DNA of 64,000 nt from assembly GCA_036406675.1 (NCBI GenBank), contig DASXAO010000047.1, positions 4,513 through 68,512 of the forward strand, in the 5' to 3' direction. Under the pieces are notes generated by a model that worked only from the letters and a program-made list of their open reading frames with translations, ran no database searches and was not told the origin of the DNA. The position numbers and the translations under genes were made by a program. Positions within the stretch are counted from its first letter, which is position 1; every line of letters starts with the position of its first letter. Positions 1-64,000 of this stretch are shown piece by piece. The DNA comes from Burkholderiales bacterium (lineage in GTDB: Bacteria > Pseudomonadota > Gammaproteobacteria > Burkholderiales > SG8-39).

Positions 1-1571
1 TGCTGCGCGAGCGCCCGCAGCTGGTGCTGCTCGACATCAACATGCCGGGGATGAGCGGCCTGCAGATCATGCAGGCGATGCGTGCCGACCCTTCGCTACA
101 GCACATCCCCGTGATCGTGCTGACGGGGGTCAACGATCCCGAGACCAAGCTCAAGGCCCTCGCTCTGGGGGCGAACGATTTCCTGGGCAAGCCGGTCGAC
201 GAAAGCGAGCTCGTGCTGAGGCTGCGCAACACGCTGGCGGCGAAGGCCTACCAGGACTACCTCGCCTACTACGACCGCGTGACGGGCCTCGCCAACCGCT
301 ACCGCTTCATGAGCGAGCTGGACCGGGCGGTGCGCGAGGCGTACGCCGAGGGCCGCATGGGCGCGGTGCTGGAATTCGACCTGGATCGCTTCAAGCAGAT
401 CAACGAGGCGCTCGGACCCGCGACCGGCGACCAGGTGATCAAGGAAGCCGGCAGGCGCATCCGGCGCGCCATGCACAGCTTCATCCGTGCCGACGAGGCG
501 ACGCTGCAGCAAGCTCTGGGCGCCCGCTTCGGCGGCGACGAATTCTCGGTGCTGCTGCCCAGCGTTTCCAACGTCGAGCAGGCCTCGCGCGTGGTGGAGT
601 CCGTCCTGCAAGCGCTCGCCGGTCCCTACCAGGTCGACGCGAAGGAGCTGCATCTCACGGCGAGCGCGGGCGTCGCGCTGTTCCCGGCCGACGGCGTCGC
701 GATCGACGAGGTAGTCAGGAACGCCGAGGCGGCGCTGCGCCAGGCCAAGCACGCCGGGGGCAACGGCTATCGCTTCTATTCCAAGGAGTTCAACGACAAG
801 GCCGCGGCTCGCCTGAGCATCGAAAGCCAGCTGCGCAAGGCGATCGAGCGCGGCGAGCTCGAGCTCTTCTACCAGCCGAAGCTGCGCGTCGAGACCCGCA
901 CGATCTGCGGCGCCGAAGCGCTGCTTCGCTGGCGCCATCCGCAGCGCGGGATCGTTCCGCCGAGCGAATTCGTATCCGTGGCCGAGGAGTCCGGGCTGAT
1001 CGCCTCCCTCGGGGAGTGGGCGCTGCATGCAGCCTGCCGCCAGCTCCTCGAATGGGATGCGGCCGGGCTGAAGCGGGTGCCGATCTCGGTCAACCTGTCG
1101 CCGCGGCAGTTCCAGCCGCAGCTGCCCGCGATCGTGCAGCAGGCGATCGGCGTGACCGGGCAGGCGGAATACCTGCGCCTGGAAGTCACCGAGAGCTCGG
1201 TGATGGCCGATCCGCACAAGGCGATCACGCTGCTGCGGGAGCTGAAGGCGCTGGGCATGAAGCTCTCGCTCGACGACTTCGGCACCGGCTATTCGTCGTT
1301 GAGCTATCTGCAGAAGCTGCCGCTGGACGAGATCAAGATCGACCGGTCGTTCCTTTCGGGCATCAGCGCCGAAGGAGGCGACGCGGTGCTGGTGGACATC
1401 ATCATCGCCATGGCCCATGGCCTGGGGCTGACGGTCGTCGCCGAAGGCGTCGAGAGCGAGACGCAGCTCGAATACCTGCGCAAGCGAGGCTGCGACGAGT
1501 GCCAGGGCTTCCTCTTCAGCCAGCCGCTCCGCGCCGCCGAGTTCGCGGCCGGCTTCCTCGTGCGTGCCTAG
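1..1571 (+). CDS. Receiver (REC)-GGDEF-EAL c-di-GMP signalling protein, 5' end cut by window edge
   Basis: The frame of ORF 24..1571 stays open to the window start (..LVLLDINMPGMSG.. receiver motif). Downstream motifs are RFGGDEFSVLL (GGDEF), then EALLRWRHP, DDFGTGYSSL, EGVE and QGF (EAL blocks). Confidence 0.9.
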   Translation, partial: LRERPQLVLLDINMPGMSGLQIMQAMRADPSLQHIPVIVLTGVNDPETKLKALALGANDFLGKPVDESELVLRLRNTLAAKAYQDYLAYYDRVTGLANRYRFMSELDRAVREAYAEGRMGAVLEFDLDRFKQINEALGPATGDQVIKEAGRRIRRAMHSFIRADEATLQQALGARFGGDEFSVLLPSVSNVEQASRVVESVLQALAGPYQVDAKELHLTASAGVALFPADGVAIDEVVRNAEAALRQAKHAGGNGYRFYSKEFNDKAAARLSIESQLRKAIERGELELFYQPKLRVETRTICGAEALLRWRHPQRGIVPPSEFVSVAEESGLIASLGEWALHAACRQLLEWDAAGLKRVPISVNLSPRQFQPQLPAIVQQAIGVTGQAEYLRLEVTESSVMADPHKAITLLRELKALGMKLSLDDFGTGYSSLSYLQKLPLDEIKIDRSFLSGISAEGGDAVLVDIIIAMAHGLGLTVVAEGVESETQLEYLRKRGCDECQGFLFSQPLRAAEFAAGFLVRA

Positions 1572-2374
1572 CCGCCCTCGGCGAAGCCGGGATAAAGGGT
1601 CATGCCGCCGTCGACGAACAGCGTCGCGCCGACCACGTAGTCCGACTCATCCGACGCGAGCCATACCGCGGCGCGCGCGATGTCCTCGGGCTCGCCGATG
1701 CGGCGGTAGGGAACCAGCTCCATCAGCTTCGAGTAGGCCTGCGGCGTTTCCCAGGCGGGGGTGTTGATGGGCGTGCGGATCGCGCCGGGCGCGATGCTGT
1801 TCACGCGGATGCGCTCCGGCGCCACCTCCTGCGCCAGGCTCTTCATCATCAGGCGCACGCCGCCCTTCGACGCGGCGTAGGCCGCGTGGCCGGCCCACGG
1901 AATCACCTCGTGCACCGAGCTGATGCAGACGATCTTGCCGGCGGCGTGGGAAACGGCCGGAACCACGCCGCGGCGCCTGAATTCGCGCACCGCCTCGCGG
2001 GCGCAGAGGAACTGGCCGGTCAGGTTCACCGCCATGACCGCGCTCCAGTCCGCGAGGGTCATCTCATGGAACCGCGCGCCGCGCTGGATACCCGCGTTGT
2101 TGACGAGGATGTCGAGGGTGCCGAGCTCGTCGAGCGCGCGCCGGAACATCGCCCGCACCTCGTCCTCGCTCGAGATGTCGGCGCGATGCAAAAGCGCCTT
2201 GGCGCCGGACCGGCGAATCTCCGCCGCGGCCGCCTCGGCCTGGTCCTGCCGCGCTATGTAGTTCAGGACGACGTCGGCGCCCGCCTTGCCTAGAGCGAGG
2301 GCCGTAGCGAGACCGATGCCGGAACTTGCCCCGGTGACCAGCGCTTTCTGTCCTGCGAGGAGTGGCCGAGCCAT
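1568..2374 (-). CDS. Classical short-chain dehydrogenase/reductase (glucose-1-dehydrogenase-like)
   Basis: Last 268 codons of ORF 1568..2845, with ATG at 2374. Motifs: ALVTGASSGIGLA (TGxxxGxG), NNAG, S...YAASK catalytic set, PGAIRT. The upstream part of the ORF is antisense to the PRC-barrel gene. Confidence 0.85.
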   Translation of the reverse strand: MARPLLAGQKALVTGASSGIGLATALALGKAGADVVLNYIARQDQAEAAAAEIRRSGAKALLHRADISSEDEVRAMFRRALDELGTLDILVNNAGIQRGARFHEMTLADWSAVMAVNLTGQFLCAREAVREFRRRGVVPAVSHAAGKIVCISSVHEVIPWAGHAAYAASKGGVRLMMKSLAQEVAPERIRVNSIAPGAIRTPINTPAWETPQAYSKLMELVPYRRIGEPEDIARAAVWLASDESDYVVGATLFVDGGMTLYPGFAEGG

Positions 2375-2464
2375 ACCTTTCCGAATGCTGTCGCGCAAGC
2401 GCCGTGCCGGCGTCAGGAATGCAGCTTGCCTCATGTCCGGGATGAAGCACGGGAAGCCACGGAA

Positions 2465-3028
2465 ATGCTGCGCAGCGTGACGGCCTTGCGCGGGGACGTG
2501 ATCCTCGCCCGCGACGGCGACATGGGGCTGGTCGTCGACGTTTACTTCGACGACGAGCGCTGGAGCGTGCGCTACCTCGTGGTGGACACCGGGCACGTGA
2601 TGCCCGAGCACCGGGTGCTGATCGCACCGGGCGCGGTGGTGCAGGGCCAGCCGTCCGACAGGCTGATTCGACTGCGCCTCACGCGCCACGAGGTCGAACG
2701 CAGCCCGGACGTTAGAACGGACCTGCCGGTAGCCATGCAGTTCGACCTGACACGGCAGCGCCGCGCCGCGGCCGACCCGCACCTGCGCAGCAGCGAGCTC
2801 GTCATCGGCTACCAGGTCCAGGCGCTCGACGGGCCGGCCGGCCACCTCAGGGACTTCGTGTTCGACGACGCCACCTGGTCGGTCGAGCGCCTGGTGGTCG
2901 ACACCGGCCGCTGGTTCGGCTCGCGCGTGCTGCTCGCGCCCGCGTCGGTCAGGAGCATCGACTGGCCGTGGCGCAGGGTGAACGTCGGGCTCGATCGCGA
3001 AGCGGTGCGGCAGTCGACGCGGGCGTGA
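2465..3028 (+). CDS. Tandem PRC-barrel domain protein
   Basis: Two repeats of the PRC-barrel pattern: GDVILARDGDMGLVVDVYFDDERWSVRYLVVDTG and GYQVQALDGPAGHLRDFVFDDATWSVERLVVDTG. The ATG at 2465 is preferred over the ORF-track start at 2426. Confidence 0.7.
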   Translation: MLRSVTALRGDVILARDGDMGLVVDVYFDDERWSVRYLVVDTGHVMPEHRVLIAPGAVVQGQPSDRLIRLRLTRHEVERSPDVRTDLPVAMQFDLTRQRRAAADPHLRSSELVIGYQVQALDGPAGHLRDFVFDDATWSVERLVVDTGRWFGSRVLLAPASVRSIDWPWRRVNVGLDREAVRQSTRA

Positions 3029-3182
3029 GCCGGGCCGAACCTTAAAGGGCGCTTAAGGGAAGAGGAGGGTTTAAGTCATCAGTCAGCTACCCTTTCTACG
3101 ATGAAACGCATCAAGATCTTCCTTGCTTTTGGAGGCAGAGATGCGCGCACTTGCAAGCAGCAAGCCCTCTTCGCGGGGCGTC

Positions 3183-3371
3183 ATGGCGTTCAGGATCCAG
3201 AAATACCTGAGCGGCCTGCGTTACCCCGCGCTCAAGCCGCAAATCGTCGACCGGGCGCGCGAGCTCGGCGCGGACCCGCATGTCCTCCACGCGCTGCTTT
3301 GCCTTCCGGACCGCGCCTACGAAAGTCCGGTCGTGCTGTCGTCCGAGGTGGGTCGCCAGTCCGGCCGGTGA
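3183..3371 (+). CDS. DUF2795-family small protein
   Basis: MAFRIQKYLSGLRYPALKPQIVDRARELGADPHVLHALLCLPDRAYESP matches the DUF2795 pattern (QKYLkGv.YPa.K..L...A...GA...vl..l..lpd..Y.sP). ATG at 3183 lies inside ORF 3123..3371. Confidence 0.65.
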   Translation: MAFRIQKYLSGLRYPALKPQIVDRARELGADPHVLHALLCLPDRAYESPVVLSSEVGRQSGR

Positions 3372-3763
3372 AGGGCCTGATCGATCTCTGGTGCCGCACG
3401 GTGCTCGCTTGCGCGCTGACCGCCGCGTGCGCAGGCGGTGACCCGCCGGCAACGGCGCAGGAGCCGCAAGCCGCTCGCGACAGCGTTGTTCCGGGCACGA
3501 TCGGCGTGTTCGTCGCGCCCGCTTCCGCAGGCGTCGTCGTTGCGGCCGTGGCCGCGGACGGCCCCGCGCAACAAGCGGGCATGCGCGTGGGCGACGTGGT
3601 GCGAAGCTACGACGGGGTAGCGGTGGTCAATACGCGCCAGTTCTACCGCCTGATGCTGGAGAGCCCGCCGGGCCGGAGGGTGCAGATGGAGCTCCTTCGT
3701 GACGGCGCCGTGTTGCGCGTCGACGTGCCGGTCGAAGAGACCGACACGGCCCCGCGAGGCTAG
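3368..3763 (+). CDS. PDZ-domain lipoprotein
   Basis: In-frame GTG at 3368 (GTGA overlap with the DUF2795 stop) gives VKGLIDLWCRTVLACALTAAC with a lipobox-like LTAAC. The C-terminus carries a PDZ pattern (GVVVAAVAADGPAQQAGMRVGDVVRSYDG..V). The first ~90 codons of ORF 3101..3763 overlap the DUF2795 gene and are rejected. Confidence 0.6.
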   Translation: MKGLIDLWCRTVLACALTAACAGGDPPATAQEPQAARDSVVPGTIGVFVAPASAGVVVAAVAADGPAQQAGMRVGDVVRSYDGVAVVNTRQFYRLMLESPPGRRVQMELLRDGAVLRVDVPVEETDTAPRG

Positions 3764-4494
3764 GCGAGCTTCTTCGCCGGCCGGTCGAGCTCCTGGAGCA
3801 GGTTCTCCGGCTTCACCGGCTTGACGAGATGCAGATGGAAGCCGGCTTCTTTGGAGCGGCGCTTGTCCTGCTCGCCGCCGTACGCGGTCACCGCGATCAG
3901 CCTGGCCTGGGACGTCGCCGGGTCGGTCCGGAGCGCCGCGGCGAGCTCGTAGCCGTCGGTATCGGGCAAGCCGATGTCGCAGAGCACGATGTCGGGGCGC
4001 GTCCTTTGCGCCGCCTCCAGCCCTTCGCGACCGCTGTACGCGAGCGTGACCTTGTATCCGCAGAGCTCGAGCAGCCTGCGCAGGCTCTGGGCCGAGTCGT
4101 GGTCGTCCTCCACCACCAGGATGCGCAGGTCCTTGCGCGCTTCGAGCGCCGGAAGCTCGGGCTTCGACGGCGGCCTCGCCTGGAGGTGCTGCAGGCGGCC
4201 GCGCAAATTGGAGAGCGCGTTGAAGATCTGGAACTTCAGCGCGTCGACGCCGCGCAGCGGTCCCGCTTCCATGCCCACGTGGCCGTCGGAATAGAAGAGC
4301 AGCCTTGCGGTGTGCTCGATGGTGCGGATCATGACCCGCGCCTCAAGGTCGTTCACCGCCTCGACGGCGCGCTTGCACAGGTTCGTGACGTGCTCGAGCG
4401 TCTGCGGGTCGTTGCGCCCGCCCGGCGCCGCCACCACGGTATGCATCAGCGCAGCGTAAAGAGTGAGAGCTTCGTCCAGCTCGCGTCTTGGCAT
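3760..4494 (-). CDS. Response regulator: unknown ~115-aa N-terminal domain plus C-terminal receiver domain
   Basis: ILVVEDDHDSAQSL, DIVLCDIGLPDTDG, LIAVTAYG and HLVKP are CheY-like receiver motifs in the C-terminal half. I recognise no DNA-binding or enzymatic output domain. Confidence 0.8.
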   Translation of the reverse strand: MPRRELDEALTLYAALMHTVVAAPGGRNDPQTLEHVTNLCKRAVEAVNDLEARVMIRTIEHTARLLFYSDGHVGMEAGPLRGVDALKFQIFNALSNLRGRLQHLQARPPSKPELPALEARKDLRILVVEDDHDSAQSLRRLLELCGYKVTLAYSGREGLEAAQRTRPDIVLCDIGLPDTDGYELAAALRTDPATSQARLIAVTAYGGEQDKRRSKEAGFHLHLVKPVKPENLLQELDRPAKKLA

Positions 4495-4584
4495 GTTATG
4501 GACAACCCTGCCATTGAGTAAACGCCCGATCTTACGCTGCGGCTGCGGCAGCTCGCGTCGGGCAAACGGTGATTTGCAGTGTAG

Positions 4585-5103
4585 TTGAATGGACTACGTT
4601 ATGCGCTTGCAATGCCCCAGAGGGGGGCACATAGTTCCATCATGCTAGGCGAGAGCGCGGGACTTGCGCACTCCTTGCTGCCGCTCTCGATTGCGGTGGA
4701 GTCGGTCGAGCGCGCGCTTCGTGGCAATCACCGATCGCGCCATGCCATCGGCGCCTTCATCGTGTCCACGGTTCCCGTGTACGAGTACTTCGCGAATCCT
4801 GGCAGGCTCCCGCGCGCGCTGTTGCGGCGCGAGCTCGAAAACAGCCTTCTGGGCGAAGACCTGGAATTGCTGTTCCTGGACGGCCGGCCGACGAAGCGGC
4901 AGTTGGCCGTCAACGCCGACGATGTCGCGTGTGTCGCAGCGATGCTTGGCAATCCGGCAAAAGCGGGCGTGATTCACAGCAGGCGGGTGCGGTTTCGCTC
5001 ACGCGAGCTGGTCAACCGGGCGAAGCTCCTGGGAAGCCGCTCCCGGCTGCTTGCCGCGACTGCGCAGGCGATTCTCGGCGGGCAATATGAATCCGGACAT
5101 TGA
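4585..5103 (+). CDS. Hypothetical protein (start uncertain: TTG 4585 or ATG 4642)
   Basis: 172-codon ORF with GC3-rich codons and no motif I recognise. It is preceded by a lower-G+C leader (4495-4640). Confidence 0.4.
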   Translation: MNGLRYALAMPQRGAHSSIMLGESAGLAHSLLPLSIAVESVERALRGNHRSRHAIGAFIVSTVPVYEYFANPGRLPRALLRRELENSLLGEDLELLFLDGRPTKRQLAVNADDVACVAAMLGNPAKAGVIHSRRVRFRSRELVNRAKLLGSRSRLLAATAQAILGGQYESGH

Positions 5104-5272
5104 CCGCGACGCGAGCCGCACCCGGCAGCGGCGCGTCGACGATCTCTTGCGGGCCTCCGAGAACGCGCGGGCGCGCGCAGAGGGCCTGCGCGCCGCGGTT
5201 CAGCAGCGAATCGAAGTTTCCGAAGCGCTCATGCGGATCAGCAGGCGATTCTTCGCGGGCGATTCCGGCTAG
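5087..5272 (+). CDS. Small hypothetical protein (61 aa, predicted helical, Arg/Ala-rich)
   Basis: ATG at 5087 inside ORF 5051..5272. It overlaps the preceding ORF end by 17 nt. No recognisable motif. Confidence 0.3.
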   Translation: MNPDIDRDASRTRQRRVDDLLRASENARARAEGLRAAVQQRIEVSEALMRISRRFFAGDSG

Positions 5273-5308
5273 CACCCGCCCCTCGCGGGGCGGGGCGAAG
5301 CAACGCGG

Positions 5309-5713
5309 TCAGGGCTGCGGGATGCGGCGGATGTAGCCCTCGCGGGTCAGCTCGACCCGGTCGCCGACCTGAAGACCGGCGGACGGAGTATCGAGGAGCT
5401 GCGAGGTGCCGTCGTCCATCCGGACGTTGAGGCGGTTCATCGCCGAGGGCGCCGAGCTGCCGCTCGAGGCGGTCGCTGCCACCGGGGACATGCTCTCGAT
5501 CTTGCCGAAGCCCGGCCGCAACTGGGCGGCGGCCGAAGCCACCGGCACGGACTGCGCGGGAGCCGCCGAGGTCGACCCGGGCGACGTGACGACGTTAGTA
5601 GAAGGTGCAGGCGAGGGTGGGACGACTACTATGGGCGCGGGTTCCCTGTGCGCGCACGCGCCCAGCAAGGCCACTGCGACGACGGATAAAGGAAGAATCA
5701 AGAACTTGCTCAT
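5309..5713 (-). CDS. Small lipoprotein, paralog of 17180..17539
   Basis: MSKFLILPLSVVAVALLGAC signal peptide plus lipobox, a Pro/Ala/Ser-rich linker, and a C-terminal block ..MDDGTSQLL....LQVGDRVELTREGYIRRI shared with the second copy. Confidence 0.7.
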   Translation of the reverse strand: MSKFLILPLSVVAVALLGACAHREPAPIVVVPPSPAPSTNVVTSPGSTSAAPAQSVPVASAAAQLRPGFGKIESMSPVAATASSGSSAPSAMNRLNVRMDDGTSQLLDTPSAGLQVGDRVELTREGYIRRIPQP

Positions 5714-5805
5714 TGCTAGCCTCCTTGGTTGGATCTTTACGCAAGAGGAGTAGCAATCTGCGTTCCTCTCCGGCGGGGCCCGGGGACGCTAGAATCGGCC
5801 GCATC

Positions 5806-6471
5806 TTGGCAACCGCTCGAGCGCTTTCGGCCGCGCTGCTCGCGCTGTGCGCGTTCGCAGCGCGCGCGGACACCATGGACCAGGACCTCATCGTTGCCGC
5901 GGGGAAGGGCGACCTCGCGCGGATTGCGGCGCTCCTGAAAAAGGGCGCCGACGTCAATGCCCGCGACGCGCAGGGCCGCACGCCGGTCATGGCGGCGACC
6001 TACGCCCGCCACGCAGCCGCGGTCGAAGCGCTCATCCGCGCGGGCGCGGACGTCAACGCGCGCGACGGGATGCTGAACAATCCATTTCTCTATGCCGGCG
6101 CCGAAGGCATGCTGGACATCCTCAAGCTCGCCGCCGCGGCCGGCGCCGACCCGCGCCTCACCAACCGCTATGGCGGCACCGCGCTGATTCCGGCCGCGGA
6201 GCGCGGTCACGTGGAGGTGGTGGACTGGCTGCTGGCCAACACCAAGGTCGAGGTCAACCACGTGAACCGGCTGGGATGGACAGCGCTGCTCGAGGCGATC
6301 GTGCTTTCCGACGGCGGGCCGAGGCACCAGCGGATCGTCGCCTCGCTCATCCGCCACGGCGCCGATGTCAACATCGCCGACCACGAAGGACGCACGCCGC
6401 TCCACCATGCGCGGCAGCGCGGCCATGCGCAGCTCGCCGCCCTGCTCGAGGCCGCCGGCGCGCGTCCCTAG
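5806..6471 (+). CDS. Ankyrin-repeat protein with putative signal peptide
   Basis: At least four ANK repeats (GRTPVMAATYARHAAAVEALIRAGADVNARD ... GRTPLHHARQRGHAQLAALLEAAGA). In-frame TTG at 5806 gives (M)ATARALSAALLALCAFAARA/DT. The start is uncertain; the alternative is ATG 5875. Confidence 0.75.
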   Translation: MATARALSAALLALCAFAARADTMDQDLIVAAGKGDLARIAALLKKGADVNARDAQGRTPVMAATYARHAAAVEALIRAGADVNARDGMLNNPFLYAGAEGMLDILKLAAAAGADPRLTNRYGGTALIPAAERGHVEVVDWLLANTKVEVNHVNRLGWTALLEAIVLSDGGPRHQRIVASLIRHGADVNIADHEGRTPLHHARQRGHAQLAALLEAAGARP

Positions 6472-6525
6472 CTTGCAACCTCAGCAAGGCGGGATTAACG
6501 GATACGCCGGCGCGTTTTCCTTATT

Positions 6526-8061
6526 GTGGCTAGCCCCATGGTGACGCCCCGCCTGAAGGTGCTGCTCGTGCTGGGCCACCCGCGCAAGGCCAGCCTGTGC
6601 GGGGCGCTCGCGGAAGCGTTCGCGGCCGGCGCGCGGCAGGCCGGAGTCGACCTGCGGCGGCTGGATCTTTGCGACCTGGAGTTCAATCGCGACGTGATCG
6701 CCGGCTCGCCGCGCAACCAGCTGCTCGAGCCCGCCATCCGCCAGGCCGTCGATCTGGTCCGCTGGGCCGACCACCTCGTGTTCGTGTTTCCGACCTGGTG
6801 GGGCACGATGCCCGCGCTGATGAAGGGCTTTCTCGACCGGGTGCTGCTGCCGGGCTTTGCGTTCGAAGAGCACGCGGAGGGGTCCGGCTGGGACAAGCTC
6901 CTGACCGGAAGATCGGCGCATCTCCTCACCACGATGGATACGCCGAAGTGGGTGTATCGCTGGATCTACAAGGCGCCGGGTCTGAACAGCCTCGCCCGCG
7001 CCACGCTCGGTTTTTGCGGCATCGAGCCGGTGCGCACGACGATCTTCGGCGTGGTGAAGGACTCGGATGCCGCCGCGCGGGCGCGCTGGCTCCAGGAGGC
7101 CCGCGCGCATGGCCTGCGTTTGCGCGACGGCGTGCTCACTGCCGCGGAACGCCGGCGCAGGGCGCTCGGCGCCTGGGTTGCCGCGATGCGGCTCCAGTTC
7201 CATCCGATGGCCTGGGGTGCGTACGCGATCGGCGCCGCCGGCGCCGTGCAGGCGACCGGAACCTTTGACGCCGCGGCGTTCTGGCTGGGCCTCGTCAGCC
7301 TCTTTCTGCTCGAAGTGATCACCGTGTTCACCAACGACTACTTCGATATCGAAAGCGACCGCCGCAACCGGAACTTCGGCCCGTTCACGGGCGGATCGCG
7401 CGTGCTGGTCGACGGCCGCATCACCCCGGCGCGCATGAGATCGGGCATCGCGTGGGCGATGGGCGGGTTCGTCGCCGCCTTCCTCGCGCTCGCCGCGATG
7501 GTGCCCGCGCCGGGGCTGATCGTGCTCGGCCTGATCGCCATCCTCGCCGTCGGCTACACGACGCCGCCGTTGAAGCTCTGCTGGCGCGGGCTCGGCGAGG
7601 TCGACGTCGCCCTGACCCACAGCACCGTCATCATCCTGTGCGGATTCCTGTTTCAGGGCGGCGCCTGGAACGCGTCGTTTCCCGGGCTCGTCAGCGCGCC
7701 GCTCTTTCTCGCGGTGCTTCCGGCGATCATCCTGTCCGGAATACCGGATTACGCGGCGGACCTGGCGGCGGGAAAGCGCTCGCTCGCCGTGGTGGTGGGA
7801 CCGCGCGCGGCGGTCCGGATCGCGCAGGCGGCGGCGATCCTGGCAGCGGTCACGGCGCTGGTCTGGGCGCAGCGCGACGTGGCGGAGTCTTCCTTCGACG
7901 GCATCGGCCTCGCCGTCGTGCCGCACGCGCTCGCGCTCACCTGGCTTCTCGAGCGTCATTTGAGAAGCGCCCGGCCCGGCGGGAGAATCGACGGCCTGAT
8001 GGCCCTCGCGCTTCTCTACATCGTCTGGTTCGTGGCCGTGCCGCTCTACCGCCTCACTTGA
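6526..8061 (+). CDS. Fusion protein: flavodoxin-like NAD(P)H dehydrogenase (quinone) domain + UbiA-family (MenA-like) polyprenyltransferase domain
   Basis: N-terminal ~190 aa: KVLLVLGHPRKASLCGAL..., FVFPTWWGTMPALMKGFLDRV (Flavodoxin_2 / KefF-MdaB-like). C-terminal ~300 aa is polytopic, with NDYFDIESDRRN (NDxxDxxxD) and DYAADLAAGKRSL (DxxxD..GK) UbiA motifs. Start is GTG 6526 or ATG 6538. Confidence 0.8.
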   Translation: MASPMVTPRLKVLLVLGHPRKASLCGALAEAFAAGARQAGVDLRRLDLCDLEFNRDVIAGSPRNQLLEPAIRQAVDLVRWADHLVFVFPTWWGTMPALMKGFLDRVLLPGFAFEEHAEGSGWDKLLTGRSAHLLTTMDTPKWVYRWIYKAPGLNSLARATLGFCGIEPVRTTIFGVVKDSDAAARARWLQEARAHGLRLRDGVLTAAERRRRALGAWVAAMRLQFHPMAWGAYAIGAAGAVQATGTFDAAAFWLGLVSLFLLEVITVFTNDYFDIESDRRNRNFGPFTGGSRVLVDGRITPARMRSGIAWAMGGFVAAFLALAAMVPAPGLIVLGLIAILAVGYTTPPLKLCWRGLGEVDVALTHSTVIILCGFLFQGGAWNASFPGLVSAPLFLAVLPAIILSGIPDYAADLAAGKRSLAVVVGPRAAVRIAQAAAILAAVTALVWAQRDVAESSFDGIGLAVVPHALALTWLLERHLRSARPGGRIDGLMALALLYIVWFVAVPLYRLT

Positions 8062-8771
8062 TGCGCGGGGACAAGACGCACTCGGTCCGCGCGCTGGAGC
8101 GCGTCTACCGGACCGGGTCCGACGAGGTCCGCGCCTTGCGCGGCGTCGACCTGGACTTGTGCTCGGGCGAGATCGTCGCGCTCCTCGGCCCCTCGGGCAG
8201 CGGCAAGTCGACGCTGCTCAACCTGCTCGGCGGCCTCGACCGACCCGACGCCGGCGAGATCCGGTTCCGCGGCGAAGAACTGTCGCGCTTCGACGATCGC
8301 GCGCTCGCGCGCTATCGGCGCCGCCACGTCGGCTTCGTGTTCCAGGCCTACAACCTGATCCCCAGCCTGACCGCGCGGGAGAACGTCGAGCTCGCGTGCG
8401 ACGGCGCCGAGCGCCCGATCGCCGCCGCCGACGCGCTCGGGCTCGTGGGCCTGAGCGCGCGGATGGACCACTTTCCGGGGCAGCTCTCCGGCGGCGAGCA
8501 GCAGCGCGCCGCGGTCGCGCGCGCGATCGCGAAGCGGCCCGAGCTCCTGCTGTGCGACGAGCCGACGGGCGCGGTCGAGCGCCAGGCGGGCGTGCAGGTC
8601 CTCGAGGTGATCGAGCGCTGCAGCCTCGAGCTGGGCGCGGCGACCGTGCTCGTCACGCACAACGTCGCGCTCGCGGCCATGGCCGACCGGGTGCTGTGCC
8701 TCGCCGACGGAAGGATTGCAGAAGCCCGGCGCAACGCGCCGCGCCGCAATGCGGCGGACCTCTCCTGGTAG
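8061..8771 (+). CDS. ABC transporter ATP-binding protein (MacB/LolD-type)
   Basis: ATG at 8061 overlaps the upstream TGA (TGATG). Motifs: GPSGSGKST Walker [12 protein letters not shown]-loop, LSGGEQQR signature, [10 protein letters not shown] Walker B, THN H-loop. The D-loop reads GAVE instead of the usual GALD. Confidence 0.85.
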
Positions 8772-8774
8772 CGG

Positions 8775-11138
8775 GTGCGCGTGCTGCCGATTCTCCAACG
8801 CAAGCTGCTGCGCGACCTGCGGCAGCTTGCCGGCCAGGCGGTGGCGATCGTGCTGGTCGCCGCCTGCGCGGTGGCGACGGCCGTCATGTCCTTCGGGGTG
8901 CTGCGCTCGCTCGACGATGCGCGCGCGCAGTACTACGAGCGCTGCCGCTTCGCCGATGTCTTCGTTTCGCTGCAGCTCGCGCCCGAGGCCGCCGGCGAGG
9001 CCATCCGGCGGCTGCCGGGCGTCGCCGGCGTGGACACCCGGCTCGTCGCCGATGCGGCCGTCGCCGTTCCGGACACCGAAGGGCCGATCGCCGCACGGGC
9101 GATCTCCTGGCCCGAGCGCGGCGAGCCCGAAGTCAACGCGATCGTCCTGCGCCGCGGGCGATTCGTCCGCGCCGATGCGCCCGAGGTAGTCGTGAACGAG
9201 AGCTTCGCCGAGGCGCACGGCCTCGCACCCGGCGATCGGCTGGAGCTGCTGCTCGGTGGCCGCAGCCGCGAAATGGCGATCGTGGGCGTGGCGCTCTCGC
9301 CCGAATACGTCTATGCGCTCGGACCCGGGATGCTGTCGCCCGACGCGCGCCGCTTCGCGATCCTGTGGACGGGCCGGCGCGTGCTCGAAGCCGCGCTGGG
9401 CGCGAGCGGCGAGTTCAACGACCTCGCGCTGCGCGTGAACGGATCGGCCTCGGTGGAAGGCGTGGCGCGGCAGGTCGAGGCCGCGCTCGAGCCCTACGGG
9501 GCCGCCGAAGCGCACGGCCGGGAACGCCAGCGGTCGCATGCCTTTCTCTCGGCGATGTTCCACCAGATCGCCGGCGTCGGGCGAATCGCTCCCGCGATCT
9601 TCCTCCTCGTCGCGGCGTTCCTGGTTCACGGCGCGCTTGTCCGGCTGGTCGACACGCAGCGCCAGCACATCGGCGTGCTGAAGGCGCTCGGGATCGGCGA
9701 CGCGCGGATCGCATGGCACTACCTCGAGCTTGCGCTCTTCCTGGGCGTGCTGGGGATCGCGGCGGGGCTGGCAGCCGGCACGCTCCTCGGCCACGGGCTG
9801 ACCCGCCTTTACGCGCAGTTCTTCCATTTCCCGAGCCTGTCCTTCCGGCACGACCTGCCGAGCATCCTCGCGGCCTGCGCCGTGTCGATCGCGGCGATGG
9901 CGCTCGGCGCCGCGCGCGGCGTGCGCGCCGTTTCGCGCCTCGCGCCCGCCGCCGCGCTCGCGGCGCCCGTGCCGCCCGGCTACCGGCGCGTGTGGCTCGA
10001 TCGCCTGGTGCGTCGAGGCCCGGCGGGCGGCGCGACCAGGATGGTCCTGCGCCATTTCGGCCGCTATCCGCTTCGCGCCGCGCTCACGCTCGCCGGGCTC
10101 GCGCTCGCCGTGGCACTGCAGATCGCCATGCTTTTCAGCTTCGACGCGCTCGATCGCATGCTTGGCTTTCACGCGCGCGCGGAGACGGGCGACTTCGAGG
10201 TGAGGTTTCCCAGGGTGCTGCCGGCCTCTGCCGCCGGGGAACTCGCGCGCTGGCCGGGCGTGCTGAAAGCGGAGGGCTGGCGCGTGCTGCCGGCCAAGCT
10301 GGGTTCGGGAGGGCACGCCCGCGCGGTGAACGTCACGGGACTCTCGCAGTCGGCGATGCTGCGCACGCTTCTCGACGCGGACCTCGCGCCCGTGCCGGTG
10401 CCGCGGCAGGGACTTGCGCTCGCGGGAAAGCTCGCGTCGCTCCTGGAGGTCGGCGTCGGCGACCGCGTCACGCTTCAGCCCATCGGGTCGCGCGTCCAGG
10501 CGGATCTGCCGGTCGCGCGGATCGTCGAGCAGTACATCGGCCTCGACGCGTACATGGACCTCGATGCGCTGAACGCGCTCGTGGGGGGCGAGCCCGCGAT
10601 CAGCGGCGCGGATCTCGCCGTGGACCCGCGGCGGCGCGGCGAGTTCCTGCGCAGCCTGAAGGACAGCGGCGCGATCGCCGGAATCAGCGAGCCCTCGGCG
10701 GTGCTGGCGTCCTTCCGGGACACCATGCTGCGCACGCTGACCCTGATCGTCTCGTTCTTCGTCGCCTTCGCCGGCCTGACCGCGTTCGGCGTCGCCTACA
10801 GCAGCGCCCGGATCACGCTTGCCGAGCGCGAGCGCGAATTCGCCACCCTCGGCGCGCTGGGGTTCGGCGCGGCCGAGATCGGCCGCATCCTGTCCCTCGA
10901 GACGGCGCTTCTCCTGGCGCTCGCGCTGCCGCTGGGATGCCTGCTCGGGTGGGCGCTCGCGTGGGTTATCGTCCAGCGCCTCGACACGGAGCTCTACCGC
11001 GTGCCGCTGGTAGTCAGCGCGCATACGGCCGGCCTCGCGGTGCTCGTCGTCGTCGCCGCGACGCTCGGTTCGACTTGGAGCGTCGCGCGGCGCATCGGTC
11101 GCATGAACCTGTCCGCGGTGCTGAACGCGAGGCCGTAG
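8775..11138 (+). CDS. ABC transporter permease with duplicated FtsX-type domains (YbbP/MacB-like, 787 aa)
   Basis: GTG start 3 nt after the ATPase stop. N-terminal [23 protein letters not shown] is a TM helix followed by a large loop. Two repeats of the four-helix FtsX pattern. Confidence 0.8.
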
Positions 11139-11181
11139 AGCGGCGCGCATTTGGTTTTGTGCTCGGCCGCTACATTTTTTG
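11138..11181 (+). terminator. Possible intrinsic terminator after the ABC permease
   Basis: AGCGGC (11139-11144) can pair with GCCGCT (11166-11171). An imperfect inner stem is followed by ACATTTTTTGCTTTT. The stem is weak and the loop long. Confidence 0.3.
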
Positions 11182-11342
11182 CTTTTCGACCCACGGTGCC
11201 GTGGAGTACGACCTTCGCGACGCGCGAACGCGCGCGGTACAGTTCGGCGTCCCGGCTGCCTCACGGCGCTGCGGATCCTGGGCCCGGCGGGATTCCAAAC
11301 CCTTAGCCGGGCCTTCTCCATTGCGTTTCCGCTCGAGCAAGA

Positions 11343-11363
11343 AAATGGTGACTGTCACCATTT
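11343..11363. promoter_or_regulatory. Perfect 21-bp palindrome AAATGGTGAC-T-GTCACCATTT in the cysH upstream region
   Basis: Read directly: 10-bp arms around one central base, ~110 bp upstream of the cysH ATG. There is no downstream U-run, so an operator is more likely than a terminator. Confidence 0.45.
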
Positions 11364-11411
11364 CTGCTGCGGTCGCGCTCTCTCTTAAATTCTTCCCCGT
11401 CGAAGCGTTTT

Positions 11412-11451
11412 GTTATAAAGAATATAAAAAATATTCTTTGAAGTTATAAAG
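11412..11451. promoter_or_regulatory. AT-rich composite site: GTTATAAAG direct repeats flanking a 9-bp inverted repeat AAAGAATAT-N5-ATATTCTTT
   Basis: GTTATAAAG occurs at 11412-11420 and 11443-11451. The inverted-repeat arms are at 11417-11425 and 11431-11439. The site lies 24 bp upstream of the cysH ATG in an otherwise ~68% G+C genome. Confidence 0.5.
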
Positions 11452-11474
11452 CTTTTTTATAGCATCGGTGCCCC

Positions 11475-12182
11475 ATGGGATTTCCCGCCGAGGCCCCGAC
11501 CAAGGAAGCCGAGCTCGGGCGCGAGCTTCGTTCCATCGCGCACGACTTCGCGCCCGCCGTCCTGGCGAGCAGCCTGTCGGCGGAAGACATGGTCCTGACC
11601 GACGCCGTTGCGCGCGCGGGGCTGCCGATCGGAATCTTCGTTCTCGATACCGGCCGCCTTCACGGCGATACGCTCGCGCTCGTAGAGCGCATCCGCGGCC
11701 GCTATGGCCTCGAGGTCGAGGTGTGCCACCCCGATCCGGTCGCCGTCCTTCAATACGTGAAGAATCACGGCCGCGACGCGTTCTATCGCGACGCGGAGCT
11801 CCGCCAGCGGTGTTGCGAGATCCGCAAGGTGAGGCCGCTGCGCCGGGCGCTGTCGGGGCGGCGCGCCTGGATCACGGGGCTGCGCCGCGAGCACTCCGCG
11901 GCGCGGTCCGGATTGCCGGCGCGGGAGCACGACCACGTGCACGGTCTCGAGAAGTTCAATCCGCTCGCCGCGTGGAGCGAGGAAGAGGTGTGGTCGTACC
12001 TGCGCCGCTTCGAAGTGCCGTACAACCCGCTCTACGACCAGGGCTACCGCTCGATAGGCTGCGCGCCCTGCACCCGTCCCGTGGTCGCGGGCGAAGACGT
12101 GCGCGCCGGGCGCTGGTGGTGGGAGGCGGCCTCGAAAAAGGAGTGCGGCCTGCACGTGGCGGAGCCGGCCGATGCTCGCTGA
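11475..12182 (+). CDS. cysH: Adenylylsulfate (APS)/PAPS reductase, Fe-S-type CysH
   Basis: PAPS_reduct fold. CCEIRKV plus GCAPCT (the CC...CxxC cluster motif of assimilatory APS reductases) and C-terminal KECGLH. Confidence 0.9.
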   Translation: MGFPAEAPTKEAELGRELRSIAHDFAPAVLASSLSAEDMVLTDAVARAGLPIGIFVLDTGRLHGDTLALVERIRGRYGLEVEVCHPDPVAVLQYVKNHGRDAFYRDAELRQRCCEIRKVRPLRRALSGRRAWITGLRREHSAARSGLPAREHDHVHGLEKFNPLAAWSEEEVWSYLRRFEVPYNPLYDQGYRSIGCAPCTRPVVAGEDVRAGRWWWEAASKKECGLHVAEPADAR

Positions 12183-13074
12183 ACGCTCGCACCTCGACTG
12201 GCTCGAGTCGGAGGCGATCTACATCGTGCGCGAGGTCGCGGGCCAGTGCCAGAACCCGGTGCTGTTCTTCTCCGGCGGCAAGGACTCCCTCTGCCTGCTG
12301 CGGCTCGCCGAGAAGGCGTTCCGCCCCGGGCGCTTCCCGTTCCCGCTGCTGCACATCGACACCGGGCACAACTTCCCCGAGGTGATCGCGTTTCGCGACC
12401 GCCGCGCCGCGGAGCTCGGCGAGCGCCTTCTGGTGCGCTCGGTCGAGGACTCGATCAGGAGGGGTTCTGTAAGGCTCGCTTCTGAAGGCCAAAGCCGGAA
12501 CGCCGCGCAATCCGTGACGCTGCTCGAGGCGATCGCGGAGCTCGGATTCGACGCGGCGATCGGCGGCGCGCGGCGCGACGAGGAAAAGGCGCGCGCCAAG
12601 GAGCGGGTATTCTCGTTCCGCGACGAGTTTGGCCAGTGGGACCCGCGCAACCAGCGCCCGGAGCTGTGGAGCCTCTACAACGCGCGCGTGCACCCGGGCG
12701 AGCACGTGCGGGTGTTCCCCATCAGCAACTGGACCGAGCTCGACGTCTGGCAGTACATCGCGCGCGAGCAGCTGGAGGTACCCTCCATCTATTTTGCGCA
12801 CCAGCGACCCGTCGTGCGCCGGCGCGGCCTGCTGGTGCCGGTGACCCCGATTACGCCGCCGCGCGCGGGCGAGACCGTGGAGGAGATATCGGTGCGCTTC
12901 CGCACCGTGGGCGACATCAGCTGCACTTGCCCCGTCGAATCCAGCGCCGCGAGTCTCCAGGCGATTCTCGAGGAAACAATCGGCGCGAAGCTGACCGAGC
13001 GCGGCGCCACGCGCATGGACGACCAGACTTCCGAGGCGTCCATGGAGCGGCGGAAGAAAGAGGGATATTTTTGA
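12172..13074 (+). CDS. cysD: Sulfate adenylyltransferase subunit 2
   Basis: HLDWLESEAIYIVREV..., FSGGKDS PP-loop, typical CysD length (300 aa). Overlaps cysH by 11 nt. Confidence 0.92.
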   Translation: MLAERSHLDWLESEAIYIVREVAGQCQNPVLFFSGGKDSLCLLRLAEKAFRPGRFPFPLLHIDTGHNFPEVIAFRDRRAAELGERLLVRSVEDSIRRGSVRLASEGQSRNAAQSVTLLEAIAELGFDAAIGGARRDEEKARAKERVFSFRDEFGQWDPRNQRPELWSLYNARVHPGEHVRVFPISNWTELDVWQYIAREQLEVPSIYFAHQRPVVRRRGLLVPVTPITPPRAGETVEEISVRFRTVGDISCTCPVESSAASLQAILEETIGAKLTERGATRMDDQTSEASMERRKKEGYF

Positions 13075-13096
13075 TGAAAGGCGCTTTGCCAGTCTG

Positions 13097-14332
13097 ATGC
13101 AGCCTCTTCGCTTCGCCACCGCCGGCAGCGTCGACGACGGCAAGAGCACCCTCATCGGGCGCCTGCTCTACGACGCGCGCGCGCTGCAGGAAGACCAGGT
13201 CGCCGCGGTGGAGAGGGCGTCGCTGCGCCGCGGCGCCGGCGAGCTCGACCTCTCGCTCGTCACCGACGGGCTCGAAGCCGAGCGCGAGCAGGGCATCACC
13301 ATCGACGTCGCCTACCGCTACTTCGCCACGCCGGTGCGCAAGTTCATCATCGCCGACTCGCCCGGCCACGAGCAGTACACGCGCAACATGGCCACGGGGG
13401 CGAGCAACGCCGACGCGCTGGTGCTGCTGCTCGACGTCACCAGGCCGCTGCTGCCGCAATCGCGCCGCCACCTCGTCATCGCGCGGCTGCTCGGAATCCG
13501 CCACGCGATCGTGTTCGTGAACAAGCTCGATCTCGCCGGCTACGCGCGCGCGGCCTACGAGCGCGTGCGCGCCGAGCTCGAAGCCTTCGCCGCGCCGCTG
13601 CGCTTCGATTCGCTGGTGTGCATTCCGGGCTCGGCGCTGCGCGGCGACATGGTGGTCGAGCGCGGCGAGCGCCTCGACTGGTACCGCGGGCCGACGCTCC
13701 TCGAGCGGCTGGAGAGCGTGCCCGCCTCGACCGACCGCGGCGCGGCCGGCCCGCTGCGCTTTCCGGTGCAGCTCGTCTCGCCGCCGCGCGGCGGCCACGC
13801 GCGCGCCTACATGGGACGCATCGAGTCCGGCCACGTCCTCGCGGGCGCGCCGGTGGTCGCCCTGCCCGGCGGCCGCACGACCCGGGTGCGCCACATCGTG
13901 GTCCACGGCGCCGAGCGCGAGATCGCCGTCGCCGGCGATTCGGTGTCGCTCGTGCTCGCCGACGAGCTCGACCTCGCGCGCGGCGACCTGCTCGCCGACG
14001 CGGCGCAGCCGCCGCGCGAGGCGCGCTCGCTCGAGGCCGCGCTCATCTGGCTCGGCGCCGAGCCGCTGCGGCCGGCGGCGCGCTACCTCGTGCAGCTCGC
14101 CTCGCGCCGCGTGGCCGGCAAGGTGGTCGAGCTGCAAAGCCGCCTCGACATCGACACGCTCGGCGAACGCGCGGTGGAGGGCAACGTGATGGCGAACGAC
14201 ATCGTCAACGTGCGCCTTTCGCTGCAGGCGCCGCTGTTTGCCGATTCCTACGAGGCCGTGCGATGCACCGGCGCGCTCATCCTGATCGACGAGACCACGA
14301 ACCAGACGGTGGCGGCCGCGCTGGTGCGTTGA
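13097..14332 (+). CDS. cysN: Sulfate adenylyltransferase subunit 1 (GTPase), no fused APS-kinase domain
   Basis: GSVDDGKSTLIGRL (G1), DSPGHEQY (G3), NKLD (G4). At 411 aa it ends without a CysC domain. Confidence 0.9.
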   Translation: MQPLRFATAGSVDDGKSTLIGRLLYDARALQEDQVAAVERASLRRGAGELDLSLVTDGLEAEREQGITIDVAYRYFATPVRKFIIADSPGHEQYTRNMATGASNADALVLLLDVTRPLLPQSRRHLVIARLLGIRHAIVFVNKLDLAGYARAAYERVRAELEAFAAPLRFDSLVCIPGSALRGDMVVERGERLDWYRGPTLLERLESVPASTDRGAAGPLRFPVQLVSPPRGGHARAYMGRIESGHVLAGAPVVALPGGRTTRVRHIVVHGAEREIAVAGDSVSLVLADELDLARGDLLADAAQPPREARSLEAALIWLGAEPLRPAARYLVQLASRRVAGKVVELQSRLDIDTLGERAVEGNVMANDIVNVRLSLQAPLFADSYEAVRCTGALILIDETTNQTVAAALVR

Positions 14333-14348
14333 TGGGAAAGCAAGCTCC

Positions 14349-17126
14349 CTAGGGTCGCTCAGCGGTCGGCGGCGCGCACCCGCGCGCGGCCCAGGCGGAG
14401 AGCGCCGCGTCGGGCTGGCGCATCCAGCCCATCAGTTGCGGTCCCTGATCGCCCAGCAGGCAGTGATGAAAAGCGGTGACCGCCTGCGCGCGAGGCGTCA
14501 TGGCGTCGAACACCGCCTTGTCGACCACGGCAGGCGGGCGCCGATGCGCGAGCGCGTCGATCGCGAGGTGCTCGGCGGCAACCGGGGCGAAGGCAGGGTC
14601 GGACGCGCCGCGCCGCGCGGCGATGGCGACGGCCTGCGCGCCGCTGCCGAGGAGCCAGCGCGGAAGCTCGACCAGCCCGGTGCGGCGCAGGACGAAGGCG
14701 ATGTCGCTCCAGTAGTTGTAGTCGGCGCCGCGCAGCTCGGGGAAAAGCGTCCGGTCGAGGATCGCGCGGCGGCGAAACGCTTCCGGGCTTTCCGCCAGCA
14801 CCGCGGAAGGAAGGATCGCGGCCCAGGGGCTCGTCTCGAGGCGACGGCGACCCGACTCGGCGTCCATGAGCCACAGCGCGTGCCGCGGCGGCTCGGAATG
14901 GAGCGCAGAGCCGATCCGGCGGGGGTGGTCGTCGACGAGCGGCGCGGTACCCGCGGTCAGCTCGCGCAGCGCGTCGGCGTCGGCCATGAAGAGCGCGGCG
15001 AGCTCCGCCGGGCTGTCGACGCCGAGGCGCCGCAACTCGCTCCCCGTCCGCTCGAGCTTCCAGAGCCGCGAAAACTGCTCGCGGGTCACGGGCGCGATGC
15101 CGCCGCGGCTGCCGACGAGGATCCAGTCGCGGTGAAATCCAGACCAGAGGGAGCAGTCCTCGAACGCTTCGCAGAAGGCGCGGATGATGGCGAGCGCCTC
15201 GTCCTCGAGCACGAGATACGCGGGGAGCCAGTAGGTGGCGATCCCGGCGGGATTGAGGTGGTCCTTGACGAGCTCGAAATACTCGCGCGTGTAGAGCGAA
15301 GCGACCCCCGCCATCTTCGGCGGCGGCGGCTCGCCGGTGATGAGGTCGTAGCGCCCCGACGTGGCCTGCAGGAAGAAGCGGCCGTCCTCGACGCGCGTGC
15401 GCACGCGCGGGTCGCGCAGCGGGTGGCGCGCGGGGTCGGGGTGCACGATGCTGCTCATCTCGAGGATGTCCTTCGACACGTCGACGACCTCGAGCGAGCG
15501 CAGGTCGGGAAGGTCGGTGAGCGCGCTCGCCGTCATGCCGACGCCGAAGCAGATGAGCAGCGCGCGCTCGATCTTCGGATGGAGGGCGGCCGGGAGGTAC
15601 GCGAAAAGCTTCATGTAGCGCTGTATGCCGATGGCCGTGGAGGCCATGGAGTACGAGTTGGTGGCGAGGCGCAGGAACAGCGGCTCGCCGAGAAAGTCGT
15701 GCGCGAGGTAGAACGTGGTCTGCTCGAGGCCCTCGCGCGCCGCCACGATGCGGCCGGCGAAGCGCTGCTCGACGCCGCGCCAGTGCTTTTCGGCCATCGT
15801 GCCGAACGGAAACAGGACGAGCGCAGCCGCGGCGGCGAGCGCGGGACGAAGCGCGCGCCAGGGCGACGCTTCGGCGCGGGGAATGACGAGCACGGCCACG
15901 GCATAGACCAGCGCCAGCGCGAAGAACGAGCGCTCGAGGCCGAGCACCGGCAGCAGGACGAACGCGCCGACGAGCGACCCGAGCATCGCCCCGAGCGTGT
16001 TGGCGAGCGTGAGCGCGCCGGTCGCGACGCCGGCGTCGTCCATGCCGCTTCGCAGCCGCTCGCCCAGCGCGGTGAAGAGGAAACCGGAGAGGAGGGCCGG
16101 CGGCGCGAGGAGGAACGCGCACAGAACCGCGGCGCTCGGCGGCGACTGCGCGTGCACGGGCGCGAGGCGCGCGAGCAGCCAGGGATAAGCGGCGTATGCG
16201 CCGACCACCGCGAGCGCCGCGCCCGCCCCCGCAGCGCGCGCCAAGCCGGAGGAAAGCGGCCGGCGGCGCGCAACGCCGGCCGCGACGAGGCCGCCGAGGC
16301 CGATCCCGGCCAGCACTACCGCGAGCATCACTGCGAAGAGGAGCGGGGTGCCATCGATGAAGAGAAGCAGGAAGCGAAAGCCGACCACTTCCAGCGCGAG
16401 AAGCGCGCCTCCCGCCAAAAAAGCAGCCGCGAGGACGCGCCCTCGTCCCACAAACGCTTCACTGGAAAAAGAAAAACGAAATTCCTGGTTCTTGATGGTT
16501 CCCGAGATGCGCAGGGCGATGAGCGCCGCGGCGAGGTTGCACGCGGCGCCGGCGAAGCCGCTGCCCCGCAGCCCGAGCGACGGAATGAGCACGAGCTCGG
16601 CGCCGAGCGTGCCCGCAACCGCGCCGAGCGTGTTGATGCCGTAGAGGCGGCCGAGCGCGAAGCCGTAGCTGCCGGTGAGCCCTTCCAGCGGCTTCGCGAC
16701 CAGCGGCAGGCTCGCGCCGAGCGCCGTGGCGGGGATCAGCATGAGGACGAAGGCGATGCCAAGGCGCGCGGCGTCGAGGGCGGCGACGTGGTCCACGAGC
16801 GGCGCGAGGAGCGGGCGCAAGAGCGCGGGGAGATGCGGAAAGGCGCCGACGAGCAACGCGCCGGACAGCGCGGCCAGCGTCTCGACCAGCGCGTAGCCGA
16901 GCAGCGGCCGCTTCCAGCGGCGCGCGAGCGCCATGGCCGCCGCATTGCCCAGGCCCAGTCCCGCCATGAACGCCGCGACGACCAGCGCCGCCGACCACAC
17001 GCTGTTGCCGACGACGAGGCCGGCCTGGCTGAACCAGACCGTTTCCAGCACGAGCGCGCCCGCGCCGGAGAGGAAGAACATTCCAAGGACCGCCGGTAGC
17101 GCCGGCGTTGTTATTGTTCTGGCCAC
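14349..17126 (-). CDS. Fused polytopic-membrane / spermidine-synthase-like protein with long C-terminal extension (925 aa)
   Basis: The N-terminal ~470 aa is very hydrophobic (MFS-like helices). The middle has an aminopropyl/methyltransferase fold: LLICFGVGMTASAL..LEVVDVSKDI..DPRVRTRVEDGRFFL..RYDLITGEPPPP..LYTREYFELVKDHLNPAGI. The last ~250 aa are unassigned. Confidence 0.75.
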   Translation of the reverse strand: MARTITTPALPAVLGMFFLSGAGALVLETVWFSQAGLVVGNSVWSAALVVAAFMAGLGLGNAAAMALARRWKRPLLGYALVETLAALSGALLVGAFPHLPALLRPLLAPLVDHVAALDAARLGIAFVLMLIPATALGASLPLVAKPLEGLTGSYGFALGRLYGINTLGAVAGTLGAELVLIPSLGLRGSGFAGAACNLAAALIALRISGTIKNQEFRFSFSSEAFVGRGRVLAAAFLAGGALLALEVVGFRFLLLFIDGTPLLFAVMLAVVLAGIGLGGLVAAGVARRRPLSSGLARAAGAGAALAVVGAYAAYPWLLARLAPVHAQSPPSAAVLCAFLLAPPALLSGFLFTALGERLRSGMDDAGVATGALTLANTLGAMLGSLVGAFVLLPVLGLERSFFALALVYAVAVLVIPRAEASPWRALRPALAAAAALVLFPFGTMAEKHWRGVEQRFAGRIVAAREGLEQTTFYLAHDFLGEPLFLRLATNSYSMASTAIGIQRYMKLFAYLPAALHPKIERALLICFGVGMTASALTDLPDLRSLEVVDVSKDILEMSSIVHPDPARHPLRDPRVRTRVEDGRFFLQATSGRYDLITGEPPPPKMAGVASLYTREYFELVKDHLNPAGIATYWLPAYLVLEDEALAIIRAFCEAFEDCSLWSGFHRDWILVGSRGGIAPVTREQFSRLWKLERTGSELRRLGVDSPAELAALFMADADALRELTAGTAPLVDDHPRRIGSALHSEPPRHALWLMDAESGRRRLETSPWAAILPSAVLAESPEAFRRRAILDRTLFPELRGADYNYWSDIAFVLRRTGLVELPRWLLGSGAQAVAIAARRGASDPAFAPVAAEHLAIDALAHRRPPAVVDKAVFDAMTPRAQAVTAFHHCLLGDQGPQLMGWMRQPDAALSAWAARGCAPPTAERP

Positions 17127-17179
17127 GCAGGCGCGAGCTTACCGCATGCGCCCGCGGACCTCCGCGCTCGCGCACCTTC

Positions 17180-17539
17180 CTACGGACGCACCAGCCGGCC
17201 CTCGCGCGTCAATTCGACGCGATCGCCGACCTCGAAGCGCTCGCCGGCCTGCACTACGCTTTGCGTGGTGCCATCGGCCATCTTCAGCCGGTACGCCATC
17301 GTCGCGCTCGTGGCCGGTCCGGCCGTGCCGCCTGCTGCGGCGGGTTCGGAGGCGAGCGACAGGACCGTGGCGGACTCGATGGTGCCGATGCCGGCATGAC
17401 TGGATGCCGGAGATGCCGCCGGGGGAGGGACGGCGGTGGCTTCCGCCGGGCGCTCGGGCGGCGGGTTCGGCGCAGTGGCGGCGCAGGCCGCGAGCAGCAG
17501 CGACATCGCGGCGGTGCAGAGGAGGGTCCCGGACTTCAT
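17180..17539 (-). CDS. Small lipoprotein, paralog of 5309..5713
   Basis: ATG at 17539 inside ORF 17180..18280. MKSGTLLCTAAMSLLLAAC lipobox, Pro/Ala linker, and C-terminal ..MADGTTQSVV....FEVGDRVELTREGRLVRP. Confidence 0.7.
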   Translation of the reverse strand: MKSGTLLCTAAMSLLLAACAATAPNPPPERPAEATAVPPPAASPASSHAGIGTIESATVLSLASEPAAAGGTAGPATSATMAYRLKMADGTTQSVVQAGERFEVGDRVELTREGRLVRP

Positions 17540-17674
17540 GCCCGTGAGATGCAGTCTTCGTGCCGGCTCGTCCGCTGGTACGAAAGGGCCATGAAAACGC
17601 CGTCCCGCCGTATTGACAGCCGGCATCGCTGCATCACACAGTCCCGAGCGGGGAGACGACTTGAGGAGGGTCGG

Positions 17675-18058
17675 TTGAAGGCCGGTGCAGCGGCGCTCTT
17701 TGTGTGCGCGCTGGTCGCCGTTCCGGGCGCGGCGCTTGCGCAAGGCTGCGGCCGGCTGGTGGCCAGCGTGGACGACGCCCGTGCGATGCTGCTGCGAGCG
17801 GCGAACGAGCCGGCTTTCGAGGCGGCGAAGAGCCAGGCGCTCCGGGCGAAGAACGCGCTGGACGGCGCTGCCCTGTCTTCGATGGACTGCCAGTGCAAGG
17901 CGGCTTATTCCGAGTTCGACACCGCCGCCTGGCGGGCGCGGCGCGCCCGCGACGCGTATTCGCCGAACGAGTACGTCGATTCGCTCGATGCGGCGATCCG
18001 CGCGTTCAACAATGCGATCGGCGAGTTGAAGTCCTGCGCGGCCGAGCGCGTTCGCTAG
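17675..18058 (+). CDS. Secreted Ala-rich protein (predicted helical) with 4 Cys, function unknown
   Basis: TTG at 17675 preceded by GAGGAGGG. Signal peptide (M)KAGAAALFVCALVAVPGAALA/QGCG. The rest of ORF 17108..18058 is antisense to the lipoprotein gene. Confidence 0.55.
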   Translation: MKAGAAALFVCALVAVPGAALAQGCGRLVASVDDARAMLLRAANEPAFEAAKSQALRAKNALDGAALSSMDCQCKAAYSEFDTAAWRARRARDAYSPNEYVDSLDAAIRAFNNAIGELKSCAAERVR

Positions 18059-18066
18059 CGCCCGCC

Positions 18067-18357
18067 GTGACGACGCGAAGCAATCTGGTCGCCTTCCCGG
18101 GCATCGAGCGTGAGCTGGTTCTCGAGCTCGCCGCCGTGCTGGCGCGCTACGGTGCGAGCGCGGCGGCGCAGGAGCGGCTGCGGCGCGCGCGCCGGCCGGA
18201 TCCTTTGCTGATGCGCCAGGCGTACCAGGAGCTGCGGCGCCTGGGCGCGCATCACTGGCTGCTCGCGGTAGTGCGGGCATGGCACGACGGCCTGTCCGAC
18301 TTCGAGGCGCTTCGCACCCTGAAGGAAATGAACGCCGACCGGTTCGATTTCAATTGA
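18067..18357 (+). CDS. Hypothetical protein (96 aa)
   Basis: GTG at 18067 in the frame of ORF 17704..18357. Strongly GC3-biased codons. No motif recognised. Confidence 0.45.
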   Translation: MTTRSNLVAFPGIERELVLELAAVLARYGASAAAQERLRRARRPDPLLMRQAYQELRRLGAHHWLLAVVRAWHDGLSDFEALRTLKEMNADRFDFN

Positions 18358-18565
18358 ACCCGCGCAACCGCAGCACCCGCCCGTCCACGGCATAGATCGC
18401 GCTGCCGTAGTAGTTGCCGACCACGAGAAATTTCGCGTCGCCGGCCTGCGTCTCGTTGCCGGTGGCGTCGAAATAGCGCTCGCTCACGCCGAGGTATCCG
18501 CCCATGTATTCGGCCGCGTCGATCACGTTCTTTGGGATCTCGCCCACCTTTTTTCTCCGCGACAA
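18350..18565 (-). CDS. Hypothetical small protein (71 aa)
   Basis: Complete ORF with GC3-biased codons (MSRRKKVGEIPKNVIDAAEYMGGYLGV..). Convergent with 18067..18357 and overlaps it by 8 nt. Confidence 0.5.
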   Translation of the reverse strand: MSRRKKVGEIPKNVIDAAEYMGGYLGVSERYFDATGNETQAGDAKFLVVGNYYGSAIYAVDGRVLRLRGFN

Positions 18566-18669
18566 TGTTGTGGGGCGAAAAATACCCGGGCGGGCGCCGT
18601 GGTGACGGACAACGGGAAAAGTAGCATCCGCCGCTTCAGGGCGTGCGCTGCGGCGCTACTTCGGCAGGG

Positions 18670-19008
18670 CTAGGCGGGGCTCGGCGGGCGAACGGGTGCC
18701 GGGCGCGGCGGGCGCAGGTGCAGCGGAATCCAGGACACGGCGACGTCGCCGTGGATGAAGGTCTGGCAGGCCATGCGGTGGCCGGCGGCAAAGTCCGCCT
18801 CGGAGAGGTGGTTGCGCTCCTTGTCCTTGATGGCGTCGGTGTTCTCGAGCCCGCGCTCGATCTTGCACTTGCAGGTGCCGCACAGGCCGGCGCCGCACTT
18901 GAACGGAATTCCGCCCTTTTCGCGGATCGACAGGCGCAGGAGGTTGCCGGGCTCGGCCGCGGTGACGACCTTGCCCTCGTTCGTGATGAAGGTGACCGTG
19001 ACGGGCAT
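18670..19008 (-). CDS. Plant-type [2Fe-2S] ferredoxin-domain protein
   Basis: FKCGAGLCGTCKC ... ACQTF gives Cx4Cx2C...C ligand spacing. Pro-rich C-terminal tail. Confidence 0.85.
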   Translation of the reverse strand: MPVTVTFITNEGKVVTAAEPGNLLRLSIREKGGIPFKCGAGLCGTCKCKIERGLENTDAIKDKERNHLSEADFAAGHRMACQTFIHGDVAVSWIPLHLRPPRPAPVRPPSPA

Positions 19009-19302
19009 TCAGATCCTCTCGAGCGACACGTCCAACGTTCCCAGGCCCGCCAGGCTGCGCAACTCGCGGCGCGCCTTCTCCAGGCTGTCGAAGCGCGGCA
19101 GGAACTTGGACGGCACGAAGTTCACCGCCGCGGGGGAGGCCTCGTCGACGATCTTCACCTTCGGCTCGCCCTCGATCTGTGCGATCACGAATCGGGCGCG
19201 CTTGCGCCCGCAAAAGAGATAGTCGTAGGTTTCCACCGGCTTCAGACCGTCGCCCGCCTCGGTGCGGAACTGGCCCGGCTTGCTCGTCAGGATGACGTAC
19301 AT
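19009..19302 (-). CDS. 97-aa protein of unknown function between the two ferredoxin genes
   Basis: ATG at 19302 (MYVILTSKPGQFRTEAGDG..) inside ORF 19009..19479. Its stop abuts the ferredoxin start at 19008, and it overlaps the upstream ferredoxin gene by 16 nt. Confidence 0.6.
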   Translation of the reverse strand: MYVILTSKPGQFRTEAGDGLKPVETYDYLFCGRKRARFVIAQIEGEPKVKIVDEASPAAVNFVPSKFLPRFDSLEKARRELRSLAGLGTLDVSLERI

Positions 19303-19613
19303 GGCGGCGTCGCCGGCACCAGGTTTTCCTGCGTCAGCGCCAGGTCGTGGCTGATCCAGAGCTGGCAGCAAAGGCGATAGCCGAGCTGCAGCCGCTCGCC
19401 GAGCAGCTTCTGCTCCTTCCAGTTGGGCGGCGGCAGGTGCTCGCCGCCCTTGAGGATGTGGCTCGCGCAGGTGCCGCATTGGCCCATGCCGCAGCGGTAC
19501 TTGAGGTGCGGCCAGGGAAATTGCTTGATGCCGGCGCGCACCACGAGGTTGGTGTTCTCCTTCACCTCGCCCTCGTACACCTCGCCGCCTTTGTGGACGG
19601 TGATCTTCGGCAT
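19287..19613 (-). CDS. Plant-type [2Fe-2S] ferredoxin-domain protein
   Basis: RCGMGQCGTCASHI ... LCCQLW gives Cx4Cx2C...C. First gene of the three-gene minus-strand operon. Confidence 0.8.
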   Translation of the reverse strand: MPKITVHKGGEVYEGEVKENTNLVVRAGIKQFPWPHLKYRCGMGQCGTCASHILKGGEHLPPPNWKEQKLLGERLQLGYRLCCQLWISHDLALTQENLVPATPPCTSS

Positions 19614-19616
19614 GGC

Positions 19617-19626
19617 TTGTATACGA
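19617..19626. promoter_or_regulatory. GntR/FadR-type half-degenerate operator TTGTATACGA
   Basis: Matches the t.GT.n.AC.a core at 9 of 10 palindromic positions. Located 4 bp upstream of the ferredoxin start codon. Confidence 0.4.
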
Positions 19627-19702
19627 CGCCCGGGTTCGACCTGGGCTGCCCTGTACCCCTTCCTGCGAAACCTGGATTGACCTGCCTCAAGAGTCTAGTA
19701 TA

Positions 19703-19712
19703 TTGTATACAA
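19703..19712. promoter_or_regulatory. Perfect 10-bp palindrome TTGTATACAA (GntR/FadR-type operator candidate)
   Basis: Self-complementary, in the AT-rich core of the 151-bp divergent intergenic region. An FCD-type GntR gene lies at 23423..24076 in the same cluster. Confidence 0.5.
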
Positions 19713-19764
19713 CATTGCAATTTTCCTAGGATTGCAGCCCTTCCCAGCCCTTCCAGGAGACCTC

Positions 19765-20535
19765 ATGGCCGAGCTCATGAACCAGGACCACTTCCGCACC
19801 GCCCTCGAAAACGCGATCAAGGGCAGGGCCGCCACCAAGGCGCCGTTCAGCGTCGCCTGGGCGAGCGGGAAGCTCTCCCGAGAGCACCTCGCGCGCTGGG
19901 CGGAGAACCACTACCACTACGTCGGCCCCTTCGCCGACTACCTCGGCTACATCTACGCGCGCATGCCGGACGAGTTCCAGGACGCCAAGGACTTCCTGCT
20001 GCACAACATGTACGAGGAAGAGATCGGCGGGGACCGGCATACCGATCTCCTGATCCGCTTCGCCGAAGCCTGCGGCACCACGCGCGCCCGCGTCACCAAT
20101 CCCGACAACATGTCGGCCACCACGCGCGGCCTGCAAAGCTGGTGCTACGCCACCGCCATGCGCGAGGATCCGATCGTCGCCGTGGCGGGCCTGGTGGTCG
20201 GGCTCGAGTCGCAGGTGCCGTCGATCTACCGCAAGCAGACGCCCACGCTGCGCGAGAAGTACAAGTTCACCGACCAGGAGGTCGAGTTCTTCGACCTGCA
20301 CATCGTGTCCGACGAGATCCACGGTGAGCGCGGCTACCAGATCGTGCTCGAGCACGCGACCACCCCCGAGCTGCAGCGCCGCTGCCTCAAGATCTGCGAG
20401 GTCGGCGCGCAAATGCGGCTCTCGTACACGACGGCCCTCTACTACGACTACGTGGCGAACGATGTTCCGCTCGCCGAGCTCGACATGGCCGAGAGGCAGG
20501 TCCCCGCCGGCGAGCGGGCGCTGCTGCAGGCATGA
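19765..20535 (+). CDS. Heme-oxygenase-like fold protein (TenA/PqqC/CADD family) with apparent diiron ligand set
   Basis: ATG at 19765 is 4 nt after AGGAGA (the ORF-track start at 19732 is a TTG). Motifs: YEEEIGGDRH (E-x6-H), GLESQ (E) and HIVSDEIH (HxxxDxxH). Confidence 0.75.
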   Translation: MAELMNQDHFRTALENAIKGRAATKAPFSVAWASGKLSREHLARWAENHYHYVGPFADYLGYIYARMPDEFQDAKDFLLHNMYEEEIGGDRHTDLLIRFAEACGTTRARVTNPDNMSATTRGLQSWCYATAMREDPIVAVAGLVVGLESQVPSIYRKQTPTLREKYKFTDQEVEFFDLHIVSDEIHGERGYQIVLEHATTPELQRRCLKICEVGAQMRLSYTTALYYDYVANDVPLAELDMAERQVPAGERALLQA

Positions 20536-21980
20536 GCATGCAGTTCATGAACCTGATCGGCGGCGAGCCCGTCGCCGCGTCCACGGGGCGGACCTTCGAC
20601 GACGTCAATCCCGCCGACACGCGCGACATCGTCGGACGCTTCCAGGCGTCGAGCGCCGCCGACGCAGCCGCGGCGGTCAACGCCGCCGCCGGCGCGTTCG
20701 ACGCCTGGCGCAGGCATCCGGTCTCGAAGCGCGCGAAGGTGCTGCAGGGCGCGGCCGACTATCTCGAGGCGAACGTCGGGCGCTTCGCCGAGGAGCTGAC
20801 GCGCGAGGAGGGCAAGTCGATCGCCCTCGCCAAGGACGAGATCCTGCGCTCGGCGCAGACGCTGCGCTTCTACGCGGTGGAGGGCCAGTCGTTCACCGGC
20901 GAGACTTTCCCGAACGACGACCCCGACATGCTGGTCTACACCGCGCGCGAGCCGCTCGGCGTGGTATCGGTCATCACGCCCTGGAACTTCCCGATCTCGA
21001 TTCCGGCGCGCAAGATCGCGCCCGCGCTCATCACCGGCAACACAGTGGTGTTCAAGCCTTCTTCCGATGCGCCGCTCATCGGCTATCGCCTCGCGCAGGC
21101 GCTGCTCGAGGCGGGCCTGCCCAAAGGCGCGCTGAACTTCCTCACCGGCGCCGCGGCGGACGTGGGCGCGGCGATCACGGAACCGGCGGCGGTCCGCGCG
21201 GTGTCCTTCACCGGCTCGACCGCGGCGGGCGAGCACATCCACCGCTCGGTGCCGCTCACCACGCGCACGCAGATGGAGCTCGGCGGCAAGAATCCGCTCA
21301 TCGTGATGGAGGACGCCGACCTCGACAAGGCGGTCGAACTCGCGGTGAAGGGCGGGCTTTCGCTCAGCGGCCAGGCCTGCACCGGGACGAGCCGGCTGCT
21401 GGTTCACGCGCAGGTGCGCCTCCGCTTCACCGAGAAGCTGCTCGCCAAGGTGAAGGCGCTGCGCGTCGGCAGCGGCATGGACCCGGCGGCGGAGATCGGC
21501 CCGCTCGCCTCGCGCAGGCAGCTCGACACGGTGCTGCGCTACGTCGACCTCGGCAAGCGCGAGGCTACGCACCTCCACGGCGGCGAGCGCCTCGCCGGCG
21601 AGGGCTTCGAGCACGGCTACTATGTCTCGCCGGCGGTGTTCACCGACGCCAAGCCCTCCATGCGCATCGCGCGCGAGGAGATCTTCGGGCCGGTGCTCGC
21701 CATCATCGAAGTCACGGGCTACGAGGACGCGCTCGCGGTGGCGAACGACACCGACTACGGGCTCTCGGCCGCGATCGCCACGAGGAACCCGGCGTACATG
21801 CACCGCTTCGCGCGCGACATCCAGTCCGGCACGGTGAAGATCAACCGCACGACCACCGGCAATCTGGTCAACGCGCCTTTCGGCGGGCTCAAGCGCTCGA
21901 GCACCTCGACCTTCCGCGAGTCCGGCCGGGCGGGGCTCGAGTTCTACACGCAGATCAAGACGGTGTACCAGGGGCTATGA
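20532..21980 (+). CDS. NAD(P)+ aldehyde dehydrogenase (2,5-dioxovalerate/semialdehyde dehydrogenase-like)
   Basis: VITPWNFP, FKPS, FTGST, ELGGKNP (catalytic Glu), GQACTGTSR (catalytic Cys), EEIFGPV. ATGA overlap with the upstream gene. Confidence 0.9.
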   Translation: MSMQFMNLIGGEPVAASTGRTFDDVNPADTRDIVGRFQASSAADAAAAVNAAAGAFDAWRRHPVSKRAKVLQGAADYLEANVGRFAEELTREEGKSIALAKDEILRSAQTLRFYAVEGQSFTGETFPNDDPDMLVYTAREPLGVVSVITPWNFPISIPARKIAPALITGNTVVFKPSSDAPLIGYRLAQALLEAGLPKGALNFLTGAAADVGAAITEPAAVRAVSFTGSTAAGEHIHRSVPLTTRTQMELGGKNPLIVMEDADLDKAVELAVKGGLSLSGQACTGTSRLLVHAQVRLRFTEKLLAKVKALRVGSGMDPAAEIGPLASRRQLDTVLRYVDLGKREATHLHGGERLAGEGFEHGYYVSPAVFTDAKPSMRIAREEIFGPVLAIIEVTGYEDALAVANDTDYGLSAAIATRNPAYMHRFARDIQSGTVKINRTTTGNLVNAPFGGLKRSSTSTFRESGRAGLEFYTQIKTVYQGL

Positions 21981-22453
21981 GAACCGCGTTCAAGCTCGAG
22001 CTCGCCGAAGCGCGCGCCATGGCGCAGGCGGCGCTCGCGAAAGCCGAGGCGCTCAAAGTCCCGGAGACGGTCTGCATCGTCGACGACGGCGGGTACCCGA
22101 TCGCGCTCGAGCGCATGGACGGCGCCCGCGTCACCGGCCCGCAGATCGCCTGGAACAAGGCCTTCACCGCGGCGGGGCACAAGCGCTCGACCCATCTTTT
22201 CACCACGCCGCCGAACGGCCCGGCGCTGCCGGGGAACGAGGCCTTCGGCATCCAGTGGAGCTTCGAGGGCCGCTTCGCCGCGTTCGTCGGCGGCTTCCCG
22301 GTGGTCGTGAACGGGGAGGTCGTCGGCGGGGTGGGGCTTTCGGGCGGCAACGGCGAGCAGGACACGAAGTGCGGCCTGGCGGCGCTGCAGGCGCTGAAGG
22401 ACCTGCTCGGTGCGAAGCACGCCGTGCTGGTCGAGGCCGACATCAAGAAATGA
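21977..22453 (+). CDS. GlcG/HbpS-like (DUF336) heme-binding protein
   Basis: ATGA overlap with the ALDH stop. IVDDGGYPIALERMDGA... and VGGVGLSGGNGEQD are the characteristic blocks. Confidence 0.8.
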   Translation: MRTAFKLELAEARAMAQAALAKAEALKVPETVCIVDDGGYPIALERMDGARVTGPQIAWNKAFTAAGHKRSTHLFTTPPNGPALPGNEAFGIQWSFEGRFAAFVGGFPVVVNGEVVGGVGLSGGNGEQDTKCGLAALQALKDLLGAKHAVLVEADIKK

Positions 22454-22481
22454 AGCCGATTTCCATCCGAGGAGAGGTCGC

Positions 22482-23426
22482 ATGATTCACCGCATGCTTC
22501 TTTTGGTTGCCTTGCTGTCCGCGTTCGCGGCGCAGGCGCAGTACCCGGCGAAGCCGGTGCGCGTCGTCGTGAGCACCGTTCCCGGGCCGCTCGATACCTT
22601 CGCGCGCATGGTGCTCGACAAGATGTCGGCGGCGCTCAAGCAGCCGTTCGTGGTGGAGAACAAGCCCGGCGCCGGAGGCAACATCGCCGCCGACATGGTG
22701 GCCAAGTCCCCCGCCGACGGCTATACGCTCCTCTTCGCCATCGACACGACGTTCACGGTCAATCCTTCCATATACAAGACGCTGCCGTTCGACCCGGCCA
22801 AGGACTTCGCCGCCATCTCGGTCCCCGTCACGTACGGCCAGCTGCTCGCCGTGCATCCATCGGTTCCGGCGAATTCGGTCAAGGAGCTGGTGGCGCTCGC
22901 GAAGCAGAAGAAGCTCACCTATGCCTCCGGCGGCAACGGGACGCCGAGCCATCTCTCCGGGGCGTACTTCCTCGCCGCCGCCGGCATCGACATGACGCAC
23001 GTGCCGTACAAGGGCACCGGCCAATCGGTGATCGACGTCGTCGCCGGTCAGGTGGACTCGATCTTCGCGGTGACCACCGGCGTGCTGCCGCACGTGAAGG
23101 CCGGCAAGCTGCGCGCGCTCGGCATCTCGAGCGCCAAGCGCTCGGCGCTCGCGCCGGAGGTGCCCACCATCGCCGAGACCTATCCGGGATTCGAAGCCGC
23201 GTTCGCCTATGCGCTCATGGCGCCGGCCCGCACGTCCGTCGACATCGTGCAAACGCTCAATCGCGAGGTGCTGAACGCGCTGGCGCAGCCCGACGTGCAG
23301 GAGAAGAACCGCACGTTCGACTACGTCGCGACGGGTCTCAATCCGAGCCAGTCGGCAGCGTGGCTGAAGGACAACCGGGAGCGCTGGGCGCAGGTCATCA
23401 AGCGCGCCGGGATCCTTGCGGAATGA
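22482..23426 (+). CDS. Bug/TctC-family tripartite tricarboxylate transporter substrate-binding protein
   Basis: ATG at 22482. Signal peptide MIHRMLLLVALLSAFAAQAQ, then YPAKPVRVVV, ENKPGAGGNIAA, PYKGTGQ and a WAQVIKRAGI tail. Confidence 0.88.
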   Translation: MIHRMLLLVALLSAFAAQAQYPAKPVRVVVSTVPGPLDTFARMVLDKMSAALKQPFVVENKPGAGGNIAADMVAKSPADGYTLLFAIDTTFTVNPSIYKTLPFDPAKDFAAISVPVTYGQLLAVHPSVPANSVKELVALAKQKKLTYASGGNGTPSHLSGAYFLAAAGIDMTHVPYKGTGQSVIDVVAGQVDSIFAVTTGVLPHVKAGKLRALGISSAKRSALAPEVPTIAETYPGFEAAFAYALMAPARTSVDIVQTLNREVLNALAQPDVQEKNRTFDYVATGLNPSQSAAWLKDNRERWAQVIKRAGILAE

Positions 23427-24076
23427 CGCTCAAGCATCATCCCTCGCTCGGGCAGCGCGTCGCCGACGAGCTGCGCCGCTCGATCCTCACCAACCGGAGA
23501 AAGCCCGGCGACCGGCTGATCGAGGACCGGCTCTCCGAGGAGCTCGGCGTCTCGCGCATCCCGATCCGGGAGGCCCTGCGCTCGCTCGCCGCCGAAGGCC
23601 TGGTGGACGTGCAGCCGCGGCGCGGCGCATCGGTCGCCGAGGTCTCCCCGGAAGTCGCGCGCGACCTCGTCGAGGTGCGCGCCACGCTCGAGGGCCTGAA
23701 CGCCCGCCTCGCGGCGCGCCATCACGACCCGGCGATCGTCGAGGAGCTGCGCCAGGTGCTCGAGCAGGGCAACCGCGCCGCAAGATCGAAGAACGTCGAC
23801 GACCTGGTGCGCCTGAACGGGGAGTTCCACGACAAGCTCGGCCAGGCGGGGCGCAACAGCATCCTCGGCGACATCATGCGCACCCTGCGCGAGCGCACCA
23901 GCCTGGTTTTCGCCGCCAACAGCGCGCGCCGCGCCCAGCAGGACTGGGACGAGCACTCGAAGATCCTCGCCGCGGTCATCGACGGCGACGAGGAGCTCGC
24001 CTCGATGCTCGCCATGCGCCACGTGCGCCGCGCTGCCGACGCCGCCTTTTCCATGGCGGCCAAGAAAAGCCCTTAG
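23423..24076 (+). CDS. GntR-family (FadR/FCD subfamily) transcriptional regulator
   Basis: ATGA overlap with the tctC-like stop. Winged HTH LSEELGVSRIPIREALRSLAAEGLV, followed by an all-helical FCD-type C-terminal domain. Confidence 0.88.
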   Translation: MTLKHHPSLGQRVADELRRSILTNRRKPGDRLIEDRLSEELGVSRIPIREALRSLAAEGLVDVQPRRGASVAEVSPEVARDLVEVRATLEGLNARLAARHHDPAIVEELRQVLEQGNRAARSKNVDDLVRLNGEFHDKLGQAGRNSILGDIMRTLRERTSLVFAANSARRAQQDWDEHSKILAAVIDGDEELASMLAMRHVRRAADAAFSMAAKKSP

Positions 24077-24985
24077 TCACTCTCCGATCGCGCCGCTGTC
24101 GACGTAAATGCGGCGCATCTTCGGGTAGCGCGCCTGGATGGCCCGCTTCAGCCTCGCGAGCGCCCCGCGGATCTCGAGGGTCGTGGCCCGCGCCGCGAAG
24201 CGCAGCTCGATGGCGAGCAGGATCTCGTCGGGCCCGAGGTAGATCGTGGTCAGGTTGTCGACGCGGTCGACCTCGGGGTCCGCGCGAATCATCTCGCGCA
24301 GCGCGTCGAGGGTGCGCTTCTCCACGCCTTCTCCGATCAGCAGGCCTTTGCTTTCGTAGACCATGACCAGGGCGACCGCGCACAGCAGGACGCCGATCAG
24401 GATCGAGGAGGCGCCGTCGATCCACGCCAGGCCGGGCGCGCCGCTCAGGGCGATGCCGGCAAAAGCGAGGGCGAGGCCCAGCAGCGCGGCCGAATCCTCC
24501 AGCAGCACGGCGAAGGTCGCGGGATTCTTGGTGGCATGGATCGTCTCCAGGATGCCCCGGCCGCGGCGCTCCGCGTGGAAGGCCTTGACGCCATAGGCCC
24601 AGCCCACGCCCTCGAATACCGCGGCGCAGGCGAGCACCGCGTAGCTCCAGCCGACGTTTGCGGGCGGGCCGGGATTCGCGAGGTGCATCGCGCCCGTCAC
24701 GATCGACATGCCGCCGCCGAGCGCGAACACCAGCATGCCGACGACGAGCGTCCAGAAGTAGAGCTCGTGGCCGTAGCCGAACGGGTGCTCGAGGTCGGCG
24801 GGCTTGCGGCTGCGGCGCAGGCCGTAGAGCATGAGCGCGCCGTTGCCGGTGTCGACCAGGGAATGGATCGCCTCGGCGAGCATCGCGGCGCTGCCCGAGG
24901 CCGCCGCGGCGACGAACTTGGTGGCGGCGATGGCGAGGTTGCCGGCGAGCGCGGCGACCACCGCCCGGCGCGTCTCGCCCGCCAT
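24077..24985 (-). CDS. Cation diffusion facilitator (CDF) family metal efflux transporter
   Basis: AGNLAIAATKFVAA..., AEAIHSLVDTGNG, FGYGHELYFW, six TM helices and a C-terminal cytoplasmic domain. Confidence 0.85.
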   Translation of the reverse strand: MAGETRRAVVAALAGNLAIAATKFVAAAASGSAAMLAEAIHSLVDTGNGALMLYGLRRSRKPADLEHPFGYGHELYFWTLVVGMLVFALGGGMSIVTGAMHLANPGPPANVGWSYAVLACAAVFEGVGWAYGVKAFHAERRGRGILETIHATKNPATFAVLLEDSAALLGLALAFAGIALSGAPGLAWIDGASSILIGVLLCAVALVMVYESKGLLIGEGVEKRTLDALREMIRADPEVDRVDNLTTIYLGPDEILLAIELRFAARATTLEIRGALARLKRAIQARYPKMRRIYVDSGAIGE

Positions 24986-25276
24986 TCAGCCGTAAACCAC
25001 CGCGCCGGCGATCACCGCGCTGTCCGCGGCGATCCAGGCGATGCACGCGAGGTAGATGTTGGGGTCTCGCTTGCGCAGGCCGTGCCAGAGCCACAGCAGC
25101 GCCGAAACGAGATACGCGCTCCAGGACAGGACGGAAACGCCGGTGGCCTGGTGCCCGACCCAGATGGTCCAGATCTGGGGAACCGTCATCACGATGGTGA
25201 ACACCGACATTGCGCCGAGCGCGCGGCGCAGCACGGCGTCGGAAACTGCGGAGAAGCTGGCGGGGTGCGGGCCCAT
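24986..25276 (-). CDS. PQ-loop / SemiSWEET-like 3-TM membrane protein (96 aa)
   Basis: Three predicted TM helices. PQ motif in TM1 (TVPQIWTIW), then SVLSWSAYLVSALLWLWHGL. Its stop codon directly abuts the CDF start codon. Confidence 0.55.
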   Translation of the reverse strand: MGPHPASFSAVSDAVLRRALGAMSVFTIVMTVPQIWTIWVGHQATGVSVLSWSAYLVSALLWLWHGLRKRDPNIYLACIAWIAADSAVIAGAVVYG

Positions 25277-25321
25277 TTCTATCCTCCCGGCGAAGAGCGC
25301 CGCGCCAAGAATAGCGGGCGA

Positions 25322-25729
25322 TCAGCCGCTCGGCTTCGCTTCGCCGTCCTGTTTCGGTTTTTCTTCCGCGGCGGAGTCCGCGGACGCGCCCGCGGACGCC
25401 TGCGCCGCATCGCGCTGCACCCCGAGCCCGGCGAGCGTCTGCTCGTCGAGCTGGCCGCTCACGGGAAGGTCGCTCGCGAGCTGGAATTGGCCGAGCGCCG
25501 CCTGGGTCTTCTCGCTGAAGTCGCCGTTGGCCGGGCCGCCGTCGAAGCCGAGCTCGCGCAGCTTTTCCTGCACCCGGCTGATGAGCCCGGTGTAGGGGTC
25601 CGCGGAAGCCGTTTGCGCCGGATCCGGGTAGGCCGCCTCCGGATGGATGTCGGTGAAGGGCCCTGCGTGGGCCAAGCCGAACGGGTTGGCCGCCAGGAAC
25701 ACTGTGATGATGCTCGCACGCACGTTCAT
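25322..25729 (-). CDS. Secreted peptidoglycan-binding (PG_binding_1) domain protein
   Basis: Signal peptide MNVRASIITVFLAANPFGLAHA. VQEKLRELGFDGGPANGDFSEKTQAALGQFQLASDLPVSGQLDEQT is the PGBD pattern. Low-complexity acidic tail. Confidence 0.7.
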   Translation of the reverse strand: MNVRASIITVFLAANPFGLAHAGPFTDIHPEAAYPDPAQTASADPYTGLISRVQEKLRELGFDGGPANGDFSEKTQAALGQFQLASDLPVSGQLDEQTLAGLGVQRDAAQASAGASADSAAEEKPKQDGEAKPSG

Positions 25730-25893
25730 GCCAGACCAGCGAGCAAACCGCGTTCCCGCGCGGCGAGCGGGCCCTAGTTCAGCAGACCTATCTGCGACAG
25801 GGCCGCGGGTGGTTTGTGGCCCGCGAGGTCGTCGCGGGAAGGCCTGGCACCGCGGATCGAGTAGAATCTGGCGCCCGCGTTCATGTTTGACTC

Positions 25894-27780
25894 ATGTTCG
25901 ATTTTGTCCATAAGAACAAGCGCATCATCCAGATCTTTCTGGGCCTGATCGCGCTCACCTTCGCGACCTGGGGAATCGAGTCGTACACGCGCATGGCCGG
26001 CGGGCGCGACACGGTCGCGAAGGTCAACGGGCTCGAGATTTCGGCCCGCGACTTCGACGAGGAGCTGCGTCGGCGCAACGACCAGCTGCGCCAGGCGCTC
26101 GGCGCCAACTTCGACCCGTCGCAGTTCGACACGCCGGAGATGCGCCGCGGCGTGCTCGAATCGCTCGTGTCGCAGCGCGTGATCGCTTCAGCCGCGTACA
26201 GCGCGCACCTCACCGTGACCGACGACGCGCTGATCGACGCGATCCACTCGATCGGCGCGTTCAAGGGACCCGACGGCTCTTTCTCCAAGAGCGCCTACGA
26301 GACCGCGCTGAGCCAGCAGAACCCGCCGATGTCGCCGGCGCAGTTTGAAAGCCGGCTGCGCTACGACCTCGCGCTTACGCAGCTCTCGCGCGCGGTCGGC
26401 GAGTCGGCGATCGCCTCGCGCACCGTGGCCGAGCGCATGGGCGCGCTCGAGACCCAGGGCCGCGAGATCTCGGAATTCCGCATTCCCGTCGAGCAGTTCC
26501 TGCCGCAAGCGAAGATCGACGACGCGAAGGTCAAGGCCTTCTACGACGCGAATCAGGCGCAGTTCCAGACCCCCGAGCGCATCCGCGCCGAGTACGTGGT
26601 GCTCTCGGCGCAGGCGATCGCCGACCAGGAGCAGGTGAAGCCGGAGGAGGTGCGCGCGCAGTGGGAGAGCGCCTACGGACCGAAGCTGCGCGAGAAGGAG
26701 GCGGCGCGGAAGCACGCCGAGGCGATCGACGCGGAGGTGCGCAAGAATCCGGCGAGCTTCGCCGAGGTGGCGAAGAAGGAATCGCAGGATCCCGGCAGCA
26801 AGGACGCCGGCGGCGACCTCGGCTTCGCGCCGCGCGGCAGCTTCGTCAAGCCCTACGAGGACGCGCTCTGGCGGCTGAAGGAGGGCCAGATCTCCGACGT
26901 GGTGGAGAGCGAGTTCGGCTTTCACGTCATCCAGCTCACCGGCGTGCGCAAGCACGACGGCAAGGAGGAGCGCCGCTCGAGCCACATCCTCATCCCCGCG
27001 CCGGCGGAGGCCAAGCCGTTCGAGGCGATGCGCGGCCAAGTCGAGGCCGAGCTGAAGAAGAGCCGCGCGCAGCGCAGCTTCAGCGAGGCGGCCGACGCGT
27101 TCCAGAACATGGTCTACGAGCAGCCCGACAGCCTGAAGCCGGCGGCCGAGCGCTTCAAGCTCAAGATCGAGACGAGCGGCTGGCTCACGCGCGCGGGCGG
27201 CGAGCAGCGCGGGCCGCTCGACAACCGCAAGCTCCTCGCGGCGCTGTTCTCGTCCGACGCGCTGAACAACAAGCGCAACACCGACGCCATCGAGGTCGCG
27301 ACGGGCACGCTGGTCGCGGCCCGCGTGGTCGAGCACCAGCCGGCCGCGCAGCGCAAGCTCGAAGAGGTGAAGGACCAGATCGCCGCGATGCTGCAGCGGC
27401 AGGAGGCGGCGGAGCTGGCGCGCAAAGACGGCGAGGCGAAGCTCGCCGAGCTGCGCAAGGGCGGCGCGGCGGGCGTCAAGTGGGGCGCGTCGATGACCGT
27501 GTCGCGGCGCGATCCGCAGAAGCTTCCGGGCGGCGTGCTGCGTTCGGTGATGGCGGCCGACACCTCGAAGCTCCCGGCCTACGTCGGCCTGCCGGCCGGC
27601 GAGGCGGGCTATTTGCTGGTGCGCGTCTCCAAGGTCGTGGAAGGCGATCCGAAGCAGGCCGGCGATCCGATGCCGCGCGCCGTAAGCCTCGCCGGCGCGG
27701 CGCAATTCGAGGCCTACCTGGAGAGCCTGCGCAAGCAGGCCGACATCTCGGTCAACCCGGGGAATCTGGAGAAGAAGTAG
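25894..27780 (+). CDS. ppiD: Periplasmic chaperone / peptidyl-prolyl isomerase PpiD
   Basis: N-terminal anchor MFDFVHKNKRIIQIFLGLIALTFATWG, SurA_N-like region, and a parvulin block (SQDPGSKDAGGDLGF..FGFHVIQL). Confidence 0.88.
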   Translation: MFDFVHKNKRIIQIFLGLIALTFATWGIESYTRMAGGRDTVAKVNGLEISARDFDEELRRRNDQLRQALGANFDPSQFDTPEMRRGVLESLVSQRVIASAAYSAHLTVTDDALIDAIHSIGAFKGPDGSFSKSAYETALSQQNPPMSPAQFESRLRYDLALTQLSRAVGESAIASRTVAERMGALETQGREISEFRIPVEQFLPQAKIDDAKVKAFYDANQAQFQTPERIRAEYVVLSAQAIADQEQVKPEEVRAQWESAYGPKLREKEAARKHAEAIDAEVRKNPASFAEVAKKESQDPGSKDAGGDLGFAPRGSFVKPYEDALWRLKEGQISDVVESEFGFHVIQLTGVRKHDGKEERRSSHILIPAPAEAKPFEAMRGQVEAELKKSRAQRSFSEAADAFQNMVYEQPDSLKPAAERFKLKIETSGWLTRAGGEQRGPLDNRKLLAALFSSDALNNKRNTDAIEVATGTLVAARVVEHQPAAQRKLEEVKDQIAAMLQRQEAAELARKDGEAKLAELRKGGAAGVKWGASMTVSRRDPQKLPGGVLRSVMAADTSKLPAYVGLPAGEAGYLLVRVSKVVEGDPKQAGDPMPRAVSLAGAAQFEAYLESLRKQADISVNPGNLEKK

Positions 27781-28564
27781 CCCCCAGCATCCCGCCTACG
27801 ACCTGGCTGAAGCCGGAGTCGACGTAGAGGATCTCCCCGGTCACGGCCGAGGCGAGCTCGGAGAGCAGGAACGCCGCCACGTTGCCGACCTCGTCGATGG
27901 TCACGTTGCGCCGCAGGGGTGCGTGCTCCTCGACGAACTTCAGGATCTTGCCGAAGCCCGAGATGCCGGCCGCGGCCAGCGTCTTGATCGGGCCGGCCGA
28001 GATGCCGTTGACGCGGATGCCGCGCGGGCCGAGGTTCGACGCGAGATAGCGCACCGCCGCCTCGAGGCTCGCCTTGGCGAGCCCCATGGCGTTGTAGTGC
28101 GGCACCACGCGGACCGACCCGAGGTAGGTGAGGGTGACGAGCGAGGCCTTGCGGCCTTCCATCATCGGCAGCGCGGCTCTGGCCAGCGCCGGAAAGCTGT
28201 AGGCCGAGATGTCGTGCGCCTGCGCGAAGGCCTCGCGCGAGAGCCCGTCGAGCAGCTCCCCGGCGATCGCCTCGCGCGGCGCGAACGCGATGGCGTGGAC
28301 CAGGCCGTCCAGCCCGTCCCAATGGCTTCCGAGCTGCTCGAAAAGCGACTTGATTTCCGCGTCGCTCGTGACTTCGCATTGCAGGGCGATCTTCGAGCCG
28401 AGCTCCTGCGCCATCTCGGTCACGCGGTCCTTGAAGCGCTCGTTCTGGTAGGTGAGCGCGATCTCGGCGCCTTCGCGCCGCGCCGCCCTGGCGATGCCGT
28501 AGGCGATCGAGCGGTTGGAAAGCACGCCCGTGACCAGGATCTTCCTGCCCGCGAGGAACCCCAT
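27752..28564 (-). CDS. fabI: Enoyl-[acyl-carrier-protein] reductase (NADH) FabI
   Basis: ATG at 28564 inside the 907-codon ORF 27752..30475. GFLAGRKILVTGVLSNRSIAYGIA, YNAMGLAKASLEA (Y-x6-K), NGISAGPIKTLAA. Its 3' end overlaps ppiD by 29 nt (convergent). Confidence 0.9.
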   Translation of the reverse strand: MGFLAGRKILVTGVLSNRSIAYGIARAARREGAEIALTYQNERFKDRVTEMAQELGSKIALQCEVTSDAEIKSLFEQLGSHWDGLDGLVHAIAFAPREAIAGELLDGLSREAFAQAHDISAYSFPALARAALPMMEGRKASLVTLTYLGSVRVVPHYNAMGLAKASLEAAVRYLASNLGPRGIRVNGISAGPIKTLAAAGISGFGKILKFVEEHAPLRRNVTIDEVGNVAAFLLSELASAVTGEILYVDSGFSQVVGGMLGATSSPDSPG

Positions 28565-28585
28565 GCGTTTGATTATACTGGTCGC

Positions 28586-30730
28586 TTGCGCTTCCTCCTG
28601 ATCCTCCTCGCCGTTTTCTCGGCGCTGGCCGCCGGGTGCGGCGAGGTCTGGAACGATCCGTATCCTGCCGACGAGCGCGGCAAGAACATCCTGTACAGCT
28701 TTTTCGCGGAGCGGCCCAAGCACCTCGACCCGGTGCAGTCCTATACCGAGGACGAGGCGCGTTTCACGCAGCAGGTGTACGAGCCGCTGCTGCAGTATCA
28801 CTACCTCAAGCGCCCCTACGAGCTCATTCCGTTGACCACCGTCGAGGTGCCGAAGCCGCGCTCCGTCGACGGCGGCAAGTTCAGCGTGTACGAGATCCGC
28901 ATCAAGCCCGGCATCCGCTACCAGCCGCACCCGGCTTTTGTTGCGGCCAATCTTTCCCTGCCTCGGGGGAAGATCGACGCATTGAAAAGCCCGTACCAGC
29001 TTCCCACGGGCGCGCGCGAGCTGGTCGCCGACGACTACATCTACCAGATCAAGCGCCTCGCCCATCCGCGGCTGCATTCGCCGATCTTCGGGCTGATGGC
29101 CGAGCACATCGTGGGCATGGCCGATTTCGCGAAGACGTTGCAGCGCGCCGCCCGGACGCCGGGCTGGCTCGACCTCAGAAGCTACGGCTTGAAGGGCGTC
29201 GAGCGGGTCGACGCGCACACGTTCCGCGTCATCCTGAACGGCGCCTACCCGCAGTTCGTCTACTGGCTCGCCATGCCGTTCTTTGCGCCGGTTCCCTGGG
29301 AGGCGGACCAGTTTTTCTCCCAGCCCGGGATGGCCGAGAAGAACTTCAGCCTCGACTGGTGGCCGGTCGGCACCGGCCCGTACATGCTCACCGAGAACAA
29401 TCCGAACGCGCGCATGGTGCTCGAGCGCAATCCGAACTTCCACGGCGAGACCTATCCCGGCGAAGGCGAGCCCGGGGACGCAGCCGCCGGCCTGCTCGCC
29501 GACGCGGGCAAGCCGGTGCCGTTCATCGACAAGGTGGTGTTCAGCCGCGAGAAGGAGAGCATTCCCTACTGGAACAAGTTCCTGCAGGGCTACTACGACG
29601 TTTCGGCGATCGCCTCCGACGTCTTCGACCAGGCGGTGCGCGTCTCGATCGAAGGCGACTCGAGCGTGAGCCCGGAAATGGAAGCGAAAGGCATCCGGCT
29701 CACCACGTCGGTCGCGGCCTCGACCGGCTACCTGGCGTTCAACTGGGAAGACCCGGTGGTCGGCGGACAGAAATCGGGCGAGGCGGCCGAGCGCGCGCGC
29801 AAGCTGCGCCAGGCGATCTCGATCGCCTTCGACGTCGAGGAGCAGATCACGATCTTCGCCAACGGCCGCGGCATCGCGGCGCAGGGGCCGATCGCCCCCG
29901 GCATCTTCGGCTACGTCGAGGGCAGGCAGGGCATCAACCCCGTGGTGTACGACTGGGCGGGCGACAAGCCGCAAAGAAAGCCGCTCGACACGGCGAAGAA
30001 GCTCCTCGCCGAGGCGGGGTACCCGAACGGGCGCGACGCGCGCACCGGCCAGCCGCTGGTCCTCTACCTCGATACCGTGGCGCGCGGGCCGGGCGACAAG
30101 GCGGCGTTCGACTGGATGCGGCAGCAGTTCGAGAAGCTCTCGCTGCAGCTCGAGATCCGCGCGACCGACTGGAACCGCTTCCAGGAAAAGATCCGCAAGG
30201 GCACGACGCAGCTCTTCCGCCTGGGCTGGAACGCCGACTATCCCGACCCGGAGAATTTCCTGTTCCTGCTGTACGGGCCGCAGAGCCGCGCCAAGTCGCA
30301 GGGCGAGAACGCGTCGAACTACGCCAACCCCGAGTTCGACGCCCTGTTCGAGAAGATGAAGAACATGCCGAACTCGCCCGAGCGCCAGCGCGTCATCGAC
30401 CGCATGGTGGAGATCGCGCGCCGCGACGCGCCGTGGATCTGGGGCATCCACCCCAAGGAATACAGCCTGCGCCACTCGTGGCTCTCGAACGACAAGCCGA
30501 ACAACATGGCGCGCAACAACATCAAGTACCTCAGGCTCGACGTCGACAAGCGCGCCGCGCTGCGCCGCGAGTGGAACCAGCCGCTGCTCTGGCCAGCAGG
30601 CCTGATCCTGCTCGTCCTGATCGCCTCGGCGATCCCGGCGGTGGTGAGCTACCGCCGGCGCGAGCGCATGGCAGCAAGACCAAAATCGGGGTCAGACCCC
30701 GATTTCCAGACCCGAGAAATCGGGGTCTGA
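28586..30730 (+). CDS. ABC transporter substrate-binding protein, family 5 (YejA/Opp/Dpp-like), lipoprotein with extra C-terminal TM helix
   Basis: In-frame TTG at 28586 gives (M)RFLLILLAVFSALAAGC (lipobox). A large SBP_bac_5-like body follows. The C-terminus is LLWPAGLILLVLIASAIPAVVSYRRRE and a tail encoded by the hairpin repeat. Confidence 0.8.
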   Translation: MRFLLILLAVFSALAAGCGEVWNDPYPADERGKNILYSFFAERPKHLDPVQSYTEDEARFTQQVYEPLLQYHYLKRPYELIPLTTVEVPKPRSVDGGKFSVYEIRIKPGIRYQPHPAFVAANLSLPRGKIDALKSPYQLPTGARELVADDYIYQIKRLAHPRLHSPIFGLMAEHIVGMADFAKTLQRAARTPGWLDLRSYGLKGVERVDAHTFRVILNGAYPQFVYWLAMPFFAPVPWEADQFFSQPGMAEKNFSLDWWPVGTGPYMLTENNPNARMVLERNPNFHGETYPGEGEPGDAAAGLLADAGKPVPFIDKVVFSREKESIPYWNKFLQGYYDVSAIASDVFDQAVRVSIEGDSSVSPEMEAKGIRLTTSVAASTGYLAFNWEDPVVGGQKSGEAAERARKLRQAISIAFDVEEQITIFANGRGIAAQGPIAPGIFGYVEGRQGINPVVYDWAGDKPQRKPLDTAKKLLAEAGYPNGRDARTGQPLVLYLDTVARGPGDKAAFDWMRQQFEKLSLQLEIRATDWNRFQEKIRKGTTQLFRLGWNADYPDPENFLFLLYGPQSRAKSQGENASNYANPEFDALFEKMKNMPNSPERQRVIDRMVEIARRDAPWIWGIHPKEYSLRHSWLSNDKPNNMARNNIKYLRLDVDKRAALRREWNQPLLWPAGLILLVLIASAIPAVVSYRRRERMAARPKSGSDPDFQTREIGV

Positions 30731-30734
30731 CCCC
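30682..30734. repeat. Two copies of a GGGGTC(A/T)GACCCC hairpin repeat (REP-like)
   Basis: AAAATCGGGGTCAGACCCCGATTT at 30682-30705 has perfect 11-bp arms. GAAATCGGGGTCTGACCCC at 30716-34 is a truncated copy with the opposite central base. A further copy lies at 41146-41168. Confidence 0.8.
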
Positions 30735-31712
30735 ATGCTCGCCTACGTCGTGCGCCGCGTGCTGTACGCGATTCCGATCCTGATCGGGGTCAACCTGGTC
30801 ACGTTCCTGCTGTTCTTCGTGGTGAACACGCCCGACGACATGGCGCGCATGCAGCTCGGCGCCAAGCGGGTGACCCCCGAGGCGATCGAGAAGTGGAAGG
30901 CGGAGCGCGGATACGACAGGCCCCTGCTGTGGAATTCCCAGGGGAAAGGGGCCGGGGCGCTGACCGACACCATCTTCTTCCAGAAATCGGTGCGCCTCTT
31001 CGCCTTCGACTTCGGCGCCGCCGAAGATCAGCGCAACATCGCGAGCGAGATCCGCGCGCGCATGTGGCCGAGCCTGGCGCTCGCCGTCCCGGTGATGCTG
31101 GTGGGGCTCGCCGTAAACATCACCTTCGCCCTCTTCATGGCGTTCTTCCGCGCCACCTACCTCGACTTCTGGGGCGTGGTGCTGTGCGTGGCGATGATGT
31201 CGATCTCGACGCTCTTCTACATCATCGGCGGGCAGTACGTCGCCTCGAAGCTCTGGCACCTGGTGCCGATTTCCGGCTACGACGGCGGCTTCGACGCGGC
31301 CCGGTTCCTCGCCCTGCCGGTGCTGATCGGCGTGATCGGCGGCATCGGCTCGGGCGGGCGCTGGTACCGCACCCTGTTCCTCGAGGAGATGGGGCGCGAC
31401 TACGTGCGCACCGCGCGCGCCAAGGGGCTGGCGGAGTCCGCGGTCCTGTTCCGCCACGTGCTGAAGAACGCGATGATCCCGATCCTCACCGGCGTGGTGG
31501 TGGTGATCCCGCTGCTCTTCATGGGCAGCCTGCTGTCGGAGTCGTTCTTCGGCATCCCGGGCCTGGGCAGCTACACCATCGACGCGATCCAGGCGCAGGA
31601 CTTCTCGGTGGTGCGCTCGATGGTGTTCATCGGATCGGTGCTCTACATCCTGGGTCTGCTGCTGACCGATCTCTCCTACACGCTGGTCGACCCGCGGATC
31701 AAGCTGCAGTAG
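30735..31712 (+). CDS. ABC transporter permease (YejB/DppB-like)
   Basis: MLAYVVRRVLYAIPILIGVNLVTFLLF is the typical N-terminus. EAA-loop region DYVRTARAKGL. Confidence 0.88.
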   Translation: MLAYVVRRVLYAIPILIGVNLVTFLLFFVVNTPDDMARMQLGAKRVTPEAIEKWKAERGYDRPLLWNSQGKGAGALTDTIFFQKSVRLFAFDFGAAEDQRNIASEIRARMWPSLALAVPVMLVGLAVNITFALFMAFFRATYLDFWGVVLCVAMMSISTLFYIIGGQYVASKLWHLVPISGYDGGFDAARFLALPVLIGVIGGIGSGGRWYRTLFLEEMGRDYVRTARAKGLAESAVLFRHVLKNAMIPILTGVVVVIPLLFMGSLLSESFFGIPGLGSYTIDAIQAQDFSVVRSMVFIGSVLYILGLLLTDLSYTLVDPRIKLQ

Positions 31713-33064
31713 ATGCTCTCGCCGCTGCCGACCGATTTCCTGCTGTGGCTGCTGGTCGGCGCCGCGGCGCTCTACGCCTGGTACTGCGGCCGCAGGCCGC
31801 ATCTCGCCGCGCCGTGGAAGCGCGTGTTCCAGTCGCGAGCCGCGGTGGTTTCGGCGGTGATCCTCGCCGGCTACCTGCTGATCGGCTTCACCGACTCGCT
31901 GCACTACCGGCCGCGGCTCGCGCAGTCCGGAACCGACGTCACCTACTCGCCGGAAGTCCTGTCGGTTCTCGACCTCGCGCTTTCGCCGCTGCGCCAGCGG
32001 CGCGAGCGCACCTATTCCGCGCCGCTCGCGACGCGCCTGTACTCCAAGGAGCAGATGCAGGTCGACGGCAAGACGGTGCGCGACTTCCCGCGGCTCGCCT
32101 ACGGCGGCGCGCACCTGAAGGACGAAGCCGACCGGGCCGGCGACGTGGCGCTGCGCATCGGATTGGGGTTGCTGTGCACCGGTTTTCTCTCCTTTCTCAT
32201 TGTGTTTCTTGTCAGAAGATTGAAGCGCGCAAGCCCCGAAGTCCCCTGGCAGGCGGCGGGCGTCACGTTCGGCGTGCTCGCCGCCATTGCGCTGCCGGTC
32301 GCGTTCCTCGCCGGCGGCTACCATGTCCTCGGCACCGACAAGGTCGGCCAGGACGTGCTCTACCAGGCGCTGAAATCGATCCGCATCAGCCTGATCATCG
32401 GCACCGTGACCACGCTGGTGCTGCTGCCGGTCGGGGCGGCCCTCGGCATCATGGCGGGCTACTTCAAGGGGTGGGTCGACGACGCGATCCAGTACCTCTA
32501 CACCACCCTCAACTCGATCCCGGGCGTGCTGTTGATCGCCGCCGCGGTGCTCATGATGCAGGTGGTGATCGACCGGTACTCGGATCTCTTTCCGACCGCG
32601 GCGCTGCGCGCCGACGTGCGCCTGCTCGTGCTGTGCGCGATCCTCGGGCTCACCAGCTGGACCGGCCTCGCGCGCCTCCTGCGCGGCGAATCGCTCAAGC
32701 TTTCCCAGCTCGAGTACATCCAGGCGGCGCACGCCTTCGGCGTGCGCGATTCGCGCGTCCTCACGCGCCACATCCTGCCCAACGTCGCGCACATCGTGAT
32801 CATCGCGACGGTGATGGACTTTTCCGGCTTCGTGCTCGCCGAGGCGGTGCTGTCGTACGTCGGCGTGGGGGTCGATCCCGCCACCACCAGCTTCGGCACG
32901 ATGATCAACGCCGCGCGCCTGGAGATGGGCCGCGAGCCGATCGTCTGGTGGTCGCTCGCCGCGGCGTTCGTGTTCATGTTCGCGCTGGTGCTGGCGGCGA
33001 ACCTCTTCGCCGACGCCGTGCGCGACGGCTTCGATCCGCGGGTGCGCATGGGTTTCGTCCCGGC

Positions 33065-33068
<4 letters not shown>
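31713..33068 (+). CDS. ABC transporter permease (YejE/DppC-like, long N-terminal extension)
   Basis: ATG immediately after the upstream TAG. BPD_transp_1 core with ..EYIQAAHAFGV.. EAA-like loop. Confidence 0.85.
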
Positions 33069-34876
<1,808 letters not shown>

Positions 34877-34886
34877 AGTAAGCAGC

Positions 34887-36407
34887 CTAACGTACTGCTT
34901 GTTTGTAAGTTTTGGCCTTTGCCTTTGCTCGCTTGGTCTTCTTGGCTGACGCGCGCACTTCCACCGCGACCTTCGTCCCGGGCGCGAACCGCACGCCGGC
35001 GTTCCAGCGCTTCATGTCTTCCACCGCGACGCCGTAGCGCTTCGCGATCGAGGTCAGCGTCTCGCCCGGCTTCACGGTGTGGTAGATGCGGCGCGTGACG
35101 ACCGGGATGGGCGGCGCGTACATGAGCGGGAGCTTGTGAGTCTCCACCGCCGCCGCGGCCGGGCTCGAAGGCACCACCAGGAGATTCGGCACGATGCGCG
35201 TGCGCGGCGCGATGCCGTTCACCTCCTTCAGCTGTCCGACCGACATGCCGGACTTCTTCGCGATCGACTCGAAGGTGTCGCCTTTCTTCGGGTGGTAGGT
35301 CTTCCACGACACCAGCGCTCCGGCGTTGTATTTCTCCAGGTTGTCGTGGAAGACGTCGACCTTGTCGGCCGGCAGCACGATCCGCGGGGTGACCGCGGCG
35401 CGGATGATCGGCCGGCTGAAGCCGGGATTGAGCGCGATGAACTCCTCGACCGGCATCTCGGCGAGCTTGGCGGCGAGCCGCACGTCGATGTCGCGCAGCT
35501 TGGTGACGGTGGCGAAGTAGGGCTGGTTCGGGATCGGGTCGAGCGTGATGCCGAGGGGTCCCGGGTTGGCGATGATGTTCTTCAGCGCCTGCAGCTTCGG
35601 CACGTACTGCCGCGTCTCGGCAGGCATCTTCAGGCTGGCGTAGTCGGTGGGCTTGCCGGCCTTGCGGTTCTGCGCGATGGCGCGCGCGACCGCGCCCTCG
35701 CCCCAGTTGTACGAGGCGAGGGCGAGATGCCAGTCGCCGTGCATCTCGTAGAGGAAGGTGAGGTAGTCGAGCGCCGCCTTGGTCGACTCGACGATGTCGC
35801 GCCGGCCGTCGTACCACCAGTTCTGCTGCAGCTCGAAGCGCCGGCCGGTGCCGGGAATGAACTGCCACAGCCCGGAGGCGTGGGCTCGCGAGTACGCCAT
35901 CGGGTTGAACGCGCTCTCGACCATCGGCAGCAGCGCAAGCTCGGTGGGAAGGTTGCGCTTCTCGAGCTCGTCGACGATGTGGTAGAGGTAGATGCGGCTG
36001 CGGTCGAACATGCGCTGGAGGTATTCGGGGCGCGAGGCGTAGTAGGCCGTCTGCTTGCGCACCAGGTCGTTGTCGAGGTCGGGCATGGCGAAGCCCTGGC
36101 GCACGCGCTGCCAGAGATCGTCGGCCTGCGCGGTGCGGTCGACCTTGCGCACCCCGCGCAGCGGCTCGGCGATCTCGTGGCGCTCGCCCTCGAACGGCGG
36201 CAGCTTCGCCGTGTCGAGCACGCCGCTCCCCGCTGCCGGCTGGGCTGGCTGGACTGGGGCGGGCTTGGGATTCGCGGCTGGAGGCTGGGCGGACGGCTGG
36301 GACGCGGCGGGGATGTTTTGCGGCTTGGGCTCGGGCGGCGGGGGCGGCGTGCTGGCGCAGGCCTGGACCAGCAGGGCCGCGGCGGCCGCGAACGCGCGCT
36401 TCGTCAT
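34887..36407 (-). CDS. mltD: Membrane-bound lytic murein transglycosylase D-like lipoprotein, copy 1 (SLT domain + 2 LysM)
   Basis: Lipobox LLVQAC, Pro-rich linker, LPMVESAFNPMAYSRAHASGLWQFIPGTG (catalytic Glu). LysM x2 (GDTFESIAKKSGMSVGQLKEVN; GETLTSIAKRYGVAVEDMKRWN). Lys-rich tail. Confidence 0.88.
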   Translation of the reverse strand: MTKRAFAAAAALLVQACASTPPPPPEPKPQNIPAASQPSAQPPAANPKPAPVQPAQPAAGSGVLDTAKLPPFEGERHEIAEPLRGVRKVDRTAQADDLWQRVRQGFAMPDLDNDLVRKQTAYYASRPEYLQRMFDRSRIYLYHIVDELEKRNLPTELALLPMVESAFNPMAYSRAHASGLWQFIPGTGRRFELQQNWWYDGRRDIVESTKAALDYLTFLYEMHGDWHLALASYNWGEGAVARAIAQNRKAGKPTDYASLKMPAETRQYVPKLQALKNIIANPGPLGITLDPIPNQPYFATVTKLRDIDVRLAAKLAEMPVEEFIALNPGFSRPIIRAAVTPRIVLPADKVDVFHDNLEKYNAGALVSWKTYHPKKGDTFESIAKKSGMSVGQLKEVNGIAPRTRIVPNLLVVPSSPAAAAVETHKLPLMYAPPIPVVTRRIYHTVKPGETLTSIAKRYGVAVEDMKRWNAGVRFAPGTKVAVEVRASAKKTKRAKAKAKTYKQAVR

Positions 36408-37894
36408 CCCGCTCTTATGTAGATTTTCTGGTTGATCCGCAATAGCCCCACTCCGTGATTCCAGCGTTTGAGGTCCGATACTCTAACGTGGTAGCGCTTC
36501 GCGATGCCACTGAGGGTGTCGCCTGGCCTGACGCGGTGCACATGGCGGACTTCGCCGACCGGCGGCGCGTACATGATGGGCAGCTTTGCGCTTACCGCGG
36601 CGGCCTCCGCCTCGGTCGGCACCACCATCTGTTGCGGCACGCGGGACGAATGGGTGTCGATGCCGTTCACGCGCTTGAGCTCGGCCACCGACAGGCCGAA
36701 CTTGTCCGCGATCCTGGCGAGGGTCTCGCCCTTTTCCGGGTGATAGGTCTCCCAGGACACGAGCGACGCGGGGTCCTGCTTGGAGAGGTTGTCGTGGAAC
36801 AGCGCGACCTTGTCCGCGGGCAGGACGATGCGCGTACCCTCGTTGCGGATGAAGGGCCGGCTCAGGCCCGGATTGAGCGCGATGAAGTCCTCGACCGGCA
36901 TTTCCGCAAGGCGCGCCGCGAGCGCGACGTCGACCGCGAGCGGCTCGGTGAGCACGGTGAAGTACGGCTCGTTCGGAATCGGCGCGAGCTCGATGCCGTA
37001 CTTCGCGGGGTCCGAGATGATGTTCTTGAGCGCCTGCAGCTTCGGCACGTACTGGCGCGTCTCCTTCGGCATCTTCAGGTGCGAGTAGTCGGTGGGCTTG
37101 CGTGCCTTGCGGTTCTTCGCCACCGCGCGGCTCACGGCGTTCTCGCCCCAGTTGTAGGAGGCGAGCGCGAGCTGCCAGTCGCCGTGGATCTTGTACAGCT
37201 TCGTCAGGTAGTCGAGCGCGGCGTCGGTGGAATCGACGATGTCGCGCCGGCCGTCGTACCACCAGTTCTGCTGCAGCTCGAAGCGCTTGCCGGTGCCGGG
37301 AATGAACTGCCACAGCCCCGAGGCGTGCGCGCGCGAATAGGCCATCGGGTTGAACGCGCTCTCCACCATCGGCAGCAGCGCGAGCTCCATGGGCAGCCCG
37401 CGGCGCTCGATCTCGTCGACGATGTGATAGAGATACAGCCGGCTGCGGTCGAAGATGCGCTGGAGGTACTCGGGGCGCGCCTTGTAGTAGGCCACGTGCT
37501 TGCGCACCAGGTCGTTGTTCAGGTCGGGCATCGCGAATCCCTGGCGCACGCGCTGCCAGACGTCCTGCGGGCCGGCCGCGGCATCGACCTGCTTGATGCT
37601 CGCCAGCGGGTCCTTGACTTCCCGGCGCTCGCCGTCGAAGGGCGCGAGCTTCGCCGTCTCGAGGACCGGTGCCTGCGGCGCGGGGACCTGCGCCTGCGCC
37701 GGGGCCGGCGCAGGCGGCGCCTGCGGCTCTGCCGGCTTGACCGCGCTCGCAGCCGGCGCCTGGGGGGCGACCGACGCGGCCGGCGCCGGCGCAGCCATGG
37801 GCTGCGCAGGCGGCTGCGGCTCGGTAGCGGGCGGCGCGCTGGCGCACGCCTGCACCAATGCCGCCGCGATGATGGTCAGCAAACGCCTCGTCAT
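36404..37894 (-). CDS. mltD: MltD-like lytic transglycosylase lipoprotein, copy 2 (SLT + 2 LysM)
   Basis: Lipobox ALVQAC, the same SLT block (LPMVESAFNPMAYSRAHASGLWQFIPGTG) and two LysM domains. Its stop overlaps the copy 1 start (ATGA). Confidence 0.88.
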   Translation of the reverse strand: MTRRLLTIIAAALVQACASAPPATEPQPPAQPMAAPAPAASVAPQAPAASAVKPAEPQAPPAPAPAQAQVPAPQAPVLETAKLAPFDGERREVKDPLASIKQVDAAAGPQDVWQRVRQGFAMPDLNNDLVRKHVAYYKARPEYLQRIFDRSRLYLYHIVDEIERRGLPMELALLPMVESAFNPMAYSRAHASGLWQFIPGTGKRFELQQNWWYDGRRDIVDSTDAALDYLTKLYKIHGDWQLALASYNWGENAVSRAVAKNRKARKPTDYSHLKMPKETRQYVPKLQALKNIISDPAKYGIELAPIPNEPYFTVLTEPLAVDVALAARLAEMPVEDFIALNPGLSRPFIRNEGTRIVLPADKVALFHDNLSKQDPASLVSWETYHPEKGETLARIADKFGLSVAELKRVNGIDTHSSRVPQQMVVPTEAEAAAVSAKLPIMYAPPVGEVRHVHRVRPGDTLSGIAKRYHVRVSDLKRWNHGVGLLRINQKIYIRAG

Positions 37895-39093
37895 CGAGCT
37901 TCCAGGTAGATGTTCTGGCCTATCTGCAGCACGTCGGCGCCGGGGTTCCAGCGCCTGAGGTCCGCAAGGCGCACATCGTAGCGCCTCGCGATGGCGCTTA
38001 ATGTGTCGCCTGGCTCAACGCGATGCATATGCGGCACGTTGACCTTCGGGGCGCGCGTTCCTCCGGCGGCGGCGCCCGCCCGTCGGTCCAGCTTGGCGAG
38101 GTTTTCGTGAAAAATTGCCACTTTTTCGGAAGGCAGCACGATGCGCAGGCCCTTCGGCGAGCGCACCAGCGGCCGGCTGAAGCCGGGGTTGAGCGCCTTG
38201 AATTCCTTCACCGGCATCTCGGCGAGCTTCGCCGCGAGCGCGACGTCGAGCTCGGGCCGCCCGGTGAGGACGGTGGTGAAGTAGCGCTCGTTCGGAATCG
38301 GGGCGAGGTCGATGCCGTACTTCGAGGGCTCGGCGATGATATTCTTCAGCGCCTGGAGCTTCGGCACGTAGTTGCGCGTCTCGGCCGGCATCTTGAGGCT
38401 GGCGTAGTCGGTGGGCTTGCCCGCCTTGCGGTTGCGCGCGATCGCGCGCCCCACGGCGTTCTCGCCCCAGTTGTAGGAGGCGAGCACGAGCTGCCAGTCG
38501 CCGTAGCGCTGGTACAGCGCGGTGAGATAGTCGAGCGCGGCGTCGGTGGAGTCGACGATGTCGCGGCGGCCGTCGTACCAGGAGTTCTGCTTGAGGTCGA
38601 AGCGCTTGCCCGTGCCGGGAACGAACTGCCACAGGCCGGAGGCGTGCCTGGGCGAGCGGGCCATCGGGTTGAACTGGCTTTCGACCATCGGCAGCAGCGC
38701 GAGCTCGGTCGGCAGGCCGCGCTTCTCGATCTCCTCCACGATGTGATAGAGGTAAATGCGGCTGCGGTCGAACATGCGCTGCAATTCGCTGCTCGCCGCG
38801 TACTCGCGCGTCCTGCGGCGCACGAGCGCGTTGTCGAGGTCCGGCATGGCGAACCCCTTGCGGATGCGCGCCCAAAGGTCCTTCTGGGGGTCCGGCTTCC
38901 CGGCATCCGTGGGCCGGGTCACGAGATCGACCTTGGTGATGCCGCGCAGCGGCTCGACCACCACGCGATGCTCCCCCTCGAAGGGTGGCAGCCTGGCCGC
39001 CTCCGGCGCCTGCTCCGGAGCGGGCGGCCACGTGCCCGCGCACCCTTGCAGGAGCGCGGCCGTCATGAACCCCACCAGGCTGGCTTTGCGCAT
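37891..39093 (-). CDS. mltD: MltD-like lytic transglycosylase lipoprotein, copy 3 (SLT + 1 LysM)
   Basis: ATG at 39093 (MRKASLVGFMTAALLQGC lipobox) inside ORF 37891..39312. LPMVESQFNPMARSPRHASGLWQFVPGTG and a single C-terminal LysM. Its stop overlaps the copy 2 start. Confidence 0.85.
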   Translation of the reverse strand: MRKASLVGFMTAALLQGCAGTWPPAPEQAPEAARLPPFEGEHRVVVEPLRGITKVDLVTRPTDAGKPDPQKDLWARIRKGFAMPDLDNALVRRRTREYAASSELQRMFDRSRIYLYHIVEEIEKRGLPTELALLPMVESQFNPMARSPRHASGLWQFVPGTGKRFDLKQNSWYDGRRDIVDSTDAALDYLTALYQRYGDWQLVLASYNWGENAVGRAIARNRKAGKPTDYASLKMPAETRNYVPKLQALKNIIAEPSKYGIDLAPIPNERYFTTVLTGRPELDVALAAKLAEMPVKEFKALNPGFSRPLVRSPKGLRIVLPSEKVAIFHENLAKLDRRAGAAAGGTRAPKVNVPHMHRVEPGDTLSAIARRYDVRLADLRRWNPGADVLQIGQNIYLEAR

Positions 39094-39227
39094 GCGGCTC
39101 CGGACGTAAAAAGCGAACGCAGCTTCGCTGGCCCATAATAGGGGCCGGCCGGGGTTCCGGCCGGTTCGAACGGCGCTGCGACAATGGTCCGAACGGCCTT
39201 GGTTGGTTAAACGGAACTTGCTGGAGC

Positions 39228-40010
39228 ATGGATCGCCCGTCTTTTGTTCAGAACGGCGCGCAAAAGTATAACGGCGCGCGCTCTTCGCTCTCCGAGTGGC
39301 TTTCCACGCCACAGGGAGCGTATGTGCTGGACTGGGAGCGCGCGCAGTTCGACAGCGCCGTAGAGGACGTCTTCGGGTTCCGCGCGGTGCAGATCGGCCT
39401 GCCCGAGGTCGATTTTCTGCGAATGAACCGCATTCCGTTCCGTTTCTCGCTCGCGCTCGAGCCGGGGGCGTCGCTCGCCGCCGATCCCTTGCAGCTGCCG
39501 CTCGCGTCGCAAAGCGTCGACCTGGTGGTGCTGCCGCACGTGCTGGAAAGCCACGACCATCCGCACGAGGTGCTGCGCGAGACCGAGCGCGTGCTGATAC
39601 CCGACGGGCAGGTGGTGATCGCGGGCTTCAACACCGGGTCGCTGTGGCGGCTGCGGCAGATGTTTTCCGGGCGCCACCGCTCGGCGCCCTGGGACCTGAA
39701 GTTCATCGGGCTCCTGCGCCTGCGCGACTGGCTGCGCGTGCTCGGCTTCGAGCTGAACGGCGGCAAGTTCGGCTGCTACGCGCCGCCGTTCGGCGAGAAG
39801 CTGTGGCTCGAGCGCTTCGGCTTCATGGAGCAGGCGGGCGCGCGCTGGTGGCCGATCGCGGGTGGTATCTACGTGGTGCGCGCGGTGAAGCGCACGCTCG
39901 GCATGCGCGTCATTACGCCTACTTGGCGCCAGGAGAGGGCGCGCCGTCGGGCGCTTTCCCCGATACCGCAAAAAACCAACGGTCACGCCAAGCACCGGCA
40001 TGACCGATGA
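39228..40010 (+). CDS. Class I SAM-dependent methyltransferase-like protein (conserved neighbour of rnhA)
   Basis: Size and pattern (..[29 protein letters not shown]..) and its position directly upstream of rnhA-dnaQ. The motif match is weak and judged by eye. Confidence 0.6.
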
Positions 40011-40437
40011 GGTCGTCGAGATCTACAGCGACGGCGCCTGCCGCGGCAACCCCGGCCCCGGCGGATGGGGTGCGCTGCTGCGGGCAAAGGGGGCCGAGAA
40101 GGAGCTCTGGGGAGGCGAGGCGCAGACGACCAACAACCGGATGGAGCTCACCGCGGTGATCCGCGCGCTCGACGCGCTCAGGCGCCCGAGCAAGGTCCGC
40201 CTCTACACCGACTCGCTCTACGTAATGAAGGGCATCTCGGAGTGGATCGCGAGCTGGAAGCGGCGCGGCTGGCTCACCGCGGACAAGAAGCCGGTGAAGA
40301 ACGAGGACCTCTGGCGCGAGCTCGAGCGGGCGGCCTCGCGCCACGAGATAGAATGGCACTGGGTGAAGGGCCACGCCGGCCACCCGGAAAACGAGCGGGC
40401 GGACAGACTCGCGAATAAAGGAATACCGATAACTTGA
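40000..40437 (+). CDS. rnhA: Ribonuclease HI
   Basis: [61 protein letters not shown]. Confidence 0.93.
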
Positions 40438-41141
40438 GACAAATCGTCCTCGACACCGAGACCACCGGGCTGGACGCGAAAAACGGCGACCGCATCATCG
40501 AAATCGGCTGCGTGGAGGTCCTGAGCCGCAGGATCAGCGACTTGCACTTCCATCACTATCTGAACCCGGAGCGCGAGGTGGACGCTGGGGCGACCCGCAT
40601 CCACGGCAAGACCCTCGAGGACCTTGCCTCGAAGCCGAAATTCGCGGCCGTCGCGCGCGAGTTCGTCGACTATGTCCGCGGCGCCGAGCTCATCATCCAC
40701 AACGCCGACTTCGACGTCGAGTTCCTCGACATGGAGCTCGGCCGCGCCGGCCTCGGCCGGCTCGCCGACCACGTCGCCGGGGTGACCGACTCGCTCGCCT
40801 TCGCGAAGGAGCTGCACCCCGGGCGGAAGAATTCGCTCGACGCGCTCTGCGAGCGCTACAGCGTCGACCACGCGAACCGCACGCTGCACGGGGCGCTGCT
40901 CGACGCCCGCCTGCTCGCGGAGTGCTACCTCGCGATGACGCGCGGGCAGGAGAGCCTGGTGATGGAGCTCGAGGCGCCGGCCGCCGCGGCGGCGGCGGCC
41001 GCAGGCCTGATCCTGGACGTCTCGAAGCTCATCGTGCAGCGCGCGAGCCCCGAAGAGCTCGCCGCGCACGAGAGCTATCTCGACGCGCTGGAGAAGGACG
41101 CGAAGGGCCCGAGCGTGTGGCGCCGGCTCCTAGCCGCCTGA
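40434..41141 (+). CDS. dnaQ: DNA polymerase III epsilon subunit (3'-5' exonuclease)
   Basis: [12 protein letters not shown] (Exo I), [11 protein letters not shown] (Exo II), [14 protein letters not shown] (Exo III). TGAG-type 4-nt overlap with rnhA. Confidence 0.92.
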
Positions 41142-41807
41142 GCTGAAAATCGGGGTCTGACCCCGATTCTTCTGCGGGGCCTGCGGCAGCCACTCGGAAT
41201 CTATGAGCGCACGGCGCGCGCTCGGCAGCGTCACCTGGTAGTCGATGAGGTAGACGGCGAGATCGTCGCCGTGGTCGTCCAGGTGCTTCTGCTCCAGCAC
41301 GTGCACGAACGAGCGCTCGAGCTTCGGCGCGCGTGCGTTGCTTGCCTTGACGAAGAGCTCGAAGTAGTGGCGCCCGGTCGCAATCGCGAAGGGCGCCGCG
41401 CGCGCCCGCTCGGCGACGTCGAACAGGATGAACTTGGAGAGCGAGCGCCGCGCGTCGAGCGCGAAGCCGGTGAACGGCTCGATGCAGTCCTCGCTCAGGC
41501 AGCGGCGGGCATGAATGAAGCGCTGCATGTCGACCTCGGCCACCGGCGACAGGAGCACCGGATGGTCCGCCTGCGCTTCGGGCGTCACGCGCAGCGCGAC
41601 CCACTCGATGACGCCGCCGGCGTGGCCGCCGTTGGAGAAGTGCAGCGGAAGGAGCAGGCGCACGCGGCCGCTTGGCCGGGACTCGCGCGGCAGGATCACG
41701 TCGCCGCCCACGATCTCGGGACAGAACTCGAGCTTGCGCATCCTCAGCGCCGTCAGGCCGGCCACGGCGAGCGCGACGATCGAGAGCGCGAGCGCGACGA
41801 ACTCCAT
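41130..41807 (-). CDS. Membrane-anchored hypothetical protein (225 aa)
   Basis: N-terminal TM helix MEFVALALSIVALAVAGLTAL. No recognisable domain. The last ~13 codons (..[15 protein letters not shown]) are read from the hairpin repeat. Overlaps dnaQ by 12 nt. Confidence 0.5.
   Translation of the reverse strand: MEFVALALSIVALAVAGLTALRMRKLEFCPEIVGGDVILPRESRPSGRVRLLLPLHFSNGGHAGGVIEWVALRVTPEAQADHPVLLSPVAEVDMQRFIHARRCLSEDCIEPFTGFALDARRSLSKFILFDVAERARAAPFAIATGRHYFELFVKASNARAPKLERSFVHVLEQKHLDDHGDDLAVYLIDYQVTLPSARRALIDSEWLPQAPQKNRGQTPIFSSGG
41146..41168. repeat. Hairpin repeat AAAATCGGGGTCTGACCCCGATT (same family as 30682-30734)
   Basis: 10-bp perfect arms, 5 nt after the dnaQ stop. It lies inside the 3' end of the convergent ORF 41130..41807. 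Confidence 0.8.
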
Positions 41808-41931
41808 GGCGGCTATTTCAGTCTAGTCGGCGTAACGCGTCCACCTCCGCTGCGCTGCGTTCGGCCTATGCCCCGACGCCTTCGGCGTCATATTTTGGAG
41901 GTCGTTGGGGGCCGAACGCTATACTGCGGGC

Positions 41932-43569
41932 ATGGCTCCGAAGCCCGATGCCTACGCTCAGGACCTCGACAAAAGCGGCGCCAACTACGTCCCGCTGACG
42001 CCGCTCTCGTTCATCGAGCGCGCGGCGCGCGTCTATCCCCAACGGCCCTCGGTCCTGCACGGCGGCACCCGCTACACCTGGAGCGAGACGTATGCGCGCT
42101 GCAGGAGGCTCGCCTCGGCGCTCGCCCGGCGCGGGATCGGCAAGGGCGATACGGTGGCGGTGATGCTGCCGAACATCCCCGCGATGTACGAGGCGCATTT
42201 CGGCGTGCCCATGTGCGGCGCGGTGCTGAACACGCTCAACACGCGGCTCGACGCCGACGCGATCGCCTTCATGTTGCGGCACGGCGAGGCGAAAGTCCTG
42301 ATCACCGACCGCGAGTTCTCCTCGACCATCGAGAAGGTCGATGTCAGGGTTCCGATCATCGACGTGGACGACCCCGAGTACCCGGGCCCCGGAAAGCGCC
42401 TCGGCGACGCCGACTACGAAAGTTTCCTCGAAACCGGGGATCCCGAATATGCGTGGGCCTGGCCCGGGGACGAGTGGGACGCCATCTCGCTCAACTACAC
42501 CTCCGGCACGACCGGCGACCCGAAGGGCGTGGTGTACCACCACCGCGGCGCCTACCTGAACGCGGTGTGCAACATCGTCACCTGGAGCATGCCGCAGCAC
42601 GCGGTCTATCTCTGGACGCTGCCGATGTTCCATTGCAACGGCTGGACCTTCCCGTGGACCATGGCGGCGAACGCCGGGACCAACGTCTGCCTGCGGCGCG
42701 TGGAGGCGAAGCCGATATTCGAGCTGATCAAGAAGCACAGGGTCACGCACTACTGCGGCGCGCCGATCGTCCACGGCATGCTGGTCAACGCGCCCGACGA
42801 GCTCAAGAAGGGCATCGACCACAAGGTGTACGGGATGGTGGCCGCCGCGGCGCCGCCCGCGGCGATGATCGAGGGCATGGAGCGCATGGGCTTCGACATC
42901 ACCCACGTCTACGGCCTGACCGAGGTCTACGGCCCCGCCACGGTCTGCGCCAAGCACGAGGAATGGAACGCGCTCGACATCGGCGAGCGCACCCGCCTCA
43001 ACGGGCGCCAGGGGGTGCGCTACCTGATGGAGGAGGGCCTCGCGGTGATGGACCCCGAGACCATGAAGCCGGTGCCGGCGGACGGCGAGACCATGGGCGA
43101 GATCATGTTCCGCGGCAACATCACCATGAAGGGCTACCTCAAGAACGACAAGGCGACGCAGGCGGCGTTCGCGGGCGGCTGGTTCCATTCGGGCGATCTC
43201 GCGGTGGTGCACCCCGACGGCTACGTGAAGATCAAGGACCGCTCCAAGGACATCATCATCTCGGGCGGCGAGAACATCTCGTCCATCGAGGTCGAGGACG
43301 TGCTCTACCGCCACCCGGCGGTGCTCGCCGCAGCCGTGGTCGCCAAGCCCGACGAGCGCTGGGGCGAGACGCCTTGCGCCTTCGTCGAGCTCAAGCCCGG
43401 CGCCAGCGTCACCGAGGTGGACGTGATCCACTTCTGCCGTGCCCATCTCGCGCGGTTCAAGGTGCCGCGCGCGGTCGTGTTCGGCGAGCTGCCCAAGACC
43501 TCGACCGGCAAGATCCAGAAGTTCCTGCTGCGCCAGAGGGCGCGCTCCGCGGCCGCGATCGACACGTGA
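41932..43569 (+). CDS. AMP-dependent acyl-CoA synthetase (medium-chain type)
   Basis: ATG at 41932 inside ORF 41905..43569. YTSGTTGDPKGVVYHHRG, YGLTE, WFHSGD and GKIQK C-terminal lysine motif. Confidence 0.88.
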   Translation: MAPKPDAYAQDLDKSGANYVPLTPLSFIERAARVYPQRPSVLHGGTRYTWSETYARCRRLASALARRGIGKGDTVAVMLPNIPAMYEAHFGVPMCGAVLNTLNTRLDADAIAFMLRHGEAKVLITDREFSSTIEKVDVRVPIIDVDDPEYPGPGKRLGDADYESFLETGDPEYAWAWPGDEWDAISLNYTSGTTGDPKGVVYHHRGAYLNAVCNIVTWSMPQHAVYLWTLPMFHCNGWTFPWTMAANAGTNVCLRRVEAKPIFELIKKHRVTHYCGAPIVHGMLVNAPDELKKGIDHKVYGMVAAAAPPAAMIEGMERMGFDITHVYGLTEVYGPATVCAKHEEWNALDIGERTRLNGRQGVRYLMEEGLAVMDPETMKPVPADGETMGEIMFRGNITMKGYLKNDKATQAAFAGGWFHSGDLAVVHPDGYVKIKDRSKDIIISGGENISSIEVEDVLYRHPAVLAAAVVAKPDERWGETPCAFVELKPGASVTEVDVIHFCRAHLARFKVPRAVVFGELPKTSTGKIQKFLLRQRARSAAAIDT

Positions 43570-44354
43570 GCGCCGTCCCAAAATCGGAAGAGCTCTTACT
43601 GCGAGAGGAGCGTGAAGGCATCTGCACGCTGACCATGAACCGGCCTCAGCAGATGAACCTGCTGACCTCCGAGATGCTTTCCGCCCTGCAGTCCGCCTTC
43701 GATGACGTCTCGAAGGACGACAAAGTGCGGGTCGTCATCCTGGCCGCCGCGGGCAAAGGCTTCTGCGCCGGCCACGACCTGAAGGAGATCCGCGCGCTGA
43801 AGGAGCAACCGCGGATCGAGCAGCTCTTCGCCCAGTGCAGCCGCATGATGCAGGCCATCACCGCGCTGCCGCAGCCGGTGATCGCGCGCGTGCAAGGCGC
43901 GGCGGCGGCTGCCGGCTGCCAGCTCGTCGCCCAATGCGACCTCGCGGTCGCGTCGCAGGTGGCCAGGTTCACCACGCCGGGCGTCACCTGGGGATTCTTC
44001 TGCTCCACGCCCGGGGTCGCGGTCGGCCGCAACATCTCGCGCAAGCACGCAATGGAGATGCTTCTGACCGGCGATGTCATCGACGCACACAAGGCGCTGG
44101 AATGGGGCCTGGTCAACCGGGTGGTCCCGGCCGCTTCGCTCGACGAAGAGACACGCAAGCTGGCAGCGCGGATCGCGGAGAAGCCGCCCGAAACGACCGC
44201 CGCCGGAAAGCGCGCCTTCTACCAGCAGATGGACCTCGGTGTCGCCCGAGCCTACGACCTCGCGAGCCAGGTCATCTCCTCGAGCTTCGCCCACGCCGAA
44301 GGGCGCGAGGGCATGGACGCCTTCATCGACAAGCGAGCGCCGCCGAAGCATTGA
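43566..44354 (+). CDS. Enoyl-CoA hydratase/isomerase (crotonase) family protein
   Basis: GTGA overlap with the ligase stop. VVILAAAGKGFCAGHDLKE, AAAAGCQLVAQCDLAVAS, EGREGMDAFIDKR. Confidence 0.85.
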   Translation: MSAVPKSEELLLREEREGICTLTMNRPQQMNLLTSEMLSALQSAFDDVSKDDKVRVVILAAAGKGFCAGHDLKEIRALKEQPRIEQLFAQCSRMMQAITALPQPVIARVQGAAAAAGCQLVAQCDLAVASQVARFTTPGVTWGFFCSTPGVAVGRNISRKHAMEMLLTGDVIDAHKALEWGLVNRVVPAASLDEETRKLAARIAEKPPETTAAGKRAFYQQMDLGVARAYDLASQVISSSFAHAEGREGMDAFIDKRAPPKH

Positions 44355-44389
44355 TTGGCTGTATCATCCGCCCCTGGAGCGAGGGGCGG

Positions 44390-45145
44390 TTGGCCGACGA
44401 AACGATTCTCGAAACGCGCGGGCTGACCAAGGAGTTCAAGGGGTTCGTAGCGGTCAAGGACGTCTCGCTGAAGGTCCGGCGCGGCAGCATCCACGCGCTT
44501 ATCGGTCCGAACGGCGCCGGCAAGACGACGTGCTTCAACCTGCTCACCCACTTCCTTGAGCCGACGCGCGGGCAGATCTTCTTCAAGGGGCGCGAGATCA
44601 CCGGCTCGCCGCCCGCGCGCATCGCGCGCATGGGCCTCGTGCGCTCGTTCCAGATCTCGGCGGTCTTTCCGCACCTCACCGTGCTCGAGAACGTGCGCGT
44701 GGCGTTGCAGAGGAAGCGCGGCGCGTCGTTCGATTTCTGGAGATCGGAAAAAATCCTGAAAACGCTCGATGAGCCCGCCCGCGAGCTCATCGCCGCGGTG
44801 GGCCTGTCCGATTTCGAGGAGACCGTGGCGGTCGAGCTGCCCTACGGGCGCAAGCGCGCGCTCGAGATCGCGACCACGCTCGCGCTCGACCCGGAGATGA
44901 TGCTGCTCGACGAGCCCACCGCCGGCATGACGCATGCCGACGTGGAGCGGATCAGCGCGCTCATCAGGAAGGTGTCGGCGAACCGCACCGTGCTCATGGT
45001 CGAGCACAACCTCTCGGTCGTCTCCACGCTTTCGGACCGGATCACGGTGCTCCAGCGCGGCGAGATCCTCGCCGAAGGCGATTACGCGACGGTGTCGAAG
45101 AATCCGCAGGTCGTCGAGGCCTACCTGGGGGCGGGGCATGCTTGA
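44390..45145 (+). CDS. Branched-chain-amino-acid-type (HAAT family) ABC ATPase, LivG-like
   Basis: In-frame TTG at 44390 after GGAGCGAGGGG. ILETRGLTKEFKGFVAV, GPNGAGKTT, LPYGRKRALEIA, MLLDEPTAGM. Confidence 0.85.
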   Translation: MADETILETRGLTKEFKGFVAVKDVSLKVRRGSIHALIGPNGAGKTTCFNLLTHFLEPTRGQIFFKGREITGSPPARIARMGLVRSFQISAVFPHLTVLENVRVALQRKRGASFDFWRSEKILKTLDEPARELIAAVGLSDFEETVAVELPYGRKRALEIATTLALDPEMMLLDEPTAGMTHADVERISALIRKVSANRTVLMVEHNLSVVSTLSDRITVLQRGEILAEGDYATVSKNPQVVEAYLGAGHA

Positions 45146-45830
45146 GGTAAGAGGACTCAATGCCTGGTACGGCGAATCGCACATCCTCCACGGCATGGAC
45201 TTCGACGTCGGCGAAGGCGAGGTGGTGACCCTTCTCGGCCGCAACGGCGCCGGCAAGACCACCACCATGAAGTCGATCATGGGCATGGTCGGCCGCAGGA
45301 CGGGTTCAATAAAATTCAAGAATGAGGAATTGATTGGACTGCCGTCCAATCGCGTCGCGCGCCTGGGAATCGCGTTCTGCCCCGAGGAGCGCGGCATCTT
45401 CGCGAGCCTCGACGTGGAGGAGAACCTGATGCTGCCGCCGCAGGTGGCCGCGGGCGGCCTCGAGGTGCAGCGGATCTTCGAGCTCTTTCCCAACCTGCGC
45501 GAGCGCCTGAGGAGCCAGGGCACCAAGCTCTCCGGCGGCGAGCAGCAGATGCTCGCCATCGGCCGGATCCTGCGGACCGGGGCGCGGCTCTTGCTGCTCG
45601 ACGAGCCGACCGAGGGCCTCGCCCCGGTGATCGTGCAGCAGATCGGCCGCACGATCTCGCGGCTGAAGCAGCAGGGCTTCACCATCCTGCTGGTGGAGCA
45701 GAATTTCAGGTTCGCCCAGACGGTGGCCGACCGGCACTATATCGTCGAGCACGGGCGGGTCGTGGACATGGTCCCCGGGGCCCAACTCGAGGCCAACATG
45801 GGACGCGTGCACGAGTATCTCGGAGTCTGA
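45138..45830 (+). CDS. HAAT-family ABC ATPase, LivF-like
   Basis: MLEVRGLNAWYG, GRNGAGKTT, LSGGEQQMLAIGR, LLLDEPTEGLAP. 8-nt overlap with the upstream gene. Confidence 0.88.
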   Translation: MLEVRGLNAWYGESHILHGMDFDVGEGEVVTLLGRNGAGKTTTMKSIMGMVGRRTGSIKFKNEELIGLPSNRVARLGIAFCPEERGIFASLDVEENLMLPPQVAAGGLEVQRIFELFPNLRERLRSQGTKLSGGEQQMLAIGRILRTGARLLLLDEPTEGLAPVIVQQIGRTISRLKQQGFTILLVEQNFRFAQTVADRHYIVEHGRVVDMVPGAQLEANMGRVHEYLGV

Positions 45831-45855
45831 TTTCATAACTATGAAGGAGATGAAG

Positions 45856-47076
45856 ATGTCTGCAGTACGCAAGCTGAGTGCAGCGGTGGGCCTGGCGCTC
45901 GCCGCAATGGGCGCACCGATGGTGGCAAATGCTCAGGTGTCCGACGGCGTCATCAAGATCGGGGTGCTGTCCGACATGTCGAGCCTCTATGCCGACATCG
46001 GCGGTCCCGGGTCGGTCGTGGCCGCGCGCATGGCGGTCGAGGACTTCGGCGCCGCGAAGAAGGGCATGAAGGTCGAGATCGTCTCGGCCGACCACCAGAA
46101 CAAGCCCGACGTCGGCTCGGCCATCGCGCGCCAGTGGTACGACGTCGACAAGGTCGACGCGATCGTCGACGTGCCGACCTCGTCGGTCGCGCTGGCGGTG
46201 AGCCAGGTCACAAAAGACAAGGGCAAGGCGTTCCTGGTGTCGGGCGCCGCGACCTCCGACCTGACCGGCAAGGCCTGCTCGCCGAACACCGTGCACTGGA
46301 CCTACGACACCTGGATGCTCGCGAACGGCACCGGCAGCGCGATCGTCAAGAGCGGCGGCAACACCTGGTTCTTCATCACCGCCGACTACGCCTTCGGCCA
46401 CGCGCTCGAGCGCGACACCGAGCAGGTGGTGCTGAAGAACGGCGGCAAGGTGCTCGGCAAGGTGCGCCATCCGCTCAACGCGCAGGATTTCTCCTCGTTC
46501 CTGCTGCAGGCGCAGGCGTCCAAGGCGAAGATCATCGGGCTCGCCAACGCCGGCGGCGACACCATCAATTCGATCAAGCAGGCGGCCGAGTTCGGCATCG
46601 TCGAGCGCGGCCAGAACCTCGCCGGGATGCTGGTCTTCATCAGCGACGTGCACGGCCTCGGCCTCACCACCGCGCAGGGGCTGATCTTCACCGAGACGTT
46701 CTACTGGGACCTGAACGACCAGACGCGCGCCTTCACCAAGCGCTTCGCGCCGCAGAACAACAACAAGTACCCGACCATGGTGCAGGCGGGCGTGTACTCG
46801 GCGGTGCTGCACTACCTGAAGGCGGTCGAAGCCGGCAAGACCGACGACGGCACCAAGGTGGTGGCGAAGATGAAGGAGCTGCCGACCGACGATCCGCTTT
46901 TCGGCAAGGGACGCGTCCGCGCCGACGGCCGCAAGATCCACCCGGCCTACCTCGTCGAGGTGAAGAAGCCGGTCGAGTCGAAGGGGCCTTACGACTATTA
47001 CAAGATCAAGGCCCAGATTCCCGCCGACCAGGCGTTCCGACCGGAGAAAGAGGGAGGGTGTTCACTCGTCAAGTAG
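45856..47076 (+). CDS. HAAT-family periplasmic substrate-binding protein (LivK-like, Peripla_BP_6)
   Basis: ATG at 45856 is 6 nt after AAGGAG. Signal peptide MSAVRKLSAAVGLALAAMGAPMVANA. IKIGVLSDMSSLYADIGG is a typical N-terminus. Confidence 0.85.
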   Translation: MSAVRKLSAAVGLALAAMGAPMVANAQVSDGVIKIGVLSDMSSLYADIGGPGSVVAARMAVEDFGAAKKGMKVEIVSADHQNKPDVGSAIARQWYDVDKVDAIVDVPTSSVALAVSQVTKDKGKAFLVSGAATSDLTGKACSPNTVHWTYDTWMLANGTGSAIVKSGGNTWFFITADYAFGHALERDTEQVVLKNGGKVLGKVRHPLNAQDFSSFLLQAQASKAKIIGLANAGGDTINSIKQAAEFGIVERGQNLAGMLVFISDVHGLGLTTAQGLIFTETFYWDLNDQTRAFTKRFAPQNNNKYPTMVQAGVYSAVLHYLKAVEAGKTDDGTKVVAKMKELPTDDPLFGKGRVRADGRKIHPAYLVEVKKPVESKGPYDYYKIKAQIPADQAFRPEKEGGCSLVK

Positions 47077-47110
47077 CCTCCTCGGGTTGAGTTAGCAAAA
47101 AGCCAGGCCG

Positions 47111-47998
47111 ATGCCAGAGATCTTCGGCATTCCGTCGGCGGCGCTGTTCGGCCAGCTGTTGATCGGCCTGATCAACGGCTCGTTCTACGCGCTCCTGTCG
47201 CTCGGCCTGGCGGTGATCTTCGGGCTGCTCAACATCATCAACTTCACGCACGGCGCCCAGTACATGCTGGGCGCCTTCTGCGCCTACTTCCTGCTGAACC
47301 GGCTCGGCGTCGGCTACTGGTGGTCGCTCCTCATCGCGCCGCTCGCCGTCGGCGCCTTCGGCGTGCTGATCGAGCGCACCATGCTGAAGCCGCTCTACAA
47401 GCTGGATCATCTCTACGGCCTGCTCCTCACCTTCGGGCTCGCGCTGGTGATCCAGGGGCTGTTCCGCAACGAGTTCGGCTCCTCCGGCCTGCCGTACCCG
47501 ATCGCCAAGGAGCTCGCCGGCGGCCGCAACCTCGGCTTCATGTTCCTGCCGAACTACCGCGCCTGGGTGGTCGGCGCGTCGCTCGTCATCTGCATCGGCA
47601 CCTGGTTCGTGATCGAGCGCACCAAGCTCGGCTCGTACCTGCGCGCCGCGACGGAGAACCCGGCGCTGGTGCAGGCGTTCGGCATCAACGTGCCGCGCAT
47701 GATCACGCTCACCTACGGCTTCGGCGTGGCGCTCGCCGCGCTCGCCGGCGTGATGGCGGCGCCGATCTACCAGGTGAGCCCGCAGATGGGCTCCGACCTC
47801 ATCATCGTGGTGTTCGCCGTGGTCGTGATCGGCGGCATGGGCTCGATCATGGGCTCGATCGTGACCGGCTTCGGCCTGGGGATCATCGAGGGGCTGACCA
47901 AGGTGTTCTACCCCGAGGCTTCGAACACGGTGATCTTCATCATCATGGCGATCGTGCTCCTGATCAAGCCGGCCGGCCTGTTCGGAACCCAGAGATGA
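47111..47998 (+). CDS. HAAT-family ABC permease, LivH-like
   Basis: LLIGLINGSFYALLSLGLAVIFGLLNIINFTHG is the hallmark N-terminus. Confidence 0.88.
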   Translation: MPEIFGIPSAALFGQLLIGLINGSFYALLSLGLAVIFGLLNIINFTHGAQYMLGAFCAYFLLNRLGVGYWWSLLIAPLAVGAFGVLIERTMLKPLYKLDHLYGLLLTFGLALVIQGLFRNEFGSSGLPYPIAKELAGGRNLGFMFLPNYRAWVVGASLVICIGTWFVIERTKLGSYLRAATENPALVQAFGINVPRMITLTYGFGVALAALAGVMAAPIYQVSPQMGSDLIIVVFAVVVIGGMGSIMGSIVTGFGLGIIEGLTKVFYPEASNTVIFIIMAIVLLIKPAGLFGTQR

Positions 47999-48915
47999 GG
48001 CACCAGTACATCGGCATCGCGGTGATGGCGGCGCTCTTCGCGGCCGCGCCGCTCGTGGTCTACCCGGTGTTCATGATGAAGGCGATGTGCTTCGCGCTGT
48101 TCGCCTGCGCCTTCAACCTGCTGATCGGCTTCGGCGGGCTGCTCTCGTTCGGCCACGCCATGTTCCTCGGCACCGCCGGCTACGCCACCGCCCACGCGGC
48201 CAAGATCTGGGGCCTGCCGCCCGAGCTCGCCATCCTGTTCGGCGCGGCGTGCTCGTTCGCGCTCTCGATCGTCACCGGCCTGCTCGCGATCCGGCGCCTG
48301 GGCATCTATTTCGCGATGATCACCCTCGCGCTCGCGCAGATGATCTTCTTCTTCTACCTGCAGTCGTCCTTCACCGGCGGCGAGGACGGCATCCAGTCGG
48401 TGCCGCGCGGCAGGCTCTTCGGCTTCATCGACCTCGCCAACATCTGGGCGATGTACTACACCACGTTCGTGGTGTTCATCGCCGGCTTTCTCCTCATCTA
48501 CCGCGTGATCCACTCGCCGTTCGGCCAGGTGCTGAAGTCGATCCGCGAGAACGAGGCGCGCTCGACGTCCCTCGGCTACGACAGCGTGCGCTACAAGTTC
48601 ATGGCGTTCGTGCTCTCGGGCACGCTCGCCGGCGTCGCCGGCTCGGTCAAGGCGCTCGTGTTCCAGCTCGCCTCGCTCACCGACGTGCACTGGACCATGT
48701 CGGGCGAGGTGGTGCTGATGACGCTCCTCGGCGGCCTCGGCACCATCTTCGGCCCGGTGGTCGGCGCCTTCATCATCATCACGATGGAGAATTACCTCGC
48801 GCAGCTCGGCGCCTGGGTGACCGTGGTGCAGGGCGTGATCTTCGTCATTTGCGTGCTCACCTTCCGCCGCGGCGTGATCGGCGAGATCGCCCACTTCATC
48901 AAGAAGCCACTTTAG
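47995..48915 (+). CDS. HAAT-family ABC permease, LivM-like
   Basis: ATGA overlap with the LivH-like stop. FNLLIGFGGLLSFGHAMFLGTAGY motif. Confidence 0.88.
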   Translation: MRHQYIGIAVMAALFAAAPLVVYPVFMMKAMCFALFACAFNLLIGFGGLLSFGHAMFLGTAGYATAHAAKIWGLPPELAILFGAACSFALSIVTGLLAIRRLGIYFAMITLALAQMIFFFYLQSSFTGGEDGIQSVPRGRLFGFIDLANIWAMYYTTFVVFIAGFLLIYRVIHSPFGQVLKSIRENEARSTSLGYDSVRYKFMAFVLSGTLAGVAGSVKALVFQLASLTDVHWTMSGEVVLMTLLGGLGTIFGPVVGAFIIITMENYLAQLGAWVTVVQGVIFVICVLTFRRGVIGEIAHFIKKPL

Positions 48916-48937
48916 CGGTGCCACGAGGGGTAGTTGC

Positions 48938-49471
48938 ATGCCTGTGATCGTCGAGGGCATTTCCGTTGTGACCCGCGCCGACGCGATCGCGTCAAAGCTG
49001 CAAGACGGAACGAAGGGATTTCTAGCCTTCGTCCCCAACCAGACCTATTGCAGCGACGAAGAACTAACGCGGGTCGGGTTCATGACGCCCATGGATACAG
49101 AGGCATTTGTTCGCCGACTCACGAGTGCCGGTCTGATCCATCTTAAGGATGGCGCAGCAATTGATATTGTTGTGGTTGATCAGCTGACGGGGCCGCTCTC
49201 GTCTTGCTCCTGGATCGAGTATGGACAAATCGCCATAGACAGCGCCCGAACCCAAAGAGTGGCTGTTTGTAGGCTGAAGGGAAGCGGGTCCAACCGAGTT
49301 GTAATGCCGTCCGGTTGGACGTTTGAGAAGTCGCTAAGCAACTCTCACAAATTTGTTCCAACGGAGCAGGTGGCGACAACGATGAAGTTCCTGCGCCACG
49401 AGAACGGAGTGGATGTATACCTTGATTTGGTCACAGGCAAAGAGAAGTATGTAGGACGCACTGGGGCGTAG
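48938..49471 (+). CDS. Orphan hypothetical protein in a low-G+C patch (177 aa)
   Basis: Complete ORF with no motif recognised. Three hand-counted 60-nt lines gave 57%, 52% and 48% G+C, against 65% for a line of the adjacent livM-like gene. Confidence 0.55.
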   Translation: MPVIVEGISVVTRADAIASKLQDGTKGFLAFVPNQTYCSDEELTRVGFMTPMDTEAFVRRLTSAGLIHLKDGAAIDIVVVDQLTGPLSSCSWIEYGQIAIDSARTQRVAVCRLKGSGSNRVVMPSGWTFEKSLSNSHKFVPTEQVATTMKFLRHENGVDVYLDLVTGKEKYVGRTGA

Positions 49472-49487
49472 CATCTCGCTGGGCTGG

Positions 49488-50471
49488 CTACTCGGCGGTC
49501 GCGCCTGAGCGGCGGATTACTTGCGCCCAGCGCTCGGTGTCGGCGCGGATGAAGGCGGCGAACTTCCGCGGCGCCATCGGCCGCGGCTCGATGCCCAGGG
49601 CGGCCAGCCGGCGCAGGCTTTCGGGCTGCGCAAGCGCGTGAGTCGCTTCCTGCGCGAGCTGGAGCACCACGGCGTCTGGCGTGCCGGCCCGCGTGCCGAG
49701 CCCGATCCACGCCGGCGCCTCGAAGCCCGGAAGCCCCGATTCATCCAGGGTTGGGATGTCCGGTAGCGCGGCAATCCTGCGCCTCTCCGCGACCGCGATG
49801 GCGCGGAGCGTCCCGTTCTGCAGGTAGGCGAGCGTCGTCGATGTATTGACGAAGCTCATGGCGACCCGACCGGCGACGAGGTCGGCGGCGGCCTGGGCTG
49901 CGGATCCCCTGTAGGGCACATGTGTCGCCTCGACGCCGGTGAGGGATTTGAAGAGCTCCATCGCGAGGTGACCGGTGCTGCCGACCGCTTGCGAGGCGTA
50001 GCTCGCCTTTCCGGATTGCGCGCGCAGCCAGGCGAGCAGTTCCTGCAGGTTCGTGGCCGGCACCGAAGGGTGAACCATGAGGACGAGTGGGGTCACCGCG
50101 AGCAGCGTCACCGGCGCGATGTCGGTGCCGGGATTGAATGGCATCGAGGCGCGCAGGCTGAGGTTGATGCTGAAGGGGCCGGCCGGAGCGACGAATAAGG
50201 CGTGCCCGTCCGCGGGCGCCCGCAGCACGCTGGCTACGCCCAGGTCGCCGTTCGCTCCAGGCCTGTTTTCCACCACGAAAGGCTGGCCGTGCTTCTTCGT
50301 CAGGTCCTGCGCGAGCATGCGCGCAAGCAGGTCGACCGAGCCGCCCGGTGGGCTCGTGGCGACGATGTGGACCGCCCGGTTAGGCCATGCGAGGTCGTCG
50401 GCAGCCGCTGCCGGCTGTGTTAGCAGCGCGGCAGATCCGACGGCGAGCAATCTCAGAGCCAGTCCGGGCAA
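49488..50471 (-). CDS. Bug/TctC-family substrate-binding protein (second copy in window)
   Basis: In-frame TTG at 50471 after AAGGGG gives (M)PGLALRLLAVGSAALLTQPAAAA. ENRPGANGDLG, PYRGSAQ, WAQVIRRSG. The rest of ORF 49488..50999 overlaps the upstream gene. Confidence 0.8.
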   Translation of the reverse strand: MPGLALRLLAVGSAALLTQPAAAADDLAWPNRAVHIVATSPPGGSVDLLARMLAQDLTKKHGQPFVVENRPGANGDLGVASVLRAPADGHALFVAPAGPFSINLSLRASMPFNPGTDIAPVTLLAVTPLVLMVHPSVPATNLQELLAWLRAQSGKASYASQAVGSTGHLAMELFKSLTGVEATHVPYRGSAAQAAADLVAGRVAMSFVNTSTTLAYLQNGTLRAIAVAERRRIAALPDIPTLDESGLPGFEAPAWIGLGTRAGTPDAVVLQLAQEATHALAQPESLRRLAALGIEPRPMAPRKFAAFIRADTERWAQVIRRSGATAE

Positions 50472-51436
50472 GGAAGCCCCTTTTCCCGGAGAAACGCCGG
50501 ATTGAAGAGCTTCGACTGGTAGCGCGTGCCCGAGTCGGCGAGGATCGTGACGACCGTGTGGCCGGGGCCGAGGTCGCGCGCGAGGCGGATGGCGCCGGCG
50601 ACGTTGATGCCGCTCGAGCCGCCGAGGCACAGCCCTTCGTTCTTCAGCAGCGAAAAGACCAGGGGAAGGGCTTCGGCGTCGGGGATCTGGTAGGCGTCGT
50701 CGATCGGTGCGCCTTCGATGTTCTTCGTGACGCGCCCCTGGCCGATGCCCTCGGTGATCGACGAGCCCTTCGATTCGAGCTTTCCCTGCTTGAACCAGCT
50801 GTACATCGCCGCGCCGAGCGGGTCGGCGGCCGCGATCCTGATGTTCTTGTTTTTCTGTTTCAAGAACATCGCGACACCGGCCAGGGTTCCCCCGGTGCCG
50901 ATGGCGCAGGTGAAGCCGTCGACCTTGCCGTTCGTTTGCGCCCAGATCTCCGGGCCGGTGCTCCGGATGTGGCCTTCGCGATTCGCGGTGTTGTCCCACT
51001 GGTTCGCCCAGAAGGCGTCGAGCTCCTTCGCAAGCCGTTCCGACACGTGAACGTAGTTGTTCGGGTCCCTGTACGGCACTGCCGGCACTTCGCGCAGCTC
51101 GGCGCCGCAGAGGCGCAGCATGGCCTTCTTCTCCTCGCTCTGCGTCTGCGGGATCACGATTACCGTCTTGTAGCCGCGCGCGTTGCCGACCAGCGCGAGG
51201 CCGATGCCGGTGTTGCCGGCCGTGCCCTCCACGATCGTCCCGCCCGGCTCGAGCAGTCCGCGCTTTTCGGCGTCGAGGATAATGTAGAGCGCGGCGCGGT
51301 CCTTGACCGAGCCGCCGGGATTGAGGAACTCGGCCTTGCCGAGGATCTCGCAGCCGGTGAGCTCGGAGGGGCCGCGCAGGCGGATGAGCGGCGTGTTGCC
51401 GATCGCTGCGGTGAAGCCGTCCCGGATTTCGGTCAC
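50453..51436 (-). CDS. PLP-dependent cysteine synthase / CBS-family enzyme
   Basis: GTG at 51436 (GTGA overlap with the upstream stop). IGNTPLIRL, NPGGSVKDRAA (PLP lysine), GNTGIGLA, GTGGTLAG. Confidence 0.85.
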   Translation of the reverse strand: MTEIRDGFTAAIGNTPLIRLRGPSELTGCEILGKAEFLNPGGSVKDRAALYIILDAEKRGLLEPGGTIVEGTAGNTGIGLALVGNARGYKTVIVIPQTQSEEKKAMLRLCGAELREVPAVPYRDPNNYVHVSERLAKELDAFWANQWDNTANREGHIRSTGPEIWAQTNGKVDGFTCAIGTGGTLAGVAMFLKQKNKNIRIAAADPLGAAMYSWFKQGKLESKGSSITEGIGQGRVTKNIEGAPIDDAYQIPDAEALPLVFSLLKNEGLCLGGSSGINVAGAIRLARDLGPGHTVVTILADSGTRYQSKLFNPAFLREKGLPCPDWL

Positions 51437-52437
51437 ACGGAAGAAAGCTTCATCTGCGCCAGCGCGGCGCGGCCGAGCAGCCCGTACGGATTGGCGAGGG
51501 TCTCCGGCATCTCGAAGTGGTTGTAGCCTTCGCCCACCAAGAGCTGCACCGGCTTGCCCGCCGCTTTCACCGCGGCGGCGAAGTCGCGCGACTGGCGCTG
51601 GAATTCCGGTGTCTCCAGCGTGCCGTACGCGAGGACCAGCGGGGCATTCAGTCTTTCGAGGTGGCGCTGCGGGCTCAACGCCTGCTCGGTCTCGTCGGTG
51701 AACTTGACGTAGGAGCTGCGGAACGAGAGCCGCACCGGCTTGAGATCGAACAGGCCGCTGCAGCACAACCCGCCTTTGACGAGGTCGGGAGGGAGGTCGA
51801 GCTCCTTGCGCCAGTCCGTGGTGAGCACCACGCCGGCCAGGTGACCGCCCGAGGAGTGGCCCGAGACGTAAATCCGGTTCGGGTCGCCGCCAAAAGTCTG
51901 CGCGTTGCGGTACACCCACGCCACGGCGCGCCGCACCTGCTCGGCCATCGCCATGAGGTTGCCGTTCGCTTCCACCACGTTGATGAAGTCGGGCACCACG
52001 TAATGCGCGCCCGCGTGGACGAAGAGCTCAGCGGGGTAGCCGAAGTCCTTGGCTCGCCCGCCGCGCCAGGCGCCGCCGTGGATGAAGATGTTGATTGGCG
52101 CGTTCGATCTGCTCGTCGTGTAGATGTCCAGCGCCTCGATGGCCGTTGAGCCGTAGCTGACGCGCCGGGGCGCGCCCAGGCGGGCGCGAGTGGCGTCGCT
52201 GTTGGACGCGTACCGCTTCGTGATCTGCGGCAGGTTGGGCGCGTACTTGATCTGGTCGTATGCGGCGTCGAGCTCACCCTGGTCCATGTCGAGCCACACC
52301 GCGGGCCCCTTCGGCTTCGTCTGCGCGAATGCATTGCAGGAAGCGAGCAGCCCGCTCGCGACGCCAGCGTGTAGAAACGTCCGGCGAGTGACGGCCATAG
52401 ATGCCCTTTGCAATTGATCGGGCATGGTAACCGACAA
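51433..52437 (-). CDS. Alpha/beta-hydrolase (esterase/arylformamidase-like) with Tat-type signal peptide
   Basis: TRRTFLHAGVASGLLA (twin-arginine), IFIHGGAWRGG oxyanion motif, VSGHSSGGHL nucleophile elbow. Confidence 0.8.
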   Translation of the reverse strand: MSVTMPDQLQRASMAVTRRTFLHAGVASGLLASCNAFAQTKPKGPAVWLDMDQGELDAAYDQIKYAPNLPQITKRYASNSDATRARLGAPRRVSYGSTAIEALDIYTTSRSNAPINIFIHGGAWRGGRAKDFGYPAELFVHAGAHYVVPDFINVVEANGNLMAMAEQVRRAVAWVYRNAQTFGGDPNRIYVSGHSSGGHLAGVVLTTDWRKELDLPPDLVKGGLCCSGLFDLKPVRLSFRSSYVKFTDETEQALSPQRHLERLNAPLVLAYGTLETPEFQRQSRDFAAAVKAAGKPVQLLVGEGYNHFEMPETLANPYGLLGRAALAQMKLSSV

Positions 52438-52438
52438 A

Positions 52439-52978
52439 CTACGTAACGTCCCCCGGTTCGGGCGGGCGCTTGACGCCGCTCAGCATGGCCGCCGCGAGGT
52501 TCTCGCGCTGACGCCAGCTCGTGTACGCCACGCCCGCGACGTGCAGCGCGGCGAGCGCGATTACCGCATCGCCGAGGAATTCGTGCGTTTCCTGGACCCA
52601 CTCGACGCCCCAAAAACGGTCGGTGACGGAAAGCCAGCCGGAGAGCGACGCAGCGGCGGCGGTCGAGAGGAGAGCGACGATCATCCAGCCGCCGAGCGGG
52701 TTGTGGCCCAGGTAGCGCGGCTCGTCGCCGCGCAGCACGGCTTTCGCATAGGCGAGCGTGCGTGCCGGTCCGGATACGAATTGGCGGAAGCGCGCGTAGC
52801 GCGGGCCGATCCAGCCCCAGGCGAAGCGCAGCGCGATCACGGCGAGCGCCGCGTAGCCGAGCCACTCGTGGAGCGGCTCGGCCCACTTGAGCTTCAATTC
52901 AGCGGTGATCCAGGCTGCGAGCACGCAGCCGGCGAGCGACCAGTGCGCGCTGCGCACGAACCGGTCCCAGACCCTCAC
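52439..52978 (-). CDS. Cytochrome b561 / Ni-hydrogenase b-type cytochrome family membrane protein
   Basis: VWDRFVRSAHWSLA..., four TM helices with conserved His (HW, HE, LHV). Typical partner of PepSY proteins. Confidence 0.75.
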   Translation of the reverse strand: MRVWDRFVRSAHWSLAGCVLAAWITAELKLKWAEPLHEWLGYAALAVIALRFAWGWIGPRYARFRQFVSGPARTLAYAKAVLRGDEPRYLGHNPLGGWMIVALLSTAAAASLSGWLSVTDRFWGVEWVQETHEFLGDAVIALAALHVAGVAYTSWRQRENLAAAMLSGVKRPPEPGDVT

Positions 52979-52984
52979 CGCGGC

Positions 52985-53284
52985 TCAGCCCTTGTGCGCC
53001 TTCGCGCCGCGGGGCACCGGCGCAAGCGTGCGCGGGTGGAAATAGGCCTCGGTGCGCTGTCCCTTGTCGTCGACCGCGTACACCTCGTAGCAGCCGCCGT
53101 CTTCCTTGATCCGCCGCACCTGCCAGCCTTTCTCCTTCAGCATCGCGGAGAGCTTGTCCTGCGATTGCCAGCCCTCGCGTGGGCCCGAGTCGCAGGTCGC
53201 GTAGCCCGTTGCCTGCGCGCCGGAAGCCATCAAGGTGAACGCCGCGGCGGCGCACAGCGGGGCGAAGAAACCTTTCTTGGACAT
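52985..53284 (-). CDS. PepSY-domain periplasmic protein
   Basis: ATG at 53284 (MSKKGFFAPLCAAAAFTLMASGAQA signal peptide). KLSAMLKEKGWQVRRIKEDGGCYEVYAVDDKGQRTEAYFHP is the PepSY pattern. Confidence 0.7.
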   Translation of the reverse strand: MSKKGFFAPLCAAAAFTLMASGAQATGYATCDSGPREGWQSQDKLSAMLKEKGWQVRRIKEDGGCYEVYAVDDKGQRTEAYFHPRTLAPVPRGAKAHKG

Positions 53285-53369
53285 GAGGTTCGATCCTCCT
53301 GGGACCGACATGCTACCCGGTCTCCCGGGCAGCATGCCGTTCCTGCTTGCTCAGCGGCCTTGGCCGCCG

Positions 53370-53831
53370 TCACGCCCGATGGCGATGATGCCGTCCGCCG
53401 CCAAGACGGTGGTCGGCGAGCGTCTTCTGCTCGGGCGTGAGCGTGGCGTAGAGGTCCTTCGTCAGGCCCGCCAGCTTCTCGAGGTACTCGCCCTGCTGTT
53501 TTGCGAACTGAGCCTGCCGCTCGACGCGCTCGGGCGCGCTCGGGCGCGTGTTGCCGGATGCGTTCTGGCGCATCTGGTTGTGCAACGCCTGCATTTCGCC
53601 CGCGTGCTGCTTGACCTGCTCGGCGTAGGCGTTCCACGCCGGTTCCTGCGCCGACGTGATCTTCAGGTCGGCCTTGAGGCGGGTCAGCCTCTTGTCGGCG
53701 GCCGCGACCGGATCGTGGGAATGGCCGTAGCCCGCTGCCGGGCTCGCGCCCTGGGCTTGTACCGCGCCCGCCCCGGCGCCCAAGGCCGCCGCCGCGGCGA
53801 ATCCGACTGCGATGTTTCTCCAGCTCTTCAT
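53370..53831 (-). CDS. Spy/CpxP-family periplasmic protein (LTxxQ motif)
   Basis: Signal peptide ending AVQA, an Ala/Gln-rich body with LTPEQ, and a His-rich C-terminus (GGGRHHRHRA). Confidence 0.7.
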   Translation of the reverse strand: MKSWRNIAVGFAAAAALGAGAGAVQAQGASPAAGYGHSHDPVAAADKRLTRLKADLKITSAQEPAWNAYAEQVKQHAGEMQALHNQMRQNASGNTRPSAPERVERQAQFAKQQGEYLEKLAGLTKDLYATLTPEQKTLADHRLGGGRHHRHRA

Positions 53832-53992
53832 CTGTGCCTCCGTGAATGTGGTGGAAAGCGACGGCTCATTAGAGCATCGGCGCGCGAGGGAACCCGCCCG
53901 GCTTTGTAAGCGCCTGTTGCGCAGGACGCCTTTGATACACGGAGTTACAAATCACGCACCCAGATTTACCGGGCGTGCTGCGATCCCGAGTG

Positions 53993-54355
53993 CTACCGGG
54001 TCGGAACGAAGGAGGCCGAGCCGGACTCGAGCGTCATGCGGCCCTCGTACCGGGTTTCGTCCAGGGTGAACGCGATGTTCTTCTTTGGCGGATAGGACGT
54101 CAGAAGGGCCATTCCGTACGACACGTCCCTGGCATGAAACGAAGTCTGTATCCACCGCGGGTCGGCGGTGTGCGGATTGCGTGCGAGGCCCGCGACGATG
54201 GCCTGGATAGCGTCGTAGTGCGCCGGGCTTGTCGCCTTGATCCCTTCCATGGCGCCGGGCGCATTCAGGTTTACGTGGCGCGGCGGCCGCGCATCCTGCG
54301 CGAAGGCGAATGAATAGAGGGCGGAAAGCAGAATTGCAGTGATCGAGCGCAGCAT
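53993..54355 (-). CDS. Secreted hypothetical protein (120 aa)
   Basis: Signal peptide MLRSITAILLSALYSFAFA/QD. No recognisable domain. Confidence 0.55.
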   Translation of the reverse strand: MLRSITAILLSALYSFAFAQDARPPRHVNLNAPGAMEGIKATSPAHYDAIQAIVAGLARNPHTADPRWIQTSFHARDVSYGMALLTSYPPKKNIAFTLDETRYEGRMTLESGSASFVPTR

Positions 54356-54431
54356 TGTTCGTCCCTTTCCTACGCCGGCATCGTAGGCGCTGCCACCCGA
54401 GAGCGCAATCCCATGCTCAGGCTAGCGCGGC

Positions 54432-55910
54432 TCAGGCGGTGGGCCGGTGCAGGTAGCACCCACGCGGCGGGCCGAGCACCTTCCCGTTCTCGCACACGAG
54501 CTCGCCGCGCAGGAAGGTGGCCTTCACCCGCGCGGAAAGCTCGAGACCCTCGAAAGGCGTGTAGCCCTGGGTCGATTCGGAATCGGCGGAGTGGATCGTC
54601 CAGCTCTCGCGCGGTTCGACGAGCGCGAGGTCCGCGTCGAAGCCTTCCGCGATGTCGCCTTTCGCGTTCGCTCCGAAGCGGCGCGCCGGATTGGCGCTCG
54701 TCAGCGCCGCGATGCGGTTGTAGCTCACTCCTCTCCTGCTGCCCTCGGACACCAGGGCGGGAAGAAGGTATTCGGTTCCGCCGAAGCCCGATTTCGCCAG
54801 CCAGATATTTCCAAGCGCGTTCTTCGCCGCCTTGGTTTCGTGGCGGCAGCAGGCGTGGTCGCTCACCACCCAGTCGATCGCGCCTTCGGCGAGCTTCTGC
54901 CAGAGGTACTCGACGTCCTCTCGCGGCCGGATCGGCGGATTCACCTTGGCGAGCACGCCCGCTTTCGAATTCGTATCCAGCATCAGGTGGCCGATCGTGA
55001 CCTCGCGACGGAAATCGATGTGCGGGAAGAGGGCCTGCATCTGGAGCGCCGCGTCGAGCGCCTTTCTCGAGCTCAAGTGGAGCAGATTGATGTTCGGCAG
55101 CGCGCTCTCGGACGCAAGGTAGGCGGCGATGAAGACGGCGAGGCCTTCGGAATGCGGCGGCCGCGCGGCGTGGTATGCGGCGAGGCCCGAGAGCTTGCCC
55201 TCCCGCTCCACCATCCTGCTGTACGCGGTCATGATCTCGGCGGTCTCGCAGTGCAGCGACAGGCTGATCTGCGCCGCCTTGCGCGGAAAGCGCTCGCGCG
55301 CCGCCTGCACCCCGCGCATCACGAACTCGAAGTGCGCGTAGTCGTAGCGCTCGTCCTCGCCGATCATCAGGAAATCTCGCTGGCTGTCGGAGCGCCCGTG
55401 CAGGCCGTGCGAGCCGTAGAACATGAAGATCTTGAACGAGGCGACGCCGTGCTTCTCCACCAGCTCGGGGATCTCGCGGACATGAGCGGCGTCCATGGGC
55501 GCGAGGTGGTAGCCGTAGTCGACGTGGAAGCGCCCCTCGGAAAGCTTCAACACCTCGGGAAAGAACGCCGCGTACGGCCCGCCGCGGTTCAGGTAGTACT
55601 GGCCGGTCCTGAAGTAGTTGAGGCTCGTGGTCACGCCGCCCTGCGCCGCGGCGCGGCTCTCGCTCACCGCGTCTTCGGCGAGGGGCGCGTAGATGCCGGT
55701 GTGCATGTGCGCGTCGACCACGCCCGGGAACGCCAGACGGCCTTTGCCTTCGTAGACGTTCTTCGCTTCCCTGGGATCGATGGCCGGAGCAATTCTTGAG
55801 AATTTATCGCCGGTGATGGCGATGTCGGCTTCGCGCGGCGCATCGGCGTCCGGGCGAACGACGCGCACGTTCCGGATCAGCAGGTCGTACTTGCTACCGG
55901 CTTCGGCCAA
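54432..55910 (-). CDS. Cyclic amidohydrolase (D-hydantoinase/dihydropyrimidinase/enamidase-like)
   Basis: In-frame TTG at 55910 after GGAGAA gives (M)AEAGSKYDLLIRN. GVVDAHMH (HxH), SFKIFMFY (carboxylated-Lys position), LSLHCE, LLHLSS, VVSDHACC (Asp). The first ~54 codons of ORF 54432..56072 overlap the LeuD-like gene. Confidence 0.85.
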   Translation of the reverse strand: MAEAGSKYDLLIRNVRVVRPDADAPREADIAITGDKFSRIAPAIDPREAKNVYEGKGRLAFPGVVDAHMHTGIYAPLAEDAVSESRAAAQGGVTTSLNYFRTGQYYLNRGGPYAAFFPEVLKLSEGRFHVDYGYHLAPMDAAHVREIPELVEKHGVASFKIFMFYGSHGLHGRSDSQRDFLMIGEDERYDYAHFEFVMRGVQAARERFPRKAAQISLSLHCETAEIMTAYSRMVEREGKLSGLAAYHAARPPHSEGLAVFIAAYLASESALPNINLLHLSSRKALDAALQMQALFPHIDFRREVTIGHLMLDTNSKAGVLAKVNPPIRPREDVEYLWQKLAEGAIDWVVSDHACCRHETKAAKNALGNIWLAKSGFGGTEYLLPALVSEGSRRGVSYNRIAALTSANPARRFGANAKGDIAEGFDADLALVEPRESWTIHSADSESTQGYTPFEGLELSARVKATFLRGELVCENGKVLGPPRGCYLHRPTA

Positions 55911-56376
55911 GGCGCTTCTCCAGGTGGGCGAGCAGTCCGCCGTCGCGCACCATCTGCGCGAGGTGCGTCGGGATCGGCTCGCATTGCAGCGATTCGCCGG
56001 TAGTGAGGTTCGCGATTTGGCCCTTTTCGAAATCGACTCGAAGCTTGTCGCCGTCGCGAATGCGTTTCGCATCGGCCGAGACCACGGCCGGGAGGCCGAG
56101 GTTGAGCGCGTTGCGGTAGAAGAGGCCGGCGAACGATTCGGCGACCAGCGCCGCCACGCCGAGATGCTTGAGCGCCGCCGGCGCCTGCTCGCGCGAAGAG
56201 CCTGCGCCGAAATTGCGGCCGCCGACCACGACGTCGCCCGGCTTCACGCTGCGCGCGAATTCGGGCAGCACGGCCTCGAGGCAGTGCGGCGCGATCTCGG
56301 CGAGGCCGAACTTCATGTAGCGCCCCGGCGCGATCGCGTCGGTGTCGACGTTGTCGCCCAGGACCCAGGCCCTCAT
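55894..56376 (-). CDS. Aconitase-family dehydratase small subunit (LeuD-like)
   Basis: ATG at 56376 (ATGA overlap with the large-subunit stop). DNVDTDAIAPGRY, GRNFGAGSSREQA. Confidence 0.85.
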   Translation of the reverse strand: MRAWVLGDNVDTDAIAPGRYMKFGLAEIAPHCLEAVLPEFARSVKPGDVVVGGRNFGAGSSREQAPAALKHLGVAALVAESFAGLFYRNALNLGLPAVVSADAKRIRDGDKLRVDFEKGQIANLTTGESLQCEPIPTHLAQMVRDGGLLAHLEKRLGRSR

Positions 56377-57626
56377 TGCAGCAGCTCGCGCGGGTCGCAG
56401 ATGCGGCCGGCCACGGCCGTGGCGGCGACCGTGTACGGCGAGCCGAGGTACACCTGCGCCGACGCCGCGCCCATGCGGCCCTGGAAGTTGCGCGCGGTGC
56501 TCGAGATCGCCACCATGTTTTCGGGCAGGAGATGCTCGCCGTAGCCGGCGCAGAGACCGCAGCCGTTCGGCAGCAGCTCCGCCCCGGCCTGCAGAAGGAC
56601 TTGCAGCGTTCCCTCGCTTTGCGCCGCGTTCTGATCGCGCAGGCTGGCGGGCGCGACGAGTAGCCGGATGGCCGACTTGCGTCCCTTCAAGACGCGCGCC
56701 GCCATCCGCAGATCTTCGAGCTTCGCCCCGGTGCAGGCGCCGATGTAGGCGAGCTGCGGCCGCACATTCGTGAACTCGGTTACCGCCCGGGTATTGGCTG
56801 GGCTGTGCGGTGCCGCGACCTGCGGCGCGAGCTCGCTGGCATTGAAGCGGTGGTGCGCGAGAAGTGGCGCGTCTTCGTCGCTCCTCCACACTTCTGGATC
56901 ATTCAAGCCTAGAAAATCGTGAGTGGTTGCATCCGAAGCGATCAACCCCGTCTGAGCGCCGAGCTCGGCGGCCATGTTGCACAGGGTCATGCGCTCCTGC
57001 ATCGGCAGCGCGCGGATCGCCGGGCCGCGATACTCGACCGCCTGGTATTGACCGCCGTCGAGGCCGAAGCGGCCGATGAGGAACAGGATCGCGTCCTTGG
57101 CCGCGACGCCGGGGGCAAAGGCGCCGTCGAAATCCATGGCGATGGTGTGCGGCACCTTGAGCCAGATCTCGCCGGTGACGAGGACCCCGAGCATCTCGGT
57201 CGCGCCTACGCCGAACATGTACGCGGCAAAGGCGCCGCCGGTGGGGGAGTGGCTGTCGCCGCCGACCGCGAACATGCCCGGCTTCAGGTGGCCGCGCTCG
57301 GGCAGCACGACGTGGCAGATGCCCTGCTCGTCGTGGAAGTTGTCGATGCCGGCCTCTCGCACCCAGTCGCGCGTGATGCGGATGATCCTGCGGCTCTCCT
57401 CGTCGTAGGCGGGGACGTAATGGTCGGTGATGAGGACGACCTTCGACGGGTCCCACAGCTTCGCGCCGAGGCGCTCGAGCATCGGCTTGAGGCGCCGCGG
57501 CCCGCCCGAGTCGTGGATCATCGCGAGATCGACCTTGCAGGTGACGATCTCCCCGGGTGTCACCGAGCTGCGGCCCGCCGCGCGGGCGACCAGCTTCTGG
57601 GCCAACGTTGCCGGCATCTTCGACAC
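56373..57626 (-). CDS. Aconitase-family dehydratase large subunit (LeuC-like, Fe-S)
   Basis: GTG start. VGGDSHSPTGGAFA. Cluster Cys in IGACTGAK and NGCGLCAG. STARNFQGRMG. Confidence 0.88.
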   Translation of the reverse strand: MSKMPATLAQKLVARAAGRSSVTPGEIVTCKVDLAMIHDSGGPRRLKPMLERLGAKLWDPSKVVLITDHYVPAYDEESRRIIRITRDWVREAGIDNFHDEQGICHVVLPERGHLKPGMFAVGGDSHSPTGGAFAAYMFGVGATEMLGVLVTGEIWLKVPHTIAMDFDGAFAPGVAAKDAILFLIGRFGLDGGQYQAVEYRGPAIRALPMQERMTLCNMAAELGAQTGLIASDATTHDFLGLNDPEVWRSDEDAPLLAHHRFNASELAPQVAAPHSPANTRAVTEFTNVRPQLAYIGACTGAKLEDLRMAARVLKGRKSAIRLLVAPASLRDQNAAQSEGTLQVLLQAGAELLPNGCGLCAGYGEHLLPENMVAISSTARNFQGRMGAASAQVYLGSPYTVAATAVAGRICDPRELLQ

Positions 57627-57627
57627 C

Positions 57628-58392
57628 TTATCCCTGTTCCAGGAACTCCCGCAGCGCCTTCTCCGGCGGCTTGACGAAGTTCGAGCGGCGGCTGACCTTC
57701 GCCATGCCGAGCGCGCGCAATTTCACCGCCATTTCCGCGCTCTTGGCGATGAGCGTCACCCCGTTCACCACCGGCGCGCCGTCCATCTCCGTGCCGCCGA
57801 AGAGCATCATCGGCAGCCCGCCGGCCGGCACGATGACGTCGGCGCCGGCATCGAGCAGTGCGCGGCATTCGCGCTCCCATTTGGGATAGAGGGCGTCATG
57901 GGACTTCTTGTCGGCGAAGGCGTCGATGAAGTCCTTGACGCTGGCGTCGACCGCCCGCACTCCGACGACGCGCTGCTGAAGGCCGTAGCGGATCACCTGG
58001 TCCTCGTGCCAGGGGATGAACACCGGGTTGATGGTGACGAGCCCGAGCTTGCGCCCGAGCGTGCAGGCGTGGAAGAGCGTTGTCTCGCCCAGGCCGAGCA
58101 CGGGGAGGTCGACCACCGATTTCACCTCGGCGAGGCCCGCGTCCTGGAAATGCGTGATCGCCATCGCGGCATAGCCCTGCTTCTCGGCCTCGACCGCATT
58201 GCGAATCAGATTGCGCGCGATCCGGAACTCGGTGATCGCGTGCGTGGTCGTCGCGGGCGGCGTGGTGGTGTGGAACGTCGCCTCGAAGTCCGGCTCGAGG
58301 ATCGACTTCAGATGCGCCTCCACCTTGGCGATGTAAGGCGCCATGTGGATCTTGTCCGTCGCGCCCTGGAACCAGATCTTGTGCTTGCTCAT
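57628..58392 (-). CDS. Asp/Glu/hydantoin-racemase-fold protein (non-canonical active site)
   Basis: Aligns by eye to hydantoin racemase blocks. AMAITHFQDAGL corresponds to the usual ..IACFGDPGL.., and VIVPAGGLPMM to ..ILGCAGM... Both catalytic Cys positions appear substituted. Confidence 0.7.
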   Translation of the reverse strand: MSKHKIWFQGATDKIHMAPYIAKVEAHLKSILEPDFEATFHTTTPPATTTHAITEFRIARNLIRNAVEAEKQGYAAMAITHFQDAGLAEVKSVVDLPVLGLGETTLFHACTLGRKLGLVTINPVFIPWHEDQVIRYGLQQRVVGVRAVDASVKDFIDAFADKKSHDALYPKWERECRALLDAGADVIVPAGGLPMMLFGGTEMDGAPVVNGVTLIAKSAEMAVKLRALGMAKVSRRSNFVKPPEKALREFLEQG

Positions 58393-58419
58393 CGACGAAC
58401 CTCGGGTCGAAAAACCGAA

Positions 58420-58484
58420 AATCAGGGACAGACCACGTTTATTTTCTGTTTGTCAGCAAAAGAAAACGTGGTCCGTCCCTGATT
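58420..58484. repeat. Large hairpin repeat: 21-nt arms AATCAGGGACAGACCACGTTT / AAACGTGGTCCGTCCCTGATT (1 mismatch), 23-nt spacer
   Basis: Read directly. It occupies most of the 98-nt gap between the cyclase-like and racemase-like genes. The arm is 17/21 identical to GAAAATCGGGGTCTGACCCCG of the other repeat family. Confidence 0.75.
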
Positions 58485-58490
58485 ATGGGG

Positions 58491-59270
58491 TCATGGCGTT
58501 TCCACCAATGCAATTGCACGCAAAGGACTGCCGCTGCCGTTGCGGATCTTGAGCGGGGCTGCGATCACGACCGCGCCGGTGGGCGGGAGCTGGTCGAGGT
58601 TGGCGAGGCATTGCAGGCCATAGCGGCCCGCGCCGTGCATGAAGTAGTGGCAGGGGTAGGGCGGGCGAAGATGCTGCGCCTGGCCGGCGTCGGTGCCGAT
58701 CGACTCGGTGCCGAAGCCCAGGAGGTCGCGTTCCTCGACCAGGAACTTCACCGCGCCGACGTCGGGTCCCGGGGTGTGCTGCCCGGTCTCGTCGTAGTTC
58801 TGGTAGGCGACCGGGTCGGAGCGCTTGGACCAGTCGGTGCGCATCAGCACCCAGGCTTTCGGCGGGATACGTCCGTGTTTCTTCTCCCAGGTTTTGATCC
58901 ACCCGACAGTGAGAAGGAAGTCGGCGTCTTTCGCCGCTTCTTCGCTGCAATCCAGGACCGAGGCCGGGCCGACGAAGCGCTCCGGCGCGATGCTGTCGGT
59001 GGCGTTCTGCGGCAGGTCCTTGCCCGAGATCCAGTGGATCGGCGCGTCGAAGTGCGTGCCGGTGTGCTCGCCGCAGGAGAAGTTGTTCCAGTACCAGGCG
59101 GGCCCGCGCTCGTCGTAGCGCGATACCTCCTCGATCCGGAACGGCCACGCCTGGCCCATCTCGGGTGGAAGCGAGATGTGCGGGAATTCGGGCGACAAGG
59201 TCTGGGTGAGATCGATGACGCGAATCTTCCCCGAGAGCAATTCCTTGGCGAGAGAGGCGAGGGTAGTCAT
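58491..59270 (-). CDS. Cyclase-family (kynurenine-formamidase-fold) metal hydrolase
   Basis: ATG at 59270 (ATGA overlap with the upstream gene). GEHTGTHFDAPIHW is the HxGTHxDxPxH motif. Confidence 0.82.
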   Translation of the reverse strand: MTTLASLAKELLSGKIRVIDLTQTLSPEFPHISLPPEMGQAWPFRIEEVSRYDERGPAWYWNNFSCGEHTGTHFDAPIHWISGKDLPQNATDSIAPERFVGPASVLDCSEEAAKDADFLLTVGWIKTWEKKHGRIPPKAWVLMRTDWSKRSDPVAYQNYDETGQHTPGPDVGAVKFLVEERDLLGFGTESIGTDAGQAQHLRPPYPCHYFMHGAGRYGLQCLANLDQLPPTGAVVIAAPLKIRNGSGSPLRAIALVETP

Positions 59271-60496
59271 GTCGACAGCTCTCTCTCCAGGGCCTTCGGA
59301 TTGTCCCGCCAGCGCTCGAGCCACTCCTGCGCCACGTCGCCGGGGTAGAGGTCCTCGACGCCTTCGCGCAGCGCCCGTACGATCGCGGCGGCGAGCGCCG
59401 CGGGAGCGAGCTTGGGCGGAGGAAGGAGCTGGCTCCACTCGTCGTCGATCGGCCCGGGAAACACGTTGACCACTCGCACGCCGGCTGGACGCATCTCGGC
59501 GCGCAGGCATTGCGCGAGCGACTGCGCAGCGGCCTTCGACGCAGAGAAGGTGCCGTGCGGCGGAAAATTGGCGAGCGCATAGATCGACAGCAGGTTGACC
59601 CAGGCCACCGCGCTCGCCTGGCCGTCGGCGCCGCGCGCGCGCATCGCCGGCCCGAATTCCTGGGCGAGGCGCAGCAACCCGAAGTAGTTGACGTCCATCT
59701 CGGCGCGCGCGGTCTCCACGCCCTGGCGGCCCGCGATGCCGTGCGTGCGGTGGAGCTCGGCGTTGCTAACCAGGATGTCGACCTTGGCGCCGATCTCGGC
59801 CGCAAGCTCGCGCACGTTCTTCGAATCGGTGACATCCAGCGGCACCAGGGTGACCTGCGGAAGCTTCTGCAGCTCGTCGAATCCCGGGAAGCGCTTCCAC
59901 GGCTCCGCGTATCCGACCCAGATGAGCTCGGCGCCCGCCGCGGCGAGCGCCTTGACGAGCGCCTGGCCGAGGCCGCTCTTGCCGTCGGTGACGAGCACCT
60001 TGCGATGCTTCGGGTCGCAGGCGAATTCGCGCAATTGGCGGTCTTCGGCCATGTTCACGTTCTCCTTGTCGGGTAAGCCCACGAGCACCGCCTGCCCGGC
60101 GCGGTCGAGGCGCGCCGTGACCCGCAGCCTCGCGGGGGCGTCCTGAACGTCGGCGTGAAGATGAGCGACCACGGTCGGGCCGCAGGTCAGCTTCGCGAGT
60201 CCGAGGCGCCACGGCAGGCGTTCGCGGAAGAAAAGATCGTTGCTGTGGTGCAGGACGGTGCTTGCGAGCAGCTCGGCCTCACCGGATTGAGGTTTCCAGA
60301 ATATTCCTGTCGAGAGGCAATTTTGGCAGGCCTCGCGCGGCGGGTACTGGACCGTCCCGCAATCGCGGCACTGCTGCAATTCGAACCTTCCCAGCGCCGC
60401 CGCTGCAGTGAGGCCGAGCGCCACGCGGCTGCGCGCCGCCGGCGGCAGCGTAGGCAGCCGGGTCCTGAGGATGGGATTTTTCCTCTTAAGGATCAT
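59267..60496 (-). CDS. Fusion: DUF35 (Zn-ribbon + OB-fold) domain + SDR-fold domain
   Basis: ATG at 60496 inside ORF 59267..61150. N-terminus has CRDCGTVQYPPREACQNC (CxxC..CxxC) plus an OB region. C-terminus has VLVTDGKSGLGQAL Rossmann motif and ..S-x12-FSASK where classical SDRs have YxxSK. Confidence 0.75.
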   Translation of the reverse strand: MILKRKNPILRTRLPTLPPAARSRVALGLTAAAALGRFELQQCRDCGTVQYPPREACQNCLSTGIFWKPQSGEAELLASTVLHHSNDLFFRERLPWRLGLAKLTCGPTVVAHLHADVQDAPARLRVTARLDRAGQAVLVGLPDKENVNMAEDRQLREFACDPKHRKVLVTDGKSGLGQALVKALAAAGAELIWVGYAEPWKRFPGFDELQKLPQVTLVPLDVTDSKNVRELAAEIGAKVDILVSNAELHRTHGIAGRQGVETARAEMDVNYFGLLRLAQEFGPAMRARGADGQASAVAWVNLLSIYALANFPPHGTFSASKAAAQSLAQCLRAEMRPAGVRVVNVFPGPIDDEWSQLLPPPKLAPAALAAAIVRALREGVEDLYPGDVAQEWLERWRDNPKALERELST

Positions 60497-61650
60497 GAGG
60501 CGAGGATTGCAGCGCCGCTGCCGAGGCCGCGGTCGTAGTTGATCATGCCGAATCCGCTCACCAATCCGATCTTCGCATCGCGCACCTGCCGCCCGGGCGC
60601 GTCGCCGGTGAGCTGCCGGATCGCTTCCACCATGCCGAGAAACCCGCCCGCCGCGCCCGCCTGCCCCGCGGAAAGCTGGCCGCCGCTCGTGTTGAGCGGG
60701 AAGTCGCCGTCCCAGGTGAAGCGGTGCTGGCGCAAGAAGGCTGGTCCCTCGCCCTTGCCGCAGAAGCCGAGGTCCTCGAGCTGCATCAGCGTGATGACCG
60801 GGTAGTCGTCGTAGGCCTGCACGAAATCGATGTCGCGCGGCGAGCAGCCCGCCTGGGCGTAGAGCCCGTCGCGATCGAGCGCCCAGCCGGCGCGTAGCTG
60901 GACTGGATCGGCGCTGAAGGCGTTGTGCCGCTCGATCGTGCCCAGCAGGCGGGCATGAGGAAGACCGAGACTTTTCGCTTTTTTTTCCGATAAGACCAGA
61001 AATCCTTCGGCGCCCGCACACGGCATGACGCAGTCGAAAAGATGCAGCGGCTCGGCGATCGGGCGTGCGCGGAGATACTCCTCCAAGGTCAATTCCTTCT
61101 TGAACAAAGCGTGCGCGTAACGCAGCGCGTTGGCACGCTGTGCCACGCAAAGCTTGCCGAAGTCCTCGCGCCTAACGCCGTAGCGTTGCATGTAGTGCGC
61201 AGTCAGGAAAGCGAAGCTCGCGTTCGGGCCGCCGGCGCCGTAGGGATAGACCGCGTCGCGCGCGAACTGGCTGAAATTCGCCAGCGTCAGGCGGAAGGAA
61301 TCCACGTGGTTGGTGTCGCCGGCGAGGCAGGCGACGACCTCGGCGTCTCCGGCCTGCACCGCTCGCGCGGCGCGCCTCACGGCGACGACGCCGCTTGCGC
61401 CGCCGAGCGGCACGTGGTCGAGCCAGCGCGGCGAGAGGCCGATGTGCTGGGTGAAGCCGATGGCCGTGTCGGGCGCGAGCGTGAAGCTCGACACCGTCAG
61501 GCCATCAATCTCCTCTTTTTTCAGCTTCGACTTCTCCAGAAGGGAGGAAAAGGCTCTTGCCAGCCACCAGTGCGCCGAGCGGATGGAGTAGCGCACGTAC
61601 GGCACGGTGACCGGCGCCGCGAGGACCACGCCGTGGTAAGGCTGCCTCAT
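60493..61650 (-). CDS. Thiolase-fold (SCP-x type) protein apparently lacking nucleophilic Cys and catalytic His
   Basis: ATG at 61650 (ATGA overlaps at both ends). VPLGGASGVVAVRRAARAVQAGDAEVV aligns to ..NNNCATGSTAL....IQGG.. (C->G). NTSGGQLSAGQAGAAGG aligns to ..NPSGGL.SKGHPLGATG.. (H->Q). Confidence 0.75.
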   Translation of the reverse strand: MRQPYHGVVLAAPVTVPYVRYSIRSAHWWLARAFSSLLEKSKLKKEEIDGLTVSSFTLAPDTAIGFTQHIGLSPRWLDHVPLGGASGVVAVRRAARAVQAGDAEVVACLAGDTNHVDSFRLTLANFSQFARDAVYPYGAGGPNASFAFLTAHYMQRYGVRREDFGKLCVAQRANALRYAHALFKKELTLEEYLRARPIAEPLHLFDCVMPCAGAEGFLVLSEKKAKSLGLPHARLLGTIERHNAFSADPVQLRAGWALDRDGLYAQAGCSPRDIDFVQAYDDYPVITLMQLEDLGFCGKGEGPAFLRQHRFTWDGDFPLNTSGGQLSAGQAGAAGGFLGMVEAIRQLTGDAPGRQVRDAKIGLVSGFGMINYDRGLGSGAAILAS

Positions 61651-63110
61651 TGCGGCCGGCGCTTCCTGTTGCGCAGGTCGAAGCGCTTGTCCGGATCGAA
61701 GGCGAAATCGGCCAGCTTCGCCTTCTGCACCTTGTTGGTCGAGGTGGTCGGCACGGCGTCGATGAAGGCGACGTAGCCAGGCGCCTTGAAGTAGGCGAGC
61801 CGCGCGAGGCAATGGTCTTGAATCGACCGTGCAAGCTCCAGATCCGCGGTTTCTTTGTTTTGCAAAACAATACAGGCAAAGACTTCTTCGTCGCGGACTG
61901 GGTCGGGTGCGGCGATGACCGCCACCTGGGCGACCGCGGCATGCTCGGCGAGCACGGCTTCCACCTCGAGTGCGGCGATGTTTTCCCCGGCGCGGCGGAT
62001 GATGTTCTTGATCCGGTCAACGAAATGCAGCTGGCCGTCCTCGCCGCGGCGGACCGCGTCGCCGGTGTGGAACCAGCCGCCGCGCCAGGCCGCTTCGGTG
62101 GCCGCCTCGTCCTTCAGGTAGCCGGAAAAGAAACCTCGGCGCGGATCGGCACCGGCCTGCCGGACCAGCAATTCGCCTTCCTTGGTGATCTGGGTTTCGA
62201 CTTCTTTGGGGGGAAAGCCGAAGCACCGCGTGCCGACGTGGCGCGGCTCGCGGCTCGCGGAGATCATCGCGCCGCCGCCGGTCTCGGTCATGGCCCAGGA
62301 CTCGGCCAGCGGGAAGCCGAAGCGCGCCTCGAAGGCGGCGTGGTCGCGCGGGTTCGCATTGGCGCCGAAGCCGAAACGCACGCGGTGCGAGCGATCGAGG
62401 TCGGAGGGTTCCTGGGAGAGAAGCATCGCCGGCATGACGCCGAGATAGTGCACGATCGTCGCGCGCGAGGCGGCGACGTCCCGCCACCAGGTCTTGGGAT
62501 GAAAGCGGTCGAGCTGCACCACGCAGCCCGCCGCCAGGATCATGGCCGTGGTCGACACCGCGAGCGCGTTCATGTGGAAAAGCGGCAGCGGTGTGATGAG
62601 CCGCTCCTCGCCTTCGCGCACGGAGCACAAGCCGCCCAATTCCAGATAGCGCCTGCCGACGTTGAGGAAGTAGAAGTCGTCGAGCAGGCAGCCCTTCGGC
62701 TGGCCGGTGGTGCCGGAGGTATAAAGCAGCGCGCACTCGGAGGCGTCCGCGCGGGGCCCGGGGGAAGGGGGGCTCTCCAGCGTATCGCGCGTGATGACGG
62801 CGCCGGCTTCGCTGTGCGCAAGCACGTATTCGAGCTCGGCGGCGCGATAGTCCGGATTGACGGGCACCACTGCCGCGCCGAGCGAATTGAGCGCGAGGAA
62901 GTGCAGCAGGAATTCCGGGCAGTTCGGCAGCCGCAGCGCCACTCGGTGGCCGGCGCCATATCCCGCCTCGCGGTACCGCCGGGAAATGGAATCGACCCGG
63001 CTCAAGGCATCGCCGTAGCGGTACTCGATGCCTTCGGACAAAACTTGAAGGAAGGGCTTCGCGCCGTGCGCGCGGGCGGTGCGCTCGAAGGCGGAGAAGA
63101 CCGTCGTCAC
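61647..63110 (-). CDS. AMP-dependent acyl-CoA synthetase/ligase (short, 487 aa)
   Basis: GTG at 63110 inside ORF 61647..63938 (start uncertain, no clear SD). YTSGTTGQPKGC, WAMTETGG, WFHTGD, TSTNKVQK. Confidence 0.8.
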   Translation of the reverse strand: MTTVFSAFERTARAHGAKPFLQVLSEGIEYRYGDALSRVDSISRRYREAGYGAGHRVALRLPNCPEFLLHFLALNSLGAAVVPVNPDYRAAELEYVLAHSEAGAVITRDTLESPPSPGPRADASECALLYTSGTTGQPKGCLLDDFYFLNVGRRYLELGGLCSVREGEERLITPLPLFHMNALAVSTTAMILAAGCVVQLDRFHPKTWWRDVAASRATIVHYLGVMPAMLLSQEPSDLDRSHRVRFGFGANANPRDHAAFEARFGFPLAESWAMTETGGGAMISASREPRHVGTRCFGFPPKEVETQITKEGELLVRQAGADPRRGFFSGYLKDEAATEAAWRGGWFHTGDAVRRGEDGQLHFVDRIKNIIRRAGENIAALEVEAVLAEHAAVAQVAVIAAPDPVRDEEVFACIVLQNKETADLELARSIQDHCLARLAYFKAPGYVAFIDAVPTTSTNKVQKAKLADFAFDPDKRFDLRNRKRRPQ

Positions 63111-63161
63111 TCGCTGGATGGTAAGATGCCCCGCGCCGTCTGGACAACCGGAGGAGGGTCC

Positions 63162-64000
63162 TTGAACGCACGTTGTTTTGCCGCCGCGCTGGCGCTTGCC
63201 TGCATAGGCCCGGCAGCGACTGCCGCGGACACCATCAGCGCCACGCACGTATTCCCAGCCTCCCTGGTGTACTCGCGCAGCTTCCTCGAGTTCGTGAAGA
63301 AGGCGAACGAAGCGGGCAAGGGCGTGTTCTCGATCCAGGTGCGCGGCGGGCCCGAGGCCATCGGCATGATGGAGCAGCCCGGTGCGGTGCGCAGCGGCGT
63401 GGTCGACATGGTCTACAGTCCGTGCGCGTTCTACGCCGCGGCGGTGCCCGAGTGCGACGCGGTCAGCGCGAGCACCGTCGACGGGCCGACGGCGCGCAAG
63501 AACGGCGGCATCGACCTGCTGAACCAGATCCACCAGAAGCGCGCAGGGGTGGTGCTGCTCGGCTGGGTCGACAGCGGAATCCGCTTCAACCTGTGGTCGA
63601 CCAAGGAGCCGAAGCTCGACTCGAGCGGGCACATCGACATCAAGGGCTTCAAGGTGCGCGGCAACCCGATCTACAACGCGTTCCTCACCAATTACCTCGG
63701 CGCGCAGGTGATCAACCTGCCCTCGACCGAGCTCTACACCGCGCTCGAGCGCGGCACGGTCGACCTCACGGCGTGGACCCAGATCGGCCTGATGGACCTG
63801 AACTGGGACCGCTACATCAAGTACCGCATCCTGCCGGACTTCTTCGAAACCGACCTCATGATCCTCGCCAACCAGAAGAAGTGGCAGTCGCTCGCGCCGA
63901 AGACCCGCGAGATCCTGCAGCGCGTCGCGATCGAGCACGAGGTCTCCAGCCTGAAAGACCTGCAGGCGCTGTGGAAGAAGGAGGAGGCCGAGCTCGCCAA
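63162..64000 (+). CDS. TRAP transporter DctP-type solute receptor, 3' end cut by window edge (not in the supplied ORF track)
   Basis: My own translation. TTG at 63162 after GGAGGAGGG (alternative in-frame ATG at 63126) gives (M)NARCFAAALALACIGPAATAA/DTISATHVFPASLVYSRSFLEFVKKANEAGKGVFSIQVRGGPEAIG...GFKVRGNPIYNAFLTNYLGAQVINLPSTELYTALERGTVD... The frame is open to base 64000. Confidence 0.75.
   Translation, partial: MNARCFAAALALACIGPAATAADTISATHVFPASLVYSRSFLEFVKKANEAGKGVFSIQVRGGPEAIGMMEQPGAVRSGVVDMVYSPCAFYAAAVPECDAVSASTVDGPTARKNGGIDLLNQIHQKRAGVVLLGWVDSGIRFNLWSTKEPKLDSSGHIDIKGFKVRGNPIYNAFLTNYLGAQVINLPSTELYTALERGTVDLTAWTQIGLMDLNWDRYIKYRILPDFFETDLMILANQKKWQSLAPKTREILQRVAIEHEVSSLKDLQALWKKEEAELA

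Follow-up and report, generated by a model that had tools for sequence, protein, structure and literature searches.

We describe a gene cluster that appears to encode a multicomponent, O2-activating oxygenase built on the heme-oxygenase-like dimetal oxidase (HDO) scaffold, horizontally mobile and predicted to be repressed by a GntR/FCD regulator. For this model as a whole, we estimate a probability of about 0.6. The cluster lies in a 64,000-nucleotide stretch of Burkholderiales DNA (hereafter the window), and its gene content was compared across 67 orthologous loci of alpha-, beta- and gammaproteobacteria. Full-text literature searches returned no paper on the cluster and no assigned pathway for it or its orthologues.

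Organization of the locus

The features of the cluster are, in order along the window:

18670..19008, minus strand: fdxB, plant-type [2Fe-2S] ferredoxin, 112 aa (Pfam Fer2, 3.4e-11)
19009..19302, minus strand: unk97, 97-aa conserved protein encoded between both ferredoxin genes
19287..19613, minus strand: fdxA, plant-type [2Fe-2S] ferredoxin, 108 aa (Pfam Fer2, 4.9e-07)
19617..19626: second site resembling the operator, TTGTATACGA, located 4 nt before the start codon of fdxA (read from the sequence)
19677..19704, plus strand: sigma-70-like promoter of the HDO operon, TTGACC, 16 nt, TATATT (consensus scan)
19703..19712: TTGTATACAA, a perfect palindrome that overlaps the -10 element; predicted GntR/FCD operator
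19765..20535, plus strand: HDO, CADD-like, 256 aa (PF14518, 5.5e-37)
20532..21980, plus strand: NAD(P)-dependent aldehyde dehydrogenase, ALDH (Pfam Aldedh, 1e-160)
21977..22453, plus strand: DUF336/GlcG/HbpS-like protein, 158 aa (PF03928, 5.7e-34)
22454..22550, plus strand: reductase-loss junction relative to locus L001 (blastn)
22482..23426, plus strand: TctC/Bug periplasmic carboxylate-binding receptor (PF03401, 6e-66)
23423..24076, plus strand: GntR-family regulator with FCD domain (Pfam GntR and FCD)

An earlier note on this DNA had proposed an oxygenase module of eight genes, and all eight were found where it placed them, except that the TctC gene more likely starts at 22482 (MIHRM...) than at 22485. 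The coordinates also agree with the ATGA overlaps it described (HDO/ALDH, ALDH/GlcG and TctC/GntR) and with a divergent intergenic region of 151 bp. The fdxA and unk97 reading frames share 16 nt.

Family and predicted metal site of the central protein

The 256-aa protein matched PF14518 at 127.7 bits (cut-off 28.9) over 174 of 177 profile positions, and its top PDB sequence match was CADD (1rcw, 5.6e-16). Ligand geometry was judged by sequence alignment alone; there, E85-x6-H92, E148 (in LESQ) and H179-x3-D183-x2-H186 occupy the metal-binding positions of CADD, so that all six ligands are aligned. These correspond to the motifs quoted in the earlier note (E-x6-H, a mid-protein Glu and HxxxDxxH), which are real. 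The six residues are invariant in 25 aligned family members and are kept in a sister family as well. An AlphaFold model of the protein (AF2, pLDDT 87.5) shows a local dip in confidence inside the core helix that bears E85 and H92. Foldseek matched this model to CADD, UndA, HrmI, FlcD and BesC with probability 1.00 (TM 0.66-0.86), the best match being Fe/Mn-CADD (8va9; TM 0.86, rmsd 2.4 Å). Conservation within the family is unusually high, exceeding 80% across classes. On this sequence and model evidence, we assign the protein to the HDOs, with CADD as its nearest solved relative and a predicted Fe2 or Mn/Fe site that would activate O2.

Conservation of the gene set

The ferredoxin operon is conserved beside the HDO gene: fdxB is present in all 67 loci and fdxA and unk97 in 66 each, and the order fdxA-unk97-fdxB is collinear in 66 of 66 loci despite rearrangements. 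All four genes (HDO, fdxA, unk97 and fdxB) point the same way and are nearly contiguous in Bradyrhizobium, Skermanella and Roseococcus. A DUF336/GlcG gene accompanies them in 66/67 loci, a GntR gene in 64/67, an ALDH gene in 53/67 and a gene for a BenC-type reductase in 34/67. TctC orthologues occur in just 9/67; in most of the loci, an orphan 510-aa permease stands in place of TctC. The recurrence of this set across the 67 loci, in rearranged gene order, makes the association more than chance. The earlier note as a whole was partly supported, its core holding on the three points that it had named against itself: the ligands superpose on those of CADD by sequence, the ferredoxin operon stays with the HDO gene, and the full-text searches found no pathway for the cluster.

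A sister family of the HDO, about 50% identical, keeps a triad of HDO, ferredoxin and DUF336 protein in which the ferredoxin is a Rieske protein; this triad occurs in four unrelated contexts, without ALDH, GntR or transporter genes. The genes that the earlier note grouped downstream of the HDO (ALDH, GlcG, TctC and GntR) are all present but are not of equal standing. Since the DUF336/GlcG gene is found in 66/67 loci and is kept in the sister family even where ALDH, GntR and transporter are missing, its product appears to be a core HDO partner rather than a downstream extra. ALDH is frequent but dispensable, and its absence from 14/67 loci and from the sister family argues that the core does not require an aldehyde product. 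TctC is a local, lineage-specific uptake component.

We know of no DUF336 protein that is constantly paired with an oxygenase. The protein encoded here matched PF03928 at 117.3 bits (cut-off 25) over 127 of 128 positions, and its PDB relatives (2a2l, 5cx7, 9jth and 6bws), among which are EfgA, a formaldehyde sensor, NahX and the C-terminal domain of PduO, are matched at low identity, with 57-78 bits. EfgA, GlcG, the PduO C-terminal domain and NahX belong to the same family as the cluster's partner protein, and members of it are tied to aldehyde-producing pathways: formaldehyde binds to EfgA, and the pathways in which GlcG and PduO occur produce aldehydes (PMC8153426).

The sister triads, lacking transporter, ALDH and GntR in four unrelated contexts, also suggest a non-catabolic reading. 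A protein-bound, tetrapyrrole, corrinoid or cofactor-like substrate would be presented by the DUF336 protein, or the triad would synthesize a signal or cofactor, and ALDH, GntR and transporter would be secondary in Proteobacteria. CADD acts on a protein-derived substrate, and conservation above 80% across classes would suit a protein with many protein partners. The DUF336 proteins HbpS and PduO, moreover, bind heme and cobalamin (PMC8153426). We nevertheless consider this reading unlikely, given that nearly all members of the orthologue clade have an FCD regulator of the substrate type, with its conserved operator, and that an uptake protein is common. Furthermore, peripheral hydrolase genes are inserted within the operons of orthologous loci, and plasmid-borne copies of the cluster adjoin IS elements, as catabolic modules do. 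We thus favor a catabolic oxygenase cluster, whose role is probably the breakdown of a small acid.

Possible substrate class and predicted regulation

The neighbouring genes bear on which acid this might be. Among NCBIfam models, the ALDH came closest to 2,5-dioxovalerate and alpha-ketoglutarate semialdehyde (KGSA) dehydrogenases, at 535 and 530 bits, with the respective cut-offs of 750 and 770 not reached. The closest structures to TctC are Bug27, TphC and BugE, which do not reveal its specificity. Accessory genes of related loci encode an amidase, GGT, an M20 hydrolase, an esterase, an OCD- or AspDH-like dehydrogenase and TauE, indicating several directions of function.

One substrate-specific version of the oxygenase model starts from the last of these genes. 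Of the 67 loci, 20, spread over three lineages, have a TauE/SafE (TSUP) gene inside the cluster, in most cases next to a gene for an OCD-family dehydrogenase; this would fit an oxygenase for organosulfonates, or for similar compounds that release an oxyanion. Such an enzyme would hydroxylate the sulfonate-bearing carbon of a sulfonated carboxylate or amino acid, for example a cysteate-, sulfolactate- or taurine-related compound, to give an aldehyde and sulfite. Consistent with this, a TPP-enzyme-pta-tauE group (xsc-like, as assigned from context only) lies just downstream in seven Cupriavidus loci, the DUF336 gene of Roseococcus is followed by a NitT/TauT-type ABC system, and the Billgrantia cluster is flanked on either side by chromate-transporter-family pairs and accompanied by an aspartate-dehydrogenase-like gene; a TTT receptor for sulfolactate is also known. 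Most loci, including the window, however, lack TauE, the TSUP family is broad, and the Cupriavidus adjacency involves convergent genes in a single genus. The nearest model to the GntR protein is, in addition, associated with phosphonates and not with sulfonates. We regard a sulfonate substrate as quite improbable and retain the broader model of a small-acid oxygenase.

The regulator comprises an N-terminal winged HTH domain (PF00392, 65.6 bits) and a C-terminal FCD domain (PF07729, 88.7 bits). Its best NCBIfam match, phnR_burk, scored 116 bits, under the cut-off of 271, and the next family scored 65 bits. Operators of the FCD subfamily of GntR proteins are palindromes of the t.GT...AC.a type. 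The palindrome TTGTATACAA, which overlaps the -10 element of the HDO promoter, fits this pattern and contains the sole TGTATACA of the 64-kb window. Of 78 loci, 76 have a GTATAC core in the 300 nt that precede the HDO gene (background 0.034 per 300 nt), and many related loci share a second upstream GTATAC site. The promoter matches 10 of 12 consensus positions, with two such sites found where 0.4 would be expected; this is a pattern match only. We predict that TTGTATACAA is the operator of the cluster's GntR/FCD protein, which would repress both divergent operons. GntR control, already suspected in the earlier note, gains support from the conservation of this site.

Proposed electron supply and the 97-aa protein

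FdxB has the cysteine ligands C38-x4-C43-x2-C46...C80 and a Pro-rich tail, and is weakly similar to the Fer2 domains of YfaE, BenC and MmoC. FdxA shows the cysteine pattern CGMGQCGTC...CC; among PDB entries, it is related to plant-type ferredoxins and to the Fer2 domain of BenC. In related loci, the reductase is BenC/AntC/MmoC-like with Fer2, FAD and NAD domains. The closest relative of the window, locus L001, carries a 1040-nt segment with such a Fer2-FAD-NAD reductase at a junction where the segment is absent from the window: in blastn (94.5%), the two are collinear up to 22453 and resume from 22551. No reductase homologue was found within the 64-kb window. These comparisons indicate that a BenC/MmoC-type reductase is normally part of the system and was lost here.

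UndA and BesC need reducing equivalents for sustained turnover. Alternatively, the role of the ferredoxins could be confined to upkeep or repair of the metal cofactor, like that of YfaE in ribonucleotide reductase, with no electrons delivered at each turnover; the weak similarity of fdxB to YfaE and the absence of a dedicated reductase from about half of the loci, including the window, would fit this. Against it, two ferredoxins share an operon with a BenC-type reductase in 34/67 loci, the ferredoxin link survives Rieske-type replacement, and characterised HDOs require reducing equivalents for sustained turnover (PMC13185094). A repair-only role therefore seems quite improbable. That a non-homologous Rieske protein takes the ferredoxin's place in the sister family points instead to electron donation.

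The 97-aa protein encoded between the ferredoxins had 874 homologues, no Pfam or NCBIfam match even at E<=10 and no PDB sequence match. Its AF2 model indicates a confident fold (pLDDT 91.8), for which a Foldseek search of the PDB gave no match (best E 0.23). NCBI sometimes names it "ferredoxin", but it has a single invariant Cys and so is not an Fe-S ferredoxin. As it has no structural relative, its designation as an adaptor or effector is a guess.

Comparison with characterised systems

By sequence, the closest characterised relative of the HDO is CADD (CT610 of Chlamydia trachomatis; PDB 1rcw, 8va9), an Fe/Mn heme-oxygenase-like p-aminobenzoate synthase with the same fold, six aligned metal ligands and 25-26% identity. 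Unlike the HDO described here, CADD has no ferredoxin, reductase, DUF336, ALDH or regulator partners. An orthologous function, in which the HDO would be a self-sacrificial p-aminobenzoate synthase for folate synthesis, might be suggested by its closest solved relatives (CADD and the "4-aminobenzoate synthase" 9pj4) and by its top NCBIfam match, the CADD family TIGR04305. This match, however, reached 96 bits under a cut-off of 200, and the neighbouring genes encode a regulator, a transporter and an ALDH, with no folate genes. Tyr27 and Lys152 of CADD, which we take to be its sacrificial residues, are replaced by invariant Ser29 and Gln158 in the HDO family; 9pj4, a second pABA synthase, retains Tyr and Lys at both aligned positions. 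Because both sacrificial residues are absent, we rejected this very unlikely function. Public annotation as PqqC (PQQ synthase) or a TenA-type thiaminase or "regulator" (JGI "pyrroloquinoline-quinone synthase" on many members, NCBI "TenA family transcriptional regulator" on some) reflects a shared fold and a PF03070 match at 4e-10, and we rejected it as extremely improbable given a TIGR02111 score of 54 bits (cut-off 240), flanking genes that are unrelated and include no pqq genes, and the replacement in PqqC of five of the six aligned ligands, invariant in the HDO family, by G, G, R, A and D, in line with the earlier note's view of PqqC.

Characterised HDOs share the heme-oxygenase-like fold and a 3-His/3-carboxylate core site (PMC7848743). 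UndA, BesC, HrmI, FlcD and SznF have this fold and site in common with our HDO at 14-17% identity; they are biosynthetic enzymes for fatty or amino acid substrates, assayed with generic reductants and lacking dedicated ferredoxins. A closer functional parallel is MboA/MboB of mangotoxin biosynthesis, in which the HDO needs a dedicated NAD(P)H-flavin-Fe2S2 reductase (JACS 2026, PMC13185094). Both systems pair an HDO with a co-encoded Fe2S2 redox partner, and the Mbo reductase is of the PDR/BenC/T4moF-like class, as in the cluster's relatives. Compared by description, MboAB is a two-component biosynthetic pair with a tripeptide substrate, while the cluster adds two free ferredoxins, unk97 and DUF336 in a regulator, transporter and ALDH context, and occurs in hundreds of genomes.

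The logic of the cluster also resembles that of sMMO, the toluene/phenol hydroxylases and PaaABCDE, in which a carboxylate-bridged diiron oxygenase is combined with an NADH-dependent Fer2-FAD-NAD reductase (MmoC/BenC-like), a small [2Fe-2S] ferredoxin and a small protein that carries no cofactor; ferredoxins are encoded in the window, whereas the reductase is found in 34/67 related loci and is absent from the window. Oxygenases of the sMMO type are ferritin-like four-helix bundles, whereas the HDO has the heme-oxygenase-like fold, and unk97 shows no structural similarity to MmoB/DmpM or any other PDB entry. Kinship with the bacterial multicomponent monooxygenases is thus best seen as analogy, not membership.

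Proposed mechanism and implications

In the model that we favor, electrons would pass from NAD(P)H through a BenC/MmoC-type Fer2-FAD reductase, cluster-encoded in about half of the relatives, to FdxA and FdxB; in the window, where the dedicated reductase was lost, a housekeeping reductase would have to substitute. From the ferredoxins, electrons would reach the Fe2 (or Mn/Fe) site of the HDO, which would then activate O2, with unk97 probably serving as adaptor or effector and the DUF336/GlcG protein as an obligatory partner. The substrate would be taken up through TctC in the window and the orphan permease elsewhere. Most likely, a small anionic substrate would be oxidised at a heteroatom-bearing carbon, or an oxidative C-C fragmentation would take place. 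We infer, as did the earlier note, that a carboxylate enters and an aldehyde leaves: the reaction would release a reactive aldehyde, which may be bound or handled by the DUF336 protein and would be turned into an acid by the ALDH, whose nearest models are 2,5-dioxovalerate dehydrogenases. The regulator would occupy TTGTATACAA at the -10 element, from which the substrate would presumably release it. Weighing against the model as a whole are the lack of a reductase in the window, the loci (14/67) and sister family without ALDH, and the diversity of the accessory genes.

This cluster would represent a multicomponent version of the HDO class, with two dedicated ferredoxins, unk97 and a DUF336 protein. 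A built-in electron supply has been reported just once before for this class, and the cluster that may provide another is widespread in bacteria yet unstudied.

Two divergent operons form the cluster

The region 18670-24076 comprises two divergent, closely packed operons, with three genes on the minus strand and five on the plus strand.

Genes of the cluster
19287-19613, minus: fdxA, ferredoxin (Pfam Fer2)
19009-19302, minus: unk97, an ORF of 97 aa that overlaps fdxA by 16 nt and whose stop abuts the fdxB start
18670-19008, minus: fdxB, ferredoxin (Pfam Fer2)
19765-20535, plus: heme-oxygenase-like dimetal oxidase (HDO), 256 aa (PF14518, 5.5e-37)
20532-21980, plus: aldehyde dehydrogenase (ALDH)
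21977-22453, plus: HbpS-like/DUF336 (GlcG) protein
22482-23426, plus: TctC receptor
23423-24076, plus: GntR regulator with FCD domain

The flanking genes encode a spermidine-synthase-like membrane protein, a CDF transporter and PpiD, all unrelated to the cluster, and the boundaries are therefore those of the earlier note, whose gene set was also borne out by gene and domain calls. So was its divergent ferredoxin operon (two Fer2 matches with the 97-aa ORF between them), and the ATGA overlaps by which it had linked the downstream genes occur at three plus-operon junctions. Just upstream of the cluster, and outside it, a 925-aa ORF (14349-17126, minus) combines many predicted membrane spans with a spermine/spermidine-synthase domain (PF01564, 7e-10). 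A 71-aa ORF adjoining fdxB (18350-18565, minus) has no family match and is kept, as a 90% identical copy, only in L001, the closest related locus; it is thus probably unrelated to the cluster. A search of the window against Rfam returned no riboswitch or other RNA family.

The oxidase belongs to the CADD branch but is not CADD

Among solved structures, the best sequence relatives of the HDO are CADD/CT610, the pABA synthase of Chlamydia trachomatis (5.6e-16), and a second "4-aminobenzoate synthase", with PqqC more distant. In the CADD alignment, residues E85, H92, E148, H179, D183 and H186 fall on the CADD ligand positions, which we take to be E81, H88, E142, H174, D178 and H181, a numbering consistent with the alignment. 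Twenty-five family members share all six residues without exception, as does a sister family of about 50% identity, which upholds the six-ligand pattern originally read from the sequence. The accompanying statement that PqqC lacks this set was also correct: the PqqC alignment has G, G, R, A and D at five of the six. The AlphaFold model is all-helical (pLDDT 87.5), and its sole internal dip in confidence, at residues 81-90, lies within the helix that bears E85 and H92. Foldseek placed the model nearest to Fe/Mn-CADD (TM 0.86, rmsd 2.4 A), followed by PqqC, a TenA homologue, UndA, HrmI, FlcD and BesC. By profile, fold and ligands, the 256-aa protein is a member of the HDO superfamily in the CADD branch.

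It is nevertheless not a CADD orthologue, because it scores 96 bits against a cut-off of 200 for the CADD family model (TIGR04305), and because the positions of CADD Tyr27 and Lys152, the sacrificial residues of that enzyme, are occupied by invariant Ser29 and Gln158. Family scores, ligand alignment and residue conservation together led us to reject assignments as pABA synthase, PqqC or TenA. On the helix preceding the first ligand helix, residues 45-52 read WAENHYHY, where CADD has YAKDYYLH; E47, N48, H49 and Y52 are invariant, and Y50 and H51 are conserved at 90% or more. This motif could supply an extra ligand, with E47/H49 as candidates for a seventh ligand of the kind present in N-oxygenating HDOs, or contact the substrate or a ferredoxin.

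A conserved set of partner genes

Co-conservation was assessed in 67 orthologous loci, each with at least 5 kb on either side of the HDO gene.

Partner genes in the 67 orthologous loci
fdxB: 67
fdxA: 66
97-aa protein: 66
DUF336 protein: 66
GntR regulator: 64
ALDH: 53
Orphan membrane protein of about 510 aa: 44
Fer2-FAD-NAD reductase (BenC/AntC/MmoC-like): 34
OCD/mu-crystallin-family dehydrogenase: 27
TauE/SafE protein: 20
TctC orthologue: 9

The genes fdxA, unk97 and fdxB keep this order in 66 of 66 loci, while the placement and orientation of the trio relative to the HDO gene differ: it is divergent in Burkholderiales MAGs, directly downstream and separated by some 10 nt in Bradyrhizobium, Skermanella and Roseococcus, and 3-5 kb away in Cupriavidus. 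Retention of partners through such rearrangement is a standard sign of a functional link. A search for fusions of the HDO with a partner among distant representatives yielded none that was informative.

The membrane protein of about 510 aa, which seemingly stands in for TctC, had no match in Pfam, NCBIfam or PDB sequences and may represent an orphan transporter family. Examples lie at 6221-7759 (minus) in L065, a Cupriavidus locus, and in the related loci L008 (8168-9745, minus), L083 (8287-9873) and L086 (8449-9954).

The 97-aa protein has 874 homologues, and searches of Pfam, NCBIfam and PDB sequences gave no match. It cannot be a classical Fe-S ferredoxin, since only one Cys is invariant in the family. 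The AlphaFold model is confident (pLDDT 91.8) and mostly beta with one helix, and Foldseek found no match to it in the PDB (best E 0.23, TM below 0.36). With the single invariant Cys, this led us to reject a degenerate ferredoxin as well as an MmoB/DmpM-like effector, which structure does not support. From gene order only, our guess is an adaptor that links the ferredoxins to the HDO, or an assembly factor. NCBI labels some homologues "ferredoxin" despite the absent Fer2 match (11157-11480 in L083; P0121, P0122 and others), a label probably carried over from neighbouring genes.

A sister family retains the ferredoxin and DUF336

Rokubacteria and other soil metagenomes contain an abundant sister HDO family of 48-50% identity. 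In its loci (L088-L093; for example 5001-6446 in L092), the HDO gene is always directly followed by genes for a 102-aa Rieske ferredoxin and a 141-aa HbpS-like protein. This triad occurs in four unrelated genomic contexts whose surrounding genes are otherwise not shared, and none of the four contains a conserved ALDH, GntR or transporter gene. The link to a [2Fe-2S] carrier thus survives a swap to a non-homologous ferredoxin type, which supports reading the ferredoxins as electron donors. Because DUF336 is kept in the sister family, it belongs to the evolutionary core. The earlier note had listed the DUF336/GlcG gene as one of several downstream genes, a view that its retention beside the sister HDO and in 66 of 67 loci corrects.

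The window has lost the linked reductase

In the closest relatives (L001-L003), a reductase gene lies between the DUF336 and TctC genes, its start overlapping the DUF336 stop codon in L001. The corresponding 1040-nt segment (compare L001 12690-13731) is missing from the window at 22454-22550, where 97 nt differ at the junction, and the TctC N-terminus is altered there relative to relatives of 94.5% identity. Searches across the 64-kb window by tblastn and for CxxC motifs recovered no reductase homologue. About half of all 67 loci likewise lack a linked reductase. A housekeeping ferredoxin reductase presumably substitutes.

A predicted operator for the GntR regulator

Between the two operons, the 151-bp stretch 19614-19764 carries a plus-strand promoter-like element, TTGACC-16-TATATT. 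A perfect palindrome, TTGTATACAA, overlaps its -10 element at 19703-19712, and a second copy, TTGTATACGA, lies at 19617-19626. In the 300 nt that precede the HDO gene, 76 of 78 loci have a GTATAC core, against a background of 0.034 per 300 nt in the same loci. The core agrees with the t.GT...AC.a pattern of operators bound by FadR-like GntR regulators. Given this conserved core and the co-conserved regulator (64/67 loci), the cluster is most likely repressed by the GntR/FCD protein through the predicted operator, in support of the GntR control proposed at the outset.

Distribution and mobility

At least 579 species genomes in the genome collection carry an HDO orthologue, including Bradyrhizobium, Cupriavidus, Paraburkholderia, Bordetella and many Burkholderiales and alphaproteobacterial MAGs. 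Orthologues from different proteobacterial classes are 80-98% identical. Clustering at 50% left a single full-length sequence (83% identical) to represent the group, and the nearest full-length relative beyond it is 48% identical. The window DNA itself is 94.5% identical to a soil Burkholderiales MAG. Plasmid-borne copies occur in Skermanella and Caballeronia; on the Caballeronia plasmid pSBC2-4 (L082, 16948-20021), two ISNCY-family transposase genes come after the cluster, which is consistent with a horizontally mobile module. Annotation of the cluster genes in the plasmid records is limited to generic product names. Cupriavidus basilensis KF708 (L050) has two HDO genes, at about 5900 (minus) and 10001 (plus), each 87% identical to the query, and within 10 kb the orphan permease gene is also present twice.

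Proposed mechanism and substrate

Beyond the parts list, ligand set, co-conservation and operator, which are direct observations, we infer that electrons would pass from NAD(P)H through a reductase and FdxA/FdxB, with the 97-aa protein, to the HDO dimetal site, where O2 would be activated and a small anionic substrate oxidised. The product, or one product, is probably an aldehyde, given the ALDH in 53 of 67 loci and the repeated ties of DUF336 proteins to aldehyde-producing pathways; the DUF336 protein EfgA binds formaldehyde (PMC8153426).

Five lines of evidence (ALDH, TctC, GntR regulator, 510-aa permease and accessory genes) were compared and did not single out a substrate. The ALDH is nearest to 2,5-dioxovalerate dehydrogenase models, below their cut-offs, and its best PDB matches are betaine-aldehyde dehydrogenases. 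TctC is nearest to Bug27, TphC and BugE structures, with similar scores, and the regulator to phnR_burk, below cut-off. In various lineages the operons include accessory hydrolases (amidase PRK06170, gamma-glutamyltranspeptidase, M20 amidohydrolase, esterase, creatininase-family), which suggests prior hydrolysis of amide or ester conjugates to yield the true substrate, and an OCD-family or aspartate-dehydrogenase-like enzyme in the cluster suggests an imino- or amino-acid step.

An organosulfonate is an unlikely substrate, though one with several weak pointers: TauE/SafE genes inside the cluster in three lineages, a NitT/TauT-type ABC system in Roseococcus, chromate-transporter-family pairs in Billgrantia, and a tauE-pta-TPP-enzyme group, xsc-like by context, adjoining the cluster in seven Cupriavidus loci. 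This group lies in convergent orientation just downstream of the cluster's amidase and MFS genes (L065, 17967-20726, minus, and six other Cupriavidus loci), and we infer from its context only that it is an xsc sulfoacetaldehyde module.

The most far-reaching reading, to which we assign a probability of roughly 0.3, is that the HDO, a [2Fe-2S] ferredoxin and DUF336 may constitute an unrecognised class of multicomponent oxygenase that carries out an unassigned oxidative cleavage, with DUF336 as an obligatory catalytic or effector component. Proteobacteria would have extended this triad by a second ferredoxin, the new-fold 97-aa protein and a BenC-type reductase, and Bradyrhizobium, Cupriavidus, Paraburkholderia and Bordetella would use the system to cleave a common soil metabolite, for example at a C-S, C-N or C-C bond with release of an aldehyde.

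Relation to known systems and significance

The HDO class is young and spans very diverse chemistry; nearly all of its known members come from natural-product pathways, and in vitro they are usually driven with artificial reductants. A 2021 survey of about 9,600 HDOs listed CADD in a group of its own, whose function was unknown at the time (PMC7848743), and the first dedicated HDO redox partner, in the mangotoxin system MboAB, was reported only in 2026 (PMC13185094). Full-text searches of the literature library used here found no paper on an HDO-ferredoxin-97-aa-DUF336 cluster. Bacterial multicomponent diiron monooxygenases share the logic of reductase, ferredoxin, small protein and diiron oxygenase; however, neither the fold of the oxygenase nor the small protein is the same here, so the cluster is not a member of that family. 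Its HDO forms a clade of its own whose combination of partners is previously undescribed, and the finding is a new multicomponent arrangement of a known enzyme class. The oxygenase module proposed in the earlier note thus stands in its core, with details such as the role of DUF336 corrected.

Hundreds of genomes currently label this HDO PqqC or a TenA "regulator", and correct assignment would mend a widespread misannotation. The GntR/FCD regulator and its predicted TTGTATACAA operator provide a simple handle, usable as a biosensor for finding the substrate. The cluster also gives two orphan families (DUF336/GlcG and the 97-aa protein) a concrete partner and a setting in which to assay them, with the 510-aa permease as a third in relatives; if DUF336 is indeed an obligatory component, this would be the first enzymological role for that large family. 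The cluster further provides an electron-transfer chain to an HDO that is natural and genetically defined, and places such an enzyme in seemingly catabolic metabolism in bacteria that are very common in soil and in association with plants.

What the first reader, a model, noticed from the sequence alone, without database searches (positions are those of the whole stretch)
54432..63110. Eight-gene translationally coupled operon combining CoA-thioester enzymes with cyclic-amide hydrolases; it matches no pathway I can name
Minus-strand gene order:
1. acyl-CoA ligase (61647..63110)
2. thiolase-fold protein (60493..61650)
3. DUF35-SDR fusion (59267..60496)
4. cyclase/formamidase-fold hydrolase (58491..59270)
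5. a 98-nt gap holding a hairpin repeat
6. hydantoin-racemase-fold protein (57628..58392)
7. LeuC-like subunit (56373..57626)
8. LeuD-like subunit (55894..56376)
9. hydantoinase/dihydropyrimidinase-like amidohydrolase (54432..55910)

Four junctions are 4-nt ATGA overlaps (61647-50, 60493-96, 59267-70, 56373-76). One has a 1-nt gap and one a 17-nt overlap. A TRAP DctP-type receptor is divergent at 63162.

Some pieces recall N-heterocycle or nicotinate catabolism: an enamidase-type amidohydrolase, a LeuCD-like dimethylmaleate hydratase and a maleate isomerase of the racemase superfamily. Other pieces recall CoA-dependent side-chain cleavage: a thiolase-fold protein with a DUF35 partner, as in steroid Ltp2-ChsH2 or benzylsuccinate BbsAB. 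Three of the eight proteins appear to have substituted catalytic residues (see the separate findings). My inference is a catabolic route for a TRAP-imported carboxylated cyclic amide or imide. It would proceed via ring opening, hydration or isomerisation, CoA activation and retro-aldol or thiolytic cleavage.
Basis: inference. Interest (0 to 1): 0.75.

Follow-up and report, generated by a model that had tools for sequence, protein, structure and literature searches.

The report
Auxin-catabolite breakdown operon, new variant
The first four genes of this soil-bacterium operon match the published iad pathway, which splits an oxidised form of the plant hormone auxin into isatin and acetyl-CoA; they are joined to four extra enzymes and a different transporter, which points to an undescribed, oxygenase-free way of feeding oxidised auxin into that pathway.

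Summary

It is wrong that the operon matches no known pathway. Genes 1-4 (ligase, thiolase-like, DUF35-SDR, cyclase) are homologues of iadF-G-H-I, in the same order. These belong to the Variovorax auxin-degradation (iad) locus, and identities are 52/68/72/74%. The cyclase is 63% identical to a crystallised isatin hydrolase. The thiolase-like protein is a Sal/Ltp2-type retro-aldolase.

I infer this core route:
- dioxindole-3-acetate to its CoA ester
- retro-aldol cleavage to isatin plus acetyl-CoA
- hydrolysis of isatin to isatinate

The locus is new in these respects:
- It lacks the iad oxygenase (IadCDE), IadJ, IadAB and the ABC transporter.
- It has a TRAP transporter instead.
- It adds a cysteine-less hydantoin-racemase-like protein, a LeuCD-like hydro-lyase and an allantoinase-like amidohydrolase.

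The racemase-like family travels with iadFGHI-like aldolase clusters, most of them without the oxygenase, in Alpha- and Betaproteobacteria and with a simpler thiolase-DUF35-ligase set in an actinobacterium. It often sits next to an organic-hydroperoxide reductase (Ohr). The hydro-lyase and amidohydrolase come from modules that contain a fumarate-reductase-like flavoprotein and a PrpB-like lyase.

My inference is an add-on that brings 2-oxindole-3-acetate, via its ring-opened aryl-succinate and aryl-malate forms, to the core. Confidence is about 0.85 for the core and about 0.35 for the add-on.

The parts
63162..64000 (+). Divergent TRAP solute-binding protein gene (DctP family). It runs off the window. 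DctQ and DctM follow in near-identical contigs, and then a 2Fe-2S subunit and a molybdopterin subunit.
   Evidence: Translation shows a signal peptide. There is an SD GGAGGAGG before the TTG start. Near-identical contigs L001-L006 show DctP-DctQ-DctM, and the longer ones (L001-L004) continue into Fer2/Fer2_2 and MoCoBD. The best solved relative is 4mnc/4mni, E 3e-40.
61647..63110 (-). IadF-like AMP-forming acyl-CoA ligase, 487 aa, with the P-loop YTSGTTGQPKG at residue 130.
   Evidence: Pfam AMP-binding plus AMP-binding_C. It is 52% identical to Variovorax IadF and in the same position. Motif position.
60493..61650 (-). IadG-like thiolase-fold retro-aldolase, 385 aa. It lacks the Cys nucleophile (GGASG) and carries a YDDY motif.
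   Evidence: Thiolase_C_1. Best solved relatives are 9MYR CtSal and 6OK1 TcLtp2. GGASG is near-invariant and YDDYP invariant in about 90 homologues. It is 68% identical to Variovorax IadG.
59267..60496 (-). IadH-like fusion, 409 aa. The N-terminal part is a DUF35 zinc ribbon (C43-x2-C46-x10-C57-x2-C60) plus OB fold. The C-terminal SDR-like domain has Phe317 in place of the catalytic Tyr and TDGKSGLG in place of TGxxxGxG.
   Evidence: Pfam zf-ChsH2, OB_ChsH2_C and adh_short. The four Cys are invariant across 26 family members, and the YxxxK motif is not conserved. GTFSASK occurs in nearly all homologues, Variovorax included. It is 72% identical to Variovorax IadH.
58491..59270 (-). IadI-like isatin hydrolase, 259 aa, of the cyclase family. 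The metal motif HTGTHFDAPIH is at residue 69.
   Evidence: It is 63% identical over 256 aa to PDB 5nnb isatin hydrolase A, phmmer E 1e-110. It is 74% identical to Variovorax IadI.
58393..58490 (-). Intergenic hairpin. The arms are at 58420-58440 and 58464-58484, and a U-rich tract follows. It is a possible attenuator, terminator or RNA-stability element, and it is lineage-specific.
   Evidence: Fold energy -43.8 kcal/mol, z -6.6. It is unique in the window. In L015, L017 and L018 the arms are conserved and the loops vary. It is absent in L007 and L019, where the genes abut.
57628..58392 (-). Hydantoin/allantoin-racemase-like protein of an 'HFQD' subfamily, 254 aa. His81 and Ala190 replace the two catalytic cysteines.
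   Evidence: PF01177. The alignment to 3qvj/3qvk shows C79 aligned to His and C184 to Ala. The motif is conserved down to 33% identity. The gene is linked to iad-like aldolase clusters and to Ohr in other genomes.
56373..57626 (-). LeuC-like large subunit of an aconitase-family hydro-lyase, 417 aa. The Fe-S cysteines C298, C356 and C359 are present.
   Evidence: NF001614 scores 507.7 bits against a cutoff of 385. It falls below the LeuC equivalog cutoffs. Cys positions. Homologues at 64-67% identity sit in LeuC-LeuD-FAD-lyase modules.
55894..56376 (-). LeuD/DmdB-family small subunit, 160 aa, with GSSRE at residue 59.
   Evidence: TIGR02087 scores 184 bits against a cutoff of 109. Motif.
54432..55910 (-). 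Allantoinase/dihydropyrimidinase-like cyclic amidohydrolase, 492 aa, with a complete binuclear-metal ligand set (H68, H70, K160, H220, H278, D351).
   Evidence: Alignment to E. coli allantoinase 3e74. It is below every equivalog cutoff. A 62.5% orthologue lies next to a FAD-binding protein in Rhodococcus gordoniae.

Best explanation
This is an iad-type operon for degrading oxidised auxin (oxindole-acetates). It comes from an uncultured soil Burkholderiales lineage.

**Core, genes 1-4** (homology shown; chemistry inferred from relatives):
1. The IadF-like ligase makes the CoA thioester of dioxindole-3-acetate (3-hydroxy-2-oxindole-3-acetate, DOAA).
2. The IadG-like protein is a thiolase-fold retro-aldolase. 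I infer that the DUF35 zinc-ribbon/OB domain of the IadH-like protein holds and shapes it, as in the Sal and Ltp2 complexes. The SDR half of the IadH-like protein has lost its catalytic Tyr.
3. The aldolase deprotonates the tertiary C3 hydroxyl through the Tyr of its YDDY motif. This cleaves the substrate into isatin and acetyl-CoA.
4. The IadI-like isatin hydrolase opens isatin to isatinate.

**Add-on, genes 5-8 plus TRAP** (inferred). There is no IadCDE oxygenase and no IadJ, so the cell probably imports already-oxidised auxin rather than IAA. The likely substrates are 2-oxindole-3-acetate (oxIAA) and/or DOAA.
- The HFQD racemase-like protein deprotonates the acidic C3-H of oxIAA with a single His base. 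It would act as a racemase or tautomerase, or possibly start an O2-dependent hydroxylation.
- The allantoinase-like amidohydrolase opens the lactam to 2-(2-aminophenyl)succinate or -malate.
- The LeuCD-like Fe-S hydro-lyase interconverts 2-(2-aminophenyl)maleate and 2-(2-aminophenyl)malate. The latter is ring-opened DOAA.
- The succinate-to-maleate dehydrogenation is encoded in sister loci by a fumarate-reductase-like flavoprotein. It is not encoded in this window.
For: **Core.**
- Gene order matches iadF-G-H-I, at 52/68/72/74% identity to the Variovorax genes.
- Locus L065 was verified as a canonical iad locus, A-B-C-D-E-F-G-H-I-J-K. It matches the published gene table (PMC12852158).
- In V. 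paradoxus CL014, deleting iadF, G, H or I accumulates C10H9NO4, assigned as DOAA, and lowers anthranilate (PMC12633357).
- The cyclase is 63% identical to isatin hydrolase 5nnb and keeps the metal motif.
- The best structural relatives of IadG are the retro-aldolases CtSal (9MYR) and TcLtp2. Gly sits at the position of the nucleophile, and the catalytic-base Tyr is conserved as YDDY in about 90 homologues (motif roles from PMC12329534).
- The DUF35 domain has the canonical C-x2-C-x10-C-x2-C pattern, and all four Cys are invariant.
- The SDR Tyr-to-Phe change is family-wide.

**No oxygenase.** No IadA-E, IadJ or IadK homologue occurs in the 64-kb window or in any TRAP-type locus.

**Add-on.**
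- The racemase-like gene follows iadI in nearly all TRAP-type loci.
- Homologues at 35-41% identity lie in iadFGHI-like clusters in Sulfitobacter, Sagittula, Pukyongiella and Agrobacterium, and a 33% homologue lies beside a simpler thiolase-DUF35-ligase set in Rhodococcus erythropolis.
- An Ohr hydroperoxide reductase lies within three genes in 5 of the 8 homologue loci inspected.
- The amidohydrolase lies next to a FAD_binding_2 flavoprotein in L031, L036 and Rhodococcus gordoniae.
- LeuCD homologues at 64% identity form LeuC-LeuD-FAD-PrpB-like-lyase modules. A PrpB-like lyase sits between leuD and the amidohydrolase in L033-L035.
- (2-Aminophenyl)succinate is an accepted intermediate of anaerobic auxin degradation (PMC8360864).
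Against: - No enzyme here was assayed, and the organism is uncultured.
- The window encodes no dehydrogenase to take aryl-succinate to aryl-maleate. The proposed add-on route is therefore incomplete in cis.
- LeuCD and the amidohydrolase are dispensable in sister loci. Some have the racemase-like gene only, and some have it with the amidohydrolase only.
- The racemase-like gene also occurs beside a full IadCDE-J set in Sulfitobacter. It is not simply a substitute for the oxygenase.
- It also occurs once away from any iad genes, in Pseudosulfitobacter.
- The 2025 preprint interprets IadH as an alcohol dehydrogenase that yields dioxindole. That conflicts with my reading of a dead SDR domain.
- IadG has Asp where CtSal needs Cys304 and TcLtp2 has His. 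The proton donor is therefore unknown.
- The strong hairpin with a U-tract between iadI and the racemase-like gene could uncouple the two halves in this strain.
Confidence: 0.6

Rival explanations
1. Two unrelated units lie side by side. One is an iadFGHI core for DOAA. The other is an independent module (racemase-like, LeuCD-like, amidohydrolase) for a different substrate, such as a substituted succinate, a hydantoin or a cyclic imide. Proximity would reflect gene shuffling and not a shared pathway.
For: - A strong hairpin with a U-tract separates the halves in this strain.
- Close homologues of LeuCD and of the amidohydrolase occur in modules without any iad genes, in B. plantarii, Variovorax PDNC026 and Rhodococcus gordoniae.
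- The accessory content varies between sister loci.
Against: - The racemase-like gene is linked to iad-like aldolase clusters across three bacterial classes.
- In relatives the cyclase and racemase genes abut with little or no gap.
- There is no room for a promoter in the 27 nt after the hairpin.
- All accessory families found in sister loci fit one chemical theme: lactam opening, then succinate, maleate and malate forms, then lyase.
Confidence: 0.2
2. This is a pathway for quinoline-4-carboxylate or 2-quinolone-4-carboxylate.
1. The neighbouring molybdenum enzyme hydroxylates C2.
2. The amidohydrolase opens the six-membered lactam to 2-(2-aminophenyl)fumarate.
3. The racemase-like protein isomerises this to the maleate.
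4. LeuCD hydrates it to 2-(2-aminophenyl)malate, which closes to DOAA and enters the IadFGHI core.
For: - A two-subunit molybdenum enzyme (Fer2/Fer2_2 plus MoCoBD) follows the TRAP genes in near-identical contigs and in L018 and L027.
- Every gene gets a role and no extra dehydrogenase is needed.
- From memory, not checked here: DOAA and 2-hydroxyquinoline-4-carboxylate are chemically interconvertible in plant auxin catabolism.
Against: - The Mo enzyme is absent next to TRAP in most sister loci.
- Its best solved relative is a membrane aldehyde dehydrogenase, not a quinoline oxidoreductase.
- The racemase-like protein lacks the Cys nucleophile that maleate isomerases use, and it does not match them.
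- Loci with the racemase-like gene only, or with it and the amidohydrolase and flavoprotein but without LeuCD, do not fit.
- Hydrolysis of an aromatic 2-quinolone lactam is chemically unfavourable (my own knowledge).
Confidence: 0.08
3. This is the reader's reading: a wholly unassigned catabolic route for a cyclic amide or imide, related to nicotinate or hydantoin metabolism. The components would be an enamidase, a dimethylmaleate hydratase and a maleate isomerase, combined with CoA-dependent side-chain cleavage.
For: The family-level resemblances are real. In sister loci, LeuCD-like genes accompanied by a PrpB/Dml-like lyase recall the E. barkeri DmdAB/Dml pair.
Against: - Genes 1-4 have a published homologous cluster with genetic and metabolomic evidence.
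- The cyclase is an isatin hydrolase homologue.
- No equivalog model of the nicotinate or hydantoin pathways is reached.
Confidence: 0.05

Closest known systems
iad auxin-degradation locus of Variovorax paradoxus CL14, also found in Achromobacter and Bradyrhizobium (PMC9613470, PMC12633357)
   Same: It has contiguous iadF-G-H-I homologues in the same order, at 52-74% identity. The IadH DUF35-SDR fusion, the Phe-for-Tyr change and the YDDY aldolase motif are the same.
   Different: It has no IadCDE Rieske mono-oxygenase, no IadJ, no IadAB, no ABC binding proteins and no MarR seen nearby. It has a TRAP transporter instead. It adds racemase-like, LeuCD-like and amidohydrolase genes that are absent from all canonical loci fetched.
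Steroid and bile-acid side-chain retro-aldolases Ltp2-ChsH2(DUF35) and Sal-Shy(DUF35) (PDB 6OK1, 9MYR; PMC12329534)
   Same: It has a thiolase fold without the Cys nucleophile and a Tyr base in a YDxx motif. It has a C4 zinc-ribbon/OB DUF35 partner fused to a second domain. The predicted chemistry is the same: cleavage of a beta-hydroxyacyl-CoA with a non-oxidisable alcohol into a ketone and a short acyl-CoA.
   Different: The motif is YDDY, with Asp where Sal has the essential Cys304 and Ltp2 has His. There is no Tyr344 equivalent. DUF35 is fused to a degenerate SDR domain and not to a MaoC hydratase. The substrate is an oxindole, not a steroid.
Isatin hydrolases (PDB 5nnb, 5nna, 5nmp, 4j0n)
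   Same: It is 63% identical over the full length and keeps the HxGTHxDxPxH metal motif.
   Different: No difference is detectable by sequence. Activity was not assayed.
Hydantoin and allantoin racemases (PDB 3qvj, 3qvk, 5lfd)
   Same: It has the same fold family, PF01177. These are its only solved relatives.
   Different: Both catalytic cysteines are replaced, by His81 and Ala190, in an invariant HFQD motif. The genomic partners are aldolase clusters and Ohr, not hydantoinases or carbamoylases.
TRAP-racemase-like-Ohr-IadG-IadH-IadI cluster on Pukyongiella litopenaei plasmid p1. It is unstudied and is the nearest analogue in a cultured organism.
   Same: It has a homologous TRAP system (DctM 50%, DctP 36%), a racemase-like gene (40%), IadG/H/I homologues (60/43/53%) and no Rieske oxygenase in view.
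   Different: It has Ohr and a second racemase-like paralogue. It lacks LeuCD and the amidohydrolase. Its ligase is distal.
LeuC-LeuD-FAD_binding_2-PrpB-like lyase module on Burkholderia plantarii p1 and a Variovorax sp. PDNC026 plasmid. Its substrate is unknown.
   Same: It holds the closest cultured homologues of the window's LeuCD, at 64% and 50-53%. Its flavoprotein and lyase are homologues of those found in sister loci L031 and L033-L035.
   Different: It has no iad genes, no amidohydrolase and no racemase-like gene. The window has only the LeuCD part.

Membership tests
iad-type auxin degradation locus | Contiguous iadF, iadG, iadH and iadI homologues in that order | tested here: met
   tblastn gives 52/68/72/74% identity to the Variovorax loci, in the same order. 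The reference locus L065 was verified by Pfam.
iad-type auxin degradation locus | IadCDE Rieske oxygenase system and IadJ dehydrogenase, which turn IAA into DOAA | tested here: not met
   There is no homologue in the 64-kb window or in any TRAP-type locus. They are present in about 40 canonical loci.
iad-type auxin degradation locus | IadA/IadB marker genes (indolepyruvate:ferredoxin-oxidoreductase-like) and IadK ABC binding proteins | tested here: not met
   There are no hits in the window. TRAP DctPQM is present instead.
iad-type auxin degradation locus | Degrades IAA to anthranilate via DOAA, isatin and isatinate | not testable with these tools
   The source is an uncultured MAG. This needs an enzyme or growth assay.
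Sal/Ltp2-type thiolase-fold retro-aldolase with DUF35 partner | SCP2-thiolase fold lacking the nucleophilic cysteine | tested here: met
   The best PDB hits are 9MYR, 4U4E and 6OK1. GGASG aligns to the canonical AACASG. The motif is near-invariant in homologues.
Sal/Ltp2-type thiolase-fold retro-aldolase with DUF35 partner | Catalytic-base Tyr at the first position of the YDxF/Y motif | tested here: met
   YDDY aligns to YDCY of CtSal and YDHF of TcLtp2. YDDYP is invariant. The role of the motif is taken from PMC12329534.
Sal/Ltp2-type thiolase-fold retro-aldolase with DUF35 partner | Known proton donor: Cys304 of Sal or Tyr344 of Ltp2 | tested here: not met
   The third motif residue is Asp. 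The region equivalent to Tyr344 reads GGQLSAGQAG, with no Tyr.
Sal/Ltp2-type thiolase-fold retro-aldolase with DUF35 partner | DUF35 partner with a C4 zinc ribbon and an OB fold | tested here: met
   zf-ChsH2 and OB_ChsH2_C are found in the adjacent gene. The C43/C46/C57/C60 spacing is C-x2-C-x10-C-x2-C and the Cys are invariant.
Classical short-chain dehydrogenase/reductase (for the IadH C-terminal domain) | Catalytic YxxxK and the TGxxxGxG cofactor motif | tested here: not met
   The sequence is F317-S-A-S-K321 and T-D-G-K-S-G-L-G. Tyr and Lys vary across the family.
Isatin hydrolase (cyclase family PF04199) | Close full-length similarity to characterised isatin hydrolases, and the HxGTHxDxPxH metal site | tested here: met
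   It is 63% identical to 5nnb over 256 aa, phmmer E 1e-110. The motif is at residue 69.
Hydantoin/allantoin racemase | Two catalytic cysteines facing the substrate | tested here: not met
   In the alignment to 3qvj, Cys79 aligns to His81 and Cys184 to Ala190. The same holds in all homologues.
Cyclic amidohydrolases (allantoinase, dihydropyrimidinase, hydantoinase, dihydroorotase) | Binuclear metal ligands HxH, carbamylated Lys, His, His and Asp | tested here: met
   H68/H70, K160, H220, H278 and D351 align with E. coli allantoinase 3e74.
Cyclic amidohydrolases (allantoinase, dihydropyrimidinase, hydantoinase, dihydroorotase) | Reaches a curated equivalog score for a named enzyme | tested here: not met
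   The best score is allantoinase TIGR03178 at 210 bits, against a cutoff of 358. All others are also below their cutoffs.
Aconitase-family two-subunit hydro-lyase (LeuCD/HacAB/DmdAB type) | Family models above cutoff and three Fe-S cysteines | tested here: met
   NF001614 scores 507.7 against 385 and TIGR02087 scores 184 against 109. C298, C356 and C359 are present by inspection. The LeuC and LeuD equivalog cutoffs are not reached, so it is not isopropylmalate isomerase proper.
   No specific model is reached. The racemase-like protein gives no PDB hit to maleate isomerase at E<=0.01.

The most novel reading that the evidence does not exclude
The cysteine-less 'HFQD' hydantoin-racemase-like protein may be a cofactor-independent oxygenase.
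- Its single His base would enolise 2-oxindole-3-acetate, or its CoA ester, at C3.
- The carbanion would react directly with O2 to give the 3-hydroperoxide.
- An Ohr-type thiol peroxidase would reduce this to dioxindole-3-acetate. Ohr is encoded next to the racemase-like gene in many genomes and presumably in trans here.

This would be a new reaction for the racemase fold. It would define an oxygenase-free entry of the main plant auxin catabolite, oxIAA, into bacterial metabolism. The amidohydrolase, LeuCD and flavoprotein set would then provide a parallel O2-independent route through aryl-succinate, aryl-maleate and aryl-malate.
Probability: 0.2. Interest if true: 0.8.

Novelty: new variant of a known kind. 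Interest (0 to 1): 0.6.

Why it matters
Bacterial removal of auxin shapes root development, and the iad pathway is being engineered into root commensals (PMC12633357). This locus shows that the side-chain-cleaving core (IadFGHI) also circulates without the oxygenase that attacks IAA. It is abundant in uncultured soil Burkholderiales and also occurs in marine roseobacters, rhizobia and, in simpler form, an actinobacterium. In these loci the core is usually paired with a TRAP or an ABC-type transporter, and always with an uncharacterised racemase-like protein.

- **Ecology.** If these bacteria consume oxIAA or DOAA, they recycle the main inactivated form of auxin and do not interfere with auxin signalling. 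That is a different ecological role.
- **Mechanism of the published pathway.** The analysis suggests a correction. IadG/IadH look like a Sal/Ltp2-DUF35-type retro-aldolase with a dead SDR domain and a new YDDY catalytic motif. They do not look like a ketothiolase plus an alcohol dehydrogenase.
- **Open targets.** The HFQD racemase-like family and its Ohr partner are a concrete, testable lead to new enzyme chemistry.

Tried and rejected
- An exact look-up of the ligase found no record.
- The search for homologous proteins with the DUF35-SDR protein returned only sequences at 85% identity or more from the same uncultured lineage. It gave no distant context. I therefore did not spend the other two searches.
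- The first, 26-sequence alignment was too diverse for the search for related loci. A six-sequence alignment worked.
- Some literature searches found nothing. These were isatin hydrolase with thiolase, quinoline-4-carboxylate links, the ligand of 4MNC, and racemase, Ohr and TRAP in auxin degradation. My recollection that 4MNC/4MNI hold benzoylformate is unverified.
- I first misread iadA/iadB as a molybdenum enzyme. The V. boronicumulans gene table corrected this: they are indolepyruvate:ferredoxin-oxidoreductase-like.
- The Streptomyces orthologue of the amidohydrolase sits among ABC-transporter genes and an IS element, which is uninformative.
- The Rhodococcus gordoniae cyclase is only 24% identical to the window's isatin hydrolase. 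That cluster is an analogy and not an orthologous pathway.
- The part of the window's flank that I scanned (20-44 kb) holds unrelated housekeeping and transport genes. The genes just downstream are small secreted proteins, a cytochrome b, an esterase and a PALP enzyme.
- I considered a role for genes 5-8 downstream of isatinate. I rejected it because none of these families fits decarboxylation or oxidation of an aryl-glyoxylate.
- I considered steroid or benzylsuccinate side-chain cleavage. I rejected it because of the isatin hydrolase and the iad homology.
- My GC3-based gene caller was unreliable in this 67% GC DNA. I used homology and Pfam instead.

Full report
**1.

The junctions are as described:
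- Four ATGA start/stop overlaps.
- One TAA-G-GTG junction.
- One 17-nt overlap for a TTG start.

Pfam and NCBIfam confirm each family. The exact proteins belong to a MAG called 'Burkholderiales bacterium' (HEY1287921-28, a 76-kb contig), and all carry only generic names. A DctP gene starts divergently at 63162 behind a strong ribosome-binding site. Near-identical metagenome contigs show that DctQ and DctM follow beyond the window end, and the longer ones continue into a 2Fe-2S subunit and a 745-aa molybdopterin subunit.

**2. The decisive lead: the cyclase is an isatin hydrolase homologue**

The 'cyclase' is 63% identical over its full length to crystallised isatin hydrolase A (5nnb; phmmer E 1e-110). 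It keeps the HxGTHxDxPxH metal motif. Isatin is an intermediate of the aerobic auxin (IAA) degradation route encoded by the iad locus of Variovorax, Achromobacter and Bradyrhizobium (PMC9613470).

That locus contains, in order (PMC12852158):
- iadF, an AMP-ligase
- iadG, a 'thiolase'
- iadH, an 'SDR'
- iadI, a 'cyclase'

A 2025 preprint reports that deleting any of these in V. paradoxus CL014 accumulates C10H9NO4, assigned as dioxindole-3-acetate (DOAA), and lowers anthranilate (PMC12633357).

**3. Test of homology**

I aligned family representatives of the DUF35-SDR protein and scanned one genome per species. tblastn of the window's proteins against the 80 loci returned shows that nearly every locus long enough carries the four-gene F-G-H-I block. 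In the Variovorax, Pseudacidovorax and Xenophilus loci the identities to the window are about 52, 68, 72 and 74%.

I checked one of these loci, L065 from V. paradoxus NBRC 15149, by Pfam. It has the published order:
- IadA (TPP enzyme) and IadB (POR/DUF6537)
- IadC (reductase)
- IadD and IadE (Rieske alpha and beta)
- F, G, H (zf-ChsH2 + OB + adh_short) and I
- J (SDR)
- two Peripla_BP_6 proteins

So genes 1-4 of the finding are iadFGHI homologues.

**4. How the core most likely works**

*IadG is a retro-aldolase, not a thiolase.*
- Its best solved relatives are CtSal (9MYR) and TcLtp2 (6OK1).
- These are thiolase-fold retro-aldolases that work in complex with a DUF35 domain (PMC12329534).
- The window protein has Gly at the position of the thiolase nucleophile (GGASG).
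- It keeps the catalytic-base Tyr in a YDDY motif. The counterparts are YDCY in Sal, YDHF in Ltp2 and HDAF in a true thiolase.
- GGASG is near-invariant and YDDYP invariant in about 90 homologues, Variovorax included.
- The third position is Asp, neither the Cys that Sal requires nor the His of Ltp2. This is a third variant of the active site, and its proton donor is unknown.

*IadH is a DUF35 partner with a degenerate SDR domain.*
- It carries the canonical C-x2-C-x10-C-x2-C zinc ribbon, invariant over 26 family members down to 34% identity.
- Its SDR domain has Phe in place of the catalytic Tyr in nearly all homologues.
- It has a degenerate glycine motif, and the Tyr/Lys pair varies freely across the wider family.

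*Inference.* IadH is the DUF35 scaffold of the aldolase with a catalytically dead SDR domain. It is not an alcohol dehydrogenase as annotated in the preprint. The preprint does not mention aldolase or DUF35.

The inferred chemistry is:
1. DOAA is converted to DOAA-CoA by the ligase.
2. Retro-aldol cleavage at the tertiary C3 alcohol gives isatin and acetyl-CoA.
3. Isatin is hydrolysed to isatinate.

This parallels C17 side-chain cleavage in steroids. Homology and motif conservation are shown here. The reaction itself is inferred.

**5. What is different here**

No homologue of IadA-E, IadJ or IadK exists in the 64-kb window or in any locus of this type. About 40 canonical loci have them all. 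Instead there is a TRAP system and four extra genes. These occur only in an uncultured Burkholderiales lineage, whose record titles point to soil and freshwater MAGs.

The accessory content varies between sister loci:

| Loci | Accessory genes |
|---|---|
| L029, L030, L037, L060 | racemase-like gene only |
| L024 (L023 is cut inside the amidohydrolase gene) | racemase-like plus amidohydrolase |
| L036 | racemase-like, amidohydrolase, then a FAD_binding_2 flavoprotein (soluble fumarate-reductase/TcuA-like) |
| Window type | racemase-like, LeuCD, amidohydrolase |
| L031 | window type, then the same FAD_binding_2 flavoprotein |
| L033-L035 | window type, with a PrpB-like lyase between leuD and the amidohydrolase |

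**6. The racemase-like protein**

Its only solved relatives are hydantoin and allantoin racemases. Both catalytic cysteines are replaced, by His81 and Ala190.

tblastn against plasmids found homologues at 33-41% identity that share the invariant HFQD motif. I inspected eight of these loci. Six of them carry iad-like aldolase genes:

| Organism | Gene arrangement |
|---|---|
| Sulfitobacter sp. THAF37 | C-D-E-F-G-H-I-J-rac, then a second thiolase/OB pair, TRAP and a ligase |
| Sagittula stellata E-37 | F-G-H-I-rac-NTF2-TRAP |
| Pukyongiella litopenaei | TRAP-rac-Ohr-G-H-I-rac2 |
| Agrobacterium pusense | Ohr-G-H-I-rac |
| Neorhizobium sp. SOG26 | ligase-Ohr, a gap, then rac |
| Rhodococcus erythropolis R138 | thiolase-DUF35-ligase-ALDH-rac-Ohr |

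In Shinella the racemase-like gene follows an aldehyde dehydrogenase and a hydrolase and is followed by Ohr.

An organic-hydroperoxide reductase (Ohr) therefore lies within three genes in five of the eight loci inspected. Three-substituted oxindoles have an acidic C3-H and autoxidise to 3-hydroperoxides (my own chemical knowledge). I therefore infer that this family acts on the C3-H of 2-oxindole-3-acetate (oxIAA). It could be a one-base racemase or tautomerase. The more novel reading is a cofactor-free oxygenase whose hydroperoxide product Ohr reduces to DOAA.

There is no Ohr in the window or in the 80 genome loci.

**7. The amidohydrolase and LeuCD**

*Amidohydrolase.*
- It keeps all binuclear-metal ligands.
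- It reaches no equivalog cutoff.
- Its 62.5% orthologue on Rhodococcus gordoniae pDND3A sits between a FAD-binding protein and a CoA-transferase. The FAD-binding protein is 41% identical to the L031 flavoprotein.
- On the opposite strand of that locus lie an IclR regulator, a CoA-ester lyase, a cyclase-family protein and a PrpD-family dehydratase.
- This looks like a non-orthologous replacement of almost every function of the window's operon. The cyclase there is only 24% identical, so the substrate may differ.

*LeuCD.*
- The closest cultured homologues are at 64% and 50-53% identity.
- They lie in a four-gene module, LeuC-LeuD-FAD_binding_2-PrpB-like lyase, on Burkholderia plantarii and Variovorax plasmids.

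*Common theme.* All accessory families fit one sequence:
1. Open a lactam to expose a substituted succinate.
2. Dehydrogenate it to the maleate or fumarate.
3. Hydrate it to the 2-substituted malate.
4. Cleave it.

With a 2-aminophenyl substituent these compounds are ring-opened oxIAA, its dehydro form, and ring-opened DOAA. A PrpB-like lyase acting on the last would give isatinate and acetate. (2-Aminophenyl)succinate is already an accepted intermediate of anaerobic auxin degradation (PMC8360864).

*The weak point.* This window encodes no dehydrogenase for step 2. Either that enzyme is encoded elsewhere, or the add-on in this strain handles compounds already at the maleate or malate oxidation level.

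**8. Other points**

- The Mo enzyme beside the TRAP genes is closest to a membrane aldehyde dehydrogenase (8gy3). It is present in only some sister loci. It might oxidise 2-aminobenzaldehyde or hydroxylate a heterocycle, and I leave it unassigned.
- The TRAP receptor's nearest structure is 4mnc/4mni.
- The hairpin between iadI and the racemase-like gene has a 21-bp stem followed by a U-rich tract. Its arms are conserved and its loops vary in the closest MAGs. It is absent in others, where the genes abut. It may attenuate or stabilise the transcript. There is no space for a promoter after it.

**9. Verdict**

The chemistry-level guess was good. The claim of no known pathway is wrong for genes 1-4.
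- The whole is a new variant of a known kind: an oxygenase-free, TRAP-linked iad-like operon with an uncharacterised accessory set.
- Confidence is about 0.85 that the core converts DOAA, or a close analogue, to isatinate. It is about 0.35 for the specific roles proposed for genes 5-8.

Noticed in passing
window 58420-58484; also L015 7369-7468, L017 5700-5830, L018 12006-12116: This palindromic element between iadI and the racemase-like gene has conserved 21-nt arms and loops of differing length and sequence. A T-rich tract follows it. It is absent in other close relatives. It could be a mobile palindrome, an attenuator or an RNA-stability element.
   Followed up: partly
L001 1593-4305, beyond the window's right end; also L018 and L027: A two-subunit molybdenum enzyme (Fer2/Fer2_2 plus a 745-aa MoCoBD subunit) follows DctM. 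Its best solved relative is the large subunit of a membrane aldehyde dehydrogenase (8gy3). It is present in only some sister loci and its role is unassigned.
   Followed up: partly
L104 8998-10272, L103 7998-9233, L101 7971-9195, L102 4313-8816, L105 6933-8750: A gene pair recurs in Alphaproteobacteria and Rhodococcus: an HFQD racemase-like protein and an organic hydroperoxide resistance protein (Ohr). It is usually beside IadG/H/I-like genes.
   Followed up: partly
L095 9529-16081 (Sulfitobacter sp. THAF37 plasmid): Downstream of a complete iadC-J set lies a second thiolase-like gene (59% to the window's IadG), a stand-alone OB-fold/DUF35 gene, a TRAP system and a second acyl-CoA ligase. This suggests a second side-chain-cleaving system for another indole acid.
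   Followed up: no
L099 8995-13061 (B. plantarii p1) and L100 (Variovorax sp. PDNC026 plasmid): A conserved module of LeuC-LeuD-FAD_binding_2-PrpB-like lyase, with a GntR regulator in B. plantarii. Its substrate is unknown. It looks like a route that oxidises and cleaves a substituted succinate.
   Followed up: partly
L097 (Rhodococcus gordoniae pDND3A) 1-14000: The cluster combines hydantoinase A/B, an amidase, PrpD, a cyclase, a CoA-ester lyase, IclR, a FAD-binding protein, the 62% amidohydrolase orthologue, a CoA-transferase and an MFS transporter. It is an apparent functional analogue of the window's operon built from different families.
   Followed up: partly
window 63111-63161: Only 51 bp separate the divergent start codons of the ligase and DctP. 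Both promoters and any operator must overlap coding sequence or each other. No regulator gene was seen next to the cluster.
   Followed up: no
window 53993-54355 (-): A small ORF of 120 aa with a signal peptide lies 76 nt downstream of the amidohydrolase on the same strand. A terminator-like site follows at 53975-53957. In relatives (L007-L014) this position holds a convergent two-component system instead.
   Followed up: no
window 61611-63998, both strands: Long stop-free reading frames run on both strands across the ligase/DctP region, about 780-800 codons each. This is a consequence of high G+C and is not evidence of extra genes.
   Followed up: no
L106 (Pseudosulfitobacter pseudonitzschiae plasmid) 8001-16723: Here an HFQD racemase-like gene lies away from any iad genes. 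It is near a three-subunit xanthine-dehydrogenase-family enzyme, an amidohydrolase and an ICL/PEP-mutase-family lyase. This context recalls N-heterocycle hydroxylation pathways.
   Followed up: no

Follow-up and report, generated by a model that had tools for sequence, protein, structure and literature searches.

A 385-residue thiolase-fold protein encoded on the minus strand of the window (the whole 64-kb stretch of DNA that was analysed) is probably an IadG-type lyase, which would split the coenzyme A ester of dioxindole-3-acetate (DOAA) into isatin and acetyl-CoA by a retro-aldol reaction. The gene family itself is already known as the published iadG, and what is most likely new is the reading of its predicted product as a Cys-less retro-aldolase with a Tyr/Asp pair. 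The gene is one of four that are joined by ATGA overlaps, in which the ligase stop overlaps the start of the gene for the 385-aa protein, the stop of that gene overlaps the start of the DUF35-SDR gene, and the DUF35-SDR stop overlaps the start of the isatin hydrolase gene:

61647..63110, minus strand: IadF-like AMP-forming acyl-CoA ligase, 487 aa (Pfam AMP-binding and AMP-binding_C)
60493..61650, minus strand: IadG-like thiolase-fold protein, 385 aa, ATG start, N-terminus MRQPYHG
59267..60496, minus strand: IadH-like fusion, 409 aa, DUF35 at the N-terminus and an SDR-like domain after it (Pfam zf-ChsH2, OB_ChsH2_C and adh_short)
58491..59270, minus strand: IadI-like isatin hydrolase, 259 aa, cyclase family PF04199 (PDB matches)

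The overlaps with the ligase and DUF35 partner genes had been described in the first-pass annotation and were read directly in the sequence here, and the Pfam matches bear out its naming of the partner as a DUF35-SDR fusion and of the upstream gene as a ligase.

We place the 385-aa protein in the thiolase superfamily by fold, with the predicted two lobes of N- and C-terminal halves. Its AlphaFold (AF2) model has a pLDDT of 93 and gave Foldseek TM scores of 0.80-0.87 to thiolase-fold structures, and Pfam Thiolase_C_1 matched with E = 1.3e-36. Pfam Thiolase_N matched below threshold only, and no NCBIfam thiolase model scored above its cutoff (best 202 bits vs 421). The positions that matter for catalysis are as follows:

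61399..61401, minus strand: codon of Gly84, at the nucleophilic-Cys position, within LGGASG (61390..61407; translation checked)
60802..60813, minus strand: Y280-D281-D282-Y283 motif, equivalent to Y302-D-C304-Y of CtSal, YDHF of TcLtp2 and HDCF of SCP2 thiolase
60661..60678, minus strand: Gln325 to Gln330, these two corresponding to Gln347/Gln352 of CtSal, with Gln330 at the position of the GHP His

In HMMER alignments, Gly84 takes the place of the catalytic nucleophile, a Cys in both BbsB (7pxp, “CSAG”) and the Pyrococcus thiolase 7yvy (“AACASG”), and it holds the same position in the alignment to 9myr; the Cys that a competent thiolase carries at the start of helix N-alpha3 is absent. Gln330, within GGQLSAGQAGAAGG (60643..60684), stands opposite the GHP histidine of 7pxp and 7yvy. 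The loop equivalent to NEAF/HDCF reads YDDY and offers no acid/base Cys, and the C-terminal loop at the thiolase CxG position, S-G-F-G-M, likewise contains no Cys. A set of 78 orthologs (67-92% identity), drawn from alpha-, beta- and gammaproteobacteria, shows no variation at Gly84, Y280-D281-D282-Y283, Q325 or Q330, so the loss of Cys and His is no one-off sequence accident. The Cys-to-Gly and His-to-Gln replacements proposed in the first-pass annotation therefore both stand, as does its view that a classical Claisen/thiolase mechanism looks impossible: with both catalytic positions lost and YDDY at the HDCF position, classical thiolysis by this protein is predicted to be impossible.

Both a PDB sequence search (E = 1.4e-47) and Foldseek (9myr_A, TM 0.87) returned as top match 9myr, the Sal-Shy(DUF35) aldolase, with the Ltp2-ChsH2(DUF35) structure 6ok1 at rank 4 in Foldseek. 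CtSal-CtShy(DUF35) is the bile-acid side-chain retro-aldolase of Comamonas testosteroni (PMC12329534, from which the residue roles of CtSal and TcLtp2 were taken and against which the CtSal numbering was cross-checked), and it shares with the 385-aa protein the thiolase fold, the Gly at the nucleophile position (Gly89 for Gly84), the catalytic Tyr of the YDxY loop (Tyr302 for Tyr280) and both Gln around the second catalytic residue. CtSal works with a DUF35 partner, as the 385-aa protein is predicted to do, and converts a beta-hydroxyacyl-CoA to acetyl-CoA and a carbonyl compound, the type of reaction that we propose here by analogy. In contrast, the two proteins are only ~30-32% identical, the essential Cys304 of CtSal is Asp282 in the 385-aa protein, and CtSal acts in steroid catabolism rather than in an auxin context. 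The DUF35 of CtShy has a Cys3His ribbon and is carried on a MaoC hydratase, whereas that of the window is N-terminal, has a Cys4 ribbon and is fused to an SDR-like domain. Tyr302 and Cys304 of CtSal are an experimentally essential pair, with C304A, C304S and C304H all inactive (PMC12329534). The Gln161 proposed for the oxyanion hole of CtSal aligns with Pro142, which counts against the retro-aldol reading.

TcLtp2-ChsH2(DUF35), the actinobacterial C3 steroid side-chain aldolase (6ok1), likewise has a thiolase fold without the nucleophilic Cys, shares the Tyr of its YDxF loop with the 385-aa protein (Tyr294 for Tyr280), and has a Cys4 ribbon in its ChsH2 partner, as in the window. It turns a beta-hydroxyacyl-CoA with a tertiary alcohol (17-hydroxy) into a ring ketone, as is proposed for the step from DOAA-CoA to isatin, but releases propionyl-CoA where acetyl-CoA is proposed for the 385-aa protein. 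Its second catalytic residue, Tyr344, has no counterpart in the loop GQAGAAGG of the 385-aa protein, its His296 position is Asp282, and in a rough tree the Ltp2 group mostly carries His at the thiolase-His position (Tyr in Ltp2 itself), where the 385-aa protein has Gln. We judge the 385-aa protein to be closer to Sal than to Ltp2, and of neither predicted catalytic type, with Asp282 in place of the Cys304 of Sal and no equivalent of the Tyr344 of Ltp2. An earlier suggestion of an Ltp2-like enzyme holds for the shared fold and the retained Ltp2 Tyr, and needs correction in this respect.

In the rough tree, the YDDY proteins form a clade of their own, apart from the YDC[YF] proteins. Cys-bearing thiolases with a DUF35 partner belong to the same fold subfamily and use DUF35 in the same way but, unlike the 385-aa protein, retain both the nucleophilic Cys and the His of the GHP loop. 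The reading of a repurposed thiolase fold that works with DUF35 as a CoA-ester retro-aldolase outside steroids is supported by the structural neighbours, the catalytic Tyr and the gene context. The ibuprofen pathway pairs IpfD with IpfE, which we take to be a DUF35 protein. This non-steroid, aromatic-acid system of Sphingomonas Ibu-2 and Rhizorhabdus wittichii MPO218 combines a CoA ligase, a Rieske oxygenase, a thiolase-like protein and a small partner protein, and removes propionyl-CoA from a hydroxylated ring carbon (PMC9195938), a likeness drawn from the pathway description. Because IpfDE is a genetic precedent for non-steroid C-C cleavage by a thiolase-like/DUF35 pair, the claim of the first-pass annotation that such an enzyme would be new holds only in part.

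We assign the 385-aa protein as an ortholog of IadG, from the iad locus for degradation of the auxin indole-3-acetic acid. It aligns with Variovorax paradoxus IadG at 69% identity over 382 residues without gaps, and the V. paradoxus gene lies in a locus (L092) with the published order MarR-iadA-B-C-D-E-F-G-H-I-J-K (gene table in PMC12852158). The window holds F, G, H and I homologs in iad order, translationally coupled through the ATGA overlaps, with motifs identical to those of IadG from the Variovorax/Bradyrhizobium iad locus, and its G, H and I proteins are 69-72% identical to those of a canonical iad locus (L059). The isatin hydrolase is identified by its matches to isatin hydrolase A (5nnb/5nna/5nmp, E = 1e-110) and B (4j0n, 7.5e-84), with 64% identity to 5nnb and 72% to the IadI of the canonical locus; 5nnb itself shares 96% identity with the product of the gene that follows iadH immediately in Roseibium aggregatum. 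An enzyme that would consume the expected ketone product is thus encoded next door, which supports the retro-aldol reading. The Sal/Ltp2 traits of a MaoC-type hydratase with DUF35 and a steroid side-chain context were not found, the neighbours being an isatin hydrolase and a CoA ligase and the relatives lying in iad loci.

In the literature, IadG is called a ketothiolase and IadH an alcohol dehydrogenase (Conway 2022, PMC9613470; 10.1101/2025.10.25.684584), labels that are a misfit to the sequences as we read them. The IadH-like protein of the window, 69% identical to canonical IadH and bounded by an ATGA overlap at either end, has two parts:

60125..60406, minus strand: DUF35 domain, residues ~31-124, Cys4 zinc ribbon (C43, C46, C57, C60) and OB fold
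59270..60010, minus strand: SDR-like Rossmann domain, residues ~163-409, with motifs that are degenerate in alignment to SDR structures

The four ribbon Cys are invariant in 68 orthologs, and the DUF35 domain searched alone matches 6esq_E, 6ok1_B (ChsH2(DUF35)), 9myr_B and PhlB; it is presumed to be the docking partner of the candidate aldolase. The SDR-like domain is probably not a dehydrogenase. It carries T-D171-G-K-S-G-L-G in place of TGxxxGxG, with Asp171 invariant, and Phe317 in place of the catalytic Tyr. Across the 68 orthologs, position 317 is F in 34, Y in 17 and W in 13, position 321 is K in 48, M in seven, Q in five and E in four, and both Tyr and Lys are kept in only 14; V. paradoxus IadH likewise reads FSASK. 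A preprint gives the IadFGH product as C8H7NO2 (dioxindole, that is isatin + 2 H) and calls the step “reductive” (10.1101/2025.10.25.684584). Under a retro-aldol to isatin, this report would need either reductase activity of IadH or unspecific reduction of isatin in the cells, and it counts against that reading.

DOAA is 3-hydroxy-2-oxindole-3-acetate, with a quaternary C3 and a tertiary hydroxyl, and its CoA ester is a tertiary beta-hydroxyacyl-CoA whose retro-aldol cleavage gives exactly isatin and acetyl-CoA. This substitution at C3 blocks oxidation of DOAA-CoA to a 3-ketoacyl-CoA, which rules out thiolysis by any enzyme. Deletion of iadF, iadG, iadH or iadI leads to accumulation of DOAA (C10H9NO4) and a fall in anthranilate (10.1101/2025.10.25.684584), and since the CoA ester of the accumulating acid cannot be oxidised in this way, a retro-aldol lyase is the best reading. 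From these mutant metabolites and the adjacent isatin hydrolase, we infer that IadG acts on DOAA as its CoA ester. Isatin and isatinate are both detected intermediates of the auxin-degradation pathway.

This chemistry also bears on whether the protein could be a thiolase or acyltransferase with a relocated nucleophile such as Cys207 or Cys211, as it is annotated (“thiolase family protein / acetyl-CoA acetyltransferase”) and published (“ketothiolase EC 2.3.1.16”), a label that the same preprint shares. Cys207 and Cys211 are indeed invariant in the 78 orthologs, which the retro-aldol reading leaves without explanation and which counts against it. However, they align to the pantetheine-tunnel/“sDGAAA” segment outside the catalytic loops, where the Sal aldolase has Ile and Ala; the database annotations are automatic, and the NCBIfam scores given above fall well short of any thiolase model. 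With no His for thiol activation, invariant Gly84 and Gln330, and an accumulating acid that cannot form a 3-keto group, we regard a relocated nucleophile as very improbable. The two stretches in which a catalytic Cys had been thought conceivable were also checked by alignment, and both fall at non-catalytic positions: VVACLAGD aligns to the strand following the N-alpha3 helix, and FDCVMPCAG to the “..sDGAAA” segment. We give still less credence to another non-thiolytic CoA-ester reaction, either decarboxylation, which the Foldseek neighbour TbSLP (a trypanosomal SLP) performs slowly on malonyl-CoA, or biosynthetic condensation, aldolases being reversible in principle. Malonyl-CoA decarboxylase activity is absent from CtSal (PMC12329534), the operon context is catabolic, running from a ligase to an isatin hydrolase, and DOAA accumulates in the mutants.

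In the proposed pathway, the IadF-like ligase would convert DOAA to its CoA thioester, and the 385-aa protein, docked on the zinc-ribbon/OB (DUF35) domain of the IadH-like protein, would cut the C3-CH2 bond, leaving isatin for ring opening to isatinate by the IadI-like hydrolase. By homology to CtSal, Tyr280 may act as the base that takes the proton from the tertiary C3-OH. The acetyl-CoA enolate would be stabilised by backbone NH groups of the Met369 region and nearby polar residues, and Asp282, held by Gln325/Gln330, may by analogy serve as the acid that protonates it. Such a mechanism would proceed without a covalent acyl-enzyme and without any need for free CoA or NAD(P).

The 385-aa protein might instead be a non-catalytic scaffold (pseudo-thiolase), with the SDR-like domain of IadH or another enzyme performing the cleavage, or with the bond breaking spontaneously. 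In favour of this are the loss of all three catalytic residues typical of thiolases and the architectural role that DUF35/thiolase-like assemblies can have, the archaeal thiolase/HMG-CoA synthase complex being an example. We consider a mere scaffold improbable. Tyr280, Asp282, Gln325, Gln330 and Asn143, the Sal-site equivalents, are invariant across three proteobacterial classes, and the Tyr/Asp/Gln site is kept in a monophyletic YDDY clade down to ~32% identity, an invariance that we take as the signature of a working active site. Relaxed constraint at catalytic positions is found in the SDR-like domain and not in the 385-aa protein, and deletion of iadG stops the pathway at DOAA (10.1101/2025.10.25.684584).

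The supply of substrate differs from that of the canonical loci. A tblastn search of the 64-kb window with canonical IadA-E and IadJ found no orthologs (no iadAB, Rieske oxygenase iadCDE or iadJ), which counts against an auxin-derived DOAA substrate. Upstream on the source contig (L081, identical to that of the window and also carrying the 487-aa ligase gene call) lie divergent DctPQM (TRAP) genes with a Fer2 and MoCoBD molybdenum hydroxylase, and in place of the missing iad genes the hydrolase gene is followed by:

57628..58392, minus strand: Asp/Glu/hydantoin-racemase-family protein (Pfam Asp_Glu_race), co-directional, 98 nt downstream of the isatin hydrolase gene
55894..57626, minus strand: LeuC/LeuD-like (aconitase-family) dehydratase subunits, large and small (Pfam Aconitase/Aconitase_C; NCBIfam PRK00402 and LeuD/DmdB family), co-directional
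54432..55900 (start uncertain), minus strand: cyclic amidohydrolase, allantoinase/hydantoinase/dihydroorotase-like (Pfam Amidohydro_1/3)

The racemase-family product had no NCBIfam match, and the NCBIfam allantoinase and hydantoinase matches of the amidohydrolase were all under cutoff. Within the window-type clade the racemase-family gene keeps its place behind the isatin hydrolase gene, and it also occurs near Bradyrhizobium and Rhizobium iad loci; the LeuCD-like genes were found in the window-type clade only.

These neighbours, which as a set follow in the window-type clade only, raise the possibility that the same retro-aldol acts on another tertiary beta-hydroxyacyl-CoA, in a Rieske-less, TRAP/molybdenum-hydroxylase-associated module for a heterocyclic acid other than auxin-derived DOAA, and the window ligase shares just 52% identity with canonical IadF, so that the activated acid could differ. 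We consider this unlikely, given the identity of G, H and I to canonical iad proteins and of the hydrolase to a crystallised isatin hydrolase. In the IadG tree, moreover, the window-type clade branches from within the Rieske-bearing iad loci, as though the same reaction had been kept under a new supply route. Plants form DOAA and oxIAA, both of which also arise abiotically, and DOAA is seen in media controls, so a transporter-fed DOAA module is plausible.

The iad locus lets Variovorax and other root bacteria clear excess auxin and so restore root growth, and it is being engineered into commensals. Published schemes assign its central C-C cleavage to a ketothiolase acting with an alcohol dehydrogenase, and the sequences disagree: no thiolysis is expected from the “thiolase”, which resembles an aldolase of the Sal/Ltp2 type and carries a new Tyr/Asp pair; SDR catalytic residues are not conserved in the “dehydrogenase”, which appears to be mainly a DUF35 docking domain; and the “formamidase” is an isatin hydrolase. 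We see about an even chance that YDDY marks a third, widespread and non-steroid catalytic class of thiolase-fold CoA-ester retro-aldolases (Tyr/Asp, beside Tyr/Cys in Sal and Tyr/Tyr in Ltp2), with IadG-IadH, a DOAA-CoA lyase partnered by DUF35 and a dead SDR, as its first assignable member. If so, the step would be mis-assigned in the published pathway, which has it as reductive removal of the side chain by a ketothiolase and an alcohol dehydrogenase, and F-G-H-I would form a portable cassette for the route from DOAA to isatinate, one that Burkholderiales of soil have coupled anew to different supply routes. Thiolase-fold aldolases would then extend past steroids, with a directly testable mechanism and a lead towards a stereoselective aldol catalyst for isatin and acetyl-CoA that might be useful in synthesis, and a large YDDY clade, now annotated as acetyl-CoA acetyltransferases, would be defined.

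The protein encoded at 60493..61650 on the minus strand is a 385-residue open reading frame with the N-terminus MRQPYHG, in which Pfam detects Thiolase_C_1 strongly (1.3e-36) and Thiolase_N only below threshold. The first-pass annotation had described it as a thiolase fold lacking both the nucleophilic cysteine and the catalytic histidine, and this description holds in HMMER alignments, with codons checked, to the benzoylsuccinyl-CoA thiolase BbsB (7pxp) and the Pyrococcus thiolase 7yvy. The nucleophilic cysteine of these enzymes faces Gly84 (LGGASG), their GHP histidine faces Gln330 (GGQLSAGQAGAAGG), and their HDAF/HDCF loop corresponds to Tyr280-Asp-Asp-Tyr283. As Gly84, Tyr280, Asp281, Asp282, Tyr283, Gln325 and Gln330 are invariant in 78 of 78 orthologs (67-92% identity, three proteobacterial classes), the loss of the thiolase residues is an ancient selected state and not an accident of sequencing or alignment. 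A cysteine in VVACLAGD or FDCVMPCAG, the two stretches named beforehand as possibly restoring ordinary thiolase chemistry, is rejected as a rescue; both fall on non-catalytic segments of the alignment, and the absent histidine and the substrate chemistry also speak against it. None of the thiolase-like, racemase-like and hydrolase proteins of the window received a family-level name from NCBIfam.

A sequence search of the PDB returned 9myr_A as the top match (1.4e-47), with TcLtp2 (6ok1) next at 2e-38. Foldseek comparison of the AlphaFold model of the protein (pLDDT 93.3, from an input alignment of 55 sequences) with the PDB also gave 9myr_A as the best match (TM 0.87), with 6ok1 at rank 4. The 9myr_A chain is CtSal, a retro-aldolase from Comamonas testosteroni that acts on bile-acid side chains and was crystallised together with the DUF35 domain of the hydratase that partners it (PMC12329534). 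In the YDCY loop of CtSal, Tyr302 and Cys304 are essential, the latter supported by Gln347 and Gln352, and Gly89 stands in the place of the thiolase nucleophile, while the catalytic residues of TcLtp2 are Tyr294 (of YDHF) and Tyr344 (PMC12329534). Residues of CtSal were paired with those of the window protein after a check of the numbering offset.

Residues of CtSal and their counterparts in the IadG-like protein of the window
CtSal Gly89: window protein Gly84
CtSal Tyr302: window protein Tyr280
CtSal Cys304: window protein Asp282
CtSal Tyr305: window protein Tyr283
CtSal Gln347: window protein Gln325
CtSal Gln352: window protein Gln330

The Sal architecture is common to both proteins, but the essential cysteine of Sal is an aspartate in the window protein. 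The loop of the window protein that aligns with Tyr344 of Ltp2 contains no tyrosine. Cleavage of a 17-hydroxy steroid CoA ester by Ltp2 is the same kind of reaction as the retro-aldol proposed here for the CoA ester of dioxindole-3-acetate (DOAA-CoA). Separately, Asp206, Cys207 and Cys211 of the FDCVMPCAG stretch (codons of Cys207 to Cys211 at 61018..61032) are invariant in 78/78 orthologs and common in the wider clade of proteins carrying the Tyr-Asp-Asp-Tyr motif (YDDY clade). CtSal has Ile and Ala where the window protein has Cys207 and Cys211, and both sites lie, by alignment, in the pantetheine-tunnel segment.

Representative sequences of full length were drawn from a search that used no profile and ran exhaustively over 1.84 billion cluster representatives. 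Among these sequences, YDDY with the two glutamines and a glycine at the nucleophile position predominates between 67% and about 32% identity, and Sal-like sequences read YDC followed by Y or F, plus glutamine. The Ltp2/4u4e group mostly retains histidine at the thiolase-histidine position, where Ltp2 itself aligns a tyrosine. In a rough, distance-based and unbootstrapped neighbour-joining tree, all YDDY proteins form one clade that includes the window protein and lies apart from the Sal group as its sister, an arrangement of the sequences that is indicative only. DUF35 genes and CoA ligases adjoin other YDDY-clade members too; for two of these, P0133 and P0176, the contigs are too short to inform on gene context. 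A metagenome contig (L085) carrying a 52% identical relative of the clade (P0125) also holds a second thiolase-like gene, a second DUF35::SDR fusion, a stand-alone DUF35 gene, a CoA ligase, a TPP enzyme and an aldehyde dehydrogenase, a gene set that looks like a candidate for another CoA-ester aldolase pathway.

The overlaps that had been reported between this gene and its DUF35 partner gene on one side and an acyl-CoA ligase gene on the other are both real. ATGA overlaps join the upstream ligase gene to the gene of the window protein and the latter to the downstream DUF35-SDR gene, and a third links the DUF35-SDR gene with the one that follows it. A genome scan with one genome per species yielded at least 555 relatives, and across the best 80 of these the order of ligase, thiolase-like protein, DUF35::SDR fusion and cyclase-family protein is conserved. 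The operons of more distant loci add an IorA/IorB-like 2-oxoacid:ferredoxin oxidoreductase, a Fer2/NAD reductase, Rieske oxygenase alpha and beta subunits, a second SDR and ABC binding proteins. The published iad locus for degradation of the auxin indole-3-acetic acid (IAA) comprises iadA, B, C, D, E, F, G, H, I, J and K (PMC12852158), and the operon of the distant relatives is exactly this locus. A Variovorax paradoxus contig bears the full iad order behind a MarR gene, and the IadG encoded there aligns to the window protein at 69% identity, with no gaps and identical motifs. The C-D-E-F-G-H-I-J block is also plasmid-borne in Roseibium (Labrenzia) aggregatum and Ruegeria pomeroyi DSS-3.

The product of the cyclase-family gene (58491..59270, minus strand) matches the crystallised isatin hydrolase A (5nnb/5nna/5nmp) at E = 1e-110, with 64% identity to 5nnb, and isatin hydrolase B (4j0n) at 7.5e-84. 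As the product of the gene directly after iadH in R. aggregatum is 96% identical to 5nnb, the enzyme encoded next after the thiolase-like and DUF35 proteins hydrolyses isatin. Judged from these identities, IadI, annotated as a kynurenine formamidase or cyclase, is an isatin hydrolase.

When iadF, G, H or I is deleted, V. paradoxus accumulates C10H9NO4, identified as DOAA, and its anthranilate falls; DOAA is made from IAA by IadCDE together with IadJ (preprint 10.1101/2025.10.25.684584). The detected pathway intermediates are isatin, isatinate and anthranilate. In DOAA-CoA, a beta-hydroxyacyl-CoA, the beta carbon (oxindole C3) is quaternary; dehydrogenation to a 3-ketoacyl-CoA is impossible, and therefore no thiolase could act on this ester. 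Retro-aldol cleavage of DOAA-CoA, by comparison, gives isatin and acetyl-CoA directly. The loss of cysteine and histidine, the retained aldolase-type tyrosine, the ligase before and the isatin hydrolase after all fit one retro-aldol scheme. The IadF-like ligase would convert DOAA, ATP and CoA to DOAA-CoA, on which the IadG-like lyase would act in a docked complex with the IadH DUF35 domain. Tyr280 would take the C3-OH proton as the C3-CH2 bond breaks, backbone amides near Met369 (the equivalent of CtSal Gly391) would stabilise the enolate, and Asp282, held by Gln325 and Gln330, would protonate it with release of isatin and acetyl-CoA, after which the IadI-like hydrolase would convert isatin to isatinate. 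We infer these residue roles, including that of aspartate for cysteine, by analogy with CtSal.

The N-terminal 150 residues of the IadH-like protein match DUF35 chains of the archaeal thiolase complex, ChsH2, Shy and PhlB, and all four ribbon cysteines of this domain are invariant. The fusion continues into a second domain.

59270..60010, minus strand: SDR-like domain of the DUF35 fusion, with degenerate SDR motifs

Its cofactor motif is T-D-G-K-S-G-L-G, not TGxxxGxG, with an invariant aspartate at the usual SDR glycine. The catalytic tyrosine position is Phe317 in the window IadH and is F, Y or W in 34, 17 and 13 of 68 orthologs, and the lysine position varies between K, M, Q and E. Only 14 of 68 orthologs keep both tyrosine and lysine, and the others include canonical Rieske-bearing loci; IadH of V. 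paradoxus reads FSASK too. The degenerate motifs and the unconserved tyrosine and lysine make doubtful the alcohol dehydrogenase role assigned to IadH (preprint 10.1101/2025.10.25.684584). A genuine reductase behind the reported dioxindole was not taken as the default, as these residues are unconserved even in canonical iad loci, including that of V. paradoxus, and the SDR domain is likely a pseudo-dehydrogenase. The DUF35 domain offers a simpler explanation of why iadH is essential, and if IadH is no reductase, the reported C8H7NO2 (dioxindole) would come from unspecific isatin reduction.

Searches by tblastn for iadA-E and iadJ in the 64-kb window found none; only F, G, H and I are present, and weak SDR and ligase matches elsewhere are generic. 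This absence of genes to supply DOAA is a point for the main but less likely rival reading, in which a close analogue of DOAA, rather than DOAA, is the substrate at the window locus. An SDR beside TRAP genes in a relative (L001) was considered as IadJ and is unconvincing at 30-35% identity. The window-type arrangement forms one clade of uncultured soil Burkholderiales nested among Rieske-bearing loci in the IadG tree, which suggests that the F-G-H-I cassette persisted through a change of supply route. Upstream of the cassette, on the window's own source contig (L081, 1593..7259, beyond window position 64000), divergent DctP/DctQ/DctM TRAP genes and a two-subunit molybdenum hydroxylase (Fer2 and MoCoBD) take the position that canonical iad loci give to their Rieske oxygenase genes; the TRAP and hydroxylase genes could be an alternative, oxygenase-independent substrate supply. 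Further genes lie downstream of the cassette.

54432..58392, minus strand: racemase-family gene, LeuC/LeuD-like dehydratase genes and an allantoinase/hydantoinase-like cyclic amidohydrolase

These genes following the cassette are confined to the window-type Burkholderiales clade, and a racemase-family gene recurs near Bradyrhizobium and Rhizobium iad loci. A promoter and terminator scan of 54000-64000 yielded fewer matches than in shuffles and was uninformative. Directly downstream of the amidohydrolase (52439..54355, minus strand) are genes for cytochrome b561, a PepSY-domain protein, an LTXXQ-motif protein and a 120-residue protein with no Pfam match and an N-terminus that looks hydrophobic, small envelope-type genes that are probably unrelated to the cassette. 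A 477-residue open reading frame at 44252..45685 (minus strand) has gene-like codon bias and no Pfam match, and adjoins a branched-chain-type ABC transporter (Peripla_BP_6 and permease, 45841..47998).

In the searchable literature, which does not cover subscription journals, IadG is treated as a thiolase or ketothiolase, and no aldolase role, DOAA-CoA or missing IadG catalytic residues were found there. Thiolase-fold aldolases with DUF35 partners were already known in Ltp2 (2019) and Sal (2025), and a non-steroid thiolase-like/partner pair releasing propionyl-CoA is known genetically from ibuprofen degradation (PMC9195938). IpfD of that system was absent among the matches listed in a protein search of plasmids, and the comparison with ibuprofen degradation covers its genetics. 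New here are the putative Tyr/Asp catalytic pair, by analogy with CtSal, the predicted partner architecture of a DUF35 domain fused to a degenerate SDR, and a predicted substrate class of ecological importance. This reading would correct and mechanistically complete a pathway of current importance, and names a large mis-annotated clade.
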